Part shown: one piece after another, positions 1 through 64,000 of the stretch
Layout of the letters: each line of letters opens with the position of its first letter
Numbering within the stretch: the stretch's first letter is position 1
Virus record (IMG/VR): IMGVR_UViG_3300029288_004137
Span: 32,001 to 96,000 of that record
Reading direction: 5' to 3' (one strand)
DNA length: 64,000 nt
Origin: a virus
Lineage: Duplodnaviria > Caudoviricetes
The notes under the pieces: model-generated
The model's input: the letters and a program-made list of their open reading frames with translations, nothing else
What the model was told of the DNA's origin: nothing
The model's database searches: none
Position numbers and translations under genes: made by a program

Positions 1-58
1 CTGGCAAGGCGCTTGGTTTGGGTCCAAGAGACTGATGGTTCGAATCCATTCACTCAGA
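1..58 (+). tRNA. tRNA-Pro(UGG), 5'-truncated by window edge
   Basis: Anticodon arm CTTGG-TTTGGGT-CCAAG; T arm GATGG-TTCGAAT-CCATT. Confidence 0.85.
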
Positions 59-93
59 CTAATAAAAGTAAATTTAATAATTAAATAAATTTT

Positions 94-166
94 GCTCTTT
101 TAGTTTAAATAGGGAGAACAATTGGGATACACCCAATAAGCAGAAGTTCAATTCTTTTAAAGAGCA
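94..166 (+). tRNA. tRNA-like gene, Val(UAC)-like with atypical anticodon loop
   Basis: Acceptor GCTCTTT/AAAGAGC; arm ATTGG-GATACAC-CCAAT (A at position 33); T loop TTCAATT. Confidence 0.6.
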
Positions 167-202
167 CTGATCCTTAATTTTATATTATAGAAAGGAGTAA
201 AA

Positions 203-856
203 ATGCATATTTGCATATCATCTCGTGAAAATGTATTAGATCTAGCTCATAAATTTATGAACACACAACCAAATTATGACATGATTCATATTATTTCTAT
301 TAAGTCGCCTGGAGACTCAAAAGTAGACTTTTCCAGCATTATTGAAAATAACACATGTGATGAATTTCCACCAACTTTAAATATTAATTATTTTTCATTT
401 GATGATGTATCATCATATGATCCATATTATGTAATGTTTAACATAGAAAATGCTGCGCATGTTATGTGTATAGCAGCACAAATTCAAGCATACACTGAAG
501 AAAGATATAAGAATACTCTTCTGTTAATTCATTGTAATCAAGGTATTAGCAGATCACCAGCGATTGCTTATTGCATTCTCAGTCTTTTAAATGAAACTGA
601 AAATGCTGATCTTATTTTTAATGATCGCAAACAATATAGTCCAAACATGCATGTTATCAACACTATTATGAGTTATGCATCTTACCATTTTGATAGTGAT
701 GATAATATGATTTATGATGCTTCGGCATCTTATGAAAAACTTCGTCGTATAGCAAAAGAAGCAGTATCATATCTTTCACTATCTGATTCTGAATTAAATG
801 AATTTAAAGAACTTAAAGAATTTGATTGGCTGGATGATAATGAGGTGCCAGAATGA
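203..856 (+). CDS. Protein-tyrosine/dual-specificity phosphatase-like protein
   Basis: HCNQGISRS matches the HCxxGxxRS motif; SD AAGGAG upstream. Confidence 0.8.
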   Translation: MHICISSRENVLDLAHKFMNTQPNYDMIHIISIKSPGDSKVDFSSIIENNTCDEFPPTLNINYFSFDDVSSYDPYYVMFNIENAAHVMCIAAQIQAYTEERYKNTLLLIHCNQGISRSPAIAYCILSLLNETENADLIFNDRKQYSPNMHVINTIMSYASYHFDSDDNMIYDASASYEKLRRIAKEAVSYLSLSDSELNEFKELKEFDWLDDNEVPE

Positions 857-1113
857 AGAAAATCTTTTTATTTGGAATATTTCTTTTATTTATTATGCTT
901 TCTTGTGGAAGTTCATTAAAAACTGTTTATTTATTTAATCGTCAAACGATGTTGCTTGATAAGCATATCGGATATGCCACATTTGTTAAATGTGGTGAAA
1001 AGGATGGATCTTGGAAAAGATGTGCTGTATGCAATTCAGAACAAACACCAAAATGCAAAGAAATATTTTATGACAACGCTCTATATGATTTATATATTGA
1101 AGATGTTGAATAA
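853..1113 (+). CDS. Putative lipoprotein
   Basis: MKK, hydrophobic stretch, then LSC lipobox-like motif. Confidence 0.55.
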   Translation: MKKIFLFGIFLLFIMLSCGSSLKTVYLFNRQTMLLDKHIGYATFVKCGEKDGSWKRCAVCNSEQTPKCKEIFYDNALYDLYIEDVE

Positions 1114-1392
1114 AGGATAATAATGAATTTTCATATAAATATTGGAGATAAAGTTTGTTGTGTTGGTTCTTTCTCAGTGTTTGGCACTGTTTATTCTTTA
1201 GGAATAAATTCAAATAAAGAACAAATTTGTATAATTCTTTGGGATGATGCACCAGAATATCCAGATGTTCAAAAAATTGAAAAGTTAGTTAAAATAATTT
1301 AATTTTTTTATTAAAAAAAAATCTTGACAAATTAAAAAAAATATGTTATTATAGGATCATAATAGAGTAAAACTTATAAAAAAGGAGTTGTT

Positions 1393-1752
1393 ATGGATTA
1401 TTCAAATGTAAATGTACGTTTTCGTTATTCGCCATGCAAAAGATTGACTCTTGCTGTACTGAGAGACGTTGAGTCTGGAACTTTCCAAATTGGTTATGCT
1501 TTTTGGAATAAAAATCATGATAATTACAACAAGAATATTGCCAGATCTGTTGCGTTTGGAAGAGCTGAAAGATTTCCTATTTATCTTGAATTTCAAGAAC
1601 TTAAAAATGGTACATATAAATCGGTTAAAGATGCTTTTTATAAGACTCTTTATGAAGACATTGATAATGTACCTCATTGGTTCTTGGAAGAAAGAGAAGC
1701 ATATCTTTCAAATGAACCTGCAACTACAATCTCTGAAGACGCTCGTAACTAG
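1393..1752 (+). CDS. Hypothetical phage protein
   Basis: TTGACA promoter at about 1324 and SD AAGGAG. Confidence 0.7.
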   Translation: MDYSNVNVRFRYSPCKRLTLAVLRDVESGTFQIGYAFWNKNHDNYNKNIARSVAFGRAERFPIYLEFQELKNGTYKSVKDAFYKTLYEDIDNVPHWFLEEREAYLSNEPATTISEDARN

Positions 1753-1763
1753 TTATACATAAA

Positions 1764-1834
1764 GCGGATATAGCACAAAGGCAGTGCGGTAGACTTCCAC
1801 TCTATTAATGAGAGTTCAATTCTCTCTATCCGCT
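1764..1834 (+). tRNA. tRNA-Gly(UCC)
   Basis: Acceptor GCGGATA/TATCCGC; anticodon loop CTTCCAC. Confidence 0.93.
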
Positions 1835-1864
1835 CAATTTAATCAACTTAACCAGGAGAATCAA

Positions 1865-2092
1865 ATGATAAGTGAAATGAAGAAGGGTGAAAGAAAAACT
1901 TTAAGTTTAGGACTTGATGTAGAAAGAAGAGAAGATGGGATGTTCATGACAAGAATTTTCCTTGAAACACCAAATGGTAATATGGCAATTAGATTCCGTC
2001 CAGGGATCGGAAAAACTGCTGAAGAAAGCGTTGTTAGTGCCTTCAGCAAGATTTCTACACCAATTATAACAGAAACAGAACCTAAAACATAA
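1865..2092 (+). CDS. Hypothetical protein (start moved downstream of tRNA-Gly)
   Basis: SD AGGAGA before ATG 1865. Confidence 0.6.
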   Translation: MISEMKKGERKTLSLGLDVERREDGMFMTRIFLETPNGNMAIRFRPGIGKTAEESVVSAFSKISTPIITETEPKT

Positions 2093-2290
2093 TTTTTATT
2101 TTGTCATTAAAAAATGAAAAAATCTTGTGATACTTGTGGATACCATTCTGTTTATATTGTCTATTCATCCCAGGTTTTCTCTGAAAGAAAAAAATACATT
2201 TATTTATGTGCTAAATGTGGAATCTTATGGGAAGATGGATTCATATTAAATGACACATATTATAAAAGCAAAAAAGATAAACAAGTTTTT

Positions 2291-2364
2291 TCGTCCGTTA
2301 TTTAATGGTAGAATGTGAGGCTTTGAACCTCAATATGTAGGTTCGATTCCTACCGGGCGAACCA
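2291..2364 (+). tRNA. tRNA-Gln(UUG) with encoded CCA
   Basis: Acceptor TCGTCCG/CGGGCGA; arm TGAGG-CTTTGAA-CCTCA. Confidence 0.93.
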
Positions 2365-3154
2365 TACAATCAACAATTTGGAGTTTAAATTATGAGCCGC
2401 TCGTCTAAAGATTTTCTTAAAAAAGAAAATCTCATGTCAATTACTGAAAAAAAGAACAAAAGAAAACTTAATAAAAATGTAAGACAAAATATAAAAAATA
2501 ATCTTAAACCATTCTTTCAAAAAGATTTAAAAACAAATGAAGAACTATCTATTGTTGATGAACTAGATGAAAGCCTTTGTGAAGAGGAAATTATAGAAAT
2601 AAATTCCATTGGAGATTAAAATGACTTATCATTGTTTGAATTGTGATTCTGTTGTAGATATCTCAATAAGAGAAGGAACATGCCCAGAATATATCTTTTG
2701 TCCAATTTGTTCATCACAAAATACTGAAGAAATTATGATGTTGTCTTCCCTTTATCCAAAAACAAATGAAAAACCTAAAGAGTACCATAAATTACATTCG
2801 TAATTTATCATAAAAATTTTTTCTTGACAAATTTTTAATTTTATGATATTATTAAGATAATAAAACAAAAGGAAAGTCTATGAATATCAATTCTATATGC
2901 GAACATATCGCAATATGTGTTAATTCAATCAATTATAATCAAAAAGTTGAAGTGTCTGTTACAGCAGATGAATTAAAAAATCTGATAACAATGGATATAA
3001 TCAATAAAAAACATTTTATTAAATTCAATAAAATACATACTGGACCTGTAAGCATACGTTTTTATGCAACAATGCTTATATCAAACTTATATGAAGATAT
3101 TATCGTTGACGGTAATGATGTTATTATTGTTGTTTCTAAATTGGATGAAAAGTA

Positions 3155-3313
3155 ATGAACACAAGATACGAACTTATTAATCTTATTAAAGAACTTAATC
3201 ATTATGGTGCCAATATTCATATTGAAAAAGATCTTAACAATAATAATCAAAAACCTATTTTAAATAAAAAAGAAGATACAGTTGAATGGATTAATAAAAT
3301 TGAACTTGATTAA
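3155..3313 (+). CDS. 52-aa internally deleted paralog of the downstream ankyrin gene
   Basis: Similar N-terminus and identical C-terminus (DLNNNNQKPILNKKEDTVEWINKIELD) to 3327..3974, with the repeats missing. Confidence 0.6.
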   Translation: MNTRYELINLIKELNHYGANIHIEKDLNNNNQKPILNKKEDTVEWINKIELD

Positions 3314-3326
3314 AAGGAAAAAAATA

Positions 3327-3974
3327 ATGAGTATTAAAGAAAAAAATATTTTCAATATGAGCACAAAATACGGACTTGTTAATCTTATTAAAGATCTTAA
3401 TGATTATGGTAACAATATTCAGTATGATCATGGTTATGCTTTACAATTGGCAGCACGACTTGGTCGTCTTGATATGGTTAAATATCTGATTGATATTGGT
3501 GCTGATATTCATGTTTTGAATGATTATGCTTTACGATGGGCAGCATCAAAAGGTTATCTTGATCTGATTAAATATCTGGTTGAAAATGGTGCTGATATTC
3601 ATACTGAAAATGATTATGCTTTACAATTGGCAGCACAACTTGGTCGTCTTGATATGATTAAATATCTGGTTGAAAATGGTGCAAATATTCATACTTATGA
3701 TGATTCTGTTTTACAATATGCAGCACTAAATGGACATCTTGATATGGTTAAATATCTGGTTGAAAATGGTGCTAATATTCATGCTGAAAATAATAAAGCT
3801 TTAAAATGGGCAGCTGAAAAAGGTCATTATGATATTGTTGAATATCTTAAAGATTTTAATAACAATAAACTTATTGAGGAAAGTAAAGAAGATCTTAACA
3901 ATAATAATCAAAAACCTATTTTAAATAAAAAAGAAGATACAGTTGAATGGATTAATAAAATTGAACTTGATTAA
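3327..3974 (+). CDS. Ankyrin-repeat protein (30-aa repeats)
   Basis: Repeated GADIH..NDYALRWAA..G.LD..KYLVE. Confidence 0.9.
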   Translation: MSIKEKNIFNMSTKYGLVNLIKDLNDYGNNIQYDHGYALQLAARLGRLDMVKYLIDIGADIHVLNDYALRWAASKGYLDLIKYLVENGADIHTENDYALQLAAQLGRLDMIKYLVENGANIHTYDDSVLQYAALNGHLDMVKYLVENGANIHAENNKALKWAAEKGHYDIVEYLKDFNNNKLIEESKEDLNNNNQKPILNKKEDTVEWINKIELD

Positions 3975-3990
3975 AAGGAAAAGAAAAGTA

Positions 3991-4413
3991 ATGAATAAAC
4001 ATACTGACATTGAAACTCAATTCAATGCTACTCTTGAATATGCAGTACGACAAAATTATTTTGATGCTGTCAAATTTCTTGTTGAAAATAATACTAATAA
4101 TTATAACTTTAATACTGCACTTTTATATGCAGCAATTTATTGTGATCTTGATGTTGTCAAATATCTGGTTGAACATGGTGCTGATATTCATTCTGATGAT
4201 GAACATATTTTGCGAATCGCAGTGAAATATGAGCGTTTTAATATTGTTAAATATTGTATTGAACAAGGTGCTAATGTTCATGTAAGGAATGATGAAACAT
4301 TACGATGGGCAAAGAAACGGGGTAATGATAAAATTATTAAATATCTTTCTATTCAAGGTGATAAATATCTTTGTAGAGAAATTGATCTTGAAGATAATCC
4401 AAAACTTAACTAA
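3991..4413 (+). CDS. Ankyrin-repeat protein
   Basis: Ankyrin repeats ([15 protein letters not shown]). Confidence 0.85.
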   Translation: MNKHTDIETQFNATLEYAVRQNYFDAVKFLVENNTNNYNFNTALLYAAIYCDLDVVKYLVEHGADIHSDDEHILRIAVKYERFNIVKYCIEQGANVHVRNDETLRWAKKRGNDKIIKYLSIQGDKYLCREIDLEDNPKLN

Positions 4414-4425
4414 AAGGAGAAAAAA

Positions 4426-4809
4426 ATGAAAATTACTAGTGCTCTTAAGACTCTTGAAAAAATGGGGTATAATGTTCGTTTTAAAGGTAATCACTATTGG
4501 GTTACTGTTGGAGACAACACTATTGATATGTTTACATCAAGTGTTGGTGAAGTTCGAGATATCCGAGCATTTAGAGTCAGAAAATCTAATGAAACTGATG
4601 ATCTAAGTGGTGCTTTTGCCGGAACATTTGAATTAAATCTCTCACAATCTTTGAAGAAACTTGGTCTTCCTGGAAATCTTTCTGAGATGAAGAAACTTCT
4701 TTCAAAAGAAACAAAAATTAATTCCGATCTTTCTGAAAAAGTTGAAGAAATAGCACCACATGCTGAATGTGCCCTCAAGGATGCTATGGATAATGGAATT
4801 GAATATTAA
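4426..4809 (+). CDS. Hypothetical protein, N-terminus similar to 6515..6892
   Basis: MKITSALKTLEKMGY vs MKFENAITKLERLGY; SD AAGGAG. Confidence 0.65.
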   Translation: MKITSALKTLEKMGYNVRFKGNHYWVTVGDNTIDMFTSSVGEVRDIRAFRVRKSNETDDLSGAFAGTFELNLSQSLKKLGLPGNLSEMKKLLSKETKINSDLSEKVEEIAPHAECALKDAMDNGIEY

Positions 4810-4841
4810 CTTCTTAAGTAAAAGAATAATAAAAGAATTTG

Positions 4842-5144
4842 ATGGAACAAATATATACAGACCATGAAATGGAACAAATGTATAAAGACTATGATCTAGG
4901 CATGGCATCATATTATAATAAGATCGAATCTGTTATACAATTAATTAATGATGGTGCTAATTATCATGTTGATAATGATTATCCCTTAAGAGTTGCATCA
5001 ATTTATGGTAATTTTGATATTGTCAAATATTTAATTCCTTTGTATAATAATAAAGAAGAATTAAAAACATTGTTTTTTAGAGTTAATAACTTTTATGTTA
5101 AATATCTAATTTTGGAAAGATTATATGAATTACAAAAATTCTAG
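4842..5144 (+). CDS. Ankyrin-repeat protein with LILERLY tail
   Basis: One to two repeats plus family C-terminal motif. Confidence 0.8.
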   Translation: MEQIYTDHEMEQMYKDYDLGMASYYNKIESVIQLINDGANYHVDNDYPLRVASIYGNFDIVKYLIPLYNNKEELKTLFFRVNNFYVKYLILERLYELQKF

Positions 5145-5667
5145 ATTTATTGAAGCAGTTAAAACTAATAATTTTCAGCAAGTTAAAGAATGTATTGAAG
5201 AAGGTATAGATATTCATGCTGACAAGGATTACGCTTTACGATATGCAGCAGAACGTGGTCACTTTGATATGGTTAAATATTTAGTTGAAAATGGTGCTGA
5301 TATTCATGCTTGTTATGATGCTGCTTTTAGATTTTCAGCGGAGAATAATCATTTAAATGTTGTCAAATATCTTGTTGAAAATGGTGCTGATATTCATAAT
5401 GATGATAATAATGTTATACGATTAGCAGCAGAATATGGATATTTCGAAATTGTTAAATATTTAATGGAAAAAGGTACTTATAATTATGCTGACAACAATT
5501 GTATTTTAGAATATGCAATAGAATTTAAACATTTTGATATTATTAGATATTTAATTCCTTTATATTCTAAATCGGAATTAAAAGAATTGTTTTTAAAAAT
5601 TAATAATTTCTGTGTCAAATGTTTGATATTGGAAAGGTTATATAATGGATCTTTTTGTTGCAATTAG
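5125..5667 (+). CDS. Ankyrin-repeat protein
   Basis: Ankyrin repeats plus LILERLY tail. Confidence 0.9.
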   Translation: MNYKNSRFIEAVKTNNFQQVKECIEEGIDIHADKDYALRYAAERGHFDMVKYLVENGADIHACYDAAFRFSAENNHLNVVKYLVENGADIHNDDNNVIRLAAEYGYFEIVKYLMEKGTYNYADNNCILEYAIEFKHFDIIRYLIPLYSKSELKELFLKINNFCVKCLILERLYNGSFCCN

Positions 5668-6070
5668 AAGAAACGATCTTCAGCAAGTTAAAGAATGTAT
5701 TAAACATGATGTTAATATTCATTATGATAAAGGTAATGCTTTACGATATGCAGTAGATAATGGTTGTTTTGAAATTGTTAAATATCTGGTTGAATATGGC
5801 ACTGATATTCATATTTGGAATGATTATCCTTTACGAATTGCAGCACTTTATGGTTATTCTGATATTGTTAAATATCTTGTTGAGCATGGTGCTGATATTC
5901 ATGCTGATAATGATTATGCTTTACGATGGGCAGCAAATAAGGGTCATTTTGATATTGTTAAATATTTAATTCCTTTGTATAATAATAAAGAAGAATTAAA
6001 AACATTGTTTTTTAGAGTTAATAACTTTTATACTAAATTCTTAATTTTAGAACAATTATATGGAACTTAA
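5645..6070 (+). CDS. Ankyrin-repeat protein
   Basis: Ankyrin repeats plus LILEQLY tail. Confidence 0.9.
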   Translation: MDLFVAIRRNDLQQVKECIKHDVNIHYDKGNALRYAVDNGCFEIVKYLVEYGTDIHIWNDYPLRIAALYGYSDIVKYLVEHGADIHADNDYALRWAANKGHFDIVKYLIPLYNNKEELKTLFFRVNNFYTKFLILEQLYGT

Positions 6071-6076
6071 TTAAAA

Positions 6077-6448
6077 ATGAAAAAACTTTTATTTTCTATA
6101 ACCAAAAAAGATTTAGAATTTGATTATTTTTCTGGTACTGGAAATGGTGGGCAAAACAGAAATAAACACCAAAAATGTGTTAGGTGCAAACATCCACCTT
6201 CTGGTGCAGTAGGAATAGGACAAAATACTAGGTCTTTAGAACAAAATAAAAGAGATGCTTTTTTAAACATGACGAACAATAAATTATTTAAAGATTGGAT
6301 GAAAATAAAAATTGCTAAGTTTACTGTATCTGTTAAAGATATCCCTATAGAAGATGTTGTAAATGAATCAATGAAAGAAGAAAACATTAAGATAGAAATC
6401 CATGATGAAGATGGTAATTGGATCGAGGTTAAAGACATAAAAAAATAA
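6077..6448 (+). CDS. Stand-alone class I release factor (GGQ) domain protein, ribosome-rescue type
   Basis: SGTGNGGQNRNK...VR..H.PSG.....Q..RS..QNK..A. Confidence 0.85.
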   Translation: MKKLLFSITKKDLEFDYFSGTGNGGQNRNKHQKCVRCKHPPSGAVGIGQNTRSLEQNKRDAFLNMTNNKLFKDWMKIKIAKFTVSVKDIPIEDVVNESMKEENIKIEIHDEDGNWIEVKDIKK

Positions 6449-6514
6449 ATCTTGACTTTTGATCCAATTTTTGATATTATAAGTATATAAAATAAAAAAT
6501 CAGAAAGGAACATT

Positions 6515-6892
6515 ATGAAATTCGAGAACGCAATAACAAAACTGGAAAGACTTGGTTATAAAACTGAAAAGAACACTTATGGTATTTATTCATTTGTAGT
6601 GAATAACCATACTATTTCTTTTTTTAAAGTTATTGGAAAAGGTACCGTAGATAAACCTACAGTAACTTATCCAATAGAATCAGACAAACAACCAAAAAGA
6701 TTCTCTTCTCTAATGGCAGCAATTAGAGAATGTGGAGGAGTTGCTACCCTTAAAGAACTCAATGAACTTCAAAAAAAGCAAAAAATTGCTTCTCTTAATA
6801 ACGTTGAAGCTCTACGAAGAAAAGCAGATAAGATAGATGAAAACAAAAAAGAAGAATTTGTTAATAAAATTCTTGAACTACGTAACTCATAA
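6515..6892 (+). CDS. Hypothetical protein
   Basis: Own TTGACT promoter at about 6452 and SD. Confidence 0.65.
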   Translation: MKFENAITKLERLGYKTEKNTYGIYSFVVNNHTISFFKVIGKGTVDKPTVTYPIESDKQPKRFSSLMAAIRECGGVATLKELNELQKKQKIASLNNVEALRRKADKIDENKKEEFVNKILELRNS

Positions 6893-6914
6893 AGTATAAA
6901 GGAGAATATAAATT

Positions 6915-8174
6915 ATGGCTGTTGGAATTACATTTAAAACTCTTGAAAAAATTGTTTTCCCAATTGTAAAGGCTAAACATCCTATCCTCATTCGTGGTAG
7001 GCATGGAATTGGTAAATCTGAAGTTGTTTATCAATTTGCAAATCAACTTTATTTTGATGAAAATGGAGAAATGCAAACCTTAATAGGACTTTCAGAAGAA
7101 AGTGCTAAAGAAAAGATATCTTCATTAAAAGAAAAAAACATCAACATAGGTTTAAAAGTTGTTGAAAGAAGAGCATCTCAAATGACAGAAGGAGATCTTA
7201 TGGGACTTCCTGTTTCAAAAGAAAATTCCACTACGTGGAATCCTCCTGATTGGTTCAAAGAAGCATGTGATTATCCGGTTGTTTTGTTTTTAGATGAAAT
7301 CGATAGAGCAGTTCTCGAAGTAAGACAAGGCATCTTTGAATTGACTGATTCAAGAAAACTTAATGGATGCAAATTACATCCTCAAACAATCATTTTCGCA
7401 GCAGTAAATGGTGGTAATCATGGAAGTATGTATCAAATTTCTGAGATGGAGCCAGCAGAACTTGATAGATGGACAACTTTTGATTTAGAGCCCAGTGTAG
7501 AAGATTGGGTAGAATGGGCAAGAAAGAAAGGAAATGTCCATAAATATATTATCGATTTCATTATCGGAAATCCTAAACGGCTTGAGTTCGATGGTGAACA
7601 TGAACCAAATAAAAAATATCCATCAAGAAGAAGTTGGGTTAGAGCTAGTTCTACATTAGTTGCATCGGATCTCTTCTCTTGGGAAGATAAAGCAAGTTTG
7701 GAACAACTTGATACAATCCTTTATATTACACAAGGATTCATTGGTACTGAAATCGGGTTTGATTTCAGAGATTATTGTGCAAATATCAAAGGTCAAGTAA
7801 CTCTTGAAGAAGTTCTTGATAAGGGTAAACTTGATAGAGTTAAAGATTGGGAGATAACTGAACACTCAACCTTTGTTGATAAAATTATCAACTCGAATCT
7901 TATTGAATCTGCGTTGACAAAAAAACAATTGAAAAATTGGGCAGAATATATCGCTATTCTACCAGCAGAAGTTGCAGTACATTTTTTCTCTGTTCTTACA
8001 ACACAAAAAACTACTTCTGAAATAGTTCAGAATAATGTTTTTAATCTCTATAGCCAAAATACTAAAGGTGAAAGAAATATAAGAACAATTATATCAAATC
8101 ACTTCGTAGATCAAATCGCTTCTAAAGAAAAATCTACCTCTGAAGGAGAAACAAATGAAAAAGAAAATGGTTGA
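6915..8174 (+). CDS. MoxR-like AAA+ ATPase
   Basis: Walker A GRHGIGKS, Walker B LFLDEIDRA, PSRRSW motif. Confidence 0.88.
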   Translation: MAVGITFKTLEKIVFPIVKAKHPILIRGRHGIGKSEVVYQFANQLYFDENGEMQTLIGLSEESAKEKISSLKEKNINIGLKVVERRASQMTEGDLMGLPVSKENSTTWNPPDWFKEACDYPVVLFLDEIDRAVLEVRQGIFELTDSRKLNGCKLHPQTIIFAAVNGGNHGSMYQISEMEPAELDRWTTFDLEPSVEDWVEWARKKGNVHKYIIDFIIGNPKRLEFDGEHEPNKKYPSRRSWVRASSTLVASDLFSWEDKASLEQLDTILYITQGFIGTEIGFDFRDYCANIKGQVTLEEVLDKGKLDRVKDWEITEHSTFVDKIINSNLIESALTKKQLKNWAEYIAILPAEVAVHFFSVLTTQKTTSEIVQNNVFNLYSQNTKGERNIRTIISNHFVDQIASKEKSTSEGETNEKENG

Positions 8175-8355
8175 AAACTATAACGATCTTCCGAAAGATT
8201 GTCCTTTGTGTAAAAAATCCCTTAAAGGACATAGAATCCCTGAATCAGTTAAAAAATTATTTGACAATGCAGAATTCTATAACACTGTATGGACACTATA
8301 TAATAATGGAGATCTTGTATATAAATGTCCTTCCTGTAATTTCATTTGGAAGTAA
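8167..8355 (+). CDS. Small zinc-ribbon protein
   Basis: CPLC...CPSC. Confidence 0.6.
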   Translation: MVENYNDLPKDCPLCKKSLKGHRIPESVKKLFDNAEFYNTVWTLYNNGDLVYKCPSCNFIWK

Positions 8356-8364
8356 AGGAGAAAA

Positions 8365-8544
8365 ATGAATAATAATTTTAATAATTTTCCTAATTTGTGC
8401 CCTTCATGTGGATATGTCTTAATAAAAGATGAAATCTCTGAATCAGATAAGAAATTACTTGATACAGTTGAATCACTATATAAAGTAGGAGATCCTGTAT
8501 ATAAATGTCCAAAATGTAAGTCCATTTGGATTATTTGGAAATAA
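8365..8544 (+). CDS. Small zinc-ribbon protein, paralog of the previous gene (59 aa, not in ORF track)
   Basis: CPSC...GDPVYKCPKC; SD AAGGAG. Confidence 0.6.
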   Translation: MNNNFNNFPNLCPSCGYVLIKDEISESDKKLLDTVESLYKVGDPVYKCPKCKSIWIIWK

Positions 8545-8549
8545 AATAA

Positions 8550-9083
8550 ATGGACTTTTTGATAAATTGGGTATGTGTGTTTTTTCTTTTCCTTTCTGAT
8601 TGGCATGGTGTATGTTATATAAATTCTAATTCAAAAATCTGTAAAAATATTGATATACCAACTATCTTTCAATATACATCAATTATATTAAAAGAAACAA
8701 ATATTTATAATGATATAAATCCATTAGTAGTAGCTGCAATAATTTGGCATGAAAGCCATTTGAATCCAAAAGCGATTGGTCCTAATAAAAAAGACATAGG
8801 ACTTATGCAAATCTCTTATATTTGGGTTAAAGAAACAAAAAATGATTTAAAAAATCCTGAAATAAATATAAAAGTTGGTATATCAATATTAAATTATTGG
8901 AAAAATGAAAGAACAAAATCACATTCAAAAAACTACTTAGCACATTATGCAGCAGGTAATTCCCCAGAAAAAAAACATTTTCTTTTTCAAAAAAAAATTA
9001 TTAATAAAGCAAAAAAATTTAATATAAAAGAACAAATTTATGTCAATGTTAACAAACTTAGAAAAAAGAACCCAAGAAATTAA
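8550..9083 (+). CDS. Lytic transglycosylase (SLT domain)
   Basis: AAIIWHES, DIGLMQI and NIKVG motifs; hydrophobic N-terminus. Confidence 0.85.
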   Translation: MDFLINWVCVFFLFLSDWHGVCYINSNSKICKNIDIPTIFQYTSIILKETNIYNDINPLVVAAIIWHESHLNPKAIGPNKKDIGLMQISYIWVKETKNDLKNPEINIKVGISILNYWKNERTKSHSKNYLAHYAAGNSPEKKHFLFQKKIINKAKKFNIKEQIYVNVNKLRKKNPRN

Positions 9084-9445
9084 TCTAGCTACAAAATTGC
9101 TTGATTGTATTTATACAAATGATACAAAAAACTTCTCAGAACTCATAGAAGACAATATAGAAATTATTAAAAAAAATCTTTATTTTGAAGTCTTTTCAAA
9201 ATGTTTAAAACTTTCATTTCTTCTTGAAAAAACAGAAATATTATATATATTTATGAAATATAATATAAAAGAATTTTTCCATAAATATCCACATCAAAAA
9301 AAAATGATTGGAGACGCTGCTTTTAAAACAAAAAATACAGAATGTATATATATTTTTTTATCTATGTTCTTTGGTTAAAAAAAAATCTTGACTTTTTCCC
9401 AAAATAATGATATTCTATTAACAGACAAACAAAAAAAGTGTAAAA

Positions 9446-10915
9446 ATGAAAAATATTAAAAAAGAATCAAATTTTATTCTTGATGATCATATTGCTTCTG
9501 CTTTAAAAGATGAAGAATTCTTTAGATGTCTATCTTTAAGAATTAACAAAAGAATTGATTATACAATCCCCACTGCTGGAGTGAGAATTGATAAGAGAAC
9601 AATGAACTTTGTTCTTGCATACAATCCGCTTTTTCTAGAATTATTAACTCAAGAAGAAGTTAGAGCAGTCCTTTCTCATGAATTTCTTCATATTTCTCTT
9701 GGACATGTTACTAAAGAAATAGTACATGAAAAAACACGTAATAATTTTATTGCTTTACATCATAAAAGAAATATAGCATTTGACTTATCAATAAATACAC
9801 ATTTGAAAAATTTTCCAGAAACAATAAAAATCCCAGATGCTAATGGAAAAGAAAAAATTGGATATAGTTGCATTCCTGGAAAAAATCAATATATTGATCT
9901 CCCTAAAAATTTAACATCAGATCAATATTTTTCTCTCCTACCTGATCCAGTTTGCATTTTTTCAAAATTGTTAAAAAATGCAGACAAGAATGGTCAGAAT
10001 GATCAAAGTGGTGAGAATGGCGAAAATAATCAAAATGGTAAAGGTAGTGAAGGTAGTGAAGGTAGTGAAGGTAGTGAAGGTAGTGAAGGTAGTGAAGGTA
10101 GTGAAGGTAGTGAAGGTAGTGAAGGCAGTGAAGGCAAAGACTCTCAGGGTTCTTCTGGAGATGATAAAGCACCTGCCTGTATTGGATGTGGAACTTGTTG
10201 TAATCAGGTTGGAGATCATGATTGGGGTGATTTGACTCAAGAAGAAAAAGAAATTCTTGAGAACAGAAGACTTCAAATTATTAGAAAAGCTGTGCAAGAT
10301 TCTAATTATAGATGGGGGACAATACCCAAAGAAGTCAGTGAAGAAATAATTAAACAAATTTCTAACAAAATTAACTGGAGATCTTTATTAAGATATTTTG
10401 TTAAATGTAATAGAAAAGCAGATAAAATTTCTTCTATTAAATCAATAAATAAAAGATTTCCGTATATTCATGCTGGAAAGAAAAGAACAAGAATGGCGAA
10501 TATTGCTGTTTCATTTGATGAATCTGGATCTGTAGATGATGAAATGTTGTCATTGTTTGCAGCAGAATTATCAAAACTTGTTCAAATAGCGTCATTTACT
10601 CTTATTCCATTTGACTATACAGTAGATGAAGAGAATATTTCTGTGTGGAAAAAGAATGATAAGTTCGAATTAAAAAGAACAAGGTCAGGTGGTACAAATT
10701 TTGATGCACCAACAGTTTATGTTAATGAACATAGAGAATTTGACGCTCATATAATTTTAACAGATTTAGAAGCTCCACAACCAACATTTTCAAAAGTACC
10801 TAGATTGTGGATAACTGATTCTGATCATGCAGAATCCCCTTATTTTAAACCTGAAAAAGAAAAGTTAATCGTAATAGAAAAAGATAAATGTATACAAATC
10901 TCTTTGAAGCAGTAA
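9446..10915 (+). CDS. Metallopeptidase-like plus vWA-like protein (DUF2201 type), likely MoxR partner
   Basis: HEFLH, DESGS MIDAS motif, GGTNF, low-complexity linker. Confidence 0.85.
   Translation: MKNIKKESNFILDDHIASALKDEEFFRCLSLRINKRIDYTIPTAGVRIDKRTMNFVLAYNPLFLELLTQEEVRAVLSHEFLHISLGHVTKEIVHEKTRNNFIALHHKRNIAFDLSINTHLKNFPETIKIPDANGKEKIGYSCIPGKNQYIDLPKNLTSDQYFSLLPDPVCIFSKLLKNADKNGQNDQSGENGENNQNGKGSEGSEGSEGSEGSEGSEGSEGSEGSEGSEGKDSQGSSGDDKAPACIGCGTCCNQVGDHDWGDLTQEEKEILENRRLQIIRKAVQDSNYRWGTIPKEVSEEIIKQISNKINWRSLLRYFVKCNRKADKISSIKSINKRFPYIHAGKKRTRMANIAVSFDESGSVDDEMLSLFAAELSKLVQIASFTLIPFDYTVDEENISVWKKNDKFELKRTRSGGTNFDAPTVYVNEHREFDAHIILTDLEAPQPTFSKVPRLWITDSDHAESPYFKPEKEKLIVIEKDKCIQISLKQ
10043..10132 (+). 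repeat. 9-bp tandem repeat (GGTAGTGAA) x10 encoding (GSE)10
   Basis: Directly visible; last unit is GGCAGTGAA. Confidence 0.95.
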
Positions 10916-11142
10916 GGAATAACGACCTTCAACAAGTTAAAAGATCCATTGAAAATAATACTGATATTCATGCTGCTAATGATTATGCTTTAAGCTGGGC
11001 AGCATATTTCGAACATTTTGATATTGCTAAATATTTAATTTCTTGTTATTCTAATATAGAATTAAAAAAAATATTTTCTCAATTCAATAATTTTTATGTT
11101 AAATCCTTAATCTTGGAAAGGTTATATAATGGATCTCAATGA
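10888..11142 (+). CDS. Ankyrin-repeat protein
   Basis: Ankyrin repeat plus LILERLY tail. Confidence 0.85.
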   Translation: MYTNLFEAVRNNDLQQVKRSIENNTDIHAANDYALSWAAYFEHFDIAKYLISCYSNIELKKIFSQFNNFYVKSLILERLYNGSQ

Positions 11143-11680
11143 TAAAATTAGAAATGATAATCTCAATCTTTTTGATGCAGTTGAAAATAACAATCTCCAG
11201 AAAGTTAAAGAACTTGTTGAACTTGGTGCAGATATTCATGCTGATGATGATTGGTCTTTAAGACATGCAGCAGAACATGGTTATTTTTATATTATTAAAT
11301 ATCTTATTGATCTTGGTGCTGATATTCATACCAATAATGATTGGCCTTTAAGATATGCAGCAGAATTTGGTCGTCTTGATATTGTAAAATATTTAGTTGA
11401 ACATGGTGCTGATATTCATGCTTTTGATAATTGGACTTTAATATGGACAGCACAAAAAGGTTATTTCGATGTTGTCAAATATCTCATTGAACATGGTGCT
11501 GATATTCATATAGATAATGATTATCTTTTACGATGGATAGCAAAACATGGACATCTTGATGTTGTTAAATATTTAATTCCTTTATATAAAAAATCAGAAT
11601 TAAAAAATTTTTTTTCTCGAATTGATAGTTTTTATGTTAAATTTCTAATCTTAGAAAGGTTATATAATGACTCTTATTGA
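11129..11680 (+). CDS. Ankyrin-repeat protein
   Basis: Ankyrin repeats plus LILERLY tail. Confidence 0.9.
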   Translation: MDLNDKIRNDNLNLFDAVENNNLQKVKELVELGADIHADDDWSLRHAAEHGYFYIIKYLIDLGADIHTNNDWPLRYAAEFGRLDIVKYLVEHGADIHAFDNWTLIWTAQKGYFDVVKYLIEHGADIHIDNDYLLRWIAKHGHLDVVKYLIPLYKKSELKNFFSRIDSFYVKFLILERLYNDSY

Positions 11681-12005
11681 TGCAATTAGTATAAACGACC
11701 TTCAACAAGTTAAAGAATGCATTGAAAATGGTGCTGATATTCATGCTCATGATGAGTATGCTTTAAAATATGCAGCAATGTATGGTTATTTGAATATTGT
11801 TAAATATCTTGTTGAGCATGGTGCTGATATTTATGCTCTTGATAATTATACTTTAAAATGGGCAACATATTTTGAACATTTTGATGTTATCAAATATTTA
11901 ATTTCTTTATATAATAAAGAAGAATTGAGAAAATATTTTTCTCAATTCAATTTTTTTTATATTAAATACTTAATCTTGGAAAGGTTATATGATAAGCCTC
12001 AATGA
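11667..12005 (+). CDS. Ankyrin-repeat protein
   Basis: Ankyrin repeats plus LILERLY tail. Confidence 0.9.
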   Translation: MTLIDAISINDLQQVKECIENGADIHAHDEYALKYAAMYGYLNIVKYLVEHGADIYALDNYTLKWATYFEHFDVIKYLISLYNKEELRKYFSQFNFFYIKYLILERLYDKPQ

Positions 12006-12534
12006 AGCAGTTAGAAATAACGATCTTCAACAAGTTAAACGCATTGTTGATAGATACATTGTTGGTAATTTTTTGAATCGTAAAGATTTTTTTAATCAAA
12101 AAGATGAAGCTTTAATAATTGCATCAGATAATGGATATTTGGATATTGTTAAATATTTAGCTGAGCATAATGCTGATATCCATGCACATGATGATATTGC
12201 TTTACGGTGGGCAGTAGAAGGAAGTCATTTTGATGTTGTTAAATATCTGGTTGAACAAGGAATTAACATCCATCGAGATTGTGATGATATTATAACAAGT
12301 GCGGCAGGTCAAAAAAATCTTGAAATTCTCAAATATTTGGTTGAACATGGTGTTAATATTCACGCTTCTAATGATTATGCTATAGAGTATGCAGTAGAAA
12401 ATGATAGATTAGATAATTTTAAATATTTAATTTCTTTATTCACAAAAACAGAATTAATAAAATTACTCCTTCAATATAAAGGACTCTATATTAATTTTTT
12501 AATCTTGGAAAGGTTATATAATGGATCTTATTGA
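11989..12534 (+). CDS. Ankyrin-repeat protein
   Basis: Ankyrin repeats plus LILERLY tail. Confidence 0.9.
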   Translation: MISLNEAVRNNDLQQVKRIVDRYIVGNFLNRKDFFNQKDEALIIASDNGYLDIVKYLAEHNADIHAHDDIALRWAVEGSHFDVVKYLVEQGINIHRDCDDIITSAAGQKNLEILKYLVEHGVNIHASNDYAIEYAVENDRLDNFKYLISLFTKTELIKLLLQYKGLYINFLILERLYNGSY

Positions 12535-12802
12535 TGCAGTAAGAAATAATAATTTTCAACAAATTAAATATCTTGTTGAGCATGGTGCTGATATTCGTAT
12601 TTGGAATGATTATCCTTTACGAATTGCATTAGATTATGATCATTTTGATATTGTTAAATATTTAATTTCTTATTATTCTGATACGGAATTAAAAACATTA
12701 TTTTCTTATTATTCTGAGATGGAATTAAAAAAATTAATTTCTCAAAGAAATAGTTTTTATGTTAAATTTTTAATCTTGGAAAGATTTTATGAAAAAAAAT
12801 GA
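12521..12802 (+). CDS. Ankyrin-repeat protein with duplicated tail segment
   Basis: SYYSDTELK..F followed by SYYSEMELK. Confidence 0.85.
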   Translation: MDLIDAVRNNNFQQIKYLVEHGADIRIWNDYPLRIALDYDHFDIVKYLISYYSDTELKTLFSYYSEMELKKLISQRNSFYVKFLILERFYEKK

Positions 12803-13335
12803 TTTAATAATGATTAGCTTTAAACAATCTATTGGTCTTGGTCTTGCTGGTGTTTTTGCTTCAAATATAAAAAATACATCATCGCTTTTGATATCAAAAC
12901 CTAGGTATGTTATTTTTCTTCATATTGACAAAGGTACAATAAACAGAATAAAATATTTATATTTCTTTGATATTTTAACAAAAGAAAATTTTAAAATACC
13001 ACTTTATAAATCATTATTAATAAGGAAAAAATAAATGTATACAAGTCTTATGACCTATGGTTCTACAAAAAAAGAAGTACTCGATCTTCTTTTAAAACAA
13101 ATACCAAATTTATACGCAGAAATATCTATTAATCTTTTATGCCTTCAAGATCCACGAGCAACCCATTTGTCAGATTATGAAACAAGTTTGCGAAACAATT
13201 CACAAGTCACTTGGAAAGCTTCTTTAGATTATATTTATGAATTCTCAAAAGAAGAAAATAATGATAAATCATAATCTAAACAATCTTCAATAAATAAATT
13301 TTATATCAAATGCTTAATCTTAGAAAGGTTATATA

Positions 13336-13660
13336 ATGAATCTCATTGAAGCAGTTGAAAATAATAATTTTCAGCAAGTTAAAGAATACATTAAATATGG
13401 CGCTGATATTCATATTGATAACAATTATGCTTTACGATATGCAGCACTAAATGGTTATATTAATATTGTTAAATATCTTATTAAATATGGTGCTGATATT
13501 CATGCTATTAATGATAATACCATAAATTGGATAACAGAATTTGGTCATTTTGATATTGTCAAATATTTTATTACTTTATATTCTGATACAGAATAAAAAG
13601 AATTAATTTTTAAACTTAATTCTTTTTATGTTAAATGCTTGATCTTAGAAAGGTTATATA
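13336..13660 (+). pseudogene. Ankyrin gene with premature stop in the tail
   Basis: GAA TAA at 13591-13596 where paralogs have GAA TTA; frame continues [21 protein letters not shown]. Confidence 0.75.
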
Positions 13661-14089
13661 ATGAATCTCATTGATGCAGTTGATAATAATGATATTCAAC
13701 AAGTTCAACATTTTGTTGAACAAGGTGATGATATTCATATTTATAATGATCTTGCTTTACGATTAGCAGCATTAAATGGTCATTTTGAAATTGTTAAATA
13801 TTGTATTGAAAATGGTGCTGATATTCATGCCGCTTATGATAATGCTTTACGAGGATCAGCAAAAAATGGACATTTTGATGTTGTTAAATATTGTATTGAA
13901 AATGGTGCTGATATTCTTGCTATTGATCATTATATAATGAGCATAGCTGTTAATAAAAATTATTTTGATGTTGTTAAATATTTAATTCCTTTATATCCAA
14001 TATCAGAATTAAAAGAATTGTTTTCTGAAATTGATAATTTCTATATCAAATTCTTAATCTTAGAAAGGATATTTAATGAATCTCAATGA
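13661..14089 (+). CDS. Ankyrin-repeat protein
   Basis: Ankyrin repeats plus tail. Confidence 0.9.
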
Positions 14090-14864
14090 AGCAATTATAA
14101 ATAACAATTTCCAGCAAGTTAAAGAATGTATTGAACATGGTGCTGATATCCATGCTCAAGATGAATATGCTTTAAAATATACAGCAATGTATGGTCATCT
14201 TGATATTGTTAAATATCTTGTTGAACTTGGTGCTGATATCCATGTTCAAGATAATCTTCCTTTAAGATACGCAGCAGAAAATGGACATCTTGATATTGTT
14301 AAATATCTGGTTGATCTTGGTGCTGATATTCATGCTCTTGACAATAGTGCTTTAAGATATGCAGCACCAAAAGGCCATTTTGAAATTGTTAAATATTTGG
14401 TTGACCTTGGTGCTGATATTCATGCTCAAGATGAATATGCTTTAAAATATACAGCAATGTATGGTTATTTGAATATTGTTAAATATCTGGTTGAACTTGG
14501 TGCTGATATTCATATTCAAAATGATATTACTTTAAGATATGCAGCGGAATTTGGATGGCTTAATATTGTTAAATATCTGGTTGAACTTGGTGCTAATATT
14601 TATGCTGCTGATGATTGTGCTTTACGATGGGCAGCAAAAAATGGACATCTTGATGTTGTTAAATATCTGGTTGATCTTGGCGCTAATATTCATGCTCAAA
14701 ACGATTATCCTTTACAATGGGCAGCAGGATTTGATCATTTTAATGTTGTTAAATATTTAATTCCTTTATATAAAAAATCAGAATTAAAAAAATTGTTTCC
14801 TTATATTGATAACTTCTATGCTAAATTCTTAATCTTGGAAAGATTATATAATGCAACTCAATGA
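14076..14864 (+). CDS. Ankyrin-repeat protein (about 7 repeats)
   Basis: 90-nt periodic repeats plus tail. Confidence 0.92.
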
Positions 14865-15378
14865 AGTGGTTGATAATAATGATTTTCAACAAATTAAAGA
14901 ATGTATTGAAAATGGTGCTGATATTCATTTTTGGAATGATTATGCTTTAAGAAGAACAGTAGAATATGGTCGTCTTGATGTTGTTAAATATTGTATTGAA
15001 CATAATGCTGACATTCATGTTTTAAGTGATCTTCCTTTACGATTAGCAGCATTAAATGGACATCTTGATATTGTTAAATATCTGGTTGAACATGGTGCTG
15101 ATATTCATATTTGGACTGATTGCCCTTTACGATTAGCAGCAGAATGTGGTTGTCTTGATGTTGTTAAATATTTTATTGAACTTGGTGCTGATATTCATGT
15201 TATTAATGATTACGCTTTAAGATATACAGTATATAATGAACATTTTGATGTTACTAAATACTTAATTTCTTTCTATTCTGATATAGAATTAAAAAAAATA
15301 TTTTCGCAGATCGATAATTTTTATATTAAATACTTAATTTTGGAAAGGTTATTTAATGAATCTCATAGATGCAGTTAA
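14851..15378 (+). CDS. Ankyrin-repeat protein
   Basis: Ankyrin repeats plus tail. Confidence 0.9.
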   Translation: MQLNEVVDNNDFQQIKECIENGADIHFWNDYALRRTVEYGRLDVVKYCIEHNADIHVLSDLPLRLAALNGHLDIVKYLVEHGADIHIWTDCPLRLAAECGCLDVVKYFIELGADIHVINDYALRYTVYNEHFDVTKYLISFYSDIELKKIFSQIDNFYIKYLILERLFNESHRCS

Positions 15379-15850
15379 TAATAATGATCTTCAACAAGTT
15401 AAATGTCTTGTTGAAAATGGTGCTGATATTCATGCTCAAGGTGATTGTGCTTTATGTCTTGCAGCAGAATATAGTCATCTTGATATTGTTAAATATCTTA
15501 TTGAACATGGTGCTGATATTCATGCAAATGCAGAACATGGACATCTTGATATGGTTAAATATCTTATTGAACATGGTGCTGATATTTATACTCTTAATGA
15601 TTGGCCTTTAAGATGGGCAGTAGAATATGGACATTTTGATGTTGTTAAATATTTGATTGAACATGGCGCTAATATTCGTATTTGGAATGATTATCCTTTA
15701 CGAATGGCATTAGATTATGATCATTTTGATATGGTAAAATATTTACTTTCTTATTATCCTGATACGGAATTAAAAAAATTGTTTTCTAAAACTGATAGTT
15801 TCTATGTTAAATTTCTAATCTTAGAAAGATTATACAATGAGTCTCATTGA
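15356..15850 (+). CDS. Ankyrin-repeat protein
   Basis: Ankyrin repeats (one with an in-frame deletion) plus tail. Confidence 0.9.
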   Translation: MNLIDAVNNNDLQQVKCLVENGADIHAQGDCALCLAAEYSHLDIVKYLIEHGADIHANAEHGHLDMVKYLIEHGADIYTLNDWPLRWAVEYGHFDVVKYLIEHGANIRIWNDYPLRMALDYDHFDMVKYLLSYYPDTELKKLFSKTDSFYVKFLILERLYNESH

Positions 15851-16184
15851 TGCAGTTTATAATAATGATCTTCAACAAGTTAAATGTCTTGTTGAAAATG
15901 GTGTTAATATTCATGTTGACAATGATATATCTTTAAGACATTCAGCACGACATGGTTATATTGATATTGTAAAATATCTTGTTGAGCATGGTGCTAATAT
16001 TCATACCGATAATGATGAGCCTTTATATTTTGCAGTATATTACAATCATTTTGATATTATCAAATATTTAATTTCTTTATATTCAATATCAGAATTAAAA
16101 GAATTAATTTTTAAATTTGATTCTTTTTATGTTAAATTCTTAATCTTAGAAAGGTTATATAATGAATCTTATAGATGCAGTTAA
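15837..16184 (+). CDS. Ankyrin-repeat protein
   Basis: Ankyrin repeats plus tail. Confidence 0.9.
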   Translation: MSLIDAVYNNDLQQVKCLVENGVNIHVDNDISLRHSARHGYIDIVKYLVEHGANIHTDNDEPLYFAVYYNHFDIIKYLISLYSISELKELIFKFDSFYVKFLILERLYNESYRCS

Positions 16185-16689
16185 TAACAATGATCTTCAA
16201 CAAATTAAATGTCTGGCTGAAAATGGTGCTGATATTCATTGTGAAAATGATTATGCTTTAAGAAGTGCAGCATATCTTGGACATCTTGATATTGTTAAAT
16301 ATCTGATTGAACATGGCGCTAATATTCACGTTCAAGATGAACTTCCTTTAAGATTTGCAGCATGTAATAATTATTTTGATATGGTTAAATATCTGGTTGA
16401 GCATAACGCTAATATTCACGTTCTTGATGATTATCCTTTACATTGGACAACAAAAAATGGATATTTTGATATTACTAAATATCTGATTGAACATGGTGCT
16501 AATATTTATGCTGAAAATGATAAAGCTTTAAAATGGGCAGCAGAATTTGGACATTTTGATATTGCTAAATATTTAATCTCTTGTTATAAAGAATCAGAAT
16601 TAAAAAAATTGTTTTCTAAAACTGATAGTTTCTATGTTAAATTCTTAATTTTAGAAAGGTTATATAATGAATCTCATAGATGCAGTTGA
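16162..16689 (+). CDS. Ankyrin-repeat protein
   Basis: Ankyrin repeats plus tail. Confidence 0.9.
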   Translation: MNLIDAVNNNDLQQIKCLAENGADIHCENDYALRSAAYLGHLDIVKYLIEHGANIHVQDELPLRFAACNNYFDMVKYLVEHNANIHVLDDYPLHWTTKNGYFDITKYLIEHGANIYAENDKALKWAAEFGHFDIAKYLISCYKESELKKLFSKTDSFYVKFLILERLYNESHRCS

Positions 16690-17014
16690 TAATAATGATC
16701 TTCAACAAGTTAAATGTTTGGTTGAAAATGATGCTGATATTCATGTTTATTATGAAGAACCTTTACGATTGGCAGTATATAATAATTATTTTGATATTGT
16801 TAAATATCTGGTTGAGCACGGCGCTAATATTCGTGCCAGTTGTGATTGGCCATTAAAATGGGCGTTTCAGTATGGTTATTTTAATATTGTTAAATATTTG
16901 ATTTCTTGTTATAAAAAATTTGAATTAAAAGAATTGTTTTCTGAAATCAATAGTTTTTATATTAAATACTTAATATTAGAAAGGTTATATAATGAATCTT
17001 TATGTTGCAATTAA
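16667..17014 (+). CDS. Ankyrin-repeat protein
   Basis: Ankyrin repeats plus tail. Confidence 0.9.
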   Translation: MNLIDAVDNNDLQQVKCLVENDADIHVYYEEPLRLAVYNNYFDIVKYLVEHGANIRASCDWPLKWAFQYGYFNIVKYLISCYKKFELKELFSEINSFYIKYLILERLYNESLCCN

Positions 17015-17333
17015 AAAAAACGATCTTCAAAATGTTAAAAAATATCTTAAAGAAGAAAATGAAAATAATTATAATTTAATTCTACGATATGCAATATTAT
17101 ATGGTAATCTTGGTATTATTAAATATCTGATTGAAAATGGTGCCAATATTCATACTAGTATTGATTATCCTTTAAGACATGCAGCAAAACGTGGTTATTT
17201 TGATGTTGTTAAATATTTGATTTCTTGTTATTCCGATATAGAATTAAAAACATTATTATTTGAAGTTGATAACTTCTATGTTAAATTCTTAATTTTAGAA
17301 TTTTTTCAGAAAAAATTTTCAAAAAATATTTGA
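16992..17333 (+). CDS. Ankyrin-repeat protein
   Basis: Ankyrin repeats plus tail. Confidence 0.88.
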   Translation: MNLYVAIKKNDLQNVKKYLKEENENNYNLILRYAILYGNLGIIKYLIENGANIHTSIDYPLRHAAKRGYFDVVKYLISCYSDIELKTLLFEVDNFYVKFLILEFFQKKFSKNI

Positions 17334-17387
17334 TTTTGTCTTAAATTTCAGAAAAAATTGTCGGAAGAATAAAAGTGTGTATAGTTC

Positions 17388-17627
17388 TGCAAAATACGTG
17401 CCAACCGTCTAGGTGTACCTAGTACCGGGGGGGTGTCTCATTATACCACATTGCTTTTCACTTGTCAAGAAAAATCGACATGGCATAGTTATTGCATATT
17501 GCTTTTTATTGTCATTGTTCCTTCACTGTTTATGCTCTAAGCATACCATACCTCGAAATGATTGTCAAGAAAAATCGACATGGCATGGTGATTGCATACT
17601 GAAGATGTATATGCAATCACCGTGCCA
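17388..17627. promoter_or_regulatory. Four sigma54 (-24/-12) consensus sites
   Basis: TGGCACGTATTTTGCA (-, 17388-17403), TGGCATAGTTATTGCA (+, 17481-17496), TGGCATGGTGATTGCA (+, 17581-17596), TGGCACGGTGATTGCA (-, 17612-17627). Confidence 0.65.
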
Positions 17628-17632
17628 ATCAT

Positions 17633-17962
17633 TTACGCATTCAATCGCTTATTGATAAGCGTATTGATATCATTTACAAAGGTATCTAATTCCTCTTTGA
17701 TATTATCAAAGAGCTCTTCAATCCTTTCCAGTTCTTCGTTTGCTTCTCTGATTTCACAGGAAGCAAAGTCAATCAATTCCAATGTCGCAGGATCATCATT
17801 CAATATCTTTTCTCGAAGCTCTTCGCATACTTCCTCTTTATCTTCTTCAAGCTTCTCGACATAAGCACATTGTTCGTCAACCTTTTTGGCAAGGCAATCT
17901 CTTTCGTTGGTAAGCTGATTGATTCTTTCCATTGCGGATTCAAGTGTAAAGGTCTTTTTCAT
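17633..17962 (-). CDS. Acidic coiled-coil hypothetical protein
   Basis: Behind a repeated promoter and SD GAGGGA. Confidence 0.7.
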   Translation of the reverse strand: MKKTFTLESAMERINQLTNERDCLAKKVDEQCAYVEKLEEDKEEVCEELREKILNDDPATLELIDFASCEIREANEELERIEELFDNIKEELDTFVNDINTLINKRLNA

Positions 17963-18061
17963 TGCTTTGTTCCCTCACTGTTTATGCTCTAAGCATACCA
18001 TACCTCGAAACGATTGTCAAGAAAAAAACAACTGGAAATCTAATTCTATTACCTTTCTTCC

Positions 18062-18340
18062 GGTGATAGAGAAAAAGCATCATGCTTCTTAATTCTATTT
18101 ATATGTTAACTCCTTGATATTATTCAATTCACATTTTATTGTATCACTTTTCTCTAGTGAAGAGAAAAGAATCATGCTTTTTAAAATCTATTTGTATGTT
18201 AACTCCTTGATACTATTCAATTCACATTTTTTGGTATACTTTCTTTCCAGTGAAGAGAAAGAGGTATGAATTGAATATCATGTAAGTATTGTTAACACTA
18301 TGATAACATTCAATTCATACTTTTTGGTATACTTTTTCTT
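18062..18340. repeat. About 93-bp tandem repeat (2 copies plus a degenerate third) containing IHF-consensus sites
   Basis: TATCAAGGAGTTA on - strand at 18107-18119 and 18200-18212 matches WATCAANNNNTTR. Confidence 0.7.
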
Positions 18341-19085
18341 ATATAAAGCGCAATCATCTTAAGCATTAAGTTTTTAACTGTTTCTTTTCAAACCGGCTTA
18401 TCTCGTATATGATTCATTGTATCACCGTTAAATTAATTGTTTTTAATACAAAGATGATATATTCAATATAACAAAAATTGTTCAGGACCATCTCTAATTG
18501 AATTCATTGTTTTATCGCCTTCAATTGCATTTACGGAAGTTTAAAAGGCACCTGATATAATTCTGTTATAAAGCGCCTATCAAATACAATCATCATTCTT
18601 ACGTACAAGTTTAACAAGTCATGACAATTGTTAATTGTTGTATAGAACAATACTTCATTCTATTTTATCGTCAAGAAAACAGCATTGTATTTGATAGACT
18701 TATTCAATGTATTTTATAACCAATCACCTTCCTTTCAAAGAGAAAACATAAAATCATATCTTGTTTCCATTGCTTATAATAGACCATTCCACTCAAGGCC
18801 CAATGAAATCTATTGCGTCAGCTCTTGGTCAGGCTAGTTTATTTTAACGCGCTACAAGACTTTGACTTTGCTTATGTTTCTTTGTTAAAAAAAACAGTTG
18901 ACAAACAGAATCAAATGTGGTAAAATCGGATTAAATCCGATTTTTTTCTGTTATAAACCCGAAGTTATGCCATAAAATGATTCTATTTTTGTAACCATGT
19001 TAAATCATGGTACAATTTGATTGAAACATTTGGAACATTTCAATTTTATTCATAATTTAAAAGAGCGAGGGATTTACTTAATTGC

Positions 19086-19340
19086 TTAACGAGCAATAGT
19101 CGTGAGTTTAGCATTTTCGGTGCTACGGTTTTCTTCGAGTACAGAGAGATAATCGTTCAAGAAGGCGATTTCTTTTTCGATTCTTGATTTCAGAAGGGAA
19201 AGGGTATCTTTTTTGGATACATCGTTAGAGATAGAGATATGGAAAAGTATGTTTGCCAGATCTTTTTCTTTTTTTTCAATCTGGGAGATAGTCATGTTCA
19301 ATTCTTTGAAGAAGAGATTGACTTTCGTATTCTTTTTCAT
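19086..19340 (-). CDS. Hypothetical protein
   Basis: Own promoter and SD. Confidence 0.65.
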   Translation of the reverse strand: MKKNTKVNLFFKELNMTISQIEKKEKDLANILFHISISNDVSKKDTLSLLKSRIEKEIAFLNDYLSVLEENRSTENAKLTTIAR

Positions 19341-19414
19341 GGTATGTTCCCTTTTCAGGTGTTGTTCCCTAACTCTCTATTATATACTCATCATAGCACA
19401 GGTTGAATCAAGAG

Positions 19415-19630
19415 TCAAGCTTTTTCTGAAGGAGAGCAAGAAGCAATATGTTTGACCAGAAATTTGACGGTTTCAAGATTGCTTTCATCATCAGAGACAC
19501 AAGCGCCATGTTTGAGTAGCAATTTGACGGTTTCAAGATTGCTTTCATCATCAGAGACATGAACATCAGCGCCATGTTTGAGTAGCAATTTGACAGATTC
19601 AAGATTGCTCGTATTCTTATTCTTTCTCAT
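19415..19630 (-). CDS. Degenerate ankyrin-like miniprotein with internal tandem repeats
   Basis: SNLE(S/T)VKLLLKHGA repeated about three times. Confidence 0.55.
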   Translation of the reverse strand: MRKNKNTSNLESVKLLLKHGADVHVSDDESNLETVKLLLKHGACVSDDESNLETVKFLVKHIASCSPSEKA

Positions 19631-19922
19631 GGTGTGTTTTCCTTTTTAAGTGTTGTTTTATTCTTTAACTCTTTATATATTTTCATCATAATAGCACGGA
19701 TTGGATCAAGAGTCAAGGCTTTTCTTATATCTATTGATGGAAAAGAAGAGACCTACTGTTATGAAGAAGAATACTATTGACGTGGGAAAGAATTCCTTTT
19801 TTTTCCTAACCTTTCATATATTCATCATAGCACGGATTGGATCAAGAGTCAAGGCTTTTTTTCCATCAAAAAGAAGAGACATGTCATTATTATAAAGAAT
19901 AGTACTATTAACATGGAGAGTA

Positions 19923-20186
19923 TCACAAAGGACGCCTAAGATTATTGTCAGAAAAAGGGGTAGAGACTTTCATTGAGAAATCGAGTACAATAGATTCGGA
20001 TATAGGAAGATCTTTATCTTTACGAATACCCGTCAAATGTTGACAAAAAGAAGAATAGACTGTATTGATATAGAGTTTATTTACATCCTCGTCTTGATGA
20101 TCTTTAACGATACAAACTCTATTTATTAATCCACAAACAGGGCAAGTAACAAGATTAAGATCAAACATTTCGATATTTTTAAACAT
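19923..20186 (-). CDS. CPxC...CxH zinc-finger family protein
   Basis: CPVC...CQH. Confidence 0.6.
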   Translation of the reverse strand: MFKNIEMFDLNLVTCPVCGLINRVCIVKDHQDEDVNKLYINTVYSSFCQHLTGIRKDKDLPISESIVLDFSMKVSTPFSDNNLRRPL

Positions 20187-20676
20187 TGTTATTATTTTCC
20201 TTTTATTTAATTATTAAAAGTGAAACAATTTACTAAGGAACCATATAACTCCAAAAACTTCAAGGATACATTGAAAAACTTCAATACCTTTCATTTTATT
20301 TATTTGTGATCTTATTTCTTTTCTTCCTTTCATATATTCATCATAGCACAGATTGAATCAAGAGTCAAGTTCTTTTTTTGACAAAAGAGCAAAAAAGTGA
20401 TTATTGTAGATATATTTGTATCTGAAGGGAGAAGGTCTATTTATTTCTTTTTTATTCTTTTCTTCGATTAGATAATCATTAATATAGTGAATGATTGTCA
20501 TAATTGAAGAGAATAGAGCAATAATGAGAAGGAACAATGTTTCGATTGAATTGAACATTTTCTTTTCTTTCATAGGAGAAATACAAGAGACAATATAATC
20601 CAAAACAAGAAACATGCAAAGAGCATTAGAATGATATCTACAATCAAAGGATTCTTTTTAATTTCTTTCATATTCT

Positions 20677-20922
20677 TCAATCATCCTTTGTTTTGAACAA
20701 AGGGTTTTTTACAATAACAGGTTTTACATTATTTATGTTCAGAATGATTTTAAAAGAGAATGTTCCTATTTTATGTTCTGAACATGAAGTAGAAAAGTTT
20801 TCGAAATGTTTACAAGCATCAATTTTAAGTGGACGGCTCCGTCCATGATCTTCTTCATGGAATTCGGTTATTTCGTGACATATAGGACATTCTGCTACCC
20901 AAGCTAAGCATGTTCTTTCCAT
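20677..20922 (-). CDS. CPxC...CxHF family protein
   Basis: Paralog of 21273..21500. Confidence 0.7.
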   Translation of the reverse strand: MERTCLAWVAECPICHEITEFHEEDHGRSRPLKIDACKHFENFSTSCSEHKIGTFSFKIILNINNVKPVIVKNPLFKTKDD

Positions 20923-20970
20923 TTTATATATCCTTTTTCATCCATATTGTTTATATTGTTTATATATATC

Positions 20971-21258
20971 TTAATTCTTGTGTATAGAAAGATATGAACA
21001 ATAGGAGATACCACTATAATCAGTCCAGAATTCAAATTGATTTAATTCAATTTGATTTTCAAGGTAACAATATATTGCTTGGTTTTTTGCAAAGGGAATG
21101 AACATACCTCCGTTAAAAAAAGATAAGGAAGCAATATTATCTATTTCTATTTTTCCACTATCTACCTCATTATTATCTCTATCTACTGAGTCTATAGAAA
21201 TGATGGCTTTATTATTTTTATTATTTTCTTTATATTCTATTTTAAGATGAATTCCCAT
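20971..21258 (-). CDS. Hypothetical protein, paralog of 21869..22135
   Basis: Shared IEYKENNK and LNQF motifs. Confidence 0.65.
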   Translation of the reverse strand: MGIHLKIEYKENNKNNKAIISIDSVDRDNNEVDSGKIEIDNIASLSFFNGGMFIPFAKNQAIYCYLENQIELNQFEFWTDYSGISYCSYLSIHKN

Positions 21259-21272
21259 TATATTTCTTTCTC

Positions 21273-21500
21273 TTATATTGTTATTGTTTTAAAATAACCT
21301 TTTTTATTGATTTTTAAAATTATTTTAAAAGAGAATTCTCCCTTTTTTCTATCTAAAGAAGCGGTTTCAAAGTGTTCACAAACGGATATTTTTCGGGGGA
21401 CACTTTGACCATCATTTGTTTCAACTTCATGGAATTCGATTATTTTACCGCATATAGGACATTCTGTATCCCAACCAAAGCATACTGTATAATTTTCCAT
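21273..21500 (-). CDS. CPxC...CxHF family protein
   Basis: ECPICG..IEFHE..CEHFE. Confidence 0.7.
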   Translation of the reverse strand: MENYTVCFGWDTECPICGKIIEFHEVETNDGQSVPRKISVCEHFETASLDRKKGEFSFKIILKINKKGYFKTITI

Positions 21501-21576
21501 TTTCTTTTTCTTTCTTTTTCAATCGTTCATGCTTAAAGCATATCATAATTTGAGCATAAAGTCAAGAAAAAAATCA

Positions 21577-21867
21577 TCAAAGATCATCGAGGTCATTACG
21601 AAATATATTGAATACTCCGTGATAAGAAGAGAAATCCAAGGGCAATATAGAAAAAGTGAATTGATTCAATTCCTTTTTAGTAAAAAGGGTAAAAAGAATT
21701 ATTTGAAAAGGTACAAGATTGATTGAAGTATCCTTTGAATGATAACAAACGTGCATAAAATCAAATTTTTGTTTAATTTCAATTGATTCACAATTTACAG
21801 AAACGATAATTGTTTGTCTATCTTTATATTCTATTGAAAGATAGATAGGACTATTATTGTTATTCAT
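21577..21867 (-). CDS. Hypothetical protein, paralog of 24153..24452
   Basis: Shared SKDTSINLVPFQ...RNDLDDL. Confidence 0.7.
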   Translation of the reverse strand: MNNNNSPIYLSIEYKDRQTIIVSVNCESIEIKQKFDFMHVCYHSKDTSINLVPFQIILFTLFTKKELNQFTFSILPLDFSSYHGVFNIFRNDLDDL

Positions 21868-21868
21868 T

Positions 21869-22135
21869 TTATTTTCTATACCTTTTAATAAAAAGCATAA
21901 TAGATTGAAGAGTATCAAGCATGGCTGAGAATTGAAATTGATTTAATTGATCTTTATTATCAAGATCGATATATATTTTTTGTGTTTCTACAAGAGTAAT
22001 AAACGTATCTCCGTCACAAAAGACAAGGGCAGAAACATTGTTTATTTCTGTTTTTTCATCATTTATGAAAATGACAGCTTTGTTATTTTCTTTATATTCT
22101 ATTCTAAATTTAATTTGAAATATTCCCGTTTTCAT
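21869..22135 (-). CDS. Hypothetical protein
   Basis: Behind a repeated promoter. Confidence 0.65.
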   Translation of the reverse strand: MKTGIFQIKFRIEYKENNKAVIFINDEKTEINNVSALVFCDGDTFITLVETQKIYIDLDNKDQLNQFQFSAMLDTLQSIMLFIKRYRK

Positions 22136-22437
22136 TTTATTTTCTTTCTTTTAATCGTTCATGCTCTAAGCATAACACGCTTTGAGCATAAAGTCAAGAA
22201 AAAAGAATATATCGAATGGATAGACTTAGGATCTATCATCTCTTGACCTTATCGATCTAGATCAAGTGTTTTTACCCTTAAACTACATTCGATATAATAA
22301 CTGATAGATCACATTAGTTGTTTCTTTTTTCTCTTCTTCCATCATATCATAATCATGCTTTAAAGCATGATATGATTTAACTAATCGATCACATTAGTTG
22401 TTTCTTTTTCCTTCTTCATGCTCTAAGCATGATATGA

Positions 22438-22767
22438 TTATTTGGTTGGTTTGTCATTATTGGACATGGAAACGAAAATTTCTTTTGTCTCTATAAACCT
22501 TGAATTGAATTCATTTTTTTCTTTATCTATCACAATGCCCTTGAAATGATTACAAGTTTTGTCGCCTTCATGCCCCATGACATTGAAAACATGATTCATA
22601 TTTCCATTTAAATCAAGAAATCTTTTTACTCTGAGAAGAAGAACAATTTTCTTTTCACATACCGGACATTTGGCTACATACCTTTCAATCTCTATTTCAT
22701 CATGATAGTGATTTGGTATTTCATCGTCAAATTTAAAAAGCACTCTAGCATTCTTCTTGGTATCCAT
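22438..22767 (-). CDS. CPxC...CxHF family protein
   Basis: Near-duplicate of 22881..23159. Confidence 0.75.
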   Translation of the reverse strand: MDTKKNARVLFKFDDEIPNHYHDEIEIERYVAKCPVCEKKIVLLLRVKRFLDLNGNMNHVFNVMGHEGDKTCNHFKGIVIDKEKNEFNSRFIETKEIFVSMSNNDKPTK

Positions 22768-22880
22768 TTTATATTCCTTTTTTTATGTTTTCTCAATCGT
22801 TCATGCTCTAAGCATAACATAACATGATTATTTAGTTGGTTTGTCATTATTGGACATGGAAACGAAAATTTCTTTTGTCT

Positions 22881-23159
22881 CTATATAAACTTTGATTCGA
22901 ATCCGTTTCTTTCTTTATTTATCACAATGCTCTTGAAATGGTTACAAAACCTATTGCCTTCATGTCCTATGACATTGAAAACATTGTTTTCATTTCCATT
23001 TATATCAAGAAATCTTTTTGCTCTGAGAAGAAGAACAATTCTCTTTTCACATACCGGACATTTGTCTACATACCTTTCAATTTCCATTCCATCCTGATAG
23101 AAATTTGGTCTTTCATCGTCAAATTTAAAAAACACTTTAGCATTCTTCTTGGTATCCAT
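22881..23159 (-). CDS. CPxC...CxHF family protein (frameshift-truncated duplicate)
   Basis: Extra TA near 22881-22886 truncates the ETKEIFVSMSNNDKPTK tail, still present in the DNA. Confidence 0.7.
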   Translation of the reverse strand: MDTKKNAKVFFKFDDERPNFYQDGMEIERYVDKCPVCEKRIVLLLRAKRFLDINGNENNVFNVIGHEGNRFCNHFKSIVINKERNGFESKFI

Positions 23160-23226
23160 TTTATATATCTTTTTTTTGTTTTCTCAATCGTTCATGCTCA
23201 AAGCATAACACGATTTTTTTGGTTTG

Positions 23227-23559
23227 TCAAGGATTATTTTCAGTAAAAAAGTCAACTAAAAAAGTAACATTTTTCCAGAAATGCTCTGCTGATTCCATTG
23301 CTTTCTCAATGGCTTTTTTACCCACGGGATTCATTGAATGAACATTCCACTTAAACCGTAGAATTTTTCCATAAAAAGCACGATATTCAATTTCCTTCGC
23401 AAGATCATATCCTGTTTTTTCATTCATTCCAAGATCATGATCAAAAGAAATCTCAGATATATTGTTATTATCCATTAAATCAATTGCTTCTTTAACGGAT
23501 CTTGCAATTGTCCAAGAAGAATCAGGTGGGTTTCTTATATCATCAAGAAAAATTTTCAT
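23227..23559 (-). CDS. Cyclic-phosphate-processing receiver-like domain protein
   Basis: IFLDDIR, SFDHDLG, TGYD and VHSMNPVG motifs. Confidence 0.75.
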   Translation of the reverse strand: MKIFLDDIRNPPDSSWTIARSVKEAIDLMDNNNISEISFDHDLGMNEKTGYDLAKEIEYRAFYGKILRFKWNVHSMNPVGKKAIEKAMESAEHFWKNVTFLVDFFTENNP

Positions 23560-23637
23560 GTTTTTTTCAATCCGTTCATGTTTATGCTCTAAGCATAGCA
23601 TGATTTGAAGGCAATGTCAAGGAAAAAACGAATGGAA

Positions 23638-24015
23638 TTAAATTTCCCTGCAAGCGTATAAATCTGCCTTTTCAGAATAACACCCATTGCTTGTTCCATA
23701 CCATCGAATAGTAACAGATCCTTTTATGGTTCTGATATTATAAAAAGCCCACGTTTCACTTATATCGTCATTACCAAAATTTTCAGTGCAGTAAGCATCG
23801 AGAATCTCAGTGTTTTCAAGGTCCGAAAGATCTCCACATATATCTTCAATAGATACATCTTCACAACAATCTTGATCGTGATAAAGAATATATCCAGAAT
23901 TTGAATCTTTTAACTGAAAAACAATGGAGTTTATAAAATATTTATTTTTAAAAACCTTGGAAAAAGTTTTTCCTATCAATTCTTTAAACTCTACAGATTT
24001 ATTTTCAGCGTACAT
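23638..24015 (-). CDS. Conserved phage protein, paralog of 32491..32910
   Basis: HDQDCCEDVSIEDICGDL...IRWYGTSNG.YSE. Confidence 0.75.
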   Translation of the reverse strand: MYAENKSVEFKELIGKTFSKVFKNKYFINSIVFQLKDSNSGYILYHDQDCCEDVSIEDICGDLSDLENTEILDAYCTENFGNDDISETWAFYNIRTIKGSVTIRWYGTSNGCYSEKADLYACREI

Positions 24016-24152
24016 TTTTATATCTCCTTCAATTTTTAATAAGAGAAGCAATAAAGTTCTTGAAATTTAATTCTTCTTTTTTTCTCTCTTCAATCAATCG
24101 TTCATGCTCCAAGCATAACATGATTTGAAGGCAATGTCAAGAGAAAAGATCA

Positions 24153-24452
24153 TCAAAGATCATCTAGATCATTACGAATTATATTGAATACTCCATTCTG
24201 GAAATGGAATCTCAAGAAGGGCAACATACTAAAAGTAAATTGATTCAATTCCTTTTCACTGAAAAGGGTAAACCGGATTGTTTGAAAAGGTACGAGATTG
24301 ATCGAAGTATCCTTTGAACAATAGGAAACATACATAAACTCAAATTCTTGTTTTACTTCAATTGATTGTTCGTTTACGGAAACGATAACCGTTTGTTTGT
24401 CTTTAAATTGAATTTTGAGATCAATATACTTTATTTCAGTATTATTATTCAT
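24153..24452 (-). CDS. Hypothetical protein
   Basis: Paralog of 21577..21867. Confidence 0.7.
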   Translation of the reverse strand: MNNNTEIKYIDLKIQFKDKQTVIVSVNEQSIEVKQEFEFMYVSYCSKDTSINLVPFQTIRFTLFSEKELNQFTFSMLPFLRFHFQNGVFNIIRNDLDDL

Positions 24453-24561
24453 TTTATTTTATGTACCTTTTTTCATGTTCTTCTTTAATCGTTCATGCTC
24501 TAAGCATAGCACAATTCGAGTGCAATATCAAGGAAAAAGTGAATGATTTATATTTCCTTTT

Positions 24562-25698
24562 TTATTGTGCTTTGAAGTTAAAGACTGGTTTCATAATGAA
24601 TTCGATATCTACAGTATCTTTGATAGAATCAATTATTCTTTGAGAATCTTTATATGCCATAGGGCTTTCATCGAGTGTATCTTTTGATATACACTTTGAC
24701 CATACATTTTCCATTGTCTTTTTAAAGGTATCCAAAGACAATGTTTTTTTGGCTTTGGATCTTGCGAGGATTCTTCCTGCTCCATGAGGAGCTGAATAAT
24801 TCCATTCTATATTTTCTTTTCCTTTTCCAATAATAATCCCATCTCTCATATTCAATGGGATTATTAAGTTTTGTCCTTTATAAGCAGATATGGCACCTTT
24901 CCTGATAATTGCTATATCTTTTTGGAATTCGATATAATTGTGGATAGATTCTATTTTAGTTCTAATTCCTTTTTGATTAAAGAAATCAATTAAAATCTTT
25001 TCTGCAATCAGTGCTCTATTAAGTTTAGCATATGCTTGAGCAATGATCATATCATCGAAGTATGCTTGTGCTTCTTTTCCTGTTAAATACTCAAGATTTG
25101 AAACACAAGGATAATTTTTAATTTCTTTGGCAATTGCTTGATGGAAATTAGCAATTCTAAGTCCAAAGTTTCTTGATCCGGTATGGATTGTAAGCCACAA
25201 TCTATCTTGATCATCTTTATCTATTTCAATAAAATGATTTCCACCTCCAAGTGTCCCCAAAGAGCACAAAACATTTTCAATGTTTTGTTCGGTACGACAA
25301 GAAATCTTTTTGATATCAGAATCAAGATAAAAATCTAATACTTCTTTAGGATTAGAATGTTTATTGAATCCTGAAGGAACGTTTTCAATAAGAAAATTAT
25401 GAAAACGCTCAAAATCTATTTCTTTCTTATCATTAATTAAATAAGAAGATACACCGCAACCAATGTCAACCCCCACAATATTCGGGATTATAATTGGTTT
25501 GAGTATGTTAATTATTGAAGTAAACCCAATACAAGATCCACTTCCTGAATGACAATCAGGCATGATTGAAATCTTGCTATCCTTAAAAACAGGATGATTT
25601 ATAAATGTTGATATTTGTTTTGAAGTTTCTTCTTCAAGATCTGAATAATCTTCTAACATAACATCTGCATTTGTATATTTCCCTTCAATTTTTAACAT
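24562..25698 (-). CDS. rtcB: RtcB family RNA ligase
   Basis: MPDCH, VGVDIGCG, LGTLGGGNHF, HTGSR, HNY, SAPHGAGR, DESPMAYK. Confidence 0.95.
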   Translation of the reverse strand: MLKIEGKYTNADVMLEDYSDLEEETSKQISTFINHPVFKDSKISIMPDCHSGSGSCIGFTSIINILKPIIIPNIVGVDIGCGVSSYLINDKKEIDFERFHNFLIENVPSGFNKHSNPKEVLDFYLDSDIKKISCRTEQNIENVLCSLGTLGGGNHFIEIDKDDQDRLWLTIHTGSRNFGLRIANFHQAIAKEIKNYPCVSNLEYLTGKEAQAYFDDMIIAQAYAKLNRALIAEKILIDFFNQKGIRTKIESIHNYIEFQKDIAIIRKGAISAYKGQNLIIPLNMRDGIIIGKGKENIEWNYSAPHGAGRILARSKAKKTLSLDTFKKTMENVWSKCISKDTLDESPMAYKDSQRIIDSIKDTVDIEFIMKPVFNFKAQ

Positions 25699-25740
25699 TT
25701 TATATTTTTCTTTTTCCTTTGGATTATAATTGTTTTTTTC

Positions 25741-25931
25741 AAGTTAAAAATAGAATTCAAGGATAATCACATGTATTTATTAACGATTTTCATCTTTTTT
25801 CACACTCATATAAGATTTGAAAAAGTATCAACTTCAGAAAACAATTTTTTTAATTCTATATCAGAATAATAAGGAATAAAAATGTAAATCTTATATCTGC
25901 AAGGATTATCCTTGAATTCTATTTTTAACTT
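25741..25931 (-). ncRNA. Long-stem ncRNA carrying an ankyrin-gene-derived loop
   Basis: Perfect 28-bp terminal inverted repeat; inner 11-bp stem; homologous to 31597..31866. Confidence 0.7.
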
Positions 25932-25978
25932 TTCAAAGAACAAATAACAATATTATTGATTTGTTTCTTTTCAACGAA

Positions 25979-26344
25979 AAATTAATATTAACAAGAGGTT
26001 TTTACTAAGTATAAACAAGTTCAGTTAAAAAGACAGCTCGATCAAATCTTTAAGATTTGAACCTTTTAACAAGAGACTAATATTGTTTAAACGTCACTTG
26101 AAAAGAGAATGATAAATTTCCTCTTTCAAAGAAAAGAAATTGTTTTGTCTTTTAGGTAAATTATTTATACCATTATATTTTAAAACTTCCGGCTGTTAAA
26201 ACATATTATAACAAAGAGAGATTTATCAAAATATATTGAAAGTTATAAAATTGTATAAATCTTTAATAAAATATATCAATAAACAATTTGATTATATTTT
26301 CTACTCTTTGTTTTTTAGTAAAAACCTCTTGCTAATATTAACTT
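25979..26344 (-). ncRNA. Long-stem structured ncRNA (about 365 nt)
   Basis: 30-bp terminal stem with two G-U pairs on the - strand; internal hairpins. Confidence 0.65.
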
Positions 26345-26535
26345 CTCAAATAACAAATACAAGATTTTTCTTCTTCTTTTTCTTCTTCTTCTTCTATTTC
26401 GCTCATTAATTGATCAATTTCATATTCATTATCTGTAATTTCAGTAGTAAGACGTGAAATTTCTTCTTCAATTCTGGAATTTCTTGCTTCCAAAATCTCC
26501 AATTTTATTGTAAGCTTAATAATAGAATCTTTCAT
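26338..26535 (-). CDS. Acidic coiled-coil miniprotein
   Basis: Behind a repeated promoter and SD. Confidence 0.6.
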   Translation of the reverse strand: MKDSIIKLTIKLEILEARNSRIEEEISRLTTEITDNEYEIDQLMSEIEEEEEKEEEKSCICYLRS

Positions 26536-26628
26536 TTTATAAACCTTTCTTTTTTATGTTTTCTCAATCGTTCATGCTCTAAGCATAGCACACTTAAAAC
26601 ATGAAGTCAAGAGAAAAAGCACTATGCA

Positions 26629-26907
26629 TTATATTTTTTTATAGTCAAGAGAAAGGAAAAAATTAATTGGCAATGTGATTGTATTAAATGATATATTGAA
26701 AGTATTTTCCATATGCTCTATTATATTTTCCAGCATATCATTAACTGAAATTTCAGGAATATCAGCATTATTTATCCGATCTATATCTGGATAATCACCG
26801 CGAAAAATTTCACACAACTCTATTGATCCATCATTTACATTAGCTTTAATACAAATGGATATTCCATTAGTCATCTGAATAGTCGTTTTCATCGAAAAAA
26901 CTTGCAT
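26629..26907 (-). CDS. Hypothetical protein, paralog 1 of 3
   Basis: IELCE..GD..PDI...TLPI.FF. Confidence 0.7.
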   Translation of the reverse strand: MQVFSMKTTIQMTNGISICIKANVNDGSIELCEIFRGDYPDIDRINNADIPEISVNDMLENIIEHMENTFNISFNTITLPINFFLSLDYKKI

Positions 26908-26944
26908 TTGTTATTTTCCTTCTTTTATCTTTTTTTTTGTTGTG

Positions 26945-27262
26945 TTATGATGGATTTATTGATATATATTCATAATCCATTCGAGGTATAACATTAATAA
27001 GAAAAAAATCAATTGGCAATGTGATTGTTTCAATTGAAACATCGAAATTGAGTTTCATATGTTCTTTGATATTATTCAATAGATCATAAATTGTAAATCC
27101 AGTAAGATTAACATTGTTTAACCAATTGATATCTGGAGAAGCAAGATCACCATGAACAACTTCACACAATTCTATTGTGTTGTCCCTTGTATTAACTATA
27201 ACATTAATTTTAATTTCACTATTTACTCGAATAGTCATTTTTATTGAAGAAATTTGTTGCAT
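26945..27262 (-). CDS. Hypothetical protein, paralog 2 of 3
   Basis: Near-identical to 27325..27612. Confidence 0.7.
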   Translation of the reverse strand: MQQISSIKMTIRVNSEIKINVIVNTRDNTIELCEVVHGDLASPDINWLNNVNLTGFTIYDLLNNIKEHMKLNFDVSIETITLPIDFFLINVIPRMDYEYISINPS

Positions 27263-27324
27263 TTATTATTTCTCTTCTTTTTTTATCTTTTTTTTTCGTT
27301 GTGTTATGATGGATTTAATATATA

Positions 27325-27612
27325 TTATTCATGATCCATTCGAGGTACAACATTAACAATAAAAAAACCAATTGGCAATATGATTTTTTCAATTGAAACA
27401 TCGAAATTGAGTTTCATATGTTCTTTGATATTATTCAATAGATCATAAATTGTAATTCCAATATCAGCATTTAACCAACTGATATCTGGAGAACCAAGAT
27501 CACCACGAACAACTTCACACAATTCTATTGAATTGTCCCTTGCATTAGCTATAACATTAATTTCAATTTCACTATTTACTCGAATAGTCATTTTCATCGA
27601 AGAAACTTGCAT
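27325..27612 (-). CDS. Hypothetical protein, paralog 3 of 3
   Basis: Same family. Confidence 0.7.
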   Translation of the reverse strand: MQVSSMKMTIRVNSEIEINVIANARDNSIELCEVVRGDLGSPDISWLNADIGITIYDLLNNIKEHMKLNFDVSIEKIILPIGFFIVNVVPRMDHE

Positions 27613-28326
27613 TTGTTATTTTCCTTCTTTATCTTTTTAATTATTCTGGCATGATAGCTTTTAGAATTTGATCTGTCAAAACATCAATAACTTCTTCGCA
27701 TTTGTCTCTTTTATCGCTAAGAACACGAATTTTTTCTTTCATAGCAATTATTTCATTATCAAAGAGGAACATTTGTGTTTTATAAGATTTTACTCTAGTG
27801 AGCAATCCTAGAGATTGATCTTTTTCCTCTCGTGTAAGATCAATTTTCAAAACTTTCGACATGGATTCATCATTTTCTTGTATAAAATTTTCCATTTCTT
27901 TTTCCTTTGGTGGTGAATTTAATTAAAACAATTATCAGGATCAAAAGAATAACTTCTATCATATTCATTCGGCGAATGAATAATCAATACTGTTTCTTTA
28001 TGTCCAAAGATAAATTGATTTCTCATTTCCCATCTGAGAGAATTAAGATTGTTTTTATCTCTTACCTCAAAAGAGATCCCATTGATTTTATCAGATAAAT
28101 CAAATACTTGCATTGTCTTTTCATTTGGATCTTCTTCATTTGGAGAAGGAAAAACAAAATGAATAAAAAGACTTGAGATATCTTCGTCAATAGGAATAGA
28201 AACTTTTACCAAAGAATCACTATAATTATCCACACGGAAATGAATAATAAACAATTTATTCATTTCTTTTGCATAGGTAATTACGAATTGCGGTGAATCA
28301 ATCATTTCCATTTCTTTGTCCTATTG

Positions 28327-28620
28327 TCAATTCAAATTGTAATTCTTTTTCAAAAGAGTAGAAAGCAGGTTACAATTCGTTAGTTCTCTATCAGAGAAAC
28401 TCTTGATTTTACGAATACAATCCAAAGAATCATTGAAAAGTTTATTGCAAAGATAGGAATCAAAATTCTTATCTTTGGTTACATCATTTTTCTTCAGAAG
28501 AAAAAGAAGTCTATCTGACTCACGCTTAGCAGTGAAAAGATCAAAGCTCAATTTCTTGATTTTATTGAAAGAATCATCATACAACTTCTTGCAAAGGTAG
28601 GAATCAAAATTCTTTTTCAT
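28327..28620 (-). CDS. Hypothetical protein with internal duplication
   Basis: KNFDSYLC.KL..DS occurs twice. Confidence 0.6.
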   Translation of the reverse strand: MKKNFDSYLCKKLYDDSFNKIKKLSFDLFTAKRESDRLLFLLKKNDVTKDKNFDSYLCNKLFNDSLDCIRKIKSFSDRELTNCNLLSTLLKKNYNLN

Positions 28621-28911
28621 TTTATAGACCTTTTTTTTATGTTTTCTCAATCGTTCATGCTCTAAGCATAGCACGCTTTAAGCACAAAGTCAAGGAAAAA
28701 GTTTTGAATTTATTTCATCGCAATTATAATCTAAAAGATTTTCAATGCGATGATTTCTTTCTTTATACCCCCAGATTTTATTTGAAATTTCTTCCATTCT
28801 TTTTTCCAAAATAAAAATTTGTTCTCTATTTCGAATTTTTTCTTCAATAAGAAGTTCATTTTCATCTCTTATTTCTTCATAACTTCTTCTCATAATAAAA
28901 ACCCCTCTTTT

Positions 28912-29463
28912 TTAAAAAGAAAACAATACTGGATCTATCTTATCAGATAGTATCTCAAATAATTTCTTTGTTCTTTCGCAATCAGATGAAGCACAATGTG
29001 CTTCACCTTTGAATTGAATATTATACTTTTCACAAAGAAAATCTAGTTTTGTATTTGATTCTCCGCTATCCTTTGCCATTTCTTTTGTATCAAAGAAATA
29101 CGGAAAATTTATATTTAAATTATTTGATTTAAATAATTTATCAATAAATTCCAAATCAAATATCAGGTTTTGACCTACAAGAATATCTGATTCTTCAATC
29201 ATATCCTTAATTATATGAGATACGGATTCAAATGATTTAGCTGTTTTCTCCCATTCTTCTTTCGAATAATGATTCATTTCAAGAGCTTTCGGTGAGGCTG
29301 TTTCAATATGAGATGGAATGAATTTTACTTCAAATTTATCTAATTGATAAAGCTTTGCATTTTGTTCATTTGAAAGAACATAACGAATCATTGCCAATTG
29401 AATGATTTCATTGTCTTTTAGCACTAATCCAGTTGTTTCTGTATCAAGAAATGTAAGGATCAT
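28912..29463 (-). CDS. DEDDh 3'-5' exonuclease (DnaQ-like)
   Basis: FLDTETTG, GQNLIFD, AHCASSD. Confidence 0.88.
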   Translation of the reverse strand: MILTFLDTETTGLVLKDNEIIQLAMIRYVLSNEQNAKLYQLDKFEVKFIPSHIETASPKALEMNHYSKEEWEKTAKSFESVSHIIKDMIEESDILVGQNLIFDLEFIDKLFKSNNLNINFPYFFDTKEMAKDSGESNTKLDFLCEKYNIQFKGEAHCASSDCERTKKLFEILSDKIDPVLFSF

Positions 29464-29891
29464 TTTTATTTTTATTCCAAATGATAAGATGACTTTCAAG
29501 AGGAGAACTGATTTCCTCAGAAATTTTAATACTATCAAATATTTCTTTTGAAACATGAAGAGTAAAATATTGTCCTTTCTGCAAAGGAAGAGAAATTCTT
29601 ATTATAGCTAAATTATCTTCTCTTTCTTTTTCAATACAAATAGATACAAATTTATATGTTACTATTGGAGAACATGGTGAAAATTTAGCACAATGCTCAC
29701 TATTTACAATAATAAATATTTCATCCAAATTACAGTTTTCTTGTTTACATCTTTCAATAAAAATTTCATAATCTTCGTTATCATCAATTTTTTTTGAAAA
29801 TATGTCTTTCAAAAAAAATGATTCTTTGCGAGGATTAAAAGTACATTGAGTTAGCATTTTATTCATTCCAAATGATAATAACTAAAAATAG

Positions 29892-29964
29892 TACCCTTAC
29901 CAGGAATCGAACCTGGATTGTCAGATTAGAAGTCTGATACTCTTTCCAATTGAGATATAAGGGC
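29892..29964 (-). tRNA. tRNA-Arg(UCU)
   Basis: Arm TCAGA-CTTCTAA-TCTGA; T loop TTCGATT. Confidence 0.93.
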
Positions 29965-29968
29965 ACAA

Positions 29969-30051
29969 AATAAAGTTAAGATACGAAGTCCTAAAATGCC
30001 CTACAATTGATTTGTTTTAGGGTTTAGGTAAAAAAATATCTTAACTTTATT
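29969..30051 (-). ncRNA. Stem-loop element directly 5' of tRNA-Arg
   Basis: Perfect 15-bp inverted repeat AATAAAGTTAAGATA. Confidence 0.5.
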
Positions 30052-30107
30052 TCAACGCTTCCAATTTAAATTATGGAAGCGTAGCAGGCATTTATATTTA
30101 TACTATA

Positions 30108-30344
30108 TCAAAAAGATACCATTAACAATTCAATGACTGATTGAACATTGCTTGTTTGACAATCTTCGCAGAAATAATTTCTTGCATCAGTCTCTACTGA
30201 GTCTACAATAGAACCACAATTAGTACAAAATCCATCTGTTATACCATCAAATATCATACTTTGAATGGTATTATAAGAATATTCTGCTTCTTTTCCATTC
30301 TTTGCAATGAGAACCAAATTCCCATTAATACGATGAATAACCAT
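30108..30344 (-). CDS. Zinc-ribbon protein
   Basis: CTNCG...CEDC; SD AGGAAGG. Confidence 0.65.
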   Translation of the reverse strand: MVIHRINGNLVLIAKNGKEAEYSYNTIQSMIFDGITDGFCTNCGSIVDSVETDARNYFCEDCQTSNVQSVIELLMVSF

Positions 30345-30370
30345 TTTTATTTCCTTCCTTTTTCAATAAG

Positions 30371-30616
30371 AAAGTTAATATTAGGAAGAGATTTATATCA
30401 AGTATGAATATTAAAGATAAAGGTTTCTTTCTCTCTCAGCTCAAAGAACTTCGCTTTTCTTAAGAATATTTCATACCATCACAATACAAGACGACTAGTA
30501 TTTCCGTTATATTGTGTTCTAACGAAGAATAACATTATTCATATACTGAGATGATACATGATATAACGTATCTTTTCTTGGCTTTTTAATATAAATCTCT
30601 TCCTAATATTAACTTT
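30371..30616 (-). ncRNA. Long-stem structured ncRNA with its own promoter
   Basis: Perfect 28-bp terminal stem; TTGACA/TATGAT promoter at about 30627-30656. Confidence 0.7.
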
Positions 30617-30691
30617 TCATAGTTCAATCATACCATACTTTTTTTCAAATGTCAAGCTTTATTTTTATCAAGAAAATCACAATGTTAAAAA

Positions 30692-30870
30692 GGATAGAGA
30701 AAAGGGAACAATTAACAATTAGTTTATATTTCAAAATTAAATTTCAACCATCAAGCAATTAATGAAATTGCGGAACGTGGTATCACAGTTTAATTTTGAC
30801 TAATTTCAATATGGGTAATTAATCCATATATCCCTCATTAAAAACGAGAATTGTTCCCCTTTCTCTATCC
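30692..30870 (-). ncRNA. Long-stem structured ncRNA with its own promoter
   Basis: 22-bp stem with one G-U on the - strand; TTGACA/TATGCT promoter at about 30879-30907. Confidence 0.7.
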
Positions 30871-31521
30871 ATAAACTAAGCATATCACGCTTTTTTTCAA
30901 ATGTCAAGAAGAAAAAGCATTGGAAATGTTGTTCAGAATGTTGTATTCAAAAAACGAATTGTTTGTTCTCTGAGAAGTCCTAGATAAGACTCAAATTCTT
31001 CATCATAAAAACAATTTTCATCAATTGTTTTTTCAAATTCTTTATTTATAATAACATTGAATTGAGAATAAATATTTTCCCATAATTGAGATATAACCTT
31101 TTTTTGAAGATCATTTAACATTCTTCTACATTTCCTCTTTAAGAATATCAAGAATTCCAAGAATTTCTTCTTTTTCTTCAGAAGAATAAGAATCATAATT
31201 ATTGTTTAAATCATCAAGAACATCTTTATAAAATTCAAACATTTATTTTCAATCTTCTTCTTTTGATAGGTTAATAATATCAGCCATTTCTTCTTTAAGA
31301 GGGTTTCTCTTTCGCCTTCTTATTTCTTTTCTTTTAAAGCGGACAATACTTCTTTCCACATAATCATCACTTGCTTCTTTTTTGTTAGAATCTTCAAGAT
31401 AAGAATCTTCATCGAATCCAATGGATTCATCAAAAGCATCAGTTATGCGCTTAATCTTCTTCTTTCCCATTTAGAACATCCCTATCATTTAAACAAGTTA
31501 AACAATTAATAACAATTAAAG

Positions 31522-31593
31522 TGGAGAATAAGGGAATCGAACCCTTAAAATAAGATTGCAAATCTTATATTTTCCCAATTAAATTAATTCCCC
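31522..31593 (-). tRNA. tRNA-Ala(UGC)
   Basis: Loop TTTGCAA; G3:U70 pair. Confidence 0.93.
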
Positions 31594-31596
31594 AAT

Positions 31597-31866
31597 AAGT
31601 TAAAAATAGGATTCAAGAATAAACTTGTATTTATTAGCGATTTCTCCTCAATATCTAAAAAGTGCCCCTTACCACAAAATTGGTATTATTGACTTTTAAT
31701 TGAGAAGAAACCTGGCATATAGTGTGCCCCGTACTCCCATCGTTTTTATCATTAACCGATCTTTTGACAAGAGATGTTCTATACACTTCAAGATTTGAAT
31801 TTAAAATCTACAAAACAATTCAAGTCTTATATCTGCAAGTTTATTCCTGAATCCTATTTTTAACTT
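31597..31866 (-). ncRNA. Long-stem ncRNA forming the leader of tRNA-Ala
   Basis: 31-bp stem with one G-U; promoter at about 31878-31906; ends 3 nt before the tRNA. Confidence 0.72.
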
Positions 31867-32021
31867 TTCATGGTTCAATCATACCATACTTTTTTTCAAA
31901 TGTCAAGAACAAAATTCTACGGAAGATTCGTGCTTCACATGGAAATTAACTACTATGCCATTCTTAGCATGTTCAATTTCCATGTTAAAAAAATGAGGAC
32001 AAATTCCAGTTTTGTTTCCGA

Positions 32022-32223
32022 CAATTACATAGCGATCTCCTTTTTCTTTAAAATCCATCTGTTTTTGATAAGCAAAAACATGTACCTTTGAACAAATAGG
32101 ACAAATAGCAGAAAATTCCTTTCAATTACATAGCGATCTCCTTTTTCTTTAAAATCCATCTGTTTTTGATAAGCAAAAACATGTACCTTTGAACAAATAG
32201 GACAAATAGCAGAAAATTCCTTT
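32022..32223. repeat. 101-bp tandem duplication frameshifting a CPxC-family gene
   Basis: CAATTACATAGCG...AAAATTCCTTT occurs twice. Confidence 0.85.
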
Positions 32224-32340
32224 ACAGGAAAATAATAACATCCATAATCAATGCTATCCATGTTTATGCTTTTCCTTCTTCAACCGTTTATGCTTTAAGT
32301 ATAACATACCTTTTTTCAAATGTCAAGAAGAAAATAATAG

Positions 32341-32415
32341 CAGTGTGTATGAGATTTGAACTCATGATCCTCGACGTGACAGGCCGATGCATTAAACCAA
32401 CTATGCTAACACACT
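32341..32415 (-). tRNA. tRNA-Asp(GUC)
   Basis: Loop CTGTCAC; acceptor AGTGTGT/ACACACT. Confidence 0.93.
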
Positions 32416-32490
32416 AAAAAAATATTTCTTGAAATAACTGGAGTTAATACCAGTCTTTTTTCTTTTTTGTCAAGAAGAAAATGAATGGAA

Positions 32491-32910
32491 TTAAATTTCT
32501 TTACAAACATATAAATTTGCCGTTTCCGAATAATATCCATTGCTTGTTCCATACCATCGAATAGTAACAGATCCTTTTATGGTTCTGATATTGTAAAAAT
32601 ACCACGTTTGACTTTGACCATTAGGTTCATAACCATCATCACTATCATCCTCACTACACTTGTGTTTATAATCACAATAAGCACTGAGAATTTCAGTGTT
32701 TTCAAGATCTGACAAATCTCCACATATATCTTCAATAGATACATCTTCACAACAGTCTTGATCGTGATATTGAACATATCCCGAATTTGAATCTTTTAAC
32801 TGAAAAACAATACACTCTTTTTCATCATATCCAATATATGATTTAAAAACTTTGGAAAAAATTTTTCCTTCTAATTCTTTTTCGTCTATATATCCATATT
32901 CAGCATACAT
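32491..32910 (-). CDS. Conserved phage protein, paralog of 23638..24015
   Basis: Same motifs. Confidence 0.75.
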   Translation of the reverse strand: MYAEYGYIDEKELEGKIFSKVFKSYIGYDEKECIVFQLKDSNSGYVQYHDQDCCEDVSIEDICGDLSDLENTEILSAYCDYKHKCSEDDSDDGYEPNGQSQTWYFYNIRTIKGSVTIRWYGTSNGYYSETANLYVCKEI

Positions 32911-33641
32911 TTTTATATTTCCTTCAATTTTTAATAAGAGAAACAATGAAGTTTTTGATATTTAATATAATCCCACCATAAGATCAGTAAATCTAAATAA
33001 TCAGAATGTTTTTTACTAGAAATCATTTTAACAAATTCATCTTTTGTCCAAAGATGAAGAGACATATTTATATTATAACCCCTTCTCTTCAGAATTTGAA
33101 AAGATTTCTTTATCCATCTTTGCTTTTTTGTTATCTTTCCCTTTTTTGAAGATACCACTTCCTCTTTTTCTTGAAGAATATTCCTAATTTCTTTTTTTAC
33201 TTTCTCTTTTGGAGAGAAAGGGTATTTTGTATGGCAATAGGTTTTTATAGAATATGCTTTCATTGTATTTCTTCTTTTTCAACCGTTTATGCTTTAAATA
33301 TAACACACCTTTTTTTAAATGTCAAGAAAAAAATTCTTCAATCAAATCAACGCATTTCACTTTCTCATAAGAGAAGGATGTTTCTTCTCATCAAAGAAAC
33401 TTTTTCCATCTTTATTAAAGAAAAAAACATCTGTTAATTCTTTCATATCTTTAAAGATAATTTCACTGTTTTCTTCATCGGATTCTTTAATAATCTTCAG
33501 AATAAGACATTTATTGATTTTTCGATGCTTTTTGTTAGCAATTTTCTTATCGCCCTTTTCTGAAGAACAAGAAGTAAAACCACAAATAGGAGATTTCTTA
33601 AACGAATGAGACATCATACTCCTCTTTTTATTTATAAATAG

Positions 33642-33714
33642 TGAGACAAGAGAGACTTGAACTCTCAACTCTCGGGTTAAAAGCCCGATACTCTACCAAT
33701 TGAGTTATTGTCTC
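33642..33714 (-). tRNA. tRNA-Lys(UUU)
   Basis: Arm TCGGG-CTTTTAA-CCCGA. Confidence 0.93.
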
Positions 33715-33849
33715 GATAAATTTTCAAAGAAAAAGAGGCTTGGATTATAAGCCTAAGCCAATAATAACAAACCCCTTTTACGCAAGTTTTTCTTTTAGAC
33801 AAAAACTCGCACTTTTGATTTATTGTTGTGATAACAATAAAGAAAAGAG

Positions 33850-33921
33850 TATCGCCATGGAGAATTGAACTCCAATACTAAGCGTGAAAGGCTTATAAAC
33901 TATCCGTTGTTTTATGGCGAT
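33850..33921 (-). tRNA. tRNA-Glu(UUC)
   Basis: Arm TAAGC-CTTTCAC-GCTTA. Confidence 0.9.
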
Positions 33922-33941
33922 AAAATAACCATTAACTTCTG

Positions 33942-34014
33942 CGGATCAATTAGGACTTGAACCTAAAACCCCTCGGTTAACAGCCGAGCGCTCTACCAAT
34001 TGAGCTACTGACCC
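33942..34014 (-). tRNA. tRNA-Asn(GUU)
   Basis: Arm CTCGG-CTGTTAA-CCGAG. Confidence 0.92.
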
Positions 34015-34032
34015 TTATTATTCAATATTATG

Positions 34033-34105
34033 CGGGCCAATTAGGACTTGAACCTAAAACCTTTTGTTTTGGAGACAAATACTCTGCCAATTGAGTTACT
34101 GACCC
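34033..34105 (-). tRNA. tRNA-Trp(CCA)
   Basis: Arm TTTGT-CTCCAAA-ACAAA. Confidence 0.92.
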
Positions 34106-34112
34106 TTATTCA

Positions 34113-34355
34113 AAAATTTAAAAGAAAACATGAATATGAAAAAAAATATATCTTAAAGTATCATCATTATCATTATAAGACAACATAAATCAACATGACT
34201 TTTTTCTGCTGCAAATCTTGAAGAAACAAAATATTCAACGAGATCAAGATGACCATTTATATAAAGTAATTAAGTAATTAAAAAACAAAGCGCACCGTGT
34301 TCAACAAGGTATTTAACAACATCAAACATCATATTCATGTTTTCTTTTAAATTTT
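34113..34355 (-). ncRNA. Long-stem ncRNA enclosing tiled ankyrin-gene fragments
   Basis: Perfect 27-bp inverted repeat; interior has four ankyrin-like segments; 7 nt upstream of tRNA-Trp. Confidence 0.7.
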
Positions 34356-34370
34356 CAAATAACAAAATCT

Positions 34371-34415
34371 TGTCCGGGAGGATTCTACTCCGTTGAATAA
34401 CTATCCTCCCGGACA
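34371..34415 (-). ncRNA. GC-rich hairpin at the start of the transcript from the promoter at about 34431-34459
   Basis: TGTCCGGGAGGAT/ATCCTCCCGGACA; TTGACT-N17-TAGAAT upstream. Confidence 0.55.
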
Positions 34416-34465
34416 CGATTAACAGATTCAATTCTATCAGATAAAATTTCAAAAGTCAAGAGAAA

Positions 34466-34723
34466 AATGGGGGTTCAGCAAGAGAAACCTATCTGATTGC
34501 AGATTTTAATCTCTTTTCTAATCCTTTATTAGAACAAAGGGCCAAACCCCCATTCTGTACTCTCATTCGCAAAGAATATCAATCATATGAGATATATATG
34601 GGTTGATAATTCTTCACTTGCAAAGGTCACAAACAAGAAACGGATTATTCTGTTGTAACATTAAACATTGCTAAGTCATTCTATGCAAATCCATCTACAT
34701 TTCGAAGTAACTTATGAGAGTAC
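34466..34723 (-). ncRNA. Two adjacent structured RNA domains behind a promoter and a boxA-like motif
   Basis: Stems GTACTCTCAT/ATGAGAGTAC and AATGGGGGTT/AACCCCCATT; no ORF. Confidence 0.55.
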
Positions 34724-34806
34724 CTATAAATTTTAAAGAACAATTTTCAACTCTTCATACTCTAAGTATAGCACATTCAATTTCAAAAGTCAAGTGTTTT
34801 TTTTAG

Positions 34807-34891
34807 AGGAAAGAAAGGGATTTGAACCCTTGGGGCTTTAAAACCCACTAGTTTTCAGGACTAGCGCCTTAAACCACTCGGCCATCTTTCC
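34807..34891 (-). tRNA. tRNA-Ser(UGA)
   Basis: Long variable arm; loop CCTGAAA (C at position 33). Confidence 0.88.
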
Positions 34892-34962
34892 CAACGCTTC
34901 ATAAACCAATCATAACACACTTGACTTCAAAAGTCAAGAAAAAAATTCTTCAATCAAATCAG

Positions 34963-35034
34963 AGCCCTTCATCGGACTTGAACCGACAACCCCCTGCTTA
35001 CAAGGCAGGAGCTCTACCATTGAGCTAAAAGGGC
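34963..35034 (-). tRNA. tRNA-Thr(UGU)
   Basis: Arm CCTGC-CTTGTAA-GCAGG. Confidence 0.93.
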
Positions 35035-35041
35035 AACATAG

Positions 35042-35126
35042 TGCTGAAAGAGGGATTTGAACCCTCACGGTTTATACAACCGAGGGATTTTGAATCCCTT
35101 GTGTCTCCCATTTCCACCATAACAGC
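35042..35126 (-). tRNA. tRNA-Leu(CAA)
   Basis: Loop TTCAAAA; long variable arm; two acceptor mismatches. Confidence 0.85.
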
Positions 35127-35138
35127 AGTAAAATATAG

Positions 35139-35221
35139 TGCTGAAGGAGGGATTCGAACCCTCATGTTTTATAAACGAAGGATTCTAAATCCTTTGTGTA
35201 TACCAATTCCACCACGATAGC
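35139..35221 (-). tRNA. tRNA-Leu(UAG)
   Basis: Loop TTTAGAA; three acceptor mismatches. Confidence 0.8.
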
Positions 35222-35281
35222 ATCGAAATATGGTGCTGAAGGAGGGATTCGAACCCTCATGACCTATGGTCGAGAGATTTT

Positions 35282-35980
35282 CATACCACTATGATTTTCA
35301 TCACTATGTTTCTACGTTTATAGAAAACATATTTGTAGCCTGGACTATGCCTTTACCTTATCTTATACTACTTAGTATAAGACTTAGGTAGTTACCGTCT
35401 AGTCTCTACACTTTCTTTTCTAAAGGAGAATCATAATGCGATTATTAAAGTATTCTGAAAAACAATTAATAGAGGCTGTTTTAACTTCTACAAGTAAACG
35501 TCAAGTTCTTTTAAAACTTAATGTAAAAGCATGTGGAGGAAATTATACTGTTCTTACCAAAGCAATAAAATATTTTAAATTAAACATATCTCATTTTACT
35601 GGAAAGGCTTGGAACAAAGGTAAAAAATTTACTAAAAAATCTCTTGAATGTTATTTAACAAACGATATTCAAATTCAATCTAATAAATTGAAAAAAAGAC
35701 TTTTAGCAGAGAAAAAATTTCCTTATCAATGCTCTAATTGTAAAAGAACAACCTGGCTTAAATGTCAAATACCTTTAGAACTTCATCATAAAGATGGAAA
35801 TTCTAAGAATAACAAGATAGACAATCTAACTTTATTATGTCCAAATTGTCATTCAATGACCACATCATATTGCCGTAGAAAAGCTTAGCTCGGCGTTGTC
35901 ATGCAAATAAATTTGTTTAGATTTCACCGAATTTGGCAACATTCACATAAAGATTTCTCGCTTATGTGCTCAAATCAAAT
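35282..35980 (-). mobile_element. Group I self-splicing intron (699 nt)
   Basis: Inserted after U34, ends in G; P7 AGACTA/TAGTCC (GTAGAGACTAGACGG...GCATAGTCCA). Confidence 0.88.
35436..35888 (+). CDS. HNH endonuclease encoded antisense within the intron
   Basis: CSNC...LELHHKDGNSKNNKIDNLTLLCPNCH; SD AAGGAG. Confidence 0.9.
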   Translation: MRLLKYSEKQLIEAVLTSTSKRQVLLKLNVKACGGNYTVLTKAIKYFKLNISHFTGKAWNKGKKFTKKSLECYLTNDIQIQSNKLKKRLLAEKKFPYQCSNCKRTTWLKCQIPLELHHKDGNSKNNKIDNLTLLCPNCHSMTTSYCRRKA

Positions 35981-36021
35981 AAGTCTCTTGCGTCTACCAT
36001 TCCGCCACAACAGCATTACAG

Positions 36022-36104
36022 TGCTATTGGAGGGACTTGAACCCCCACGATCTAAGATCAAAGGATTCTAAATCCTTTGTGTCTCCCATTTCCACCACAA
36101 TAGC
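36022..36104 (-). tRNA. tRNA-Leu(UAG), second copy
   Basis: Perfect acceptor GCTATTG/CAATAGC. Confidence 0.92.
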
Positions 36105-36737
36105 AGTTTATAATATATTATATCAAAGATTCAATTGCTCTATTTTTCTTTGTTTCTTTTCTATCATTAGAAAAAAATAGCAAATTCCATACTTCGCAAT
36201 GAGAACAACTTTTATCTTTACATGTAAGACTACATGTATCAATTTTATGATCTAATGAAATATCAATATGATACTTACTTTTTTCTAACATAATCCGTGT
36301 ATCCATATATATCTCTCAAAATGTTTGTCCTATGCCCATAAGTCCTTTCCACAAGATTATAATCTGAATTATTCTCAGATAAATCTGGAAAATAGGTATC
36401 AATCATATAAGCCATGAATTTTGTTGCCAAAACAAACGCTTCTTCCTCAGAAGCGGCTGTCTCAATAACTTCAGCTGCATTAAGAAAATTATTTATCAAA
36501 TCTTCTTGATAACTTCTTTCTTCATTCATAGTGATTATTCCCCTTCTTTAAAAGATATATAGTATCTCATCAGAAGTAAAATTGAAATTATAAGCACCAA
36601 AAAAATTGATAGAATACATTTTATTCATTCCTTATTTTTAAAAAAAAGGATTCATGGCAGAATTCATCTGCAATTACTTTCCAGAAAAGATTAACTGGCA
36701 TGAATCCAAATCTTTATCTATAATACTGATACGAGAA

Positions 36738-37277
36738 TCAAAGACCCATAGTATCAGAAACTTCGGAGATATCCGAAGTATCAGAAACTTCCGAATCATC
36801 AGAAACTACCGATCCGTCATCCAAAAAAGATTCAGAAACTTCTACTTCCGAATCATCATCATTGTCATTGTCATCATCCAAATCCTCGGAAACCTCGGAA
36901 ACCTTTACGGTATCCGTATTCGTTTCCGTTACTTCTTCGGTAACGACGGGAGTAGACTTCCTTGCCTTTTCCCTTTCCCCTTCCGCCTCAAAATCCCGAA
37001 TCATATCGATAGCCTTTGTAAGGCTAGCAACCTCGACGACACAAGGACGTTCATCGCCTTCGGGGGTGACAATGACATCCACGCCTTTGACAACCATCTC
37101 AACTCCAAAGGTCTTGGAATTTGCCTTGTTATCAAAGTCACAAGAGAAGAACAACTTTCCCTTGGGCCCTTCAACCTCGAAGATTCCATCCTGATCTTCA
37201 CTGTCACCATTAGCGGTGAGACAAATACCTACATCATTCATCCGAAAAATCTTATCAAGCGCACTGTCCTTTCTCAT
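36738..37277 (-). CDS. Protein with long acidic Ser/Asp/Glu-rich tail
   Basis: Own promoter and SD; visibly higher GC than surroundings. Confidence 0.7.
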   Translation of the reverse strand: MRKDSALDKIFRMNDVGICLTANGDSEDQDGIFEVEGPKGKLFFSCDFDNKANSKTFGVEMVVKGVDVIVTPEGDERPCVVEVASLTKAIDMIRDFEAEGEREKARKSTPVVTEEVTETNTDTVKVSEVSEDLDDDNDNDDDSEVEVSESFLDDGSVVSDDSEVSDTSDISEVSDTMGL

Positions 37278-37440
37278 AACAATTTCCTTTCTTAAGGTTA
37301 TTAAATTTAACTAATCTACAAACCATCATACCATACTTTTTTTAGGTTGTCAAGAGAAAAAGTGTTTCGAAATGTTTTTCCTTTTTCAACCGTTCATGCC
37401 TTAAGCATACCACAACTTTTTTCAAATGTCAAGAGAAAAA

Positions 37441-37765
37441 CGATGGGAAATTAATTTCCCATCGTTCTCCCTTGTGCTATGCTATAGCAAGCATAATCCG
37501 TTATTAAAAACCTAAAGATTCACGGATTTACAAAATTCTTTAGGCTTATATTGCCTGCTTAATCTACTTTACAGGAAGATAACATATGCAGGCTAATATA
37601 TGTTATCCGCTTTATTGTGTTATAAAGGAAAAACTAATAAGTGCTTTATAACACAATAAAAATGTATACTATGATAGAGATGTACGAAAAAATATGTACC
37701 TCATAGTATAGTATTAAAATTACCCGTATGGGCGACTGCCCTATTTATCAATGTGCCACGGGCAA
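37441..37765 (-). ncRNA. Multi-hairpin structured RNA between two promoters
   Basis: At least five hairpins (e.g. TTTATTGTGTTATAAAG/CTTTATAACACAATAAA); no ORF. Confidence 0.6.
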
Positions 37766-38209
37766 ACAACACAATTCTTTTTCAATCGTTCATGTCTTAA
37801 TCATACCATAACTTTTTTCAAATGTCAAGAGAAAAATTTTTCAAAATGTGAAATGTTTTTCTTTTTCAATCGTTCATGCCTTAAGTATGACATACTTTTT
37901 TTCAAAAGTCAAGAAAAAAGTGAATGGCAAAATATTTTTATTTTAAGTGCAATTATCACAAATATTTATATCCACTCCTCTTTTCTTCTTCTTCTTTTTC
38001 TTCCTTCTCTCTTTCAAATTCAATTCTGGCATTAAAGAGATTATCTTCAGCTTCATAAATTGGTTTTCTATCGAGATAATATTCATATTCTTCAATAAAA
38101 TGAGGACCATGCTCATCATTAAAACCAGGAATAAATTCCATAATATCTTCTTTATATTTTCTTTTTGCCAAAAGCAATTTATACTCTAATTCAATTATTG
38201 TTGATAATT

Positions 38210-38641
38210 TCATTTAATTATTATCCTCTCCAATATTAAGTATTTAATATAAAGATTGTCAATCTGAAAAAACAATTCTTTTAATTCCATAACAGAATGT
38301 AAAGAAAGTAAATATTCAACCATATTAAAATGTTTATTTTCTGCCACTCTTTTTAAAAGATTACCACAACCATTAAAAAGAAGATGAAAATCAGCACCAT
38401 GCTCAATCAAACATTTGACAACATCAAAACGATTGTAAAATGCTGCAAACCATAAAGGACTATCGTTTTCAGCATGAATATTGGCACCATGCCCAATCAA
38501 ATATTTAACAATATCAAGATAGCCCTTTTCCGCGGCCCATCTTAAAGCAAGATCATCTTCAACATGAATATTATATCCATTTTCAATATAATATTTAACT
38601 TCTTGAATATTATTATTTATTACTGCATCAACGATATTCAT
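38210..38641 (-). CDS. Ankyrin-repeat protein
   Basis: Ankyrin repeats plus LILER tail. Confidence 0.9.
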   Translation of the reverse strand: MNIVDAVINNNIQEVKYYIENGYNIHVEDDLALRWAAEKGYLDIVKYLIGHGANIHAENDSPLWFAAFYNRFDVVKCLIEHGADFHLLFNGCGNLLKRVAENKHFNMVEYLLSLHSVMELKELFFQIDNLYIKYLILERIIIK

Positions 38642-38687
38642 TATATAACCTTTCTAACATTAATTAATAGAATCAATTTTATTGAAT

Positions 38688-39008
38688 CTATTTTTTTGAT
38701 ATTTTCTTTTCATTTAATTTTTTCAATATTAAAAACTTAAGGTGTAATAACTCAGATTTCCCTATAGAATCCATATCATAATATACATCAAAAAAAGAAA
38801 AGAATTCTTTTAATTCAAATTCATAAAGGAAACTTATTAAATATTCAAAAATATCCCAATGTTTTCTTTCTTCTGCAAGAAGAACAGGTTCATATTTATT
38901 AAATCGAATATCAGCACCTTGTTCAACATTATATTTTACCAAATCAAATCTACCAATTTGAACTGATATTTTTAAATCATAATTAAGTTTATTACTTTTG
39001 TTTTTCAT
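38688..39008 (-). CDS. Divergent ankyrin-repeat protein
   Basis: GRFDLVKYNVEQGADIR. Confidence 0.65.
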   Translation of the reverse strand: MKNKSNKLNYDLKISVQIGRFDLVKYNVEQGADIRFNKYEPVLLAEERKHWDIFEYLISFLYEFELKEFFSFFDVYYDMDSIGKSELLHLKFLILKKLNEKKISKK

Positions 39009-39715
39009 CGTCTTTCCCATATTGACATATAGGACAAAATTGTTTTTCAATATCAAATAATTCTGAAAGACAATTAGGACATTTATATGGTGTATATCCA
39101 CAAAATATACATTTACATTCATTTATATGAACGAACAATGTTTCTTTTTGACAATGAGGACAAAGTTTAAACATTTTTATTCCTTACTATTTTTTCAGAT
39201 ATTTTTATAATTGAACACTTTTTACATTTAGTAATGCTTTCATCAGAAAACCAAAAGTATCCTGCTGCTACTAATAAACAATTTACCAATACCATGATTA
39301 TTATACCCATTTTATTGTTTTACCTGTCGTGTTATTAGTGCTTTTGCAAGCATTTCTTTAACAGCTTTCTCATTTTGTCTAAAGAAAAAAGACATTATAT
39401 TTAAAGGGCAATTCAAACACTCATTAAGTTTTAATGTGTTTTTTTTCACATTAAAACTTAATTCTGAAGAATACATAAAACAATATCCTGCAAAAAAAGC
39501 AAAAAAAGCAATGATATAAATCATATTTCTTTCTCTTTTTCAGAATTTAAACTTTCTTTTACTTCTGAAGAAACCAAAGATTGCATAAGAGCATTAAACA
39601 TGTCTACACATTTCAAGCACAAAAAAACCTGCTTTGTTTTTTGTTTTTGAGAAGCCAATAGCACTCCCAATCCAAAAGAAATAATTCCTAGAACAATGCC
39701 TGTAAAGATTTCCAT

Positions 39716-39988
39716 TTAATTCTTAATTTCCCCTTTTTTATTATTCTTTCGGTTAGAAATCATTATTGCTAGATAGGTTCCCGTTCCATTACCAGCAATA
39801 TATCCAACTAAAAGACAAATATCTTGCTGAGAAATAAATCTCTCAGCTACAAAAAGTCCCAATGCCGTTACTACCATTGACCATATAGAAGCCTGGAACC
39901 CACGGCATTTTACTACAGCCCGAGTATATCTTGTCGCACATAAGTCCAGTATCAGACCTATCAAAAAATATATTACAAAATTTGTCAT
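39716..39988 (-). CDS. Small membrane protein
   Basis: About three hydrophobic helices; YIAGNGTGTY. Confidence 0.6.
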   Translation of the reverse strand: MTNFVIYFLIGLILDLCATRYTRAVVKCRGFQASIWSMVVTALGLFVAERFISQQDICLLVGYIAGNGTGTYLAIMISNRKNNKKGEIKN

Positions 39989-40145
39989 AAAATTTCTTTC
40001 TTATTAAATGTTTATTACACAGTGGAGGTTTATCTTCTTTTTTAATCAGTGATTCATTCATTTTATTTTTCCCCTTTTATCGACGTTCATGCTTAAATCA
40101 TAACACACCTGACTTTAAAAGTCAAGCTTTTTTTTCTTTCATTTT

Positions 40146-41378
40146 TTAACGTGGTGGTACATCATCGCTTAGCATCATACTGCCTATCGCACCACCTATA
40201 CATTTAATAGTATAACTGTCCAAATCTTTTTCAGCATTTCCACGAATATCATACTCTCTGAAAATATATTTATTCAACTTCCTGTTTTCACATGGTTTTT
40301 CATTTAATATTCTTTCATATTTTGGTTCTATCAAATTCCATATTAACTTTGAAAAATTGTGTTTATCATAAATATTAAACAATATTCCTTTGTATTTTGA
40401 TTTAACAGCATACAAAGCAAATTCTTTTTTATCATTTATATCAGAAACTTTTTGAATGATATCATTGAATTCTTTTTTAACTTCACAAAGAATATCATTA
40501 TATCTTGCTATCAAATCATCTTTCGTTTTTTCAAACCAAGTATATGATTCTTCTGGGAGATTCTTCTTTAATTCTTCCAAAGAAGAATTGTTTCTGAGAC
40601 ATTCCCAGATAACTTTATTTGAAAAATTATAAGCAATTCGATGAAGTCTTACATACTCATCGAATTTTAATTTTATTCGATAGTTATCTTCAAATTTAAG
40701 AACAAATCCCTCTTTGTTTTTTGTTTCAAATTTCTTCAAATCTTTTATATCATTAACTAATTCTGAAAAATCAAAACGATTAACAACTGAAAAGATGCAA
40801 GGAACCTCTTTAAAGAGTCCTGAATAAGATTCTTCTTTTCCTGTTTTAACATCGATTATAGAAAGAAGAATTAAATCTTCTATATCCCCATAATTTACAA
40901 CAATTCTATTTGTAGGATGAATTAATTCAAAACAATATGTTTTTCCTTCTTTAATAAAATCAAACGTTTCATTTATTTTTCTTTCAAAGATTTCTTTTGC
41001 AAGTAAAGCTTGCGAAGAAAAGAATGTTCCTCTTGTAGAAATAATGTTCTTTCCATTGTATTTAAAGATTTCAATAAAAGAACCGTCAATCTTTTCATAT
41101 ACTTCGTATTTCATGTGAGAATACTTATCGATAGATTCCTTTGATAATTCTTCATAATTAAAGAATTTCTTAAAAGGACGAGAAACAATATTCCCTTTGT
41201 TATCAATTACTAATCCTCGACAAGACTCAGTATATAAATCCCAAGATCTTGAATATGAAGCTTCATTTGTATAATTCAATATCAAAAGATCTTCAGTATC
41301 GTGCTTAACAATTGATATAAGTTTATCTTTATTATATTGTTCTATTAAATCTAAATCTATCTTATCTAAAAAAGACAT
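40146..41378 (-). CDS. T4 Rnl1-like RNA ligase with a foreign C-terminal extension
   Basis: CRGL, RPFKKFFN, motif I EKIDGS, FEL...NRIVV.Y, EGFV, IKLK. Confidence 0.88.
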   Translation of the reverse strand: MSFLDKIDLDLIEQYNKDKLISIVKHDTEDLLILNYTNEASYSRSWDLYTESCRGLVIDNKGNIVSRPFKKFFNYEELSKESIDKYSHMKYEVYEKIDGSFIEIFKYNGKNIISTRGTFFSSQALLAKEIFERKINETFDFIKEGKTYCFELIHPTNRIVVNYGDIEDLILLSIIDVKTGKEESYSGLFKEVPCIFSVVNRFDFSELVNDIKDLKKFETKNKEGFVLKFEDNYRIKLKFDEYVRLHRIAYNFSNKVIWECLRNNSSLEELKKNLPEESYTWFEKTKDDLIARYNDILCEVKKEFNDIIQKVSDINDKKEFALYAVKSKYKGILFNIYDKHNFSKLIWNLIEPKYERILNEKPCENRKLNKYIFREYDIRGNAEKDLDSYTIKCIGGAIGSMMLSDDVPPR

Positions 41379-41404
41379 TCTTGTTCCTTTTTTTATTTTA
41401 CGCC

Positions 41405-42397
41405 TTTAGCATACCACAGAAATATAATTTTGTCAAGCGCAAAATATTTCAATTTTCTTTATTGATTGCTTTCTTTTTGTTTTTCAAGTCTTTGTGAATA
41501 TTCTACTAATTCTTTTTCTGTCATTAATTCAAATTGATATCCATTATCTTTTGCATATTGTTTATATGCTTCAACTTTATCTCGTTCTTTTGAAAATTCT
41601 TTTAATCTTCCTTGTGATTTTATTTCTACAAGTTTAATTATACCATCTTTCATTGTTATTAACAAATCTGGGACTGTATAACAGTCTATGCCTTTATATA
41701 CAAATGGTATTGTTATACTTTCTGATAAGAAAGATTCAACATCAGGATCTTTTTCAATCAATTGAAGATATAAAAGTTCATAAGATGAACGATAATAAAC
41801 TTCTTTAATACATTTCTTAGATTTAAAATAACCTTTTTTAAAACAGTTTTTGCCGGAAAACATTCCAGGATTTTCCTGCATTTTTTTACACATAACAAGA
41901 GATAGTTTTGACTTTGTTTCTGGAGTGTGATGACGTTGAGGTACTCTATTCCCAGATAAAATATCAAAACGATACACTTCAATTCGTTTTATTATTTTTT
42001 CTTTGTTTTTTAATCGATATTCATTTTGATATTCATTTTGATATTCATTTATTTTTTCTTTGTTTTTTAATCGATATGCTTTCTTTTGTTCTTTGTTTTT
42101 TTCATACCATTCTTTTTGATATTCTTTCTTTTGTTCTTTGTTTTTTTCATACCATTCTTTTTGATATTCTTTCCTTTTTTCTTTTATTTCTTCTTTGTTC
42201 TTTTGATAATATGCTTTCTTTTTTTCTTTGTTCTTTTGATAATATGCTTTATTATATGCTTTCTTTTTTTGTTTTTTTATTTCTTTTTCAGAAAGAGATT
42301 CAACATTATCATTCGACATTGCTTTTCCTTTCGATTTTTAATTCTACATATTTAGCATACCACAGAAATATAATTTTGTCAAGCGCAAAATATTTCA
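41405..42397 (-). repeat. Identical 47-bp direct repeats (promoter copies) at 41405-41451 and 42351-42397
   Basis: TTTAGCATACCACAGAAATATAATTTTGTCAAGCGCAAAATATTTCA. Confidence 0.9.
41459..42319 (-). CDS. Putative homing-type endonuclease: basic repeats, NUMOD3-like motif and TnsA-N-like PD-(D/E)xK domain
   Basis: HTPETKSKLS; RSSYE...PDLL...LVEIK. Confidence 0.75.
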   Translation of the reverse strand: MSNDNVESLSEKEIKKQKKKAYNKAYYQKNKEKKKAYYQKNKEEIKEKRKEYQKEWYEKNKEQKKEYQKEWYEKNKEQKKAYRLKNKEKINEYQNEYQNEYRLKNKEKIIKRIEVYRFDILSGNRVPQRHHTPETKSKLSLVMCKKMQENPGMFSGKNCFKKGYFKSKKCIKEVYYRSSYELLYLQLIEKDPDVESFLSESITIPFVYKGIDCYTVPDLLITMKDGIIKLVEIKSQGRLKEFSKERDKVEAYKQYAKDNGYQFELMTEKELVEYSQRLEKQKESNQ

Positions 42398-42587
42398 GTT
42401 TCTTTGATTTTCTTAATAAAAAAAGCACTTGACAAAAAAAAATCTTTATGGTATGATACGAATAGTATTAAAAATAGAGAGGAAACAATGAAAGTAGAAT
42501 TTCAAATCATAATAATAATACTTATAGTGTTTTTTATGAATCTTATTAATAATAATGAACAATAACAATTATTAAAGGAAAATATAA

Positions 42588-43595
42588 ATGAAATTTTCAC
42601 ATTTTTCTGATATTGAAAACTCTTATAACCTTAAATTTGTTGAAAAAATTGATAAGTCTGGAGTATGGTGCGTTACTGAAAAGATTCACGGAGCTAATGC
42701 TTCTCTTTGGTATTCCTCTGAGAATGATGAATTCCGTGTAGGAAAAAGATCATCTTTTATTGATGAAAGTAATTTCTTTGGTATCAATAAGTTTTCTAAT
42801 ACTTCTCTTAAAGAGATTACTATTAATCTTTTTAACCATATTAAAAACAATTTTAATTCTGAGATTAAAGATCTTGTTATCTATGGAGAATGGTTCGGCG
42901 GATATTATAATTGTGATGGAGTATCTGTAAAAGGATCAAGAGTACAAACGGGCGTATCTTATTCACCTAATAACCATTTTTATGCTTTCTATATGAAAAT
43001 TAATGATGTTCCTGTTTCAAGAAAAGATTTCTCTGAAATCTTTAAGGATTTTGATAATAAGAATAATATATTCTTTGATTCTAAAATCCTTTTTAAAGGG
43101 ACATTTAATGAGTGCATGGAATATCCTAATGATCAGAATAGTTTTATTCCTGATATGTTTAATTTGCCTAAACTACCAAAGAATATAATGGAAGGTGTGG
43201 TTATAGAACCATATGATACGATTAAATTTACTCCCAATAATGAAAGAGTTGTTCTAAAGAATAAGAATAATCTTTTTAATGAGAAGAAAAATAGGACAGG
43301 TAAAACTTATAAAGATACTATTCTCAGTGAAAATGCAATTAGTTATTTAGAGAATATTGATTGTTATATAACAGAACAAAGAGTTGAAAATCTTTATTCA
43401 AAATTGGGTGAAGAAATGTGCTTTAAGAATTTTTCTAGTATTCTTAAAGAGTATGTCGAAGATGTTTTTAAAGATTCTTCGAAAGAAATAAATGATAATG
43501 ATTTTGAACTTAGTAGTCTTGATCAAGAAAATGTTCTTCATGAAGTAAAAAATAAATCATCAAATCTTATTAGAAATTTCTTAAAAACGATTTAA
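42588..43595 (+). CDS. Rnl2-family RNA ligase
   Basis: EKIHGAN, YGEWFGG, VQTGVSYSP, EGVVI, LKNKN. Confidence 0.88.
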   Translation: MKFSHFSDIENSYNLKFVEKIDKSGVWCVTEKIHGANASLWYSSENDEFRVGKRSSFIDESNFFGINKFSNTSLKEITINLFNHIKNNFNSEIKDLVIYGEWFGGYYNCDGVSVKGSRVQTGVSYSPNNHFYAFYMKINDVPVSRKDFSEIFKDFDNKNNIFFDSKILFKGTFNECMEYPNDQNSFIPDMFNLPKLPKNIMEGVVIEPYDTIKFTPNNERVVLKNKNNLFNEKKNRTGKTYKDTILSENAISYLENIDCYITEQRVENLYSKLGEEMCFKNFSSILKEYVEDVFKDSSKEINDNDFELSSLDQENVLHEVKNKSSNLIRNFLKTI

Positions 43596-43686
43596 CATCT
43601 TGAATTATTAAGATAAATTTATCTTGATAATTCAAGTTTATTGTGATATTATATATCTATAAAATGTTTAATTTTGGAACAAATAT

Positions 43687-44397
43687 ATGGATCTCTATGA
43701 AACAGTTAGAATTGGCAATTTTCAACAAGTTAAATATTTTATTGAAAATAGCACTGATAATCATGAGATAAATGTAAAGGTATTATTACATTTAGCAACA
43801 GTAAATGGCCATCTTGATATCGTCAAATATCTTATTGAACGATATCAAGATATTGATATTTATGCTAATAATGATATTGCTTTACATCTTGCAGCACAAA
43901 ATAACCATTTTGATATTATTAAATATTTCGTTGAAAAAAAAGTAAATGCTAATACTTTAAATGGTTCTATTTTAGCATATGCAGTACAATATAATTGTAT
44001 GCATATGATCATATATTTAATTGAAAAAGGTGCTAATATTCATGCTTTAAATGAAATTGCTTTAAAAGCAGCAGTAACATTTAATCATTTTGATATTGTT
44101 AAGTATCTTATTGAACATGGTGCTGATATTCATATTGAAAATGATTATGTTTTAAGACTTGCCGTAAGAAAAGGTTTGATAGATATTGTTAAATACCTCA
44201 TTAAATGTGGTGCAGATATACGTGCTGATAATAATCGTGCTTTACGATGGGGACTTAAATACCAAATAAAGTATAATAACAAATTTAATATTGTCAAATA
44301 TTTAATTTCTTGTTATAATAAAGAAGAATTAAAAGAATTGTTTTTTAAATTTGATGATCTTTATATAAAGTATTTAATTTTGGAGCAAAGTATATGA
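43687..44397 (+). CDS. Ankyrin-repeat protein
   Basis: Ankyrin repeats plus LILE tail. Confidence 0.9.
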   Translation: MDLYETVRIGNFQQVKYFIENSTDNHEINVKVLLHLATVNGHLDIVKYLIERYQDIDIYANNDIALHLAAQNNHFDIIKYFVEKKVNANTLNGSILAYAVQYNCMHMIIYLIEKGANIHALNEIALKAAVTFNHFDIVKYLIEHGADIHIENDYVLRLAVRKGLIDIVKYLIKCGADIRADNNRALRWGLKYQIKYNNKFNIVKYLISCYNKEELKELFFKFDDLYIKYLILEQSI

Positions 44398-44633
44398 ATA
44401 TCTTTGATGCAATAGAAGAAAACAATATTCAGTCTGTTAAAGAATGTATTAAAAGTAGTGCTGATATTCATGCTCATAATGCTTTAAGATGGGCAATAGA
44501 ATTAAATCGTTTTGAAATTATTAAGTATTTAATTTCTTTATATACCTTTTTAGAGTTGAAAATATTGTTTTTTAAAACTAAGGATCTTTATATAAAGTAT
44601 CTAATTTTAGAGCAAGTATATGAATCTTCTTGA
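44394..44633 (+). CDS. Short ankyrin-repeat protein
   Basis: One repeat plus tail. Confidence 0.8.
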   Translation: MNIFDAIEENNIQSVKECIKSSADIHAHNALRWAIELNRFEIIKYLISLYTFLELKILFFKTKDLYIKYLILEQVYESS

Positions 44634-44647
44634 TGAAAGGAAAAATA

Positions 44648-45232
44648 ATGTTTGAAAATGATGAAGATTATGATGCTTTAAAAGAATTCTCATATTATCT
44701 TTATGAAAATAGAGAAAATTGTTCTATTCTTTTTAACATAATTAATACTTATAATGAAAGTCTTTTTAAGAAAAGCAAGAACTTTGAAAACTTTTCAAAG
44801 TCATCATTTATTTGTAAATCTATCAAAACGCTTTTTCCTAAACTTGATTATGTTGATAAAAATGGACTAGATTTCATTTATGACAATAGAATTTTAATTG
44901 AACTAAAAACAAGAAAAGAGATGTTTCAAAAAAAGAAAACAAATCCCATTATTATAAAGAATCTAATTAAAAATCTAAATGAAACAAAAACATTTTCTGT
45001 TCTTTGGATGATTCAAACAGATAAACCGTATAAAATGGGATTAACTACATACACATCTGCAAAAAAATTTAAAAAGTTCTGTTATTCTCGGACTGAGTGT
45101 CAAATTCCTTTTGAATATATCCAATTTATTGAAATTCAAAACGATATTAAACATCTTGAAATTAATATTCAAAAAGAACAAGATGAATTTGAAAACAATT
45201 TAATCAATAAACTGATAAATAGGTTGAAATGA
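44648..45232 (+). CDS. Possible PD-(D/E)xK nuclease
   Basis: GLDF...IELK; overlaps the methyltransferase start. Confidence 0.45.
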   Translation: MFENDEDYDALKEFSYYLYENRENCSILFNIINTYNESLFKKSKNFENFSKSSFICKSIKTLFPKLDYVDKNGLDFIYDNRILIELKTRKEMFQKKKTNPIIIKNLIKNLNETKTFSVLWMIQTDKPYKMGLTTYTSAKKFKKFCYSRTECQIPFEYIQFIEIQNDIKHLEINIQKEQDEFENNLINKLINRLK

Positions 45233-46107
45233 ATAAACCAATATGGGCCTTGACTCCTCTTCGATATATAGGAGGAAAAAGTAAGCTTATAAAAAATATG
45301 TATCAATATTTTCCAAAAGATTTTTCTGAATTCAGAGAACCTTTTGTTGGAGGTGGATCTATATTTCTATATTTAAAACAATTATTTCCTGACAGAAAAT
45401 ATTGGATAAACGATATAAATCAAAATCTCTTTTCTTTTTGGATTATTCTTCAAAATTATGATTCAATGCTAAAACTACAAAAAGATCTTTTAAAAATAAA
45501 AGAAGATCTCATGCAAAAGTCTATTGAAGAAAGAAAAGAATTAAATATAAAAATGAAAGATACTTTATATGGTATAGATTCTGAGAATACAAAAAAATTA
45601 GTTCTTTCATATGAAAGAGCAATTGCTTATTATTTCTGCAATAAAACATCTTTCTCAGGATTAGAACAAGGTACTTATTCAGATCAAGCTTTTTATAAGA
45701 ACTTTACAGTATCAAATATAAATAAATTTAATACATATAATAAACTATTAAAAAATGTAGAAATAACAAATATAGATTATAGTCAATTACTTAATGATTC
45801 AATTAAAGATTATGATGAAAATGTTTTCTTTTATTTTGATCCGCCTTATGAATTAAATAAGAAATCATCAAATACTCTTTATGGTAAGGATGGAATACTT
45901 CATAAGTCTTTTGATCATCAAAGATTCTTTTCACTTATTAAAACAATTAATAAAGGAAAATTCTGTATATCATATAACAGTGATTCTTATATAAAAGAAA
46001 GATATAAAGATTATAATCAAATTGAATTAGATTTTCAATATGTTTCTAATTGTGGAAATAAGGGAAAATCAAAAAAAACTAAAGAATTGTTGATCTTTAA
46101 TTATTAA
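45229..46107 (+). CDS. Dam-like N6-adenine DNA methyltransferase
   Basis: YIGGK, EPFVGGGS, NDIN, DPPY, ELLIFNY. Confidence 0.92.
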   Translation: MNKPIWALTPLRYIGGKSKLIKNMYQYFPKDFSEFREPFVGGGSIFLYLKQLFPDRKYWINDINQNLFSFWIILQNYDSMLKLQKDLLKIKEDLMQKSIEERKELNIKMKDTLYGIDSENTKKLVLSYERAIAYYFCNKTSFSGLEQGTYSDQAFYKNFTVSNINKFNTYNKLLKNVEITNIDYSQLLNDSIKDYDENVFFYFDPPYELNKKSSNTLYGKDGILHKSFDHQRFFSLIKTINKGKFCISYNSDSYIKERYKDYNQIELDFQYVSNCGNKGKSKKTKELLIFNY

Positions 46108-46170
46108 AGAAAAAATTAAACTTGACTTTTAAAATTAAATATGATATTCTTTTATTAAAGAAGAAATTAA

Positions 46171-49100
46171 ATGATATTAACTGGCAAAATGTATAAATAT
46201 TTCTACAATAAAAATTACTATTATCTTTATCTTGAAATAGATAGAAATTGGTTTATAAACAACATTCTACCTAATTTACCACAATGTTATAAATGTTTTA
46301 AATGTAATACTGAAAAAGATTGTCTTTTTTTATATAATTGCAAACATAAAATTTTTTGTTGTGTTCCTTCTTATCAAGAAGAATTTAAATTAATAGAAAA
46401 ATTGGATAACATTAAATGATATTAACTGGAAAAATTTATACTTATAAAAATGAAAACAAAACCAATCTTTATCTTGAAATAAATAAAAATTGGTTTTTAA
46501 AAAACCTATTAAAAGATCTTTTTTTTAAATGTCGTGACTGCATAAAAAAGAATAAAGATAATTGTCTTTTTTTGTATTTTTGTAAAAGTAAAAGATTTGA
46601 TTGTTATCCTAAAAATCCAAAATTTAAATTAATAGAAAATAATATTGTTGGATAACATTTAAATGATATTAACTGGAAAAATGTATACTTATAAACCAAA
46701 AATATATATTTATAAATCAAATGAAAATGAAAATAATGTTTATTTTCATCTTGAAATAGATAAAAATTGGTTTATAACCAATATTTTGTCTAATATACCA
46801 CAATGTTCTAATTGTAATAATATAAATAAAAATAGTTGTCTTTTTTTATATTCTTGTAAATTTAAAAATTTTTTTTGTGTTCCTCTTGTTTCTCTTTCTC
46901 AAGAAAATTTTAAATTAATAAAAAAATTAGGTAGTAATTAAATGATATTAACTGGCAGAATGTATATATACCATTCAAATCTTTATAATTATTACTCTTC
47001 TTTTCCTACTGATGATATGTATGTTTCTCTTTATCTTGAAATAGATAAAAATTGGTTTATAAAAAATATATTGAATTTGAATTATGTTCGTACTCATTTT
47101 GTGTGTAGTGACTGTACTACAAAAAGAAACAAAAGTAACTGCTTTTTTTTATATAGAATTAAATCTAAAAAATTTGTTTGTTATCCTGAAGATACAAAAA
47201 TCAAATTTGAATTAATGAAAAATACTATTTTGGATAACATTTAAATGATATTAACTGGTAAAATGTATACTTTTCAAGATAACTATCTTTATCTTGAAAT
47301 AGATAAAAATTGGTTTATCAAAAACGTATTAAAAGATCTTTATCTGTGTGGTGACTGCATAAAAAAGAATAAAGATAATTGTCTTTTTTTATATTCTTGT
47401 AGATTTAAATATTTTCATTGTACTCAACTTTCCTTCTGCTATGAAATAAAATTAATAGAAAAATTGGATAACATTAAATGATATTAACTGGAAAAATGTA
47501 TGTTTATAAACAAAGTGAAAATAATGTTTATTTTCATCTTGAAATAGATAAAAATTGGTTTATAACCAATATTTTGTCTAATATACCACAATGTTTTAAT
47601 TGTAATAATGTAAATAAAAACAGTTGTCTTTTTTTATATTCTTGCTTATATAAAGATTTTCATTGTACTAACGTTCCTTCTATTATGGAATATAAATTAA
47701 TAGAAAAATTGGATAACACTAAATGATATTAACTGGAAAAATGTATGCTGCTGAGTATCCAATTTTATTCTCTCTTATTAAAGATGTGCATTTATGTATA
47801 TGCCTTGAAATAGATACAGATTGGTTTAGAAAAAATTTATTAAATAAAAATCCAGCATGTCAATTTAATAAATGTGAACATTGTAGTATTTATAATTTAG
47901 GCAAAAAATGTTTGTTTCTTTATAATATACAACATAAAAGATTTTATTGGTATTATCCTAAACATTTTAATTGCTTTGAGAAATATTATTATAATAGTGA
48001 AGACATAAAATCTAATTTATCTGATCTTCTTCTTCTTCCTACTGTTTATATAAAGGAAATTAAATAATGATATTAACTGGCAAAATGTATAAAAAATGTT
48101 TCTACGATAATACAAACCATATTCCTCTTTATTTTGAAATAGATAAAGATTGGTTTTATAAAAATGCATTACCAAATATTATTGCATGTTATAATTGCGA
48201 TGAAGATTGCAATAAATATAAAGAAAAAGAAAAAGATTGTCTTTTTTTGTATTCTTTTGATTCTAAACGTTTTAATTGTGTTCACTATCCTTCTACTCTG
48301 CAATTTAAATTAATAGAAAAATTGGATAACATTTAAATGATATTAACTGGTAAAATGTACGCTTATAAACAAAGTAAAAATTATGTTTATTTTTGTCTTG
48401 AAATAGATAAAAATTGGTTTATTACAAATATTTTACCTGATTTACCACGTCATTGTTTTGATTGTTTTAATACAGATAAAAATAATTGTCTTTTTTTGTA
48501 TTTTTGTAGTTATAAAAAATTTAATTGTTTTCAAAAAAAAAGTAATTGTTTTAAAGAAATGGTTTGTTCTAAAAAGAGTAAAAATTAAATGGTATTAACT
48601 GGCAAAATATATACTTATAAACCAAGTGAAAATGATGTTTATTTCCATCTTGAAATAGATAAAAACTGGTTTATAAATAACATTTTGCCTAATTTATTAC
48701 TATGCTATAAATGTAATACTGAAAATAGTTGTCTTTTTTTATATAATTGTGAATTTAAAAGTTTTTATTGTGTTCCTCTTGTTTCTCAAGAAAAATTTAA
48801 ATTAATAGAAAATAATATTGTTGGATAACATTTAAATGATATTAACTGGCAAAATATACACTTATAAAAATGATAAAAATAATGTTTATTTCCATCTTGA
48901 AATAGATAAAAACTGGTTTATAAATAACATTTTGTCTAATATACCACAATGTTTTGATTGCAATAATGTAAATAAAAATAGTTGTCTTTTTTTATATTCT
49001 TGCTTATATAAAGAATTTCATTGTACTCACTTTCCTTCTACTATGGAATATAAATTAATAGAAAAATTGGATAACATTAAATGATATTAACTGGAAAAAT

Positions 49101-50114
49101 TTATACTTATAAAAATGAAAACAAAACCAATCTTTATCTTGAAATAGATAAAAATTGGTTTATAAATAATATTTTGCCTAATTTATTACTATGCTATAAA
49201 TGTAATACTGAAAATAATTGTCTTTTTTTATATAATTGCATGTTTAAAATTTTTTGTTGTGTTCCTCTTGTTTCTCAAGAAGAATTTAAATTAATAGAAA
49301 ACATATAATATTGGATAAAATCTAATGTCTATTATAGATAAAATACATAAAAAAATAATGATAAAATTTAAAAAAGGAAATCTATTTTTTGATAACTTTT
49401 TTAAAAGATTCTTTATAGTAGTAGATATCTGTGATAAAAAACACAAATTATCTTATCGACATTGTAAAAAATGTAATAAAAACTATGCTCTTCCAAATGC
49501 TAAATGTTATTTATCGTATTATTTTAATAAAAATGATTCATATTTTCGTTGTAATACTGAACTCTATCTTTTAAAAACTTTTAAAAAAAATAAATTAAAA
49601 AATGAAAACAATTCTCACAGGTAACATATATAAAGATTTTTTTGTTGTTCCACATCTTTATCTTGAAATAAATAAAAACTGGTTTATAAAAAATAAGTTA
49701 AATTTGGATAGGATTGGTATAGAAAATATATTTGATGAATATTGCGAAAATTGTAATGCCACTTTTAAAGGTGATTGTTTATTTTTATATGGTATTAAAT
49801 CTAAAACATTCTTTTGTGATAAAAAATCATTTTATGATAAAATTGGAGTATAAAATTAAATGATTCTTACAGGTAAAATGTATAAAAGCGAATCAAAATA
49901 TTTTGATTCATCAATATCAAAAATTTATCTTGAAATAGATAAAAATTGGTTTATGGATAATATTATAATTAAATATGAATATGCTACGTGTTTTAATTGT
50001 GTTCGACTTAATAATCAATGCTTATTTCTATATGATTTACAAGACAAGAAATTTTTATGTGAAAAACCACAACTTCAATATTTTTATAATGAAATAATAC
50101 AAAAAAATGATTAA
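46171..50114 (+). repeat. Tandem array of 14 Cys-rich MILTGK-family CDS (46171, 46416, 46663, 46942, 47245, 47478, 47723, 48067, 48337, 48589, 48836, 49081, 49602, 49860)
   Basis: MILTGK.Y...LEIDKNWF...CxxC...CLFLY...F.C in each. Confidence 0.9.
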
Positions 50115-51568
50115 TAAAAACAATTATAAATTAGAATATTATGAAAATCTTGGATTTGTTATAAATATAACAGATCAATATAAAGATGTTCCTACAAAAG
50201 AAATAAAAAAAATATGTGAAAATAGATTTTTTAATATGAAGCATCCAGATTATGGATCAATCTACCATTGCAGAGAATGTTATTTAGGAAATGGATTCTT
50301 ACTTGCCTATAGTTTTTTACTTGATAAAATAATATGTTTATGTGTTTTGATAAAACTGATGAAAGACTAGATATAAATGAATAACAATAAATTAGAATAT
50401 CATGAAAATCTTGGATTTTTCATAGATATAACAGATCAGTATAAAAATCTTCCAACAGAAAAAATAAAACAAATATGTGAAAATATGTATTGTACTGAAA
50501 ATACTCTCTATAAAAAATTTTCTGCCCCATATAAAAACAATATGCTTAACTATTTTTTTATATGTCAGCAAAATCAATGTTCTTTGGGAGATAAACATAA
50601 CAGACTTATTTATAGTTTTGATTTTAACAAAATCGTATGTATGCATTTACATTTAAAAACTTCTAAAATTACTTATATAAAATGAATAACAATAAATTAG
50701 AATATCACAAAAAATTTGGATTTTTTATAGATATAACAAATCAGTATAAAAATCTTCCAATAAAAAAAATAAAAAAAATATGTGAAAAAGAGTATTTTTC
50801 TGATTATAAACCCTGTATAACAGATTTTTCTGATTCACACGATATATTTAACTATTTTTTTGTTTGTATATGTCAAGAACAATGTTCCTTGGGAGATAAA
50901 TATAACAGACTTATTTATAGTTTTAATTTTAACAAAATCATATGTATACGTTTTGATAAAACTGACAAAGAATCAGATATAAATGAATAACAATAAATTA
51001 GAATATTATGAAAATCTTGGATTTGTTATAGATATAACAGATCAATATAAAGATCTTTCATTAAAAAAAATAAAAAGAATATGTGATAATCAGTATTATA
51101 CTAACTCAATCAGTTTATCAGGTTTTTTCTTTAAATGTTGTGATACATATTGTTCTTTGGATAATGGACATAATAAACTTGTTTATAGTTTTGATTTTGG
51201 CAAAATCATATGTGTAAATTTATTTGTTTTGCATTCAGAAATTTTTGGATTTGATAAATATGAAAAAAATTAACAATAAATTAGAATATTATAATCATCT
51301 AGGTTTTTTTATAGATATAACAGATCAATATAAAAATCTTCCAATAGAAGAATTAAACAAAATATGTAAAAAACAATATTTACACGATATTATGATACGT
51401 ACATATGATTCTAAATATACTTTTTCTTTTTGCCATTGCATAGCATGTTGTTTAGTTTCTAAGAAATATAAACTTGGTTATAGTTTTACTCTTAAAGATT
51501 TTATATGCCTTACATTAGAAGAATCTTTAAATACAAATATTAAAAAAGGAAACAAGAATGAATTTTAA
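50107..51568 (+). repeat. Tandem array of 5 KLEY..NLGF.IDITDQYK-family CDS (50107, 50377, 50682, 50983, 51260)
   Basis: Conserved N-terminal motif plus Cys residues. Confidence 0.88.
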
Positions 51569-53090
51569 TTTTAAACTTAAAAAAGGAGAATTGTATTTCG
51601 ATCATAATGTTATGGAATTCTGTATCATTCTTGATGTTTGTACTAAAAATGAACATTCAACTTCTTATTTATATTGCAAACATTGTGGTTATAATTTGTA
51701 CCCATGTAAAAATGAATTTTTTTATTTAGTATATTATTTTAGAAAAAAAATTCATTTTATTCACACTATACATGTCTTTCTAAGGAATATATTATAAATA
51801 ATGAACTTTTTCAAAATAAGGGTAAAAATCAATGAAAACAATAAAATTTAAAAAAGGTTCTTTACATTTTGATAAATTTTTTAAACATTTTTTTCTAATA
51901 ATAGATATTTGTACTCCTGATCATCCATTAACAAATAAATATCAATATTGTAAAAATTGTGATACTACTTATTTTCCTTCTTTTAAAGGGAAAAAATATT
52001 TAAGATATACTTTTATTAGAAAAAATTATGGTTGTGTTTGTGGTGGCGACAATGAATCTTAAAAAAGGAAATCTATATAAAGATGATTTAGGTTTTTTTA
52101 TAATAGTAGATGTTTGTACTAAAAATAAACGATTAAATTATAAACACTGTAAACATTGTGGTAATAATGGTATATATCCTAAACCAGCTTTTTTTAAAGA
52201 AAATGAAACAGTTTATTTAATTTATTCATTTTATAAAGATATATCATATTTTTGGTGTGATTCAGAACAAAATTTATTAACATTGGATCTTATAACAAAT
52301 GAAAACAATGAATCTTAAAAAAGGAGAATTGTATTTAGATGATTTAGGTTTTTTTATAATGGTAGATATTTGTACTAAAAATAAACCATTATATGAATTA
52401 TATAAACATTTACACTGTAAATATTGTTATCGAAGAAAAGATGATTCTTTTTATAAAGATATAACAATGTATTTGATATATTCTTTTAAAAAAAATATGT
52501 TAAATTCTCATTATTCTTGTATCACAAAAGGAGCAACAATTAATGTCAAAAACAATAGAAACAATAAATCTTAAAAAAGGAAATCTATATAAAGACGGTT
52601 TAGGTTTTTTTATAATAGTAGATATTTGTACTAAAGACAAACCATTAGATGAATCATATAAATATTTACACTGTAAAACCTGTTATCGAAAAAATAATTC
52701 TTTTTATGAAAATGTAACAATGTATTTGATATATTCTTTTAAGGAAAATATGTTAAATACTCATTATTCTTGTTCCTCAGAAGAATCAATAATAATGTCA
52801 TCTCTCTTTTATAAGAGAGTCTCTTTTATAAGAAAAAAATGAAAAATGAATTAGAATTAGGATTAAAATATAATCTAGCAGATGGATTTTATTTAATATT
52901 AAATAATTGTAGTTTTAATTTAAAAGAGAGACAATACAATATGAACAAATACAAATTTTGCAAGCATAAATGTAGATTTAACAAACTTTATAAAGAATAT
53001 CCTACTTGTTTTGAAGGTGGTGAATTTAATTTAATTTATGTTTTCAATGATAAACAATTATATTGTGTAAAAAGAGATATTTATTTTTAA
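51558..53090 (+). repeat. Tandem array of LKKG.LY.D...IVDIC-family CDS (51558, 51832, 52052, 52299, 52543, divergent 52839; also 49325)
   Basis: Conserved motif plus HCKxC. Confidence 0.85.
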
Positions 53091-53854
53091 TTATAAATTC
53101 TTGAAAACAGATTCTTTGAAGATTTTAATAATTTTTTATTTGATATTTTTAAATGTAATAACTTTAAAATACTTTCATAATTCAAAGTTAATTTGATATA
53201 ATCACCAACATTTTTTGTTGTTCTATACGAACGATTTAAATGATCTGAAGATGATAAACCTTTCTTTGTTGTTTTTAAAGCACAATCATCTTCTTCTGGA
53301 ATAGTTCTTGAACCAAATGGATCATCAAAAAAACCATCAAAATTATGAGGTTTCTTATCATTTATATCATCAATCTTAGGTGGAAAAGATTCCCAAGAAG
53401 AATCTTTATTTATTGATAACCAAACATTTTCAGCTTCTTCTGTAGTGCTTTCTCTATCAGCACATATTCCTGCTTCTTTATTACCATCGTTTTGACATAT
53501 CCATGCTGATGCTAATCCATAAAGAAGTTTTCCAATTCCTTGCCCTTTATATTGATCTCTCAAGAAAGACATATGAATTTGATAAGCACCATAACAAAGT
53601 CCGCCTGTATTTAATTTCTTGCTTTCTTGACATTTTTGCATAGAAATAGCACCAATAATCGCCTTAACCAATATTTCTTCATTTAAATCTTTTGAATAGT
53701 TTTTTAATATTTTATTATCAAAAAGAATAAGACGAATCATATGAAAATTATTACTCATTTCTTGTGCTACTGCCAAAGAAATATTAAGAAAATTTTCAGT
53801 ATCAATTGTACTTTCTTTTAAAAATTCTTTCCAATTATTAACAAATGTATTCAT
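53087..53854 (-). CDS. GNAT-like family paralog 1
   Basis: YKGQGIGKLLYGLA, GICADR, AENVW. Confidence 0.65.
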   Translation of the reverse strand: MNTFVNNWKEFLKESTIDTENFLNISLAVAQEMSNNFHMIRLILFDNKILKNYSKDLNEEILVKAIIGAISMQKCQESKKLNTGGLCYGAYQIHMSFLRDQYKGQGIGKLLYGLASAWICQNDGNKEAGICADRESTTEEAENVWLSINKDSSWESFPPKIDDINDKKPHNFDGFFDDPFGSRTIPEEDDCALKTTKKGLSSSDHLNRSYRTTKNVGDYIKLTLNYESILKLLHLKISNKKLLKSSKNLFSRIYN

Positions 53855-53857
53855 GAT

Positions 53858-54775
53858 CTATTGATTATTTCTTCCATAAAGTCTAGTGAAAAAAGAATTA
53901 AAGATTCTTTCAAAGAATTTTGATATAAATGGTAAATCATTTGTCATCATAAAAAATTTACCTACATGATTATGATTTTCTATAACTTTATCAAAATTCT
54001 TTGTATATTCATTATAATTTTTTACAAACTCATATGTATTAAAAGAACGGTTTAAATGATCACTATTATCTAAAGATAATTTTGTTTTCTTTAAACGGCA
54101 ATTATCTTCTTTTGGAGTTGTTCTTTCGTTTTTTATATTATCAAAAGTACCATCAAAATAATCTTTCTTTTTGTTATTTGGTTGTTCTTCTTTATCTGTT
54201 TTTTCTTGATTTGGTTCTTCATCTGGTATTTGATTTTCCCAAGAAGGATTATTATTTATCGATAACCAAACTCTTTCTGCTGCTGGTGATGTCGTTGCTC
54301 TATCAGCGCATATTCCAACATTAGGATTATTATCATTCATATAAGCATGTGATGCTGCTAAACCATATAATAGTTTTCCATACCCTTTGCCTTGATATTC
54401 TTCACTTACTGCTGACATTTTAACTTCATAAGAACCAAAACATTCTCCATTCCCATTCTCTTCTGTTTTAATTATAGAAATTACACCAACAATACAATCA
54501 CGAAATCCAGATTTAAATGAATTAATAAAATTATTTTCCTTCCCATCATCATAAAATAATTGTTTTATTTCTAAATTTGAATTGTTTAATTCTTTCTTAT
54601 AGTGAGAACTTAAATAAGTTAAAGTTTCACTTAGTTTTGTTAAGTCTAAAAGAAATATATTATCTCCATCTCCATTAAATCCTTCAATAACAAACACACC
54701 AAAAAACAATGAATTAACGTTTTTTTCTTCTTTTAATAATGTTTTTCTTTTAAAATTTATCCATTTTTTATTCAT
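53858..54775 (-). CDS. GNAT-like family paralog 2
   Basis: YQGKGYGKLLYGLA. Confidence 0.65.
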   Translation of the reverse strand: MNKKWINFKRKTLLKEEKNVNSLFFGVFVIEGFNGDGDNIFLLDLTKLSETLTYLSSHYKKELNNSNLEIKQLFYDDGKENNFINSFKSGFRDCIVGVISIIKTEENGNGECFGSYEVKMSAVSEEYQGKGYGKLLYGLAASHAYMNDNNPNVGICADRATTSPAAERVWLSINNNPSWENQIPDEEPNQEKTDKEEQPNNKKKDYFDGTFDNIKNERTTPKEDNCRLKKTKLSLDNSDHLNRSFNTYEFVKNYNEYTKNFDKVIENHNHVGKFFMMTNDLPFISKFFERIFNSFFTRLYGRNNQ

Positions 54776-55824
54776 GATGTGTGATGAATACCTCGAAAAA
54801 ATGTTTGAAGTTTATTAGTAATTAAATCTTGATCTCCTCCGAAAATAACATCAATAAAAGGTTTAATTCTTTTTAAATTAATTATAACCTCTCTGAATTC
54901 ATCTGTTTTATTAGATGAAGCAACAATATTTAAATGTTTATCATCATCAAAATATTTACTTTCCTTTCTTTTGCAATCATCATCATATGGATCTGTTTTA
55001 GGATCATAAACATCATCAAATTCTCCGATATAAGGTTCTATTTCAGAAATTTGATTAGACCAATTCCCATCTTCTTTTTCTGTTTCATTTTTAATACTTT
55101 TCCACACTCTTTCTGCTGCTGCTGACACACTACGCCTATCACAAGTAATACCTTGATTTGAAGATATTGAAGCCATTGCATAAAGAAATTTTCCATATCC
55201 TTTACCTTGATATTTTTCATCTATCGCTGAATATGCTACTTCACTTGCATCATAACAATCACCATCACTTCTAGGTTCAATATAATTTATAAATCCTATT
55301 AAAAAATTTTCAATTTCTGTTATATGGTATAATTCATAATTTAAATCTCTAATTTGTTTTTTATTAACAAACCATTCTTTTTCTTCATCATCTTCTTCTT
55401 CATCATCTTCATCATCTTCATCGTATTCTTCATCTTCCATTTCAGTGCCATTTACGTATAAATTATAGAAGTCTCCTTCATTTCCATTTAATATAGCATC
55501 CATCCATTCCATTACTTCTTCATTTGTCACTTCATCTATCATTTCTTCTATATGCTTTTCAGAATCAGAATGATGAAATGAAAAAGAAAATTGATTTTTT
55601 GGATCATATAATGCTATTTTTTTATTTCTGTTTCTTGCTGCAATATATTTTTTATATGTTTGAATAATCTTTTCTTCAAATGTCTTTATATTTATCAATA
55701 ATACAAAAACACCATCTGAATAATGATTAAATATATATAATCCTAAATCTTTTTTTGATATTGATTCTGAAGATCTTTCTTCATTTAATTTAAATTTATT
55801 CCATTGTTCATTCTTAATCATCAT
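54772..55824 (-). CDS. GNAT-like family paralog 3 (acidic insert)
   Basis: YQGKGYGKFLY. Confidence 0.65.
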   Translation of the reverse strand: MMIKNEQWNKFKLNEERSSESISKKDLGLYIFNHYSDGVFVLLINIKTFEEKIIQTYKKYIAARNRNKKIALYDPKNQFSFSFHHSDSEKHIEEMIDEVTNEEVMEWMDAILNGNEGDFYNLYVNGTEMEDEEYDEDDEDDEEEDDEEKEWFVNKKQIRDLNYELYHITEIENFLIGFINYIEPRSDGDCYDASEVAYSAIDEKYQGKGYGKFLYAMASISSNQGITCDRRSVSAAAERVWKSIKNETEKEDGNWSNQISEIEPYIGEFDDVYDPKTDPYDDDCKRKESKYFDDDKHLNIVASSNKTDEFREVIINLKRIKPFIDVIFGGDQDLITNKLQTFFRGIHHTS

Positions 55825-56554
55825 AATATATATCCCAAAAGAAATTATCAATCATAGTTATTAATCCTTTTTTTATTGAATCTTTTATTCCAAGTTTAAC
55901 ATAATTGCTTCTTAATTCATTAAATTCATTAACAAATTTATCTGAGGAGTATACTTGATTCAAATGTTCTGGGTTTAATTTATCTGAATAAAGTCTACTA
56001 TATTTTTTTATTTTACAATCATCTTTTTCGGGTCTAGTTTTAGGAGCATTTATATCATCAAACTTTCCGATATAAAACCCTTTTTTGGGTATTACAGGTT
56101 CCCAATCTTCGTTATGATCAATACTATCCCATACTCTTTCAGCTTTTTCCGATGTAGTAGATCTATCCGCCGTAATTCCTGTAGCACATTTACTTATACT
56201 TATATATGCTGCTAACAATCCATATATTAATTTTCCATATCCTTTACCTTGATATTTTTCATCTACCGCTGAATTTGATACTTCCATACTATCAAAACAT
56301 CTTCCATCTTCATAAGCAGTAGTTTTAGAAGCAATAATCATTCCAATTATAAAATCCACATGTTTTTCTTCATCAAAATCATTATCAGTAAAATTTTGTG
56401 CTGCTTTTATAAATTTTTTTAATTTTATAGTATTTAATAAAGATATTGTTACTTCTCCATCATTATCTTTATAAAAATATAAACACAAATTGTTTAAATT
56501 ACCAAAAGATTCATTTATAACAAATTTATTCCAACATTTTAAAAACCTTGTCAT
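55814..56554 (-). CDS. GNAT-like family paralog 4
   Basis: YQGKGYGKLIYG. Confidence 0.65.
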   Translation of the reverse strand: MTRFLKCWNKFVINESFGNLNNLCLYFYKDNDGEVTISLLNTIKLKKFIKAAQNFTDNDFDEEKHVDFIIGMIIASKTTAYEDGRCFDSMEVSNSAVDEKYQGKGYGKLIYGLLAAYISISKCATGITADRSTTSEKAERVWDSIDHNEDWEPVIPKKGFYIGKFDDINAPKTRPEKDDCKIKKYSRLYSDKLNPEHLNQVYSSDKFVNEFNELRSNYVKLGIKDSIKKGLITMIDNFFWDIYYDD

Positions 56555-56557
56555 TTT

Positions 56558-57535
56558 TTATCTCTCAATTTGTGTTGGTTCTTCCATTTTTTTTACAACA
56601 CCACGATGTAATTTTGAATCATCTTTTTCAAGACCTGAAGCAATCCTAAATAATTTTTTTGAATATCTTCTAAATTTATCATTATTAACTTCTTTTTCAG
56701 AATTCTCTAATGTATATTCATCAATCTTATCATATGCTTTTTTTAATGTTTGTCGTATCACATCTTGCAATCTGTTTCTCATATCTTCATTTTTTTCATC
56801 CATTAAATCTTTTAAAAGTTCTTTTATTTGTATAATTTCTCTTTTTAATTTTCTATTAACAAGATCTTTTGGATAATCAATAAAATCTTCTTCTTCTTGT
56901 TGTTCTTTGGAAGAAAGTTCTCCTTCTCCCTCTTTACCTGAAGAATAAAAATCTGATTTTTCAGACATAGTTAATTTTGCTTTAATAGCATTAAGCATAT
57001 CTTTAAACCAATTTCCTTCTTTCTTTCCAAAAGCATATGCTTCTGTAGCTTCCCATAGTTTTTTTGACCATTCTTCAATTACTGAATGAAAATTGCTAGA
57101 ATTATTCATTCTTTCTTTTATTGAAGAAAGATTTTCCTCAAAATAATCTTGAAACATCTCAATAAAATCAATTTTTAAAGAATTATAATTTGATTCTAAT
57201 TTCTTCTTTTCTAAATTATCTTTTGACTTAACAAAAGAATCTCTATATTTTTTAAATTGATTTTTATATTTGTTTAACATTAAAACATAAATCTTATTTA
57301 AAACCTTTTGTTCCTTCTTGTTTAATTGTGGCAATAAAGCATTACTTGGCATTTCTTTTATTGAATTTGGATTTTTTTGAGAAATATTTTCTGCTTTTTT
57401 TATTCTGTCAGAATCTTTTTCTTTAATATCTTCCATTACCAATTTTGCTATTTTATTAATTTCAGATTTATTTATCAATATTTGTCTCCAAAAAAGAAAA
57501 AGATTTCCAAACAGTTTTCCATTTTTTGTTTTCAT
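56558..57535 (-). CDS. Charged coiled-coil hypothetical protein
   Basis: Long ORF in operon; start uncertain. Confidence 0.65.
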   Translation of the reverse strand: MKTKNGKLFGNLFLFWRQILINKSEINKIAKLVMEDIKEKDSDRIKKAENISQKNPNSIKEMPSNALLPQLNKKEQKVLNKIYVLMLNKYKNQFKKYRDSFVKSKDNLEKKKLESNYNSLKIDFIEMFQDYFEENLSSIKERMNNSSNFHSVIEEWSKKLWEATEAYAFGKKEGNWFKDMLNAIKAKLTMSEKSDFYSSGKEGEGELSSKEQQEEEDFIDYPKDLVNRKLKREIIQIKELLKDLMDEKNEDMRNRLQDVIRQTLKKAYDKIDEYTLENSEKEVNNDKFRRYSKKLFRIASGLEKDDSKLHRGVVKKMEEPTQIER

Positions 57536-58190
57536 TCATTGCTAATTTTAATTTTGGATATCTTTTGTTATTTTTTTTTGCATAATTAATCCAAATATTT
57601 GATATTTTTTTTATTTGTTTATCATTTAAATCCTCTGGGTTATATTCTTCTAAAAAATCTAACACAACTTCATCAAATGCTTGCTTTGTCTTTTTTGCAT
57701 AAACATAAAATCCTCTAACAAAAGCAGGCACTTCATATTGATCTACAAAATATCTATAATAATTAATTGTTCCATTTGGATTATAATAATCATGATTTGA
57801 TTTGTCTATATCTCTTGTTACACCATGTTCCATTTCATGTGCTGTTATTTCTTGTAGATTATGATAAAGTTTATTCAAAAATTTCATAATATTATCTGGA
57901 TTGTATTCTATACGATACTCAATTTCAATATCTACTACTACAAATTTATCTTCTTCATCTTCATTTCTATCTGTATTAGCTCTTATATCAAATGGTTTAT
58001 AATCACTATCTAAGTTAAAATTTTTAATATAATCAACTGATATAGATATTATATTTTCTGAGAAATGCTTTTCAAAAGAAAACATTTCTTGTTCTTTATC
58101 AGAATTATTAAATTCTTTTAAGTAAGATATAATTTCTCTACAGATTTCTCTTTCTATTTGTCTTTTTCCTTCATTTAATTGATATATCAT
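57468..58190 (-). CDS. HExxH zinc-metalloprotease-like protein
   Basis: AHEMEH plus downstream E. Confidence 0.55.
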   Translation of the reverse strand: MIYQLNEGKRQIEREICREIISYLKEFNNSDKEQEMFSFEKHFSENIISISVDYIKNFNLDSDYKPFDIRANTDRNEDEEDKFVVVDIEIEYRIEYNPDNIMKFLNKLYHNLQEITAHEMEHGVTRDIDKSNHDYYNPNGTINYYRYFVDQYEVPAFVRGFYVYAKKTKQAFDEVVLDFLEEYNPEDLNDKQIKKISNIWINYAKKNNKRYPKLKLAMNENKKWKTVWKSFSFLETNIDK

Positions 58191-61015
58191 TGTATCTTAT
58201 TTCCTTCTATAAATTCAATTTTATAAGACATTATTTTAACATTATCTTGTCCATCTTTTAAGGACGAAACTGCTTTAACATTTTTAATTGAATCATCAAA
58301 GAAATCAATTTCATTGAATTTTTCAAAAAGATTGTTTTTTATCCAATCTTTTTTAGCCAAAGGATTCGCATCTGCTAAATATTGAATATTATTCGTATTA
58401 AAATTGATATTTTGTTCTTTTAAATATTCTTCAATAACATTCAATTTAGATGTTGTACTTCTTGCTGTTAAAATAAAAACATTATCTTTTTGTTCTGCAA
58501 CTTTTTGTTTAAACAATTCAAATATATTTATTGAACCATCTTCATAATCTTTTACCACAAAACTATTAATTCTAGGGTTTCTATCTAAAACGCTTTCAAC
58601 AAAATCTTTAAAATCAAACTCATCGCCTATACTTGGAACATATTTTGCAAATTCAGCAGGTGTTAAACTTATTATTTTATTATCTTGTGTTTTTACATAA
58701 ATAACAACATCACTCTTCACCAAGGTATCATCAAAATCAAAAACATATGCTTTTGAAATGATAGGTTTTTCATTATTTTTCTTTAATACATCAAATAATT
58801 CGTTTATAAAAGCTTCTTGTTCTTTAACTAAATTTTTTTCAGACATTTCTTGAATACATTCTTTCCATACAGAATCAAGAATTTCCAAATAATGTTCTGA
58901 TATCTCTTTAACACCTAATTTATTCAATTTATAATTTTTAAGAAAATTAAATCCAGATAAATTTGTGATATCTTTATGTCCACCAGATGATTTTTGTATA
59001 AAATCCCAAGCAGTTATATAAATTCCATTCAAAAATCTAATTTCTTCTGTACTAAAATCTCCAGAAAATTTGTTCATTAACCGAATTGCTTCTTCTTTTT
59101 TGCTACTATAAGATTGTGGTGCTCTTATACGAGATATAGTTGCTCCATCTGGTGCTTTTTCATGAAAAGTATTAATTAAATCTTTATAAGTAAACCCTAT
59201 AATATTTTTATTATTTCCTTTTGTTCTTTTCTTTATTTCCTCTTCTTCATAAATTAATTTTATATCTCCAACACCAACTTTAATAGAACTTAATAATGGT
59301 TTAAACTTATTAAGAATCTTTTGTCCAATTTCTCCAAGATTATAAGGGTTTTTTTCTTTTTTAAATGGATTTTTTGTAATTTGTATAAGTCCCATTGGCC
59401 ATTTAACACACAACCAATGCGCTTGAGGATAAATATCAAAAGCAACATATCTATCATAAGATCCTACATCCCATGCAGTTGTCATTAATCCATCTTGCCA
59501 AACAACATTTCCAGTCATACCTATTTTTCCACTATCTTTTGCTCTGTCCTTAAAAAATTCATAATTTTTTTCTATGTCTTTTCCAGTAGCAAAATATTTT
59601 AAACCAGCGTGTTGTGTCACCCAATCTCTTATATGCAAATATATATTTTTTAATGATGGTGAAGATTTCATAACAATCTCTGACAAGAAATCTTTTTTAT
59701 TTTTATAAGATAAAATCCATTTATTTACAATAAGACCAAATTTTATTTTTTCCACATTAACATTCAAATTTTCTTTTGATAATTTATATACAGCTTTAGG
59801 AACATCTGATGGTGTTAAATTATATAATGAATATCTAGCTGCATCTACAATGTTAATTACTTCTATATCTTTTAAATCAAAAACATCACTAGTAGATATT
59901 AATCCAGAAATATCTGATACATTGCTATATGATGTTGAAAATTTCTTTGATAACATAGGATCATCAATACCTGTTTGATTTTGATGATGATCTGTATGAA
60001 TATTCATTGCAGGTTTGCCATGAGAAAAATCTACAAGAACATGTAAAAGACCAGGCGTTGCTTCAGAAATAGTATATTCTTGATCTCCATATTGAATTGT
60101 TTCTGCTTTTACAGTTTTTATTCCATATTGTTTAAGATATTCTTTTGCTGCTATAGCAGAAGTAACCCCATCTAAATCTATATGAAACCAAATTTCGGCT
60201 TCTGCATATTGCTTTGCCATTTGATTTATATTTCTAATACCACTTTCTTTTAAAACAGTTTCAAAAGATTCAAATGTTAATTCTTTTGTTAAATCTTTTT
60301 GTATTCTTTCAGCTTCGTGCTGGTTACTTACTGTATTTTTATTCTTTTCTGCAAATTTTTCTAATTGAGTCATTCCATCTTTTTCACCAAATTTTTTTAA
60401 AAATTGTTTTGCAGTTTTTATATAGAAATTTGATTGAGATCCTGGAAATATTTTTTTTAATAATTCTACTCCTTTACTAATTTGGGTATTATTATAATTT
60501 CCTTCTTCTTCAGGAACTTTTATTGTAAAATTTGTTGTTTCTTGTTGTTTTTCGTTATTCAATTCAGATTCGTTTTCAACTGGATCTGTTAATGATGATA
60601 GATTTCCTTCTTCATTCAATTTTTCTTTTTTTGCTTCTTTTTCCATATCAATCAGTCTATCATAATAATCATCAAACTCTTTAAGATGATCTTTTGTTAT
60701 CTCTGTTGCTATTTCAGGATCATCTGTATGCTCACGTTCTATCTTAATTCCCTTTTCAAGTTGATCTTGATCAAAATTTTCATCAGGTTCATTATCAGCT
60801 TTTCCACCTTCAATTTTATCTTCTTCTAACGCTCCACCAAATCCAGGAGGTGCTGATTTTGATCTTTCAAATGGAATATCACAATCAAATGGTTCTTTGG
60901 TATATCCTTCTCCTTGCCCTAACAAAAACCTTTTCTTTTTTGCATGATCTTCATATTTTTCATTTAAAAGATGATCTTTCCATAACTTTTTCCACACAAG
61001 AGTATTTCTCCACAT
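58187..61015 (-). CDS. Multidomain protein: DUF5661-like, DHH phosphoesterase and HAD-like phosphatase
   Basis: GIKIEREH..DHL..YY; HIDLDG, DHH, GGH; YVFDFDDTL, LTAR, FFDD. Confidence 0.75.
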   Translation of the reverse strand: MWRNTLVWKKLWKDHLLNEKYEDHAKKKRFLLGQGEGYTKEPFDCDIPFERSKSAPPGFGGALEEDKIEGGKADNEPDENFDQDQLEKGIKIEREHTDDPEIATEITKDHLKEFDDYYDRLIDMEKEAKKEKLNEEGNLSSLTDPVENESELNNEKQQETTNFTIKVPEEEGNYNNTQISKGVELLKKIFPGSQSNFYIKTAKQFLKKFGEKDGMTQLEKFAEKNKNTVSNQHEAERIQKDLTKELTFESFETVLKESGIRNINQMAKQYAEAEIWFHIDLDGVTSAIAAKEYLKQYGIKTVKAETIQYGDQEYTISEATPGLLHVLVDFSHGKPAMNIHTDHHQNQTGIDDPMLSKKFSTSYSNVSDISGLISTSDVFDLKDIEVINIVDAARYSLYNLTPSDVPKAVYKLSKENLNVNVEKIKFGLIVNKWILSYKNKKDFLSEIVMKSSPSLKNIYLHIRDWVTQHAGLKYFATGKDIEKNYEFFKDRAKDSGKIGMTGNVVWQDGLMTTAWDVGSYDRYVAFDIYPQAHWLCVKWPMGLIQITKNPFKKEKNPYNLGEIGQKILNKFKPLLSSIKVGVGDIKLIYEEEEIKKRTKGNNKNIIGFTYKDLINTFHEKAPDGATISRIRAPQSYSSKKEEAIRLMNKFSGDFSTEEIRFLNGIYITAWDFIQKSSGGHKDITNLSGFNFLKNYKLNKLGVKEISEHYLEILDSVWKECIQEMSEKNLVKEQEAFINELFDVLKKNNEKPIISKAYVFDFDDTLVKSDVVIYVKTQDNKIISLTPAEFAKYVPSIGDEFDFKDFVESVLDRNPRINSFVVKDYEDGSINIFELFKQKVAEQKDNVFILTARSTTSKLNVIEEYLKEQNINFNTNNIQYLADANPLAKKDWIKNNLFEKFNEIDFFDDSIKNVKAVSSLKDGQDNVKIMSYKIEFIEGNKIQ

Positions 61016-62377
61016 TAAAGAAAAATAAATCCATCATAATTAGTTTTTATTAAATTCAATTAATTGAATTTGTTATTTTGTCAATCCATATGAACATTTC
61101 ATCAAATTTATTAAAAATCTTTCTTATCTTTTTATCTTTACTTGTAAAAAAGGCTTCTATCCCTTTATCAGAAGGATTTAAAACTAAAAAAGAACCATTA
61201 TCATTTTCATATTCAGAAGGAAATGATGATGGATCAGAAACAATATTGTATCCCATACTATCCAATGAAGTAAAAGAAGAAAATCCTTCTGATATTACTA
61301 TTTCTTCTTCATCTAAAGTATGTGTCTCTCTTAATTGAGAAATTTTATCTTTTGATGGACTCCCTTGAATAGAACCACCAGACATAGAAGTTATTTCATT
61401 TATCCTTTTCATTGATATTCTCCTTTTTGTCATAAATAGAATTCGATTTTTCTTTATATTTTAATAAACTTAATTGCTTTGTTAAAACAAAGCAACTTAC
61501 ATTACCCAATGAAATCTGACACATTTCTTCATTAATATCTGAAAGAGTCCCTAATAAAACTGCTATTCGTGGTTCTTTTAAAGAACTCAAAGACAACGAA
61601 AGACCAAAATCAGTACCATAATATATCGTAGTTCCTGCTGGAACCCAAACCAAATCATAAATATGATTTTTTATGTTTTTTAACACGTTTTATATCACTC
61701 TCTATGATAATTATATTTTTTGAACTTGATAAATTTCCACATAAATACAACTTTCTATCATTAAAAAAATTTATTGAATTAACACCCATAATATACCCAA
61801 AATTTAATGGTTTTAAAATAACAAAATATTTATTGTATATATCTTTATCATAATGATAAAAAAAAGATTTTTTATAATAATTGCTCTTTTTCTTTGTTAT
61901 AATAAGATCATTTGCTTTAAATTTAAACTTATTTCTTTGATAAGATTCAAAAAAGTTTTTTGCACAATCATGAAAAGACGCAAAATTATCTATTATTACT
62001 GGGGTAAGATTATAATCTTTTTTTTCACACATTTTATAAATTGAATCATCAAAATATTTATATTTTCCATATGTCCTTAATTCTAAAATAGAATTAAAAG
62101 CAAAATCTAAATATGTTTCAATTTCTTTTGTTAAAGAAAAATCTTTTCTAAAAATGGTTTTTGCTTTAGATTCAATTAAAAATTTTTTAACATTCTTTGT
62201 AAAAACAATTTTATTATTTATATTAAAATAAGCAATCTTGATTTTAGTCCTATCAAAATAAGATTCTTTTAAAAGACTTTCATAAAGTTTTTTAAAATCT
62301 GTTTCACTTCTTACTTCTTTCTCTAAAAGATTTACTATTCTTTTAATTTTAAAACAATTAGAAGAAGATCCCATATT

Positions 62378-64000
62378 TTAACTCTTTTCGTTTGAAATTT
62401 CTATAAATCCTGCAACATTTATAAGTTGTAATGCAGCAGATACCGCATTAACAAGCGCAACATAAACAACTTTATATGGATCAACAATACCTTGCTTAAA
62501 CATATCAACAAATTCATTTCTTTCTATATCAAATCCATAATTTAAATGCTTTGAATTTGAATATTCTTTTTGAATTTTTTCAGAAATATACTCAACTGAA
62601 TATCCACCATTTTCTAGTATTTTTGAAAATGGCGCTTTCATTGCATCAAGCAAAATATTCATTCCTAATATAAAACTTTTACTATGTTTCTTATTCATCT
62701 TATATCGTGAAATCTCTTGTGAGATCTTATATAAGAATATTCCACCACCAGGAACTATCCCTTGCTCTTGTGCAGACATTACAGCACCAATAGCATCTTC
62801 AATTCTATATCTTTTTTCTGTTACTTCACCCTCCGTAACTCCCCCAACCTTAATAAGAATTACACCACTATTTAATCTTGTAAATCTCTCTTGTAAATGT
62901 TCAGATAAATATTCTGACTCTGTTTGTTGCAATAAATCTTTTATAAAATTTTTCCTTTCTTCAATCTTTTCTTCATTACCTTCTCCACCCACTATTAACG
63001 AAAATAAAGAAGATATCTCTATTCTTGATGCTTTTCCAAAGTCTTTCAAAGAAACGTTTTTAAAGAGCTCTTTTCCTAAACCCATGTTCATGTTGCTCTT
63101 TGAGAAAAAAGTAGCTCCTGTCGCAATTGCTAAGTCCTCAAGTATATCTTCTTTATACTCCCCATAACTGTTTAGTTTAACTGCTGCAACTTTCATACTT
63201 CCATTCATAGCATTAGCAATTAAACCTGCCAATGCTTGTTCAATTACATCACCAGCAACAATCAATAATGGTTTCTTATGACGAGCAGCAATTTCTAATA
63301 CTGGGAATAAATCTTCTATAGCAGAAATTGTTTCATCAGTTACAAATATTAAAGGTTCATTGTATTTAATAAGTTTTCTCTGTTGATCAGTACAAAATCT
63401 GGAAGATAAATATGTGCCTTTAAATTTAAATCCTTCTACAAAATCTATTACTGTTTCTGTTGTATTAGATTTCTCAACAGAAATCGTTCCGTCCTTTCCT
63501 GACTTTTCAATAGCAGTAGCAACTATAGTCCCTATGTCTTTGCTATTTCCTGATATAATTGCTACATCTTGAATATCTTGAAAAGAAGTTATATCTTTTA
63601 CATACTTTGTTTTTAACTTGCTTTCAATTTCATTTATAATGAAATCCATACCTTCTTTTAATTCTTTTAAAAGAACTTTATATCCAACACTGTTTATGCT
63701 TTTTTCTGCAAGATCATAAATTGATCCTGCTAAAACAGTTGCAGTGGTTGTACCATCCCCTGCTATAGAATTAGATCGTTCTGCTGCTTGTTTTATCAAC
63801 TTAGCACCAGCATTTCCTGCTATACCATTATAAGAAAAATGTCTTGCTACAGTGACACCATCTTTAGTCGAAAAGGGGATTTCTTCTTTGCCTGACCCTA
63901 TAAGAATAGTACGGCCAAACGGTCCCATAGTGGATGAAACCATCTCCACCAATTCTTTAACGGAATTCGATACTTCTTGTTTAAAATTTTTTCCAAAAAC
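62378..64000 (-). CDS. groEL: GroEL-like chaperonin (start lies beyond the window)
   Basis: TMGPFGR, TKDGVTVA, AGDGTTTAT, IVPGGG, GIVDP. Confidence 0.93.
   Translation of the reverse strand, partial: VFGKNFKQEVSNSVKELVEMVSSTMGPFGRTILIGSGKEEIPFSTKDGVTVARHFSYNGIAGNAGAKLIKQAAERSNSIAGDGTTTATVLAGSIYDLAEKSINSVGYKVLLKELKEGMDFIINEIESKLKTKYVKDITSFQDIQDVAIISGNSKDIGTIVATAIEKSGKDGTISVEKSNTTETVIDFVEGFKFKGTYLSSRFCTDQQRKLIKYNEPLIFVTDETISAIEDLFPVLEIAARHKKPLLIVAGDVIEQALAGLIANAMNGSMKVAAVKLNSYGEYKEDILEDLAIATGATFFSKSNMNMGLGKELFKNVSLKDFGKASRIEISSLFSLIVGGEGNEEKIEERKNFIKDLLQQTESEYLSEHLQERFTRLNSGVILIKVGGVTEGEVTEKRYRIEDAIGAVMSAQEQGIVPGGGIFLYKISQEISRYKMNKKHSKSFILGMNILLDAMKAPFSKILENGGYSVEYISEKIQKEYSNSKHLNYGFDIERNEFVDMFKQGIVDPYKVVYVALVNAVSAALQLINVAGFIEISNEKS

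What the first reader, a model, noticed from the sequence alone, without database searches (positions are those of the whole stretch)
25741..25931. Conserved ncRNA scaffold with a swappable loop carrying the ankyrin C-terminal coding motif
Seen: a perfect 28-bp terminal stem, and an inner 11-bp stem (ATATAAGATTT/AAATCTTATAT) enclosing, on the - strand, ATTCCTTATTATTCTGATATAGAATTAAAAAAATTGTTTTCTGAAGTTGATACTTTT (IPYYSDIELKKLFSEVDTF). This is the tail motif of the ankyrin array; by hand alignment 45 of 54 nt match the tail of gene 15356..15850. The element at 31597..31866 has the same scaffold (AAGTTAAAAATAG, TTGCAGATATAAG, AAATCG.TAATAAATAC) with compensatory stem changes but a short unrelated loop at this position. 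Inference: a fixed scaffold with a variable gene-derived insert is the architecture of programmable guide or template RNAs (retron msd-like, DGR template-like, bridge-RNA-like). It lies just upstream of rtcB.
Basis: partly seen in the sequence, partly recalled or inferred. Interest (0 to 1): 0.9.

Follow-up and report, generated by a model that had tools for sequence, protein, structure and literature searches.

The report
Phage RNA carrying own-gene decoy fragments
A large phage appears to make several stable RNAs sealed by long end-to-end stems, and two of them carry short sense-strand copies of its most repeated gene family, most likely as decoys for RNAs that target those genes; this rests on one genome and has not been tested.

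Summary
Observation confirmed. The 28-bp stem is perfect, and the loop is a sense copy of the ankyrin-gene tail (45/54 identical; shuffles reach at most 37). The element is one of seven minus-strand, stem-closed RNA candidates in the early tRNA/RNA-ligase region of a 210-kb phage. All six stem mismatches are G-U on that strand, and three elements start at sigma-70 promoters. A second element (34106-34362) holds five 29-38-nt sense ankyrin pieces; nine other gene families appear in none.

The guide/template reading fails its tests. Searches for reverse transcriptase (RVT_1), IS110, TnpB, Nop/Tas and Ro60 found nothing; there is no adenine bias; the inner stem is weak (26% here, 0% in the paralogue); and the paralogue's loop may be a decayed piece of the same tail. 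No homologue was found beyond one near-identical strain.

Best reading (about 0.38): an exonuclease-resistant target-mimic sponge for antisense RNAs against ankyrin mRNAs, either host crRNAs or a phage antisense transcript from a perfect promoter facing the array. Passenger capture is close behind (0.3). Expression is untested. The scan noted these elements earlier on this genome only.

The parts
25741..25931 (-). E1: stem-closed ncRNA candidate (the finding), 191 nt
25904..25931 (-). E1 5' arm of the perfect 28-bp terminal stem
25741..25768 (-). E1 3' arm; the flanks add a further imperfect stalk with internal loops, a possible RNase III site (inference)
25820..25882 (-). Sense copy of the ankyrin-gene tail: 53/63 to the family consensus, 51/63 to the three best genes, no private alleles, no mismatch at 26 near-invariant columns
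25808..25896 (-). Inner 11-bp repeat (25896-25886 with 25818-25808) around the insert; weakly supported, probability about 0.26
25889..25903 (-). 15-nt motif after the 5' arm, shared with E2
25772..25789 (-). 18-nt motif before the 3' arm, shared with E2
31597..31866 (-). E2: paralogue of E1; 31-bp stem; sigma-70 promoter 31906-31878; ends 3 nt before tRNA-Ala; its loop 31821-31798 may hold a decayed piece of the same tail
34106..34362 (-). E3: 34-bp stem with 2 G-U pairs, abutting tRNA-Trp; interior of five sense ankyrin pieces at 34326-34292, 34284-34256, 34256-34225, 34225-34189 and 34176-34148
25982..26341 (-). E5: stem-closed, structured interior, no self-genome match; directly upstream of E1, probably on the same transcript from the promoter at 26610
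30371..30616 (-). E4: stem related to E5; promoter 30655-30627; no self-genome match
30692..30870 (-). E6: 22-bp stem; promoter 30907-30879; no self-genome match
29968..30052 (-). E8: 16-bp stem, ends 3 nt before tRNA-Arg
24562..25698 (-). rtcB, 378 aa, downstream of E1; its ribosome-binding site lies outside the stem
10888..17333 (+). Main tandem array of short ankyrin genes with a shared two-helix C-terminal tail. Further copies lie at 3327-6070, 38210-39122, 43687-44633 and outside the window; the family is 7.4% of the genome
17440..17468 (-). The only 12/12 sigma-70 promoter in 10-38 kb; no ORF behind it; points antisense into the 3' end of the ankyrin array. Candidate source of antisense RNA, or an origin primer

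Best explanation
E1 is an early, host-polymerase-made phage RNA whose two ends pair into a long stem that protects it from exonucleases. Inside, it displays a loosely folded, family-typical sense copy of the ankyrin mRNA tail. With E3, which displays five pieces of the ankyrin repeat, it most likely acts as a target mimic (sponge): it base-pairs with antisense RNAs aimed at the roughly 25 ankyrin mRNAs and so relieves or times their silencing. The antisense RNA could be host crRNA of an RNA-targeting CRISPR system, since one spacer would hit many paralogues, or the phage's own transcript from the promoter at 17468. Shown: the sequences, stems, wobble asymmetry, promoter-like sites, the ankyrin match and its polarity. 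Inferred: transcription, end processing, stability, and every step of the sponge mechanism.
For: RNA-level selection on the minus strand: 6 of 6 stem mismatches are G-U there and none on plus; E2, E4 and E6 stems begin 8-11 nt after a -10 box; E2, E3 and E8 end 0-3 nt before tRNAs. 26 of 29 strong extended sigma-70 sites in the genome lie on the minus strand of 17468-42382. All six ankyrin pieces are sense, and antisense matches stay at null level. Of ten family profiles only the ankyrin one hits these elements, and only E1 and E3. E1 and E3 interiors are open: 0% and 11% of bases confidently paired, against 35-50% in E2, E4, E5 and E6. The E1 insert has no mismatch at 26 near-invariant columns (p = 0.001 against uniform drift from the consensus); if E2's loop is the same piece decayed, E1's copy has been kept in step. 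E1 pairs with the antisense of the tails at a mean of -37 kcal/mol, but with the mRNAs themselves no better than controls (-18.6 against -17.3). E3 pieces are 29-38 nt and match the consensus as well as or better than any one gene. A perfect promoter faces the array antisense, and the first gene it would read (tail at 17215) is one of the three best matches to E1.
Against: No expression data. One genome and one near-identical strain, so no covariation between insert and genes can be seen. The host and its CRISPR type are unknown. In type III systems a bound RNA without a tag-matching 3' flank activates immunity (PMC7214462), and the six pieces share no common 3' flank, so a simple decoy could trigger the defence. 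A 75-90% match would compete poorly with a perfectly complementary cis-antisense RNA. E3 lacks the most repeated ankyrin 16-mer. A recent capture from a since-lost paralogue gives the same allele pattern.
Confidence: 0.38

Rival explanations
1. Passenger capture: the function lies in the stem-closed shape (a stable RNA, or a decoy for double-stranded-RNA-binding proteins), and ankyrin DNA got in because it is the most abundant and most recombining sequence in the genome. E3 would then be a contracted remnant of two tandem ankyrin genes.
For: At least four sibling elements have the same closed-stem plan with no self-derived cargo. The family is 7.4% of the genome. The sister assembly has a 482-bp paralogue-to-paralogue deletion in the array (it could also be an assembly collapse). 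E3 pieces 1, 3 and 4 share one reading frame and can be read as colinear with deletions. Differences from the consensus are synonymous or conservative, as from a real gene.
Against: Two separate scaffolds took the same family in the same polarity (roughly 0.074 squared x 1/4 if random by length). No other intergenic DNA outside the arrays holds comparable gene pieces. Five retained pieces of similar length are unlikely under random deletion. The E1 insert shows no drift at invariant columns.
Confidence: 0.3
2. Protein-titrating decoy: the sense copy mimics an mRNA site bound by a translational repressor or a sequence-specific RNase.
For: Sense polarity, open interiors and early strong promoters fit. 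The ankyrin genes overlap stop-to-start, and the tail precedes the next gene's ribosome-binding site.
Against: The pieces cover five different parts of the coding sequence with no shared short motif. E1 stops about 20 nt short of the ribosome-binding site. No candidate RNA-binding protein was recognised among 63 nearby ORFs.
Confidence: 0.12
3. Programmable guide or template: the insert pairs with the template DNA strand, or is reverse-transcribed, to diversify or homogenise the ankyrin genes.
For: A sense RNA can pair with the template strand. The array recombines. The terminal repeat followed by a G-containing motif shared with E2 loosely recalls a retron msr (from memory, a lead only). A host enzyme could act in trans.
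Against: No RVT_1, IS110, TnpB, Nop or TROVE match in the genome. No adenine bias. E3-specific bases are rare in the genes. The sister strain's changes in the array use no E1 or E3 sequence. The insert is not in the msd position, and the inner stem is weak.
Confidence: 0.1
4. Cis leader of rtcB, or a 44-codon TTG-started mini-ORF making a tail peptide.
For: E1 ends 42 nt before rtcB with no terminator between them. The insert's frame is open through the 5' arm.
Against: The rtcB ribosome-binding site is outside the stem and unstructured. The mini-ORF has no Shine-Dalgarno sequence and would have to run through a 28-bp helix. Sibling elements precede tRNAs or other genes.
Confidence: 0.05

Closest known systems
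Bacterial RNA sponges derived from target mRNA (SroC against GcvB; PMC4474525)
   Same: A stable sense-strand piece of a target message that could pair with the antisense regulator and relieve a whole set of targets.
   Different: SroC is a decay fragment of the mRNA itself. Here the copies are separate genes in a 28-34-bp closed stem, consensus-like, multi-piece in E3, phage-encoded, and no antisense partner is known.
RNA-based anti-CRISPRs: Racrs (PMC10651486) and viral sgRNAs (bioRxiv 10.64898/2026.06.01.729453)
   Same: Phage non-coding RNAs proposed or shown to soak up CRISPR machinery.
   Different: Those mimic the repeat or the guide scaffold and bind Cas proteins. E1 and E3 would mimic the target; no CRISPR repeat match passes threshold (best E = 1.5).
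Stable RNAs of unknown function in phages (T4 RNAC and RNAD; PMC9697503)
   Same: Phage small RNAs of unknown role; from my own knowledge they lie in the T4 tRNA cluster and are released by tRNA-processing enzymes.
   Different: The T4 RNAs are classed as late; I know of no report that they carry copies of the phage's coding sequence. No Rfam match here.
DGR template repeat, retron msr-msd, IS110 bridge RNA
   Same: Structured RNA holding sequence that matches genes in the same genome; terminal inverted repeats as in retrons.
   Different: The defining enzymes were not found, there is no adenine-specific signature, the insert is in the wrong position, and there are no paired top/bottom-strand guide loops.

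Membership tests
Diversity-generating retroelement | Reverse transcriptase in the element or genome | tested here: not met
   PF00078: no candidate in the 210-kb record; a host RT is not excluded
Diversity-generating retroelement | TR and VR differ almost only at TR adenines | tested here: not met
   Mismatch rate at A 0.19, T 0.21, C 0.53, G 0.55 over 22 sites
Retron | a1/a2 terminal inverted repeats closing the ncRNA | tested here: met
   28-bp perfect stem
Retron | Adjacent RT gene | tested here: not met
   Neighbours are rtcB and E5
Retron | msd hairpin next to the 3' arm carries the variable cargo | tested here: not met
   On the transcribed strand the insert is in the 5' hairpin; the inner stem has probability 0.26
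Retron | msDNA with a 2'-5' branch at a conserved G | not testable with these tools
   Needs cDNA detection
IS110 bridge RNA | IS110 recombinase | tested here: not met
   PF02371 absent
IS110 bridge RNA | Two loops, each with short top- and bottom-strand guides | tested here: not met
   One 60-nt sense piece; antisense matches at null level
OMEGA (TnpB) and TIGR-Tas | Cognate TnpB or Nop-domain protein | tested here: not met
   PF07282 and PF01798 absent; IscB was not searched
Y RNA / Ro60-RtcB module | TROVE protein and a Y RNA match | tested here: not met
   PF05731 absent; no Rfam hit on E1
Racr | Mimics a CRISPR repeat | tested here: not met
   No repeat family over threshold; E1's cargo is coding sequence
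6S RNA | Rfam match; rod with a symmetric central bubble | tested here: not met
   No hit up to E = 5; interior fold z = 0.3
RNA sponge / target mimic | Accessible sequence that resembles the target mRNA | tested here: met
RNA sponge / target mimic | An antisense regulator exists and is bound | not testable with these tools
   Only a candidate promoter at 17468; host unknown
Type III non-cognate-target decoy | Shared tag-complementary 3' flank after each piece | tested here: not met
   The six 3' flanks differ; only E1's resembles a common anti-tag, which is weak and post hoc

The most novel reading that the evidence does not exclude
The phage builds end-sealed RNAs loaded with spacer-sized, consensus-like sense copies of its most repeated gene family and makes them first in infection to saturate RNA-targeting CRISPR or other antisense guides: an anti-defence RNA that mimics the target, not the repeat, and is reloaded from the phage's own genes.
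Probability: 0.2. Interest if true: 0.88.

Novelty: new variant of a known kind. Interest (0 to 1): 0.6.

Why it matters
The RNA anti-CRISPRs I found in the literature mimic repeats or guide scaffolds. A phage RNA that mimics the target, and covers a whole paralogue family with a few consensus pieces, would be a different counter-defence, and it would explain how a phage can afford dozens of near-identical genes that one spacer could hit together. It would also give a testable role to stable RNAs in phage tRNA clusters. Even if the cargo is a passenger, seven uncatalogued closed-stem RNA candidates show how such RNAs can be built from local gene scraps.

Tried and rejected
Homologue searches found nothing: three DNA patterns in viral contigs; one in metagenomes, whose five hits have no stem; blastn on GenBank phages, which hit only rtcB and tRNAs; a two-sequence covariance model on four capsid-related genomes and 34 loci, best outside E = 0.14; Rfam. 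The ankyrin tail was found only in this phage and its sister. RtcB relatives are at most 54% identical, capsid relatives at most 55%. Nine other virus records, scanned for long stems, show no such cluster, only isolated repeats. The sister strain (JGI 3300037067) is identical over E2, E4 and E6; no sister contig was found over E1, and the Logan contig over E1 is identical. Sense-sense pairing of the insert with ankyrin mRNA is no better than controls. G-U direction between pieces and genes does not discriminate (11.7 against 12.4). A consensus ankyrin 32-mer found no match, such as a spacer, in GTDB genomes. The likeness of the inner stem to the tRNA-Ala anticodon arm is within chance by my estimate. 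The fold of one ankyrin protein (pLDDT 94.6) matches generic ankyrins, and the best matches cover only the repeats, not the two tail helices. Literature searches found no report of this architecture.

Full report
Setting. The window is positions 32001-96000 of a 209,974-bp, 27.7% GC virus record. It is a phage with 22 called tRNAs, RtcB and two other RNA ligases and several expanded gene families. It is nearly a singleton: RtcB relatives reach 54% and capsid relatives 55%. The only close sequences are fragments of a near-identical strain and what appear to be re-assemblies of the same sample.

Observation. The tail match is far beyond chance: 45/54 against at most 37/54 in 200 shuffles, E = 5e-11 with a family profile. 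The homology to E2 (31597-31866) holds for the outer stem and for two short motifs beside it. Two parts of the description weaken. The inner stem has pairing probability 0.26 in E1 and 0 in E2, where another hairpin is predicted. E2's loop may not be unrelated: it starts with 10 nt identical to the tail of five ankyrin genes, close to the expected register (p 0.004-0.03 depending on the register allowed, 0.2 unanchored). This test was post hoc.

A family, not a pair. Five of the six best long inverted repeats in the genome lie in 25.7-34.4 kb, and E6 and E8 add two shorter ones. All six mismatches in these stems are G-U on the minus strand. E2, E4 and E6 begin 8-11 nt after a sigma-70 -10 box, so the predicted 5' end falls at or just before the stem. 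E2, E3 and E8 end 0-3 nt before a tRNA, where RNase P would make their 3' end (established knowledge; inference here). E1 probably shares a transcript with a 65-aa ORF, E5 and rtcB from the promoter at 26610. Of 29 strong extended promoters in the genome, 26 lie on the minus strand of 17468-42382, so these are probably early, host-polymerase products. None matches Rfam.

The cargo. E3 (34106-34362) has a different stem and an interior made of five sense ankyrin pieces of 29-38 nt. They match the family consensus as well as or better than any single gene. E1's piece is 51/63 identical to three different genes and 53/63 to the consensus; it has no private allele and no mismatch at 26 near-invariant columns. 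E2, E4, E5 and E6 have no self-match above null, apart from the possible remnant above. Nine other family profiles hit none of the elements, and a genome-wide intergenic scan finds comparable gene pieces outside the arrays only in E1 and E3. The two loaded RNAs are also the two with open interiors.

Guide or template? Each named system was tested and failed a defining feature. No RVT_1, IS110, TnpB, Nop or TROVE protein was found, and none was recognised among 63 nearby ORFs. There is no adenine bias. Several E3-specific bases occur in only 0-10% of matching gene sites, which a working donor would have spread. The sister strain's array differs by a 482-bp paralogue-to-paralogue deletion and one substitution, with no insert-derived sequence. 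A host enzyme acting in trans is not excluded.

How it most likely works. A sense copy cannot silence the mRNA: pairing with it is at control level, while pairing with its complement averages -37 kcal/mol. The natural partner is therefore an antisense RNA, or the template DNA strand. I favour a target-mimic sponge, by analogy with SroC (PMC4474525). Two sources of antisense RNA are possible. One is host crRNA of an RNA-targeting system: the E3 pieces are spacer-sized, one spacer would hit many of the paralogues, and the phage's tRNAs and RNA ligases suggest RNA-level conflict (inference). The other is the phage itself: the only perfect promoter in 10-38 kb sits at 17468, has no ORF, lies past the hairpin at 17581-17627, and faces the array's 3' end. 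Against this, a type III complex is activated by a bound RNA unless the 3' flank matches the crRNA tag (PMC7214462), and the pieces share no such flank. Passenger capture from the genome's largest, actively recombining family (7.4%) remains nearly as likely. The adjacency to rtcB has no support as a mechanism, since sibling elements precede tRNAs or other genes.

Comparison and novelty. It works, if at all, like an RNA sponge. It is not a DGR, retron, bridge RNA, Racr (PMC10651486), viral sgRNA, Y RNA or 6S by the features tested. T4 RNAC and RNAD are a precedent for phage RNAs of unknown function (PMC9697503). I found no homologue, no similar cluster in nine other virus records and no paper describing the anatomy. 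I file it as a new variant of a known kind.

Verdict. The anatomy is real and odd; the mechanism is unproven; the evidence comes from one genome with no expression data. Interest 0.6. The target-mimic anti-defence reading has probability about 0.2 and would merit about 0.88.

Noticed in passing
window 35231-36014 (-): tRNA-Leu(UAA) split by a 699-nt intron with group I-like motifs; a 150-aa ORF (35436-35888), probably the HNH hit, lies inside it on the opposite strand. Missed by the default tRNA scan and by Rfam; found with intron search.
   Followed up: partly
window 17440-17568 (-): Two strong promoters without an ORF of 50 aa or more point into the 3' end of the ankyrin array; the second is followed by a C-run and a small hairpin. 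Antisense source, origin primer or genome end.
   Followed up: partly
window 34466-34723 and 37441-37765 (-): Two further strongly folded blocks (z -5.9 and -6.4) with no Rfam or self-genome match; a 55-nt hairpin at 34366-34420 precedes E3.
   Followed up: partly
L030:6682-7061 (genome 26682-27061): Perfect 24-bp inverted repeat pairing the leader of a 349-aa plus-strand ORF (radical-SAM-like by motif) with its own coding region about 310 nt in.
   Followed up: no
L117 against window 15084-15565: The sister assembly lacks 482 bp, fusing two ankyrin paralogues; recombination or assembly collapse.
   Followed up: partly
window 17963-19085: 1.1-kb ORF-free stretch with three repeats of about 60 nt; possible replication origin.
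   Followed up: no
window 10888-17333: The conserved end of the ankyrin tail also spells the Shine-Dalgarno sequence and start of the next gene. The tail folds as two helices and was found in no other genome.
   Followed up: partly
window 13275-13660: Two ankyrin pseudogene remnants in the array: a lone tail end, and a gene with a stop inside the tail.
   Followed up: no
window 34125-34137: The start of E3's 3' arm matches the ankyrin repeat core over 11-13 nt in sense, at about null level; the stem itself may derive from ankyrin DNA by inverted duplication.
   Followed up: partly
L197:8890-9075: An unrelated virus record has a perfect 43-bp inverted repeat spanning 186 nt, with no self-match of its interior.
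   Followed up: no

Follow-up and report, generated by a model that had tools for sequence, protein, structure and literature searches.

A set of stem-closed non-coding RNA elements in a phage tRNA cluster and their likeness to the rRNA operon leader

Seven stem-closed elements and two structured blocks

The window analysed here, a 64,000-nt stretch of a 210-kb phage genome, carries seven non-coding elements closed by stems of 16-34 bp, all inside 8.6 kb and all on the minus strand, which is also the strand of the tRNAs and of the strong sigma70 promoters. By cluster and homologue look-ups this large landfill phage is a singleton. An earlier sequence-only reading of the window had proposed the seven stems, and each was recovered; for E3, the location held and the length was revised from 15 bp to 16 Watson-Crick pairs. 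The elements (E1-E7) and two further structured blocks (B8, B9) are as follows.

25741..25931, minus: E1; 28-bp perfect closing stem, scaffold common to E6, interior folds poorly
25979..26344, minus: E2, paralogue of E4; stem of 29-30 bp with 2 G-U, or 34 bp with 4 G-U; inside the 29-34 bp stem, a four-way junction with linkers of 3, 4, 2 and 0 nt
29968..30052, minus: E3; 85-nt rod with 16 Watson-Crick closing pairs
about 30055-30080, minus: short hairpin before E3
30371..30616, minus: E4; stem of 28 bp perfect, or 31 bp with one G-U; same four-way junction as E2
30692..30870, minus: E5; 22-bp stem with one G-U, of unrelated sequence, closing three arms
31597..31866, minus: E6, paralogue of E1; 31-bp stem with one G-U, interior different and folded
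34106..34362, minus: E7; stem of 27 bp perfect, or 34 bp with two G-U; interior folds poorly
34466..34723, minus: B8; folds into two domains whose closing stems have only 10 perfect pairs each
34557-34723, minus: B8 domain one, three-armed
34466-34554, minus: B8 domain two, a hairpin ending in a U run
37472..37774, minus: B9; an RNA of its own, closed by a 9-bp stem and containing long hairpins
37800-37828, minus: B9 promoter
37441-37464, minus: B9 terminator-like hairpin

In 30 shuffles of the 16-kb region, chance stems of at least 18 bp arose once in total and stems of at least 22 bp never, and the rest of the 210-kb genome adds only two perfect repeats of comparable length, one of 18 and one of 24 bp, each of which overlaps an ORF, and two G-U-rich repeats of 19-22 bp. 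A helix of more than 17 bp pairs both flanks of E1, E2 and E4-E7 (22-34 bp), and that of E3 measures 16-19 bp; B8 and B9 have no such helix, their closing stems falling short of the length of a typical RNase III site. Both blocks fold better than shuffles (z = -5.7 for B8, -3.7 for B9), in keeping with their earlier description as structured, and two possible pseudoknots of 6 and 7 bp can be read in B9.

The common 5' start noticed earlier is present in E1, E2, E4 and E6. To call the whole set a family, however, overstates the kinship: E1 and E6 are paralogues of each other, as are E2 and E4, E3, E5 and E7 are singletons, and the interiors fall into several unrelated classes. The boxA-like feet, the junction shared by E2 and E4 and the ankyrin pieces, all set out below, had not been noted in the earlier reading. 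None of the elements contains a stop-free run of more than 50 codons. A 45-codon TTG frame that crosses E1 in frame with its ankyrin piece (see below) is unlikely to be coding, as it has no ribosome-binding site, its start region lies within the stem and it is shifted by one base relative to E6.

Assemblies made in other studies carry identical copies of the elements, which are therefore not an assembly artefact; as the DNA contigs from those studies contain no element differences, they yield no strain covariation. The collections searched contained no close relative, only the identical strain. The relatives that capsid, GroEL and RtcB point to are remote (36-55% identity), long stems are absent from the tRNA regions of two distant relatives, and exact-pattern scans of viral contigs gave no match to the E1/E6 and E2/E4 motifs. 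A sequencing-run look-up for the phage listed no RNA run.

Rfam at the gathering score returned tRNAs only, so that the absence of a known RNA family, as first read, stands; inside the elements there was no match with E < 0.1 and, up to E 10, only chance traces. A blastn search against 50,697 phage records returned tRNA-Ala only, with no match to the T4 or phage K RNAs. Two known families were considered individually and set aside. The sole trace of Y RNA/YrlA falls on tRNA-Trp, and the genome has no TROVE (Ro60) gene. 6S RNA, a rod of about 190 nt with a central bubble, gave no match at E up to 10; the E1 rod is unsupported by the centroid fold, and E5 is branched.

Evidence for pairing at the RNA level

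Stem mismatches had been reported as G-U pairs on the minus strand and read as a sign of RNA pairing. A strand-neutral count agreed, with 5 G-U and 0 A-C on that strand (two-sided p = 0.06); the bias is real, yet weak when taken alone. When whole elements were folded, the minus strand was the more stable by 12-20 kcal/mol in E2, E4, E6, E7 and B8, and E1, E3 and E5 showed no strand preference. Among the stems of E1, E2, E4 and E6, each comparison over 27 stem positions revealed 3-13 compensatory changes and not a single broken pair. Furthermore, the interiors of E2 and E4, compared over 27 pairs, differ by 6 compensatory changes, 3 one-sided changes and 1 broken pair, and their junction linkers are identical, neither of which would be needed by DNA-level inverted repeats. 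With a sequence-only model, neither the genome nor 15 loci yielded a third E2/E4 copy.

The proposal that the minus strand carries undescribed non-coding RNA genes here, rather than the ends of transposons, is thus supported by the covariation between paralogues, interior helices included, and by the placement of the elements at promoters and at the 5' ends of tRNAs. Transposon ends are further disfavoured because target-site duplications and the transposase families searched for are absent, and a transposon origin is unlikely.

Promoters, boxA-like feet and the rRNA operon format

The surroundings of the elements contain promoters, tRNAs and boxA-like motifs at the following positions.

26582..26610, minus: sigma70-type promoter with an extended -10 box, the closest one upstream of E2 and E1
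30627..30655, minus: E4 promoter, 11/12 consensus with TG, 10 nt before E4
30879..30907, minus: E5 promoter, 8 nt before E5
31878..31906, minus: E6 promoter, 11/12 consensus with TG, 11 nt before E6
34431..34459, minus: promoter of a hairpin-boxA-E7-tRNA unit
34366..34420, minus: 18-bp hairpin between the E7 promoter and boxA, in boxB's place in rRNA leaders
29891..29964, minus: tRNA-Arg(TCT), 4 nt after E3
31521..31593, minus: tRNA-Ala(TGC), 3 nt after E6
34032..34105, minus: tRNA-Trp, adjoining the extended E7 stem; then tRNA-Asn, -Glu and -Lys
25930..25942, minus: boxA-like motif at the E1 foot, with stem pairing running on into the motif
26343..26355, minus: boxA-like motif at the E2 foot
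34352..34364, minus: boxA-like motif at the E7 foot
34731..34742, minus: variant of the boxA-like motif before B8, with a promoter (34765-34793) about 20 nt upstream

E4, E5 and E6 account for the three starts that had been placed near a -10 box, and E3, E6 and E7 for the three ends just before a tRNA (7 nt for E7, or 0 with its extended stem). No tRNA lies directly behind E1, E2, E4 or E5. A 65-codon ORF separates the promoter at 26582..26610 from E2 and E1.

Where an RNA starts away from its promoter, a boxA-like motif is found. The search pattern, picked after the sites had been seen, occurs at exactly three sites in 210 kb, namely the feet of E1, E2 and E7; the E2 and E7 motifs are one or two bases off that of E1, and a full boxA is absent from E3-E6. 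The boxA-like motif of E1 agrees exactly with a boxA of a real 23S leader. Three Phycisphaerae (among 21 hits) have the whole 19-nt start of E1, unchanged, in their 23S leader, where it lies within the 16S-23S spacer behind tRNA-Ile and tRNA-Ala. In one Phycisphaerae genome this stretch pairs with sequence past the 23S gene and forms the foot of the 23S stalk. The same 18 nt recur in an unrelated phage, within a 29-bp stem that encloses an 850-nt RNA located behind tRNA-Cys. Because the boxA core is common to many phyla, the Phycisphaerae match is only a weak hint of the host, with a low probability that it comes from that group. Two scans of other viruses for boxA-footed stems (170-295 nt) gave chance matches only; likewise, the 24 boxA inverted repeats enclosing 150-270 nt all had stems of 15 bp or less, as expected by chance.

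The roles of boxA and of the leader-trailer helix in rRNA operons have been described, the leader there comprising boxB-boxA-boxC, the leader-trailer helix and an RNase III stalk (PMC10250234). The phage units resemble this leader in the strong promoter, the hairpin, the boxA-like motif, the long helix joining the flanks and the tRNA directly behind. They differ in that they enclose 50-310 nt, in that several lack boxA and in being phage-borne; no rRNA was detected inside them, either as an Rfam rRNA match or as 23S/5S similarity in a local search.

We consider it probable that the phage expresses diverse non-coding RNAs through a copy of the host rRNA-operon format, and we infer transcription, cleavage and function from the arrangement itself: strong sigma70-type promoters, the boxA-like motif and a long leader-trailer-like helix, often with a tRNA directly behind. 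Host Nus factors bound to boxA would prevent Rho termination, each RNA would be released by host RNase P, cutting at the tRNA that follows, together with RNase III or Mini-III, cutting in the stem, and the paired ends would make it stable and abundant. The phage genome has neither an RNase III nor a NusB gene, and therefore host enzymes would be required. That RNase III would process the elements is a fair inference, strengthened by the fact that a genuine 23S stalk has the same boxA foot.

Ankyrin pieces, proposed cargo function and known systems

In the proposed format, the stem would be a carrier and the cargo would vary, from the conserved four-way junction of E2 and E4 and the other folds of E3, E5, E6, B8 and B9 to exposed sense pieces of ankyrin genes in E1 and E7.

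25820..25881, minus: E1 ankyrin piece; 62-nt sense piece of the C-terminal motif of the ankyrin family, within the loop that an 11-bp inner helix closes
34148..34326, minus: five E7 ankyrin pieces, sense, of 25-35 nt each, covering 157/189 interior nt (34292-34326, 34259-34283, 34225-34258, 34189-34222 and 34148-34176)

All of these pieces are sense and lie in interiors without a stable fold; no genome pieces occur in E2-E6, B8 or B9, and no CRISPR-like array and no antisense copy of the ankyrin pieces was found. The phage has 25 or so ankyrin genes, about 13 kb of its genome, in tandem arrays, two of them nearby on the same strand, and each piece has 7 to 43 genomic matches at 75% identity or more. 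The pieces are 4-11 nt from every gene, with no bias towards pairing-preserving changes, and a perfect match is confined to part of the E1 piece (22/22 nt identical to one gene). They match the family consensus as closely as coding copies do, or more closely, and three E7 pieces are nearer to it than 83-97% of coding copies. A deletion-shortened ankyrin derivative lies at 19415-19630.

The likeliest job of the cargo may be that of a decoy, a reading which we put forward tentatively. Folded cargo would occupy host RNA-binding or RNA-cutting proteins, and the ankyrin pieces would occupy whatever recognises ankyrin mRNA by sequence. A more specific version, in which E7 and E1 are sequence decoys against host RNA-guided or antisense surveillance of ankyrin mRNA, seems unlikely. 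Under it, the multi-copy ankyrin genes would be a target that single mutations cannot hide, abundant stem-protected RNAs would tie up the surveillance by displaying spacer-sized, consensus-like sense pieces, and the sister cassettes would be structural decoys, all made via the borrowed rRNA maturation route. RNA decoys made from a phage's own gene pieces as counter-defence were not found in the literature searched.

The stems could instead be processing or stabilising signals of the tRNA operon, with interiors that are mostly filler and ankyrin pieces that are debris of decayed or recombined tandem genes. Three stems do end at tRNAs, the ankyrin genes are abundant, tandem and partly close by, the shortened derivative exists, the pieces have diverged from every gene with no regard to pairing, and deletions across two tandem genes can yield the order of the E7 pieces. 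Yet E1, E2, E4 and E5 have no tRNA behind them, E2 and E4 show covariation in their interior helices, the formation of E7 would take four or five deletions that each left about 30 nt in place, and such deletions would have to leave three pieces unusually close to the consensus, so that we regard this account as somewhat unlikely.

As guides or donors, the E1 and E7 pieces would pair with the ankyrin template strand and steer recombination, gene conversion or transcription. The shared E1/E6 scaffold with its different inner loop sequence and the many genomic matches of every piece would fit, and a scaffolded non-coding RNA that includes part of a gene family in sense orientation recalls the template repeat of diversity-generating retroelements as well as bridge and TIGR guide RNAs. 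Unlike those systems, the genome has no reverse transcriptase (which also rejects a retron msr-msd), IS110 recombinase, Nop-domain protein or repeat-spacer array; IS200 and TnpB-type genes are missing too, the differences in the pieces are not adenine-specific, only part of E1 matches a gene perfectly and the remaining elements hold no genome pieces. A guide role is thus very unlikely.

Circularisation or repair by the phage ligases RtcB, Rnl1 and Rnl2, with the RNAs acting as circles, is a highly improbable extension of the finding that the 5' and 3' ends are held together. RNase III products have a 5'-phosphate and a 3'-OH with a 2-nt overhang; such ends are not joinable by RtcB, and the loop formed would be strained. 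The RtcB gene directly follows E1, B9 has two further ligases within 6 kb, and nothing but this proximity supports the earlier suggestion that they act here. Ligases of these types are common in tRNA-cluster phages, where tRNA repair already accounts for them (PMC3014915).

MITEs or similar DNA elements with captured gene pieces are barely plausible: long near-perfect terminal inverted repeats with common ends and differing interiors would suit them, but there is no consistent target-site duplication and none of more than 3 nt, every copy lies within the 8.6 kb, next to the start of a promoter-driven RNA, a boxA motif or the end of a tRNA, with no dispersed copies elsewhere, the G-U bias and the interior covariation point to RNA, and a search covering the IS200, IS110 and TnpB-type families found no gene.

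No description of this architecture was found in the literature searched, and the nearest systems are alike in part. B9 resembles tmRNA in its length of about 300 nt, its paired ends and two possible pseudoknots that follow each other towards the 3' end; it differs in having no tRNA-like domain, CCA end or evident tag frame, and ARAGORN and Rfam were negative for tmRNA. GOLLD and ROOL are likewise non-coding RNAs without known function in phage tRNA arrays, probably co-transcribed with the tRNAs (PMC5737381, PMC12990946). They measure about 580 nt or more, whereas the present elements span 83-366 nt, have no Rfam match and hold several unrelated cargoes. RNAC and RNAD of T4 and lnc001 and lnc002 of phage K are also transcribed RNAs of phage tRNA regions without known function; long stems, boxA feet and pieces of the phage's own genes are not described for them in the available portions of those reports (PMC3014915, PMC9697503, PMC9241854). 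To these RNAs the present locus would add a testable production rule (boxA, leader-trailer helix and tRNA end together) that doubles as a search signature, and two handles on function: the four-way junction conserved between paralogues and a cargo that points to the phage's own ankyrin genes.

Stem-closed elements on the minus strand

A long-range stem scan of both strands recovered all seven of the non-coding elements that a sequence-only reading had claimed, with stems of 16-34 bp, and 30 shuffles of the region gave a total of one stem of at least 18 bp. The elements and two accompanying structured blocks are:

E1, 25741-25931 (-), stem-closed element
E2, 25979-26344 (-), stem-closed element
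E3, 29968-30052 (-), stem-closed element
E4, 30371-30616 (-), stem-closed element
E5, 30692-30870 (-), stem-closed element
E6, 31597-31866 (-), stem-closed element
E7, 34106-34362 (-), stem-closed element
B8, 34466-34723 (-), structured block with a short closing stem
B9, 37472-37774 (-), structured block with a short closing stem

Distances from promoter to element and from element to tRNA agreed with those first reported, and the view that no known RNA family is present was borne out by Rfam, which returned none for the elements. The proposed G-U bias on the minus strand kept its direction in a strand-neutral mismatch count (5 G-U versus 0 A-C), but at p = 0.06; minus-strand folding was better by 12-20 kcal/mol in five of the nine blocks. 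The elements are without differences in contigs from other studies. We conclude that E1-E7 are real and that their architecture, known here from the sequence of one genome, is undescribed in the literature searched.

A layout resembling rRNA operons

The genome contains three copies of a boxA-like motif, one at the foot of each of E1 (25930-25942), E2 (26343-26355) and E7 (34352-34364), against 0.25 expected in shuffles for a pattern picked after the sites were seen. A variant (34731-34742) precedes B8, and E4 and E6 start at the promoter, keeping only the last bases of the motif. The E7 unit runs from promoter through an 18-bp hairpin, boxA and long helix to four tRNAs; hairpin, boxA and helix thus follow the boxB, boxA, leader-trailer helix order of rRNA operons (PMC10250234). 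As an outside test, a single genome of each species was searched for the 19-nt E1 foot. Of the 21 matches, three, all in Phycisphaerae, fell within the 16S-23S spacer, behind tRNA-Ile and tRNA-Ala, and at the Phycisphaerae locus L124 the motif forms the base of the helix closing the 23S gene. One of 16 viral matches, in an unrelated phage (IMGVR_UViG_3300045988_131458), has 18 of these nt in a 29-bp stem.

By analogy with known rRNA biology, boxA would promote transcriptional read-through via host factors, and the long stem would serve cleavage by host enzymes and RNA stability. Host enzymes would have to act, because the phage genome encodes neither RNase III nor NusB.

Further observations concern related sequences; the 850-nt RNA listed first has no Rfam family and is similar to GOLLD in size and setting, and the starts of E4 and E6 resemble the initial sequence listed last.

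5707-6556 (-) of IMGVR_UViG_3300045988_131458, 850-nt folded RNA after tRNA-Cys, closed by the boxA-containing 29-bp stem
33716-33845 (-), folded 130-nt spacer (z -4.6) separating tRNA-Glu from tRNA-Lys, with a partial boxA-like run at its end
22169-40097 (-), about 10 promoters followed by a common short initial sequence with a three-codon frame, ATG-AAC-GAT/GGT-TGA or close variants

The enclosed sequences

The elements had been taken as a single family; this did not hold for the interiors, which are unrelated except within the pairs E1/E6 and E2/E4. Confident branched folds were obtained for E2, E4, E5, E6 and B8. Pairwise comparison of the stems of E1, E6, E2 and E4 gave 3-13 compensatory changes over 27 positions and none broken. 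Compensatory changes in stems alone could also arise in terminal repeats of DNA elements; interior structure is the better test of RNA selection. Separate folding of E2 (366 nt) and E4 (244 nt) predicts the same four-way junction for both, with 29 stem positions, with linkers of 3, 4, 2 and 0 nt and with a third arm that begins alike. Of the 27 interior pairs nearest the junction, 6 carry compensatory changes, 3 are changed on one side and 1 is broken. E1 and E6 have an inner helix in common and also agree in sequence immediately inside each stem strand; their interiors differ. We favor, with some confidence, the reading of E1-E7 as rRNA-style expression and release cassettes with functional cargo, for which decoy is tentatively the likeliest role; that the stems are processing signals around mere filler appears rather unlikely.

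The interiors of E1 and E7 do not fold stably and contain pieces of the phage ankyrin family in sense orientation. Counts of 26-nt windows that match elsewhere in the genome with no more than 4 mismatches were 41 in E1 and 40 in E7 (reversed controls, 1 and 2), an excess absent from every other element. The piece in E1 covers the C-terminal motif over 62 nt. In E7, 157 of 189 nt are taken up by five pieces, each 25-35 nt long: first the repeat core, next the C-terminal junction, and finally three parts of the repeat that overlap and stand in reverse order. Four of the five differ from the family consensus by 3-4 nt, all five differ from the nearest gene by 4-7 nt, and three are nearer the consensus than 83-97% of coding copies. 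This pattern fits selection to resemble many ankyrin genes at once. Decay of tandem genes by deletion is a possible source of the pieces; a deletion-shortened ankyrin ORF shows that such rearrangements occur in this genome:

19415-19630 (-), 71-aa ORF behind its own promoter, with three shortened ankyrin-like units

A role for E1 and E7 as guides or donors is improbable: the genome has no reverse transcriptase or guide-loaded recombinase gene and no antisense partner of the pieces, whose differences show no adenine bias. Circles made by phage ligases are more doubtful still, even with RtcB, Rnl1-type and Rnl2-type RNA ligases encoded. Least probable is a transposon origin, already disfavored in the sequence-only reading, since target-site duplications, dispersed copies and the transposase families searched for in the phage genome were all absent.

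Genomic setting and known systems

The record (209,974 nt, 27.7% G+C, listed complete in IMG/VR) carries 22 tRNA genes by ARAGORN and about 25 ankyrin-repeat genes. Sequencing runs containing the region came from landfill and groundwater. No close relatives were found in the collections searched; neighboring proteins form clusters of one or two members, and identity to the nearest capsid proteins is 50-55%. A separate RNA of 300 nt, B9, has a promoter of its own, a terminator-like hairpin and two possible pseudoknots; it did not pass the tests for tmRNA. Also observed were:

35226-36014 (-), tRNA-Leu(TAA) whose anticodon is interrupted by a 699-nt insert with G as its last nucleotide, probably a group I intron; neither ARAGORN nor Rfam detected this tRNA, and its joined exons give a normal one
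35436-35888 (+), HNH endonuclease ORF within that insert, on the opposite strand
26629-27612 (-), three paralogous ORFs in tandem, 92-105 aa long; a Pfam scan of one gave no match
18000-19080, roughly 1 kb lacking any ORF of 60 codons and containing three direct repeats of 46 nt, spaced at 93 nt; possibly an origin or packaging region
8646-8890, 18-bp perfect inverted repeat overlapping ORFs
genome 26682-27061 (L011 6683-7062), 24-bp perfect inverted repeat overlapping ORFs, after a group of GC-rich palindromes
32022-32223, 101-nt exact tandem duplication, spanned by no listed contig piece from other studies; possibly an assembly feature

GOLLD and ROOL occupy the same setting, a phage tRNA array, and do not match the cassettes (PMC5737381, PMC12990946); T4 RNAC and RNAD and the phage K lncRNAs likewise have the setting in common, and none matches (PMC3014915, PMC9697503, PMC9241854). 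Although they enclose no rRNA, the cassettes would, by analogy, work similarly to the rRNA leader-trailer unit.

Follow-up and report, generated by a model that had tools for sequence, protein, structure and literature searches.

A predicted rRNA-leader-like RNA cassette with sense fragments of a phage's own ankyrin genes in its loop

Immediately upstream of a tRNA-Trp gene on the minus strand of a phage genome, a long inverted repeat encloses fragments of the ankyrin genes of the same phage, and the locus raises the question of whether it encodes a stable RNA whose loop has a function or preserves what is left of ankyrin genes that collapsed there. Coordinates are those of the window, the whole 64,000-nucleotide stretch analysed, which corresponds to bases 32001-96000 of the genome. 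The genome is complete (209,974 bp, 28% GC, terminal repeat present) and encodes a T4-like capsid protein, 22 tRNAs and a phage RecA, and sequence matching the phage is contained in landfill and groundwater data. It holds around 30 ankyrin genes, 29 of them found by HMM, with 50 full 30-residue repeats.

The stem-closed element and its ankyrin pieces

The perfect 27-bp inverted repeat at 34113-34139 / 34329-34355 that a sequence-only reading of this locus had noted is present, and on the minus strand it forms the core of a 34-bp closing stem (34362-34329 with 34139-34106), in which the 27 perfect pairs are joined by seven more, including two G-U pairs. The longest perfect inverted repeat in eight locally shuffled genomes measures 14-17 bp. 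The TTGACT-17-TAGAAT promoter (34459-34431), the GC hairpin (34420-34366) and the boxA-like motif that the same reading had placed upstream were all recovered; its spacing of 7 nt to tRNA-Trp is correct for the perfect core, but for the extended stem the gap is 0 nt. The element and the genes from which its pieces come comprise the following features.

34431-34459, minus strand: sigma70-type promoter with an extended -10 (10/12 matches), of the same type as the phage's other promoters
34366-34420, minus strand: GC-rich leader hairpin in the boxB position, directly 5' of the boxA-like motif; hairpins occupy the same position in the rRNA loci L111 and L114
34352-34365, minus strand: boxA-like motif, overlapping the start of the closing stem and aligning with rRNA leaders
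34329-34362, minus strand: 5' arm of the 34-bp stem, containing an ATG (34340) that resembles ankyrin gene starts
34292-34326, minus strand: S1, 35-nt sense ankyrin piece, phase 54-88 (49 bits; best gene 31/35)
34256-34281, minus strand: SC, sense piece of the family's C-terminal motif (17.7 bits, within genome background; 23/26 bases of two genes)
34225-34258, minus strand: S2, 34-nt sense piece, phase 44-77 (33 bits; best gene 28/34)
34189-34224, minus strand: S3, 35-36-nt sense piece, phase 25-59 (34 bits; best gene 29/36)
34148-34176, minus strand: S4, 29-nt sense piece, phase 7-35 (25.5 bits; best gene 25/29)
34106-34139, minus strand: 3' arm of the stem, in which 34137-34125 is a possible, marginal sixth ankyrin piece (phase 1-13)
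34032-34105, minus strand: tRNA-Trp, its 5' end flush with the stem
3327-17333, plus strand: main ankyrin gene arrays, the source family of the pieces, with 19 of the 29 HMM-found genes

Cleavage by RNase P at tRNA-Trp would set the 3' end of the RNA. An Rfam scan of the element gave no match. Contigs from a second study that span 33979-34388 show zero differences from the record, and two further assemblies are identical to it across the 34106-34362 element, which is thus not an assembly artefact. Single SNPs are the sole differences in the ankyrin genes between independent assemblies, so these genes are nearly invariant.

The four ankyrin pieces named in the sequence-only reading lie where it put them, in sense orientation, and reach 49, 33, 34 and 25.5 bits when scored with a profile built from 50 real repeats; 398 of 400 random 190-nt windows contain no segment of at least 20 bits, and the other two contain one each. 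Their repeat phases begin at 54, 44, 25 and 7, the descending order proposed. The count of four is nevertheless too low, as SC is a fifth piece in the loop and the 3' arm perhaps holds a sixth (34137-34125; 13 nt, 15 bits), marginal in score, whose phase 1 would continue the descending order; an 11-mer of it occurs eight times in ankyrin genes, twice in stem arms and nowhere else in the genome. The interior had also been described as lacking a continuous ORF, and in fact a single frame, interrupted by one stop, runs through S1, S2 and S3. That the pieces are close to the family without being identical to any gene is borne out (best matches 81-89%), but they lie no closer to the consensus than real repeats do (percentiles 29-92), and optimisation towards the consensus is not supported. 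SC includes an 8-nt tandem duplication (34281-34266).

Together S1-S4 span 82 of the 90 repeat positions and, with the sister element described below, also much of the C-terminal motif, whereas the translation start and ribosome-binding region of the ankyrin genes are not represented among the pieces. All pieces are sharp-edged and in sense orientation, and despite four or five out-of-phase junctions they match the family as well as real repeats do, so that several joins were made out of phase with no point decay visible. Differences between pieces and genes are neither adenine-specific nor biased in a wobble direction (G-for-A 7, C-for-T 7), and the element's private alleles have frequencies of 0-6% in the ankyrin genes. 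The C-terminal motif was detected solely in this phage and in one 85% relative, which indicates that the pieces derive from the phage's own lineage. A role of the private alleles as fold stabilisers was considered and is not supported, an apparent S2-S3 compensatory pair having failed to hold up. Elsewhere, a 26-nt ankyrin-like stretch between tRNA-Asn and tRNA-Glu (33947-33922, minus strand) scores 23 bits, within genome background.

A family of stem-closed elements and its likeness to rRNA leaders

The ankyrin-loaded element is one of five with stems of 28-34 bp, all of them minus-strand features within 25741-34362. The other four, and the gene that follows the sister element, are these.

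25741-25931, minus strand: sister element with a boxA-like motif, a 28-bp stem and an inner 11-bp stem (25896-25886 / 25818-25808)
25976-26347, minus strand: family member with a boxA-like motif, a 33-bp stem and a structured interior
30371-30616, minus strand: family member and paralog of 25976-26347, with its own promoter, a 31-bp stem and a structured interior
31597-31866, minus strand: sister-element paralog; its interior is structured and non-ankyrin, and its 31-bp stem runs from near a promoter start site to 3 nt before tRNA-Ala
24562-25698, minus strand: RtcB RNA ligase, directly downstream of the sister element (Pfam RtcB, E 2e-62)

Two of the elements begin at promoters, and in three cases the stem stops 0-3 nt short of a tRNA. 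Six stems together contain eight imperfect pairs, every one of them G-U when read on the minus strand, and two paralog pairs of stems differ by paired changes; for this comparison the paralog arms were aligned by BLAST, MAFFT having misaligned the 3' halves of the sister element and its paralog. The first ten or so arm bases are common to several elements and the arms otherwise differ between members. Sequences of the boxA-like class occur three times in 420 kb (both strands), each time at the 5' edge of a stem element. Two shorter stem-closed elements lie on the same strand at 29968-30052 and 30692-30870 (16 and 22 bp), the first ending 3 nt before tRNA-Arg.

The inner hairpin of the sister element encloses a 62-nt sense piece of the ankyrin C-terminus (25881-25820; 64 bits, BLAST E 2e-12), where the counterpart hairpin in its paralog at 31597-31866 has a short loop, and the piece looks like an insertion into an existing scaffold. 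In a genome-wide profile scan (210 kb), these two payload loops were the only strong ankyrin-like DNA outside ankyrin ORFs. Both are unstructured (z +0.9 and 0.0), in contrast to the folded interiors of the three sibling elements (z -2.3 to -3.3). Fragments of other gene families were sought in the sibling loops and none were found, and mimicry of rRNA fragments in the same loops stayed at chance level. Three RNA ligases, RtcB, Rnl1 and Rnl2 (24562-25698, 40146-41378 and 42588-43595), flank the RNA cluster, and they could act as circularisers of the stem-closed RNAs.

The arrangement of these elements resembles the leader and spacer regions of bacterial rRNA operons, which likewise combine a promoter, a hairpin, a boxA-like motif, a long helix that pairs the ends, and then a tRNA (PMC10250234, PMC11404451). 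In such operons boxA recruits NusB/E (PMC10250234) and brings in the antitermination complex (PMC10250234, PMC11404451), and leader-trailer helices are cleaved by RNase III (PMC11404451, PMC10250234). Among GTDB genomes a 20-mer of the boxA-like motif gave 20 hits, three of which lie 40-180 nt upstream of 16S or 23S rRNA. The first 20 or so bases of the rRNA leaders L111, L114 and L121 match the phage elements, with two differences in the first 20 bases between the element and the leader motif in L114/L121, and in L121 the arm pairing with the 23S trailer itself begins with the 20-mer. As in the operons, boxA lies at the 5' edge of the helix and a long minus-strand RNA helix pairs both ends, but the phage helices are nearly bulge-free and enclose 135-306 nt of phage RNA rather than rRNA; neither 16S nor 23S rRNA, nor any rRNA-like sequence above chance, was found inside the elements.

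Taken together, the boxA motif upstream of rRNA in bacteria, the arm-trailer pairing in L121 and the known processing of leader-trailer helices suggest that the cassette works like an rRNA leader, with NusB/E binding and RNase III cleavage expected by analogy. No RNase III match was found in the phage genome, so trimming by this enzyme would need that of the host. Because the stem starts in a boxA-like motif that also starts bacterial rRNA leader-trailer helices, a host-processed stable RNA is likely, and the promoter, the boxA-like motif, the strand-specific G-U pairs in six stems, the compensatory differences between paralogs and the three stems 0-3 nt from a tRNA argue that a discrete processed stable RNA is probably produced from this rRNA-style cassette. 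Three Clostridia genomes (L109 5320, L113 2657, L122 4549) have in common a boxA-led hairpin-like element downstream of a promoter, which is not near rRNA and has no Rfam match. Of the three rRNA leaders that match the motif of the phage, two (L114 3363, L121 3847-3866) belong to Sedimentisphaerales (Planctomycetota), a weak hint at the host that a host search did not support: among the 251 genomes of the order with the best-matching rRNA leaders, with two candidates scored per genome, the matches listed were tRNAs only.

Explanations for the ankyrin loop

The unusual part of the element is its payload, the ankyrin pieces in the loop, rather than the scaffold, which looks like a natural cassette for a stable RNA with a swappable single-stranded loop. 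The function that fits best is that of a family-wide target-mimic decoy, a speculative reading to which we hold only tentatively. Host RNA polymerase would start at the 34459-34431 promoter, the leader hairpin and boxA-like motif would recruit the host's rRNA antitermination factors, and the 34-bp stem would form like an rRNA leader-trailer helix, with RNase P cutting at tRNA-Trp and RNase III possibly trimming the stem. The product would be an abundant, end-protected RNA of ~200-260 nt whose loop, on this account, would be under selection to present, in single-stranded form, 26-36-nt sense pieces taken from the ankyrin genes of the phage, and would not be leftover filler; the chances that the payload is selected rather than filler we consider evenly balanced. 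Such an RNA would soak up RNA-guided or otherwise sequence-specific factors, among them host crRNA or Argonaute complexes and antisense RNAs, that would otherwise strike some 50 ankyrin repeats simultaneously. The decoy is favoured by pieces that are sense, near-matching instead of exact, exposed and clear of translation starts, and by the lack of a phage-encoded effector among the families searched. However, fragments would be a poorer sponge than a contiguous copy of the repeat, the pieces show no optimisation towards the consensus and their mismatches lack a wobble direction. A target mimic could also trigger type III or VI immunity instead of titrating it.

About equally likely is that the loop is an inert relic. 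Here a boxA/leader-trailer cassette would once have bracketed one or more ankyrin genes that serial deletions then collapsed, the stem and boxA being kept for the downstream tRNA operon. Such a collapsed pseudogene was the null hypothesis of the sequence-only reading, and several observations speak for it: the ATG in the 5' arm (34340) resembles ankyrin starts, S1, S2 and S3 lie in one frame with one stop, SC joins the S1 frame once the 8-nt duplication is removed, two abutting junctions show 3-5-nt microhomology, and the sense orientation of the pieces would be automatic. A genuine collapsed-repeat ankyrin ORF exists elsewhere in the genome (19415-19630, minus strand), with 71 residues, three collapsed ankyrin-like repeats of 20-22 residues and its own promoter; its lineage differs from that of the main family. 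On the other hand, terminal-type pieces precede internal ones, so the relic requires at least two to three source genes, together with at least four out-of-phase deletions, almost without point decay, of which no excess is seen. Deletion between repeats normally preserves phase. Nor does a relic explain the second capture in a dedicated hairpin of a paralogous scaffold, or the lack of ankyrin debris elsewhere in the genome.

The pieces might instead act as guides, sense RNA pairing with the template strand of the ankyrin genes by way of the RecA of the phage or an unrecognised effector, so as to repress the family or steer recombination between its repeats. We regard this as improbable, even though the pieces are guide-sized (29-36 nt) and lie in open loops, the phage encodes RecA, and many of its ORFs have no family assignment. 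The RNA-guided nuclease that a guide function would call for was sought in the genome and the TnpB/Cas12f, Piwi (Argonaute), IS110, Nop and RAMP families all remained without a match; the cognate recombinase or nuclease gene of a bridge RNA (IS110) or omega RNA (TnpB) is accordingly not found. There is no repeated handle between the pieces and, by eye, no common PAM-like flank, and R-loop-compatible mismatches are not in excess. CRISPR mini-arrays and the TIGR arrays of phages also place several variable, guide-sized pieces on one transcript, but the phage pieces are self-derived and overlapping, and have neither intervening repeats nor a RAMP or Nop partner that could be found. Inside the element there is no repeat family, no hit to a CRISPR repeat model and no tandem repeat unit of the kind that TIGR-Tas systems have.

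The sense orientation is likewise that of a DGR template repeat, a non-coding sense copy of part of an element's own genes, and the a1/a2 stem that closes a retron RNA resembles the closing stem seen here. Even so, a template role, whether in DGR- or retron-like diversification with a reverse transcriptase supplied by the host or in gene conversion, as had been proposed, is very unlikely: no reverse transcriptase (PF00078) was found in the complete genome, the differences do not fall at adenines, private alleles are rare in or absent from the genes (0-6%), and only single SNPs separate the nearly invariant ankyrin genes of different assemblies. Unlike the copies of a DGR, which are near-identical outside adenines, those of the phage are fragmented and 81-89% identical, and no Rfam match to a retron msr-msd RNA was obtained. 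We attach very little probability to a functional plus-strand transcript that would pair with the ankyrin mRNAs as an antisense regulator. A weak plus-strand promoter-like site is present at 34136-34164 (9/12), but sites of such strength are common (26 found, 13 expected), and the seven C-for-T differences that would become G-U pairs are matched by equally frequent G-for-A differences that would be mismatches. The translation-start regions are not covered by the pieces, and stem wobbles, strong promoter, boxA and tRNAs all indicate the minus strand. The strand specificity of the G-U pairs also tells against an element acting at the DNA level, a reading we judge very unlikely too, in which the inverted repeats would bound a miniature cassette, mobile or invertible, that acquired gene fragments. 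The shared first ~10 arm bases of several elements would fit such ends, but the arms differ between members, no target-site duplication is seen, searches for tyrosine and serine recombinases gave no match, and the orientation is constant in all assemblies, with no strand-switch joint among the matches listed.

Considered as a whole, a family of rRNA-style cassettes, two of them loaded with overlapping fragments of a self gene family that act as target-mimic decoy or as guides, and without counterpart among the families tested, is a description whose chances we put slightly short of even. If the loop is functional, it would explain how the phage affords some 50 near-identical repeats, all of which a single host guide could hit. 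If it is a relic, the locus would be a clear snapshot of gene collapse within an rRNA-type processing cassette, of modest interest.

Known RNA systems, relatives and other features of the genome

GOLLD- and ROOL-type RNAs are associated with phage tRNA clusters. Like the element described here they are non-coding RNA genes (bioRxiv 10.1101/2024.12.08.627333; PMC5737381), but the phage element is much smaller, has no Rfam match and carries an unstructured, gene-derived loop. Racrs (RNA anti-CRISPRs) are phage small RNAs that mimic the CRISPR repeat (PMC10651486), and the decoy would share with them the proposed titration of RNA-guided defence through mimicry by a phage small RNA. It would differ in mimicking the target, the phage's own mRNA, and it contains no repeat-like unit, so that a functional loop, whether a target-mimic decoy or a self-directed guide RNA, would represent a strategy distinct from that of the repeat-mimicking Racrs. 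For Y RNA and Ro60 no TROVE match was found, and the sole YrlA hit is sub-threshold and lies on tRNAs.

Pattern scans for the element gave 0 hits in viral contigs and five in metagenomes, all due to chance, and BLAST against phages and plasmids returned nothing relevant. The closest relatives by capsid protein are 55% identical and lack the motif, the loci examined in other ankyrin-rich contigs show no comparable stems, and the proteins neighbouring the element are singletons. A relative of the phage does exist in sample ERZ28594027, as shown by contig L123, in which positions 1-752 are probably chimeric, an ankyrin gene of an 85%-identical relative being fused to unrelated AT-rich DNA.

Several other features of the genome were recorded. 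On the minus strand, 34466-34760 (z -5.1; no match in an Rfam scan) and 37441-37765 (z -7.3) are non-coding blocks that fold strongly and are driven by promoters, and about 1 kb without a long ORF (18060-19080, minus strand) contains a tandem array of three hairpin-bearing 93-nt units (18086-18335) as well as a 14-bp stem (18577-18697). On the plus strand, 46171-53090 holds more small paralogous genes, arranged in tandem families of 14, 6 and 5 members, none of which is represented in the RNA loops. At L009 14450-15061 (genome 26450-27061) the 5' UTR of a 349-residue gene and its own coding region, 332 nt downstream, contain the two arms of a perfect 24-bp inverted repeat, and three units of ~87 nt with GC palindromes lie just upstream of it. 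An exact 101-nt tandem duplication at 32022-32223 is missing from the independent assembly L143 and is probably an artefact of the record's assembly. The first DnaE ORF is split by a one-base difference (L010 ~13853, genome ~109853) and is intact, with 502 residues, in three other assemblies.

Follow-up and report, generated by a model that had tools for sequence, protein, structure and literature searches.

The MGF110 multigene family of African swine fever virus comprises small Cys-rich proteins that enter the secretory pathway, and the 'genomic accordion' of poxvirus K3L follows the same logic as the amplification of tifA in phage T4. The tifA gene itself is a small toxin-inhibitor gene, which counters host defence and is amplified in tandem by recombination (Srikant, Guegler & Laub 2022, PMC9391042). 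Within the hyperplastic regions of T4-type genomes, modular shuffling has been described for PeSL (promoter-early/stem-loop) cassettes (Arbiol et al. 2010, PMC2839356), and Bacillus phage G carries a lineage-specific expansion of zinc ribbons, with about 35 copies, for which a part as specific factors or in DNA binding has been conjectured (Iyer et al. 2021, PMC7824862).

The array described here belongs to an uncultured T4-type jumbo phage with a genome of 209,974 bp (about 210 kb), and lies in a stretch of 64,000 nucleotides (positions 32,001 to 96,000 of IMG/VR record IMGVR_UViG_3300029288_004137) that we analysed as a whole, refer to as the window and number from its first letter. An initial annotation had described fourteen paralogues of 75-114 amino acids at positions 46171-50114; all 14 ORFs (family A) were indeed found intact, head to tail on the plus strand, and no copy lies outside the array anywhere in the genome. 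As limits of family A these coordinates hold, but not as limits of the array, since the block runs on to 53090 through five tandem family B genes (50107..51568, plus strand; 87-102 aa; motif N-K-L-E-Y ... G-F-F-I-D-I-T ... C ... L-I-Y-S-F ... C) and family C, which has seven genes. Six of the latter stand in tandem at 51558..53090 (plus strand; 76-99 aa; motif K-K-G-x-L-Y ... G-F-F-I-I-V-D-I-C ... CKxC ... Y-L-I-Y-S-F ... C), and the seventh, encoding 99 residues with a pI of 9.9, sits at 49325..49624 (plus strand), where it makes the only break in the family A run. In total, some 26 genes occupy about 3% of the genome, in a block with a GC content of 20%.

Copies of family A vary considerably in length and divergence. 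Copies 1 (46171..46419, 82 aa), 5 (47245..47481, 78 aa), 8 (48067..48336, 89 aa) and 9 (48337..48588, 83 aa) are joined by the divergent copies 4 (46942..47244, 100 aa, with a long insert at the hairpin tip), 13 (49602..49853, 83 aa) and 14 (49860..50114, 84 aa), and by the most divergent of all, copy 7 (47723..48067, 114 aa), in which the fourth Cys is replaced by Trp and the C-terminus is extended; the remaining six are taken up below, with the evidence for exchange. The products are of cytoplasmic type, with neither signal peptide nor hydrophobic segment (GRAVY about -0.3), and Cys makes up 6.4% of their residues against a background of 1.1%. Like MGF110, the array is a set of tandem, virus-specific, small Cys-rich paralogues, of a kind for which variable copy number is known and host interaction is thought likely; it differs in virus realm and host as well as in lacking secretory signals, and no sequence relationship exists between the two. 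The likeness to phage G is that of a jumbo phage with a large, one-lineage expansion of a very small protein with Cys ligands. The copies here are strictly tandem, mosaic and within one probable operon, and sequence similarity to the phage G zinc ribbons is lacking: a family A member gave no match by tblastn against 50,697 phage records.

The recurring junction TTGGATAACATT(T)AAATG, noted in the initial annotation, is exact at seven junctions. At most junctions the end of one gene overlaps or abuts the start of the next (ATGA, TAAATG), and intergenic gaps across the array range from -32 to +34 nt. The Leu codon of the conserved tail is TTG in six of seven Leu, against 16% genome-wide, and this creates the GGA of a Shine-Dalgarno-like element embedded within the conserved C-terminal codons. 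A phage early-type sigma70 promoter, recognised by motif match (TTGACT-N14-TGaTATTCT; 46122..46150, plus strand), heads the array and ends 20 nt before the first family A ATG. The general form of this motif, TTGAC[AT]-N14-TGnTATnnT, occurs 33 times in the 64-kb window, against 0.09 expected, and 38 times genome-wide, almost all in the accessory region at 21-79 kb; no copy, exact or with one mismatch, was found on the plus strand between 46151 and 53090. Matches to TATAAATA within the array were rejected as late promoters, as they sit inside coding sequence and not before starts; similarly, the invariant CTTGAAATAGAT block was tested for a conserved hairpin because it forms an ATCT-N6-AGAT palindrome, and this too was discarded, given a consensus energy of -0.71 kcal/mol and no covariation. 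We infer that the array is one operon of about 7 kb. Its transcription would most likely start at the promoter of 46122-46150, depend on the sigma70 RNA polymerase of the host and, by analogy with the sigma70-type early promoters of T4, fall early in infection; translation would probably be coupled, via the overlapping stop/start junctions and their GGA element.

With small accessory genes of a T4-type phage set apart by short, conserved repeats at which homologous exchange occurs, with its plastic surroundings and a sigma70-type promoter at its head, the array has much in common with PeSL cassettes. It departs from them in that its junctions consist of a coding tail and a stop/start overlap, with neither promoter nor terminator hairpin, and in that exchange takes place between paralogues of one array rather than between unrelated modules. 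The hallmark of PeSL elements, a promoter plus a terminator stem-loop between shuffled genes, is absent here: a single promoter heads the array, and no terminator-like hairpin was found at its junctions.

At the protein level, the constant blocks that had been reported (M-I-L-T-G-K-x-Y, L-E-I-D-K-N-W-F and C-L-F-L-Y) are real, and variation is concentrated, as claimed, in discrete segments between them. Seventeen columns of family A are invariant, three of them Cys (C39, C42 and C51), and a fourth, C64, is present in 13 of the 14 copies. Mean column entropy is low over the start of strand 1 (0.28), strand 3 (0.07) and helix 1 (0.71), and high over the hairpin tip (2.13), the linker (2.18), the knuckle loop (1.91), the 3-4 turn (2.14) and the 4-5 loop (2.43); all indels of family A fall within the variable elements.

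An AlphaFold2 model of copy 1 (pLDDT 84.7, pTM 0.74; lowest in the knuckle loop, at about 68) predicts the order strand-strand-helices-strand-strand-strand, and the same order of elements is seen in a model of the family C member at 49325..49624. In the structural check suggested with the initial annotation, both models resemble a small SH3/Tudor-like barrel carrying a CxxC insert, and their matches in structure searches are weak, with Z scores of about 5. For family A the best match is a PWWP domain (Z 5.0, rmsd 3.1, 68 residues aligned) and for family C the RNA polymerase-interacting domain of CarD (Z 5.1, rmsd 2.3, 54 aligned), each below the noise level of the tool, and Foldseek E-values are at least 0.05; the class of hit is consistent between the two families, with the UvrD Tudor and NusG/Spt5 KOW domains in the match lists of both. 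The RNA polymerase-interacting barrels of this type (CarD/Mfd RID, the C-terminal Tudor of UvrD/PcrA, NusG KOW) rank first or close to first among the structural neighbours of either model and are similar in size and strand order, but at Z scores of only 3.6-5.1 and 4-10% identity, and without the Cys4 insert, so that the resemblance to bacterial Tudor/KOW-type barrels is one of fold class only and not of membership.

Family A has the four conserved Cys, CxxC included, expected of a generic Zn(Cys)4 site, and families B and C keep a CxxC-type pair together with conserved single Cys; this pattern suggests a putative structural zinc site. In the family A model, its probable ligands are the CxxC knuckle in the loop that links strand 2 to strand 3, one Cys where strand 3 begins and another where strand 4 ends. 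Such a scaffold, a predicted SH3-like barrel with one CxxC and two single Cys, is distinct from the two-knuckle zinc ribbon of phage G. A zinc ribbon has two Cys knuckles, on beta-hairpins, against the one CxxC per protein here; family A gave no hit to PF08792 (A2L_zn_ribbon) and a single family C member reached 16.5 bits against a cut-off of 22.9. For the LIM domain (PF00412), one copy scored 16.2 bits against a cut-off of 22.9, with four conserved Cys as opposed to eight zinc ligands.

Families A, B and C are orphans. When 1.84 billion representative proteins were searched with a profile, the family A copies of this genome came up and nothing else did; an index of 5.8 billion clusters returned only proteins of this genome (all in single-member clusters on look-up), and families B and C were likewise found only here. 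The families are absent from IMG/VR, from JGI metagenomes and from GTDB genomes, and in five relatives, at 50-55% capsid identity, neither A nor C is present. Searches of Pfam, PHROGs and NCBIfam gave sub-threshold noise only (mSLOG, LIM, A2L zinc ribbon, MutS_IV, PH_2, LapB), the PDB sequence-profile search a best E-value of 0.11 (with a sirtuin-2 zinc module at about 0.7), and the ESM Atlas scores of at most 0.82, in the noise. Neither homologues nor domain or structure hits assign a role to the proteins. One candidate relative in IMG/VR (L001) proved to be a chance match to EIDRNWF within a baseplate-type protein, a second locus (L010) was set aside with a Dam methylase as the sole common gene, and the GNAT-like genes, used as a search anchor, brought up no relatives. 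Between families, hhalign of A against B or C gives E-values of 0.016-0.045, always across the CxxC...LxY.F...C stretch, which is suggestive of B and C being sister families of A. A lineage-specific multigene family may be defined by at least three tandem paralogues in one virus lineage; with 14, 5 and 7 genes the array is such a family, and a clear, if not unprecedented, expansion.

Family A copies are clearly recombination mosaics. Pairwise nucleotide identity spans 53-91%, with further differences by indels, and set into this divergence are exact tracts common to different copies, of 96, 80, 58 and 53 nt, so that segment 'alleles' appear in different combinations in different copies. The most striking case is copy 12 (49081..49308, 75 aa), a chimera as had been proposed: its first 66 coding nt (96 nt with the junction, an exact repeat between 46386 and 49051) are those of copy 2, after which it is 95-100% identical to copy 10 in sliding windows. 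Copy 2 (46416..46655, 79 aa) is in turn a mosaic with the head of 49081, a middle close to 47245 and a tail close to 48589, whilst copy 10 (48589..48828, 79 aa) resembles 48836 in its 5' and 49081 in its 3' part, its tail and 7-nt spacer matching those of 46416. Similarly, copy 6 (47478..47726, 82 aa), for which a dual resemblance had been noted, has 80 exact nt in common with copy 3 (46663..46941, 92 aa, with an insert at the hairpin tip) and thereafter 93-97% identity to copy 11 (48836..49084, 82 aa), to which it is 91% identical overall. Permutation of the PHI statistic gives p<=0.0005 for all 14 copies and also for 10 core copies, and the best single-breakpoint Fisher tests for four triplets give p values of 5e-11 (copy 12), 8e-8 (copy 6), 4e-7 and 1e-6, before correction for some 40-60 breakpoints each. 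The recombination tests that the initial annotation had called for thus give a signal far beyond chance. It had also named two outcomes that would count against its reading, a match to a housekeeping family and a want of recombination signal; neither was found, and the copies match no housekeeping or other known family.

Since the array is known from one genome in a single metagenome assembly, and its exact repeats of 96, 80 and 58 nt could exceed the k-mer size of the assembler, the array or its mosaics might be suspected of arising from strain variants joined up in assembly, or from de Bruijn paths that switched at the exact tracts. We consider this very improbable: most copies differ by 10-45% plus indels, far above strain variation, all 26 genes have coherent reading frames and stop/start junctions, and exact tracts between diverged copies are evidence of exchange however the paths join.

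A programmed mechanism of diversification, either a diversity-generating retroelement or an expression site with silent-cassette switching, is harder still to credit, although the alternation of constant and variable blocks does have a superficial likeness to template/variable repeats or donor cassettes. A retroelement was rejected in that no RVT_1 match to a reverse transcriptase exists in the genome, where the same search succeeded in positive control genomes, and the differences between copies include indels and are not adenine-specific. Nor does a silent-cassette locus of antigenic variation fit, all copies being served by a single promoter, full-length and intact, each with its own ATG and with either an SD-like GGA or start coupling. 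Lacking both a reverse transcriptase and a silent-cassette layout, the locus gives no indication of a programmed device. The description of the array as a 'recombination-diversified library' therefore stands as regards its mosaic copies; 'library' applies only loosely, in the sense of an expressed panel of paralogues, and programmed diversification does not form part of it. We suggest instead that unequal crossing-over between copies of the recurring junction enlarged the array, and that crossover or gene conversion, acting at the constant blocks, may continue to reshuffle it and so bring variable loops together in new ways.

Purifying selection on the constant columns is strong, with an omega of 0.025-0.028 (about 0.03) in maximum-likelihood codon models that allow for AT bias. 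Pooled dS (NG86) is 0.64 in constant and 0.60 in variable columns, and because the two classes are equal in this respect the blocks are not simply recent copies but owe their conservation to selection at the protein level; this supports family A as real, constrained coding genes. For the variable columns, the NG86 omega of 1.25 cannot serve as evidence of positive selection, because the class of column is defined by its own outcome, and the maximum-likelihood models give 0.30 (F3X4) to 0.70 (F1X4), so that the dN/dS check proposed earlier demonstrates no positive diversifying selection. By class of secondary structure, omega is 0.39 in coil and 0.42 in strand, coil being no higher.

A variable-column omega below 1 is what relaxed constraint, rather than selection for novelty, would produce, and the array could be a dosage amplification of the accordion type, in which one useful small gene was multiplied by unequal crossover, followed by drift, with redundant copies, variable segments that are merely tolerant and recombination as a passive by-product of tandem homology. 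T4 readily makes such amplifications (PMC9391042), and in both cases homologous recombination multiplies a small accessory gene in a plastic part of a T4-type genome; the present phage, moreover, amplifies many things (ankyrin and GNAT-like genes, 30 and five times, respectively). Saying this, the amplicons of tifA and K3L are of recent origin, nearly identical to one another and unstable, normally collapsing fast under the limit of capsid size, whereas the array copies are not near-identical, with fixed differences and three sub-families, and have no homology to either gene. Old and diverged as they are, with a pooled dS of about 0.6, all have kept frame, start, SD-like element and core intact, and their length-variable loops together with the three sub-families suggest that differences have been retained. 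We thus regard amplification and drift as an unlikely account.

Small barrels of the SH3/Tudor/PWWP/KOW/chromo-like kind frequently bind nucleic acids, and further weak matches to the models include a PWWP-ssDNA complex, the C-terminal domain of KorB and retroviral integrase C-terminal domains; with the precedent of the phage G zinc ribbons (PMC7824862), a panel of small zinc-stabilised proteins that bind DNA or RNA, either to regulate particular genes or in a structural role on DNA, might be envisaged. A basic pI, above 8 in nine of the 14 family A members and 9.9 in one of family C, points the same way. However, pI is neutral to acidic, at 5.7-6.7, in the other five of family A, a high K/N content is to be expected anyway in a block of 20% GC, DNA-binding domain models gave no match to the array proteins, and no repeated operator-like sites were found; such a nucleic-acid-binding role therefore seems unlikely to us. 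The overall spread of pI in family A, from 5.7 to 9.5, argues for varied binding partners.

The reading that we favour, and to which we give about even credence, is that duplication and gene conversion have shaped a lineage-specific panel of small binding proteins, which would be expressed early. Each family A product would be a cytoplasmic protein of about 9-13 kDa, with a predicted five-stranded SH3/Tudor-like beta-barrel in which core strands and Cys are held fixed by strong purifying selection, whilst sequence and length would be free to vary at the hairpin tip, in the knuckle loop and in loops 3-4 and 4-5. Their most likely role would be as early-made binders, each presenting a different surface, that bind or inhibit host targets of takeover or polymorphic defence proteins; the counter-defence or host-interaction function raised in the initial annotation would, by context and analogy alone, fit with such a panel.

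More speculatively, and rather against our expectation, the array could act as a phage-encoded combinatorial repertoire of binders, in which four or five loop 'cassettes' are re-assorted upon a fixed, zinc-stabilised mini-barrel through recombination within the array. Were this so, a single lineage could carry and renew some two dozen specificities against polymorphic defence or takeover targets, and would parallel, in germline-encoded form and on a previously unseen scaffold, the gene families of variable receptors. Should the proteins be binders at all, nature would have supplied about 26 scaffolds of very small size (9-13 kDa), probably stabilised by metal and tolerant of loop variation, of use both as a framework in protein engineering and in looking for counter-defence activities or new targets in the host; at present, the value of the array is that of a well-defined candidate. 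It does document the building and reshuffling of a gene family in the plastic region of a T4-type phage, and adds a further case for huge phages growing their genomes in part via lineage-specific expansions of paralogues tied to conflict with the host.

The setting of the array is an accessory, conflict-type region, containing a Dam methylase, ankyrins, the ligases Rnl1, Rnl2 and RtcB, 16 tRNAs and GNAT paralogues. At its 3' end, the family C block is convergent with minus-strand GNAT-like genes, which, at five copies, are amplified in this phage as are the ankyrin genes, at 30.

The array is a head-to-tail run of 14 intact open reading frames on the plus strand (46171-50114), each encoding a MILTGK four-cysteine mini-protein of 75-114 amino acids (family A), as the initial annotation had described; the family profile matches exactly these 14 places, and none elsewhere in the genome. 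Seventeen columns are invariant (L3, T4, G5, Y8, E22, I23, W27, F28, N31, C39, C42, C51, F53, L54, Y55, K60 and F62), C64 is present in 13 of the 14 copies, and cysteine makes up 6.4% of the proteins against a background of 1.1%; pI ranges from 5.7 to 9.5 and hydrophobic segments are absent. The recurring junction quoted earlier is real: GGATAACATT(T)AAATG stands at seven junctions, with TTGGATAACATT found seven times and exclusively there, and the optional T toggles between an ...I-K-stop ending with an ATGA overlap and an ...I-stop ending that abuts the next ATG.

The extent first assigned to the array holds for the 14-copy run but is otherwise too simple, as one gene of a foreign family (family C; 49325-49624, +) interrupts the run, and small cysteine-containing paralogs continue to 53090. 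These comprise five family B genes (50107-51568) and, with the interrupting gene, seven of family C (49325-49624 and 51558-53090). Alignment of families B and C is convincing (both have G-F-F-I-x-I-D/T, a CxxC-type pair, L-I-Y-S-F and a last cysteine), and family A matches them weakly (hhalign E = 0.016-0.045), in every case across the same CxxC...L-x-Y...F-x-C stretch. Together with adjacency, size and predicted fold, this weak match makes a common origin of all three families likely.

Pairwise nucleotide identity among the 14 family A copies (named here by start position) is 53-91%, with exact tracts of 96 nt (46386 = 49051, running across a junction into the head of a gene), 80 nt (46728 = 47516), 58 nt (46619 = 48792) and 53 nt (48635 = 48882). 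Sliding-window nearest-neighbour comparison reveals abrupt switches of partner, bearing out both of the mosaics proposed from first inspection: 49081 tracks 46416 (100%) and then 48589 (95-100%), and 47478 tracks 46663 (100%) and then 48836 (93-97%). The nearest neighbour of 46416 is 49081, then 47245, then 48589. Formal tests agree, with a PHI statistic below all 2000 site permutations (p<=0.0005) both for all 14 copies and for 10 core copies, and single-breakpoint Fisher tests on informative sites giving p = 5e-11, 8e-8, 4e-7 and 1e-6, values uncorrected for about 40-60 candidate breakpoints. There are a few types each of hairpin tip, pre-Cys linker, knuckle loop (the CxxC-bearing loop between strands 2 and 3), 3-4 turn, 4-5 loop and tail, which combine differently from copy to copy. 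Copy order and number rest on the assembly, and this is the main technical caveat; the recombination signal itself is independent of path-joining by the assembler, since exact tracts in otherwise diverged copies are evidence in themselves. As a reverse transcriptase is absent from the genome, the array is not a diversity-generating retroelement. It was also ruled out as a silent-cassette system, and rejected as a promoter-early/stem-loop (PeSL) shuffling array of the T4-type phages.

Pooled Nei-Gojobori estimates gave dN/dS of 0.09 (dS 0.64) for 29 low-entropy columns and 1.25 (dS 0.60) for 52 high-entropy columns; because dS is equal in both classes, it is selection on the protein, and not recent copying, that preserves the constant blocks. 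Because classes defined by variability are circular, and a GC content of 20% makes NG86 unreliable, the data were refitted with maximum-likelihood codon models, yielding omega of 0.025-0.028 for constant columns, 0.70 (F1X4) or 0.30 (F3X4) for variable columns and about 0.33 for the whole gene (by AlphaFold class: strand 0.42, helix 0.15, coil 0.39). The scaffold is therefore strongly constrained, and the variable segments are 10-25 times freer. The reading of the array as a recombination-diversified library thus survives in its recombination, but with variable columns at 0.30-0.70 the codon models lend no support to positive selection. No part of the window is richer in AT than the array (46000-52000; 19.8-20.7% GC, genome 27.7%); such a composition raises naive dN/dS estimates and may stem from weak constraint or a young origin.

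One constant block differs from the rest in its codons. CTTGAAATAGAT, present in 11 copies (46231-49940), encodes L-E-I-D without any variation at synonymous sites; all 13 leucines are CTT (24% of leucine codons genome-wide) and all 14 isoleucines ATA (43% genome-wide), whereas codons differ freely between copies at other conserved Leu, Gly and Cys columns. An ATCT-N6-AGAT palindrome is formed by this block, which may be a hot spot of gene conversion or a site bound by a protein; an RNA hairpin is not supported (-0.71 kcal/mol, with no covariation).

An AlphaFold2 model of the first copy (46171..46419), built from an alignment of the 14 paralogs alone (pLDDT 84.7, pTM 0.74), predicts strands at residues 3-13, 16-23, 51-56, 61-66 and 72-75, and helices at 25-31 and 37-44, with the CxxC at 39-42; in a family C model (pLDDT 72) the elements follow one another in the same order. 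Foldseek returned no significant match for either model, and exhaustive structural alignment placed the same small-barrel class at the top for both: PWWP (Z 5.0) followed by Tudor, SH3, KOW and UvrD-Tudor domains (Z about 4) for family A, and the CarD RNA-polymerase-interacting domain (Z 5.1, rmsd 2.3 over 54 residues) followed by UvrD/PcrA Tudor, NusG KOW and chromo domains for family C. As Z about 5 denotes a mere common arrangement by the tool's calibration, we limit the claim to a probable SH3-like small barrel. Mean column entropy follows the predicted elements, being low at the start of strand 1 (0.28), the end of strand 2 (0.64), helix 1 (0.71) and strand 3 (0.07), and high in the hairpin tip (2.13), linker (2.18), knuckle loop (1.91), 3-4 turn (2.14) and 4-5 loop (2.43), to which length variation is confined. 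Strand 4 shows the K-x-F-x-C alternation expected of an inward-facing strand, and the four conserved cysteines (the CxxC pair, one opening strand 3 and one closing strand 4) fit a putative structural Zn(Cys)4 site.

Outside this genome the families were not found. The family A HMM, run against 1.84 billion representatives (~15 billion proteins), recovered nine of its own proteins and one spurious repeat protein; family B and C profiles recovered their own proteins and no others from a 5.8-billion-cluster index. Protein clusters holding array members have one or two members each, all from this contig. There was no match by tblastn of one family A member to 50,697 phage records, and no genuine match in pattern scans of IMG/VR, JGI metagenomes and GTDB genomes. 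In five large relatives (capsid identity 50-55%; two of them complete 184-kb genomes) neither A nor C was matched at E<=10, by a search that returns 14 matches in the phage's own genome. The families are therefore either recent lineage-specific inventions or diverged beyond recognition.

A motif combining a sigma70 -35 box with an extended -10, TTGAC[AT]-N14-TGnTATnnT, occurs 33 times in the window (1324-46150) against 0.09 expected. Nearly all of its 38 sites genome-wide lie at 21-79 kb, the region of tRNA, ncRNA, ankyrin and ligase genes, with essentially none in the structural and replication part; the consensus offers a ready map of the presumed early transcription units of the phage. A copy at 46122-46150, 20 nt upstream of the first ATG, gives the array a head promoter of the class that drives the accessory region; between it and 53090 the plus strand has no further motif at 0 or 1 mismatch. 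The genes overlap or abut, with only two spacers above 7 nt (16 and 34 nt), and conserved TTG-GAT tail codons put a GGA 12-14 nt upstream of the next ATG, the tail leucine being TTG in 6 of 7 cases (16% of leucine codons genome-wide). We infer a single early-class operon of ~7 kb with coupled translation, the early timing being suggested by analogy with T4 early promoters. A T4 late-promoter-like TATAAATA (51793-51800, +) lies in the 34-nt spacer, the array's sole sizeable one, 32 nt upstream of the ATG at 51832; it may serve the final genes of family C as an additional, late start, or be a random occurrence in such AT-rich sequence.

The surroundings are accessory, conflict-type genes, among them GroEL. 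Genes for all three types of RNA-repair ligase, RtcB, Rnl1-like and Rnl2 (24562-25698, -; 40146-41378, -; 42588-43595, +) lie beside 16 tRNA genes (94-36104), the arsenal expected against host anticodon nucleases. Ankyrin genes (43687-44633, +) belong to a 30-member family with about 30 loci genome-wide (all-against-all BLAST); a 79-aa frame (44394-44633) duplicates the C-terminal end of the 236-aa ankyrin protein encoded before it. A 200-aa frame without Pfam or PHROG match (44630-45232, +) has an ATGA overlap with the start of a Dam-type (D12 class) methylase (45229-46107, +), and could be its partner, such as a nuclease or specificity factor. Convergent with the array, and overlapping its last gene by 4 nt, are four tandem paralogs of 246-359 aa (53087-56554, -) with weak GNAT acetyltransferase matches; these and a fifth (genome 143607-144500, -) have a common motif, C-A-D-R ... 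A-E-x-V-W, and one paralog used as query found no relative in IMG/VR.

The array is thus a constrained, orphan, tandem family with homologous exchange between its members, and its best-supported reading is a virus multigene family that grew by unequal crossover between copies of the repeated junction, with reshuffling at the constant blocks. Its products would be early-made, zinc-stabilised small barrels whose variable loops offer different binding surfaces. Loops that vary around a fixed core, amid conflict genes, suggest binders of host or defence proteins. Close precedents are the zinc-ribbon expansion of Bacillus phage G (~35 copies, suggested to be DNA binders or transcription factors; PMC7824862), recombinational amplification in T4 of tifA, a small ToxN inhibitor gene (PMC9391042), and repeat-mediated shuffling in T4-type hyperplastic regions (PMC2839356). 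The array is an orphan case of a known phenomenon, lineage-specific paralog expansion in a large phage; it provides a clean example, and a candidate panel of natural mini-binders.

Paralog expansion is a general tendency of this genome (ankyrin x30, A x14, C x6-7, B x5, GNAT-like x5). It belongs to a tailed phage of the T4 superfamily that encodes baseplate wedge proteins, a large terminase and a major head protein (phrog_138). The capsid protein shares 37-39% identity with those of an uncultured 484-kb phage and Microcystis phage Mel-JY01, 49% with Flavobacterium phages across part of the protein, and about 29% with cyanophage gp23. CheckV rates the 209,974-bp record, of which the window covers bases 32001-96000, complete, and its first ~140 nt (genome 1-140) reappear at the end (209834-209974), so that the assembly closes on itself; this terminal repeat marks a circular or terminally redundant assembly, and IMG/VR lists the record as linear.
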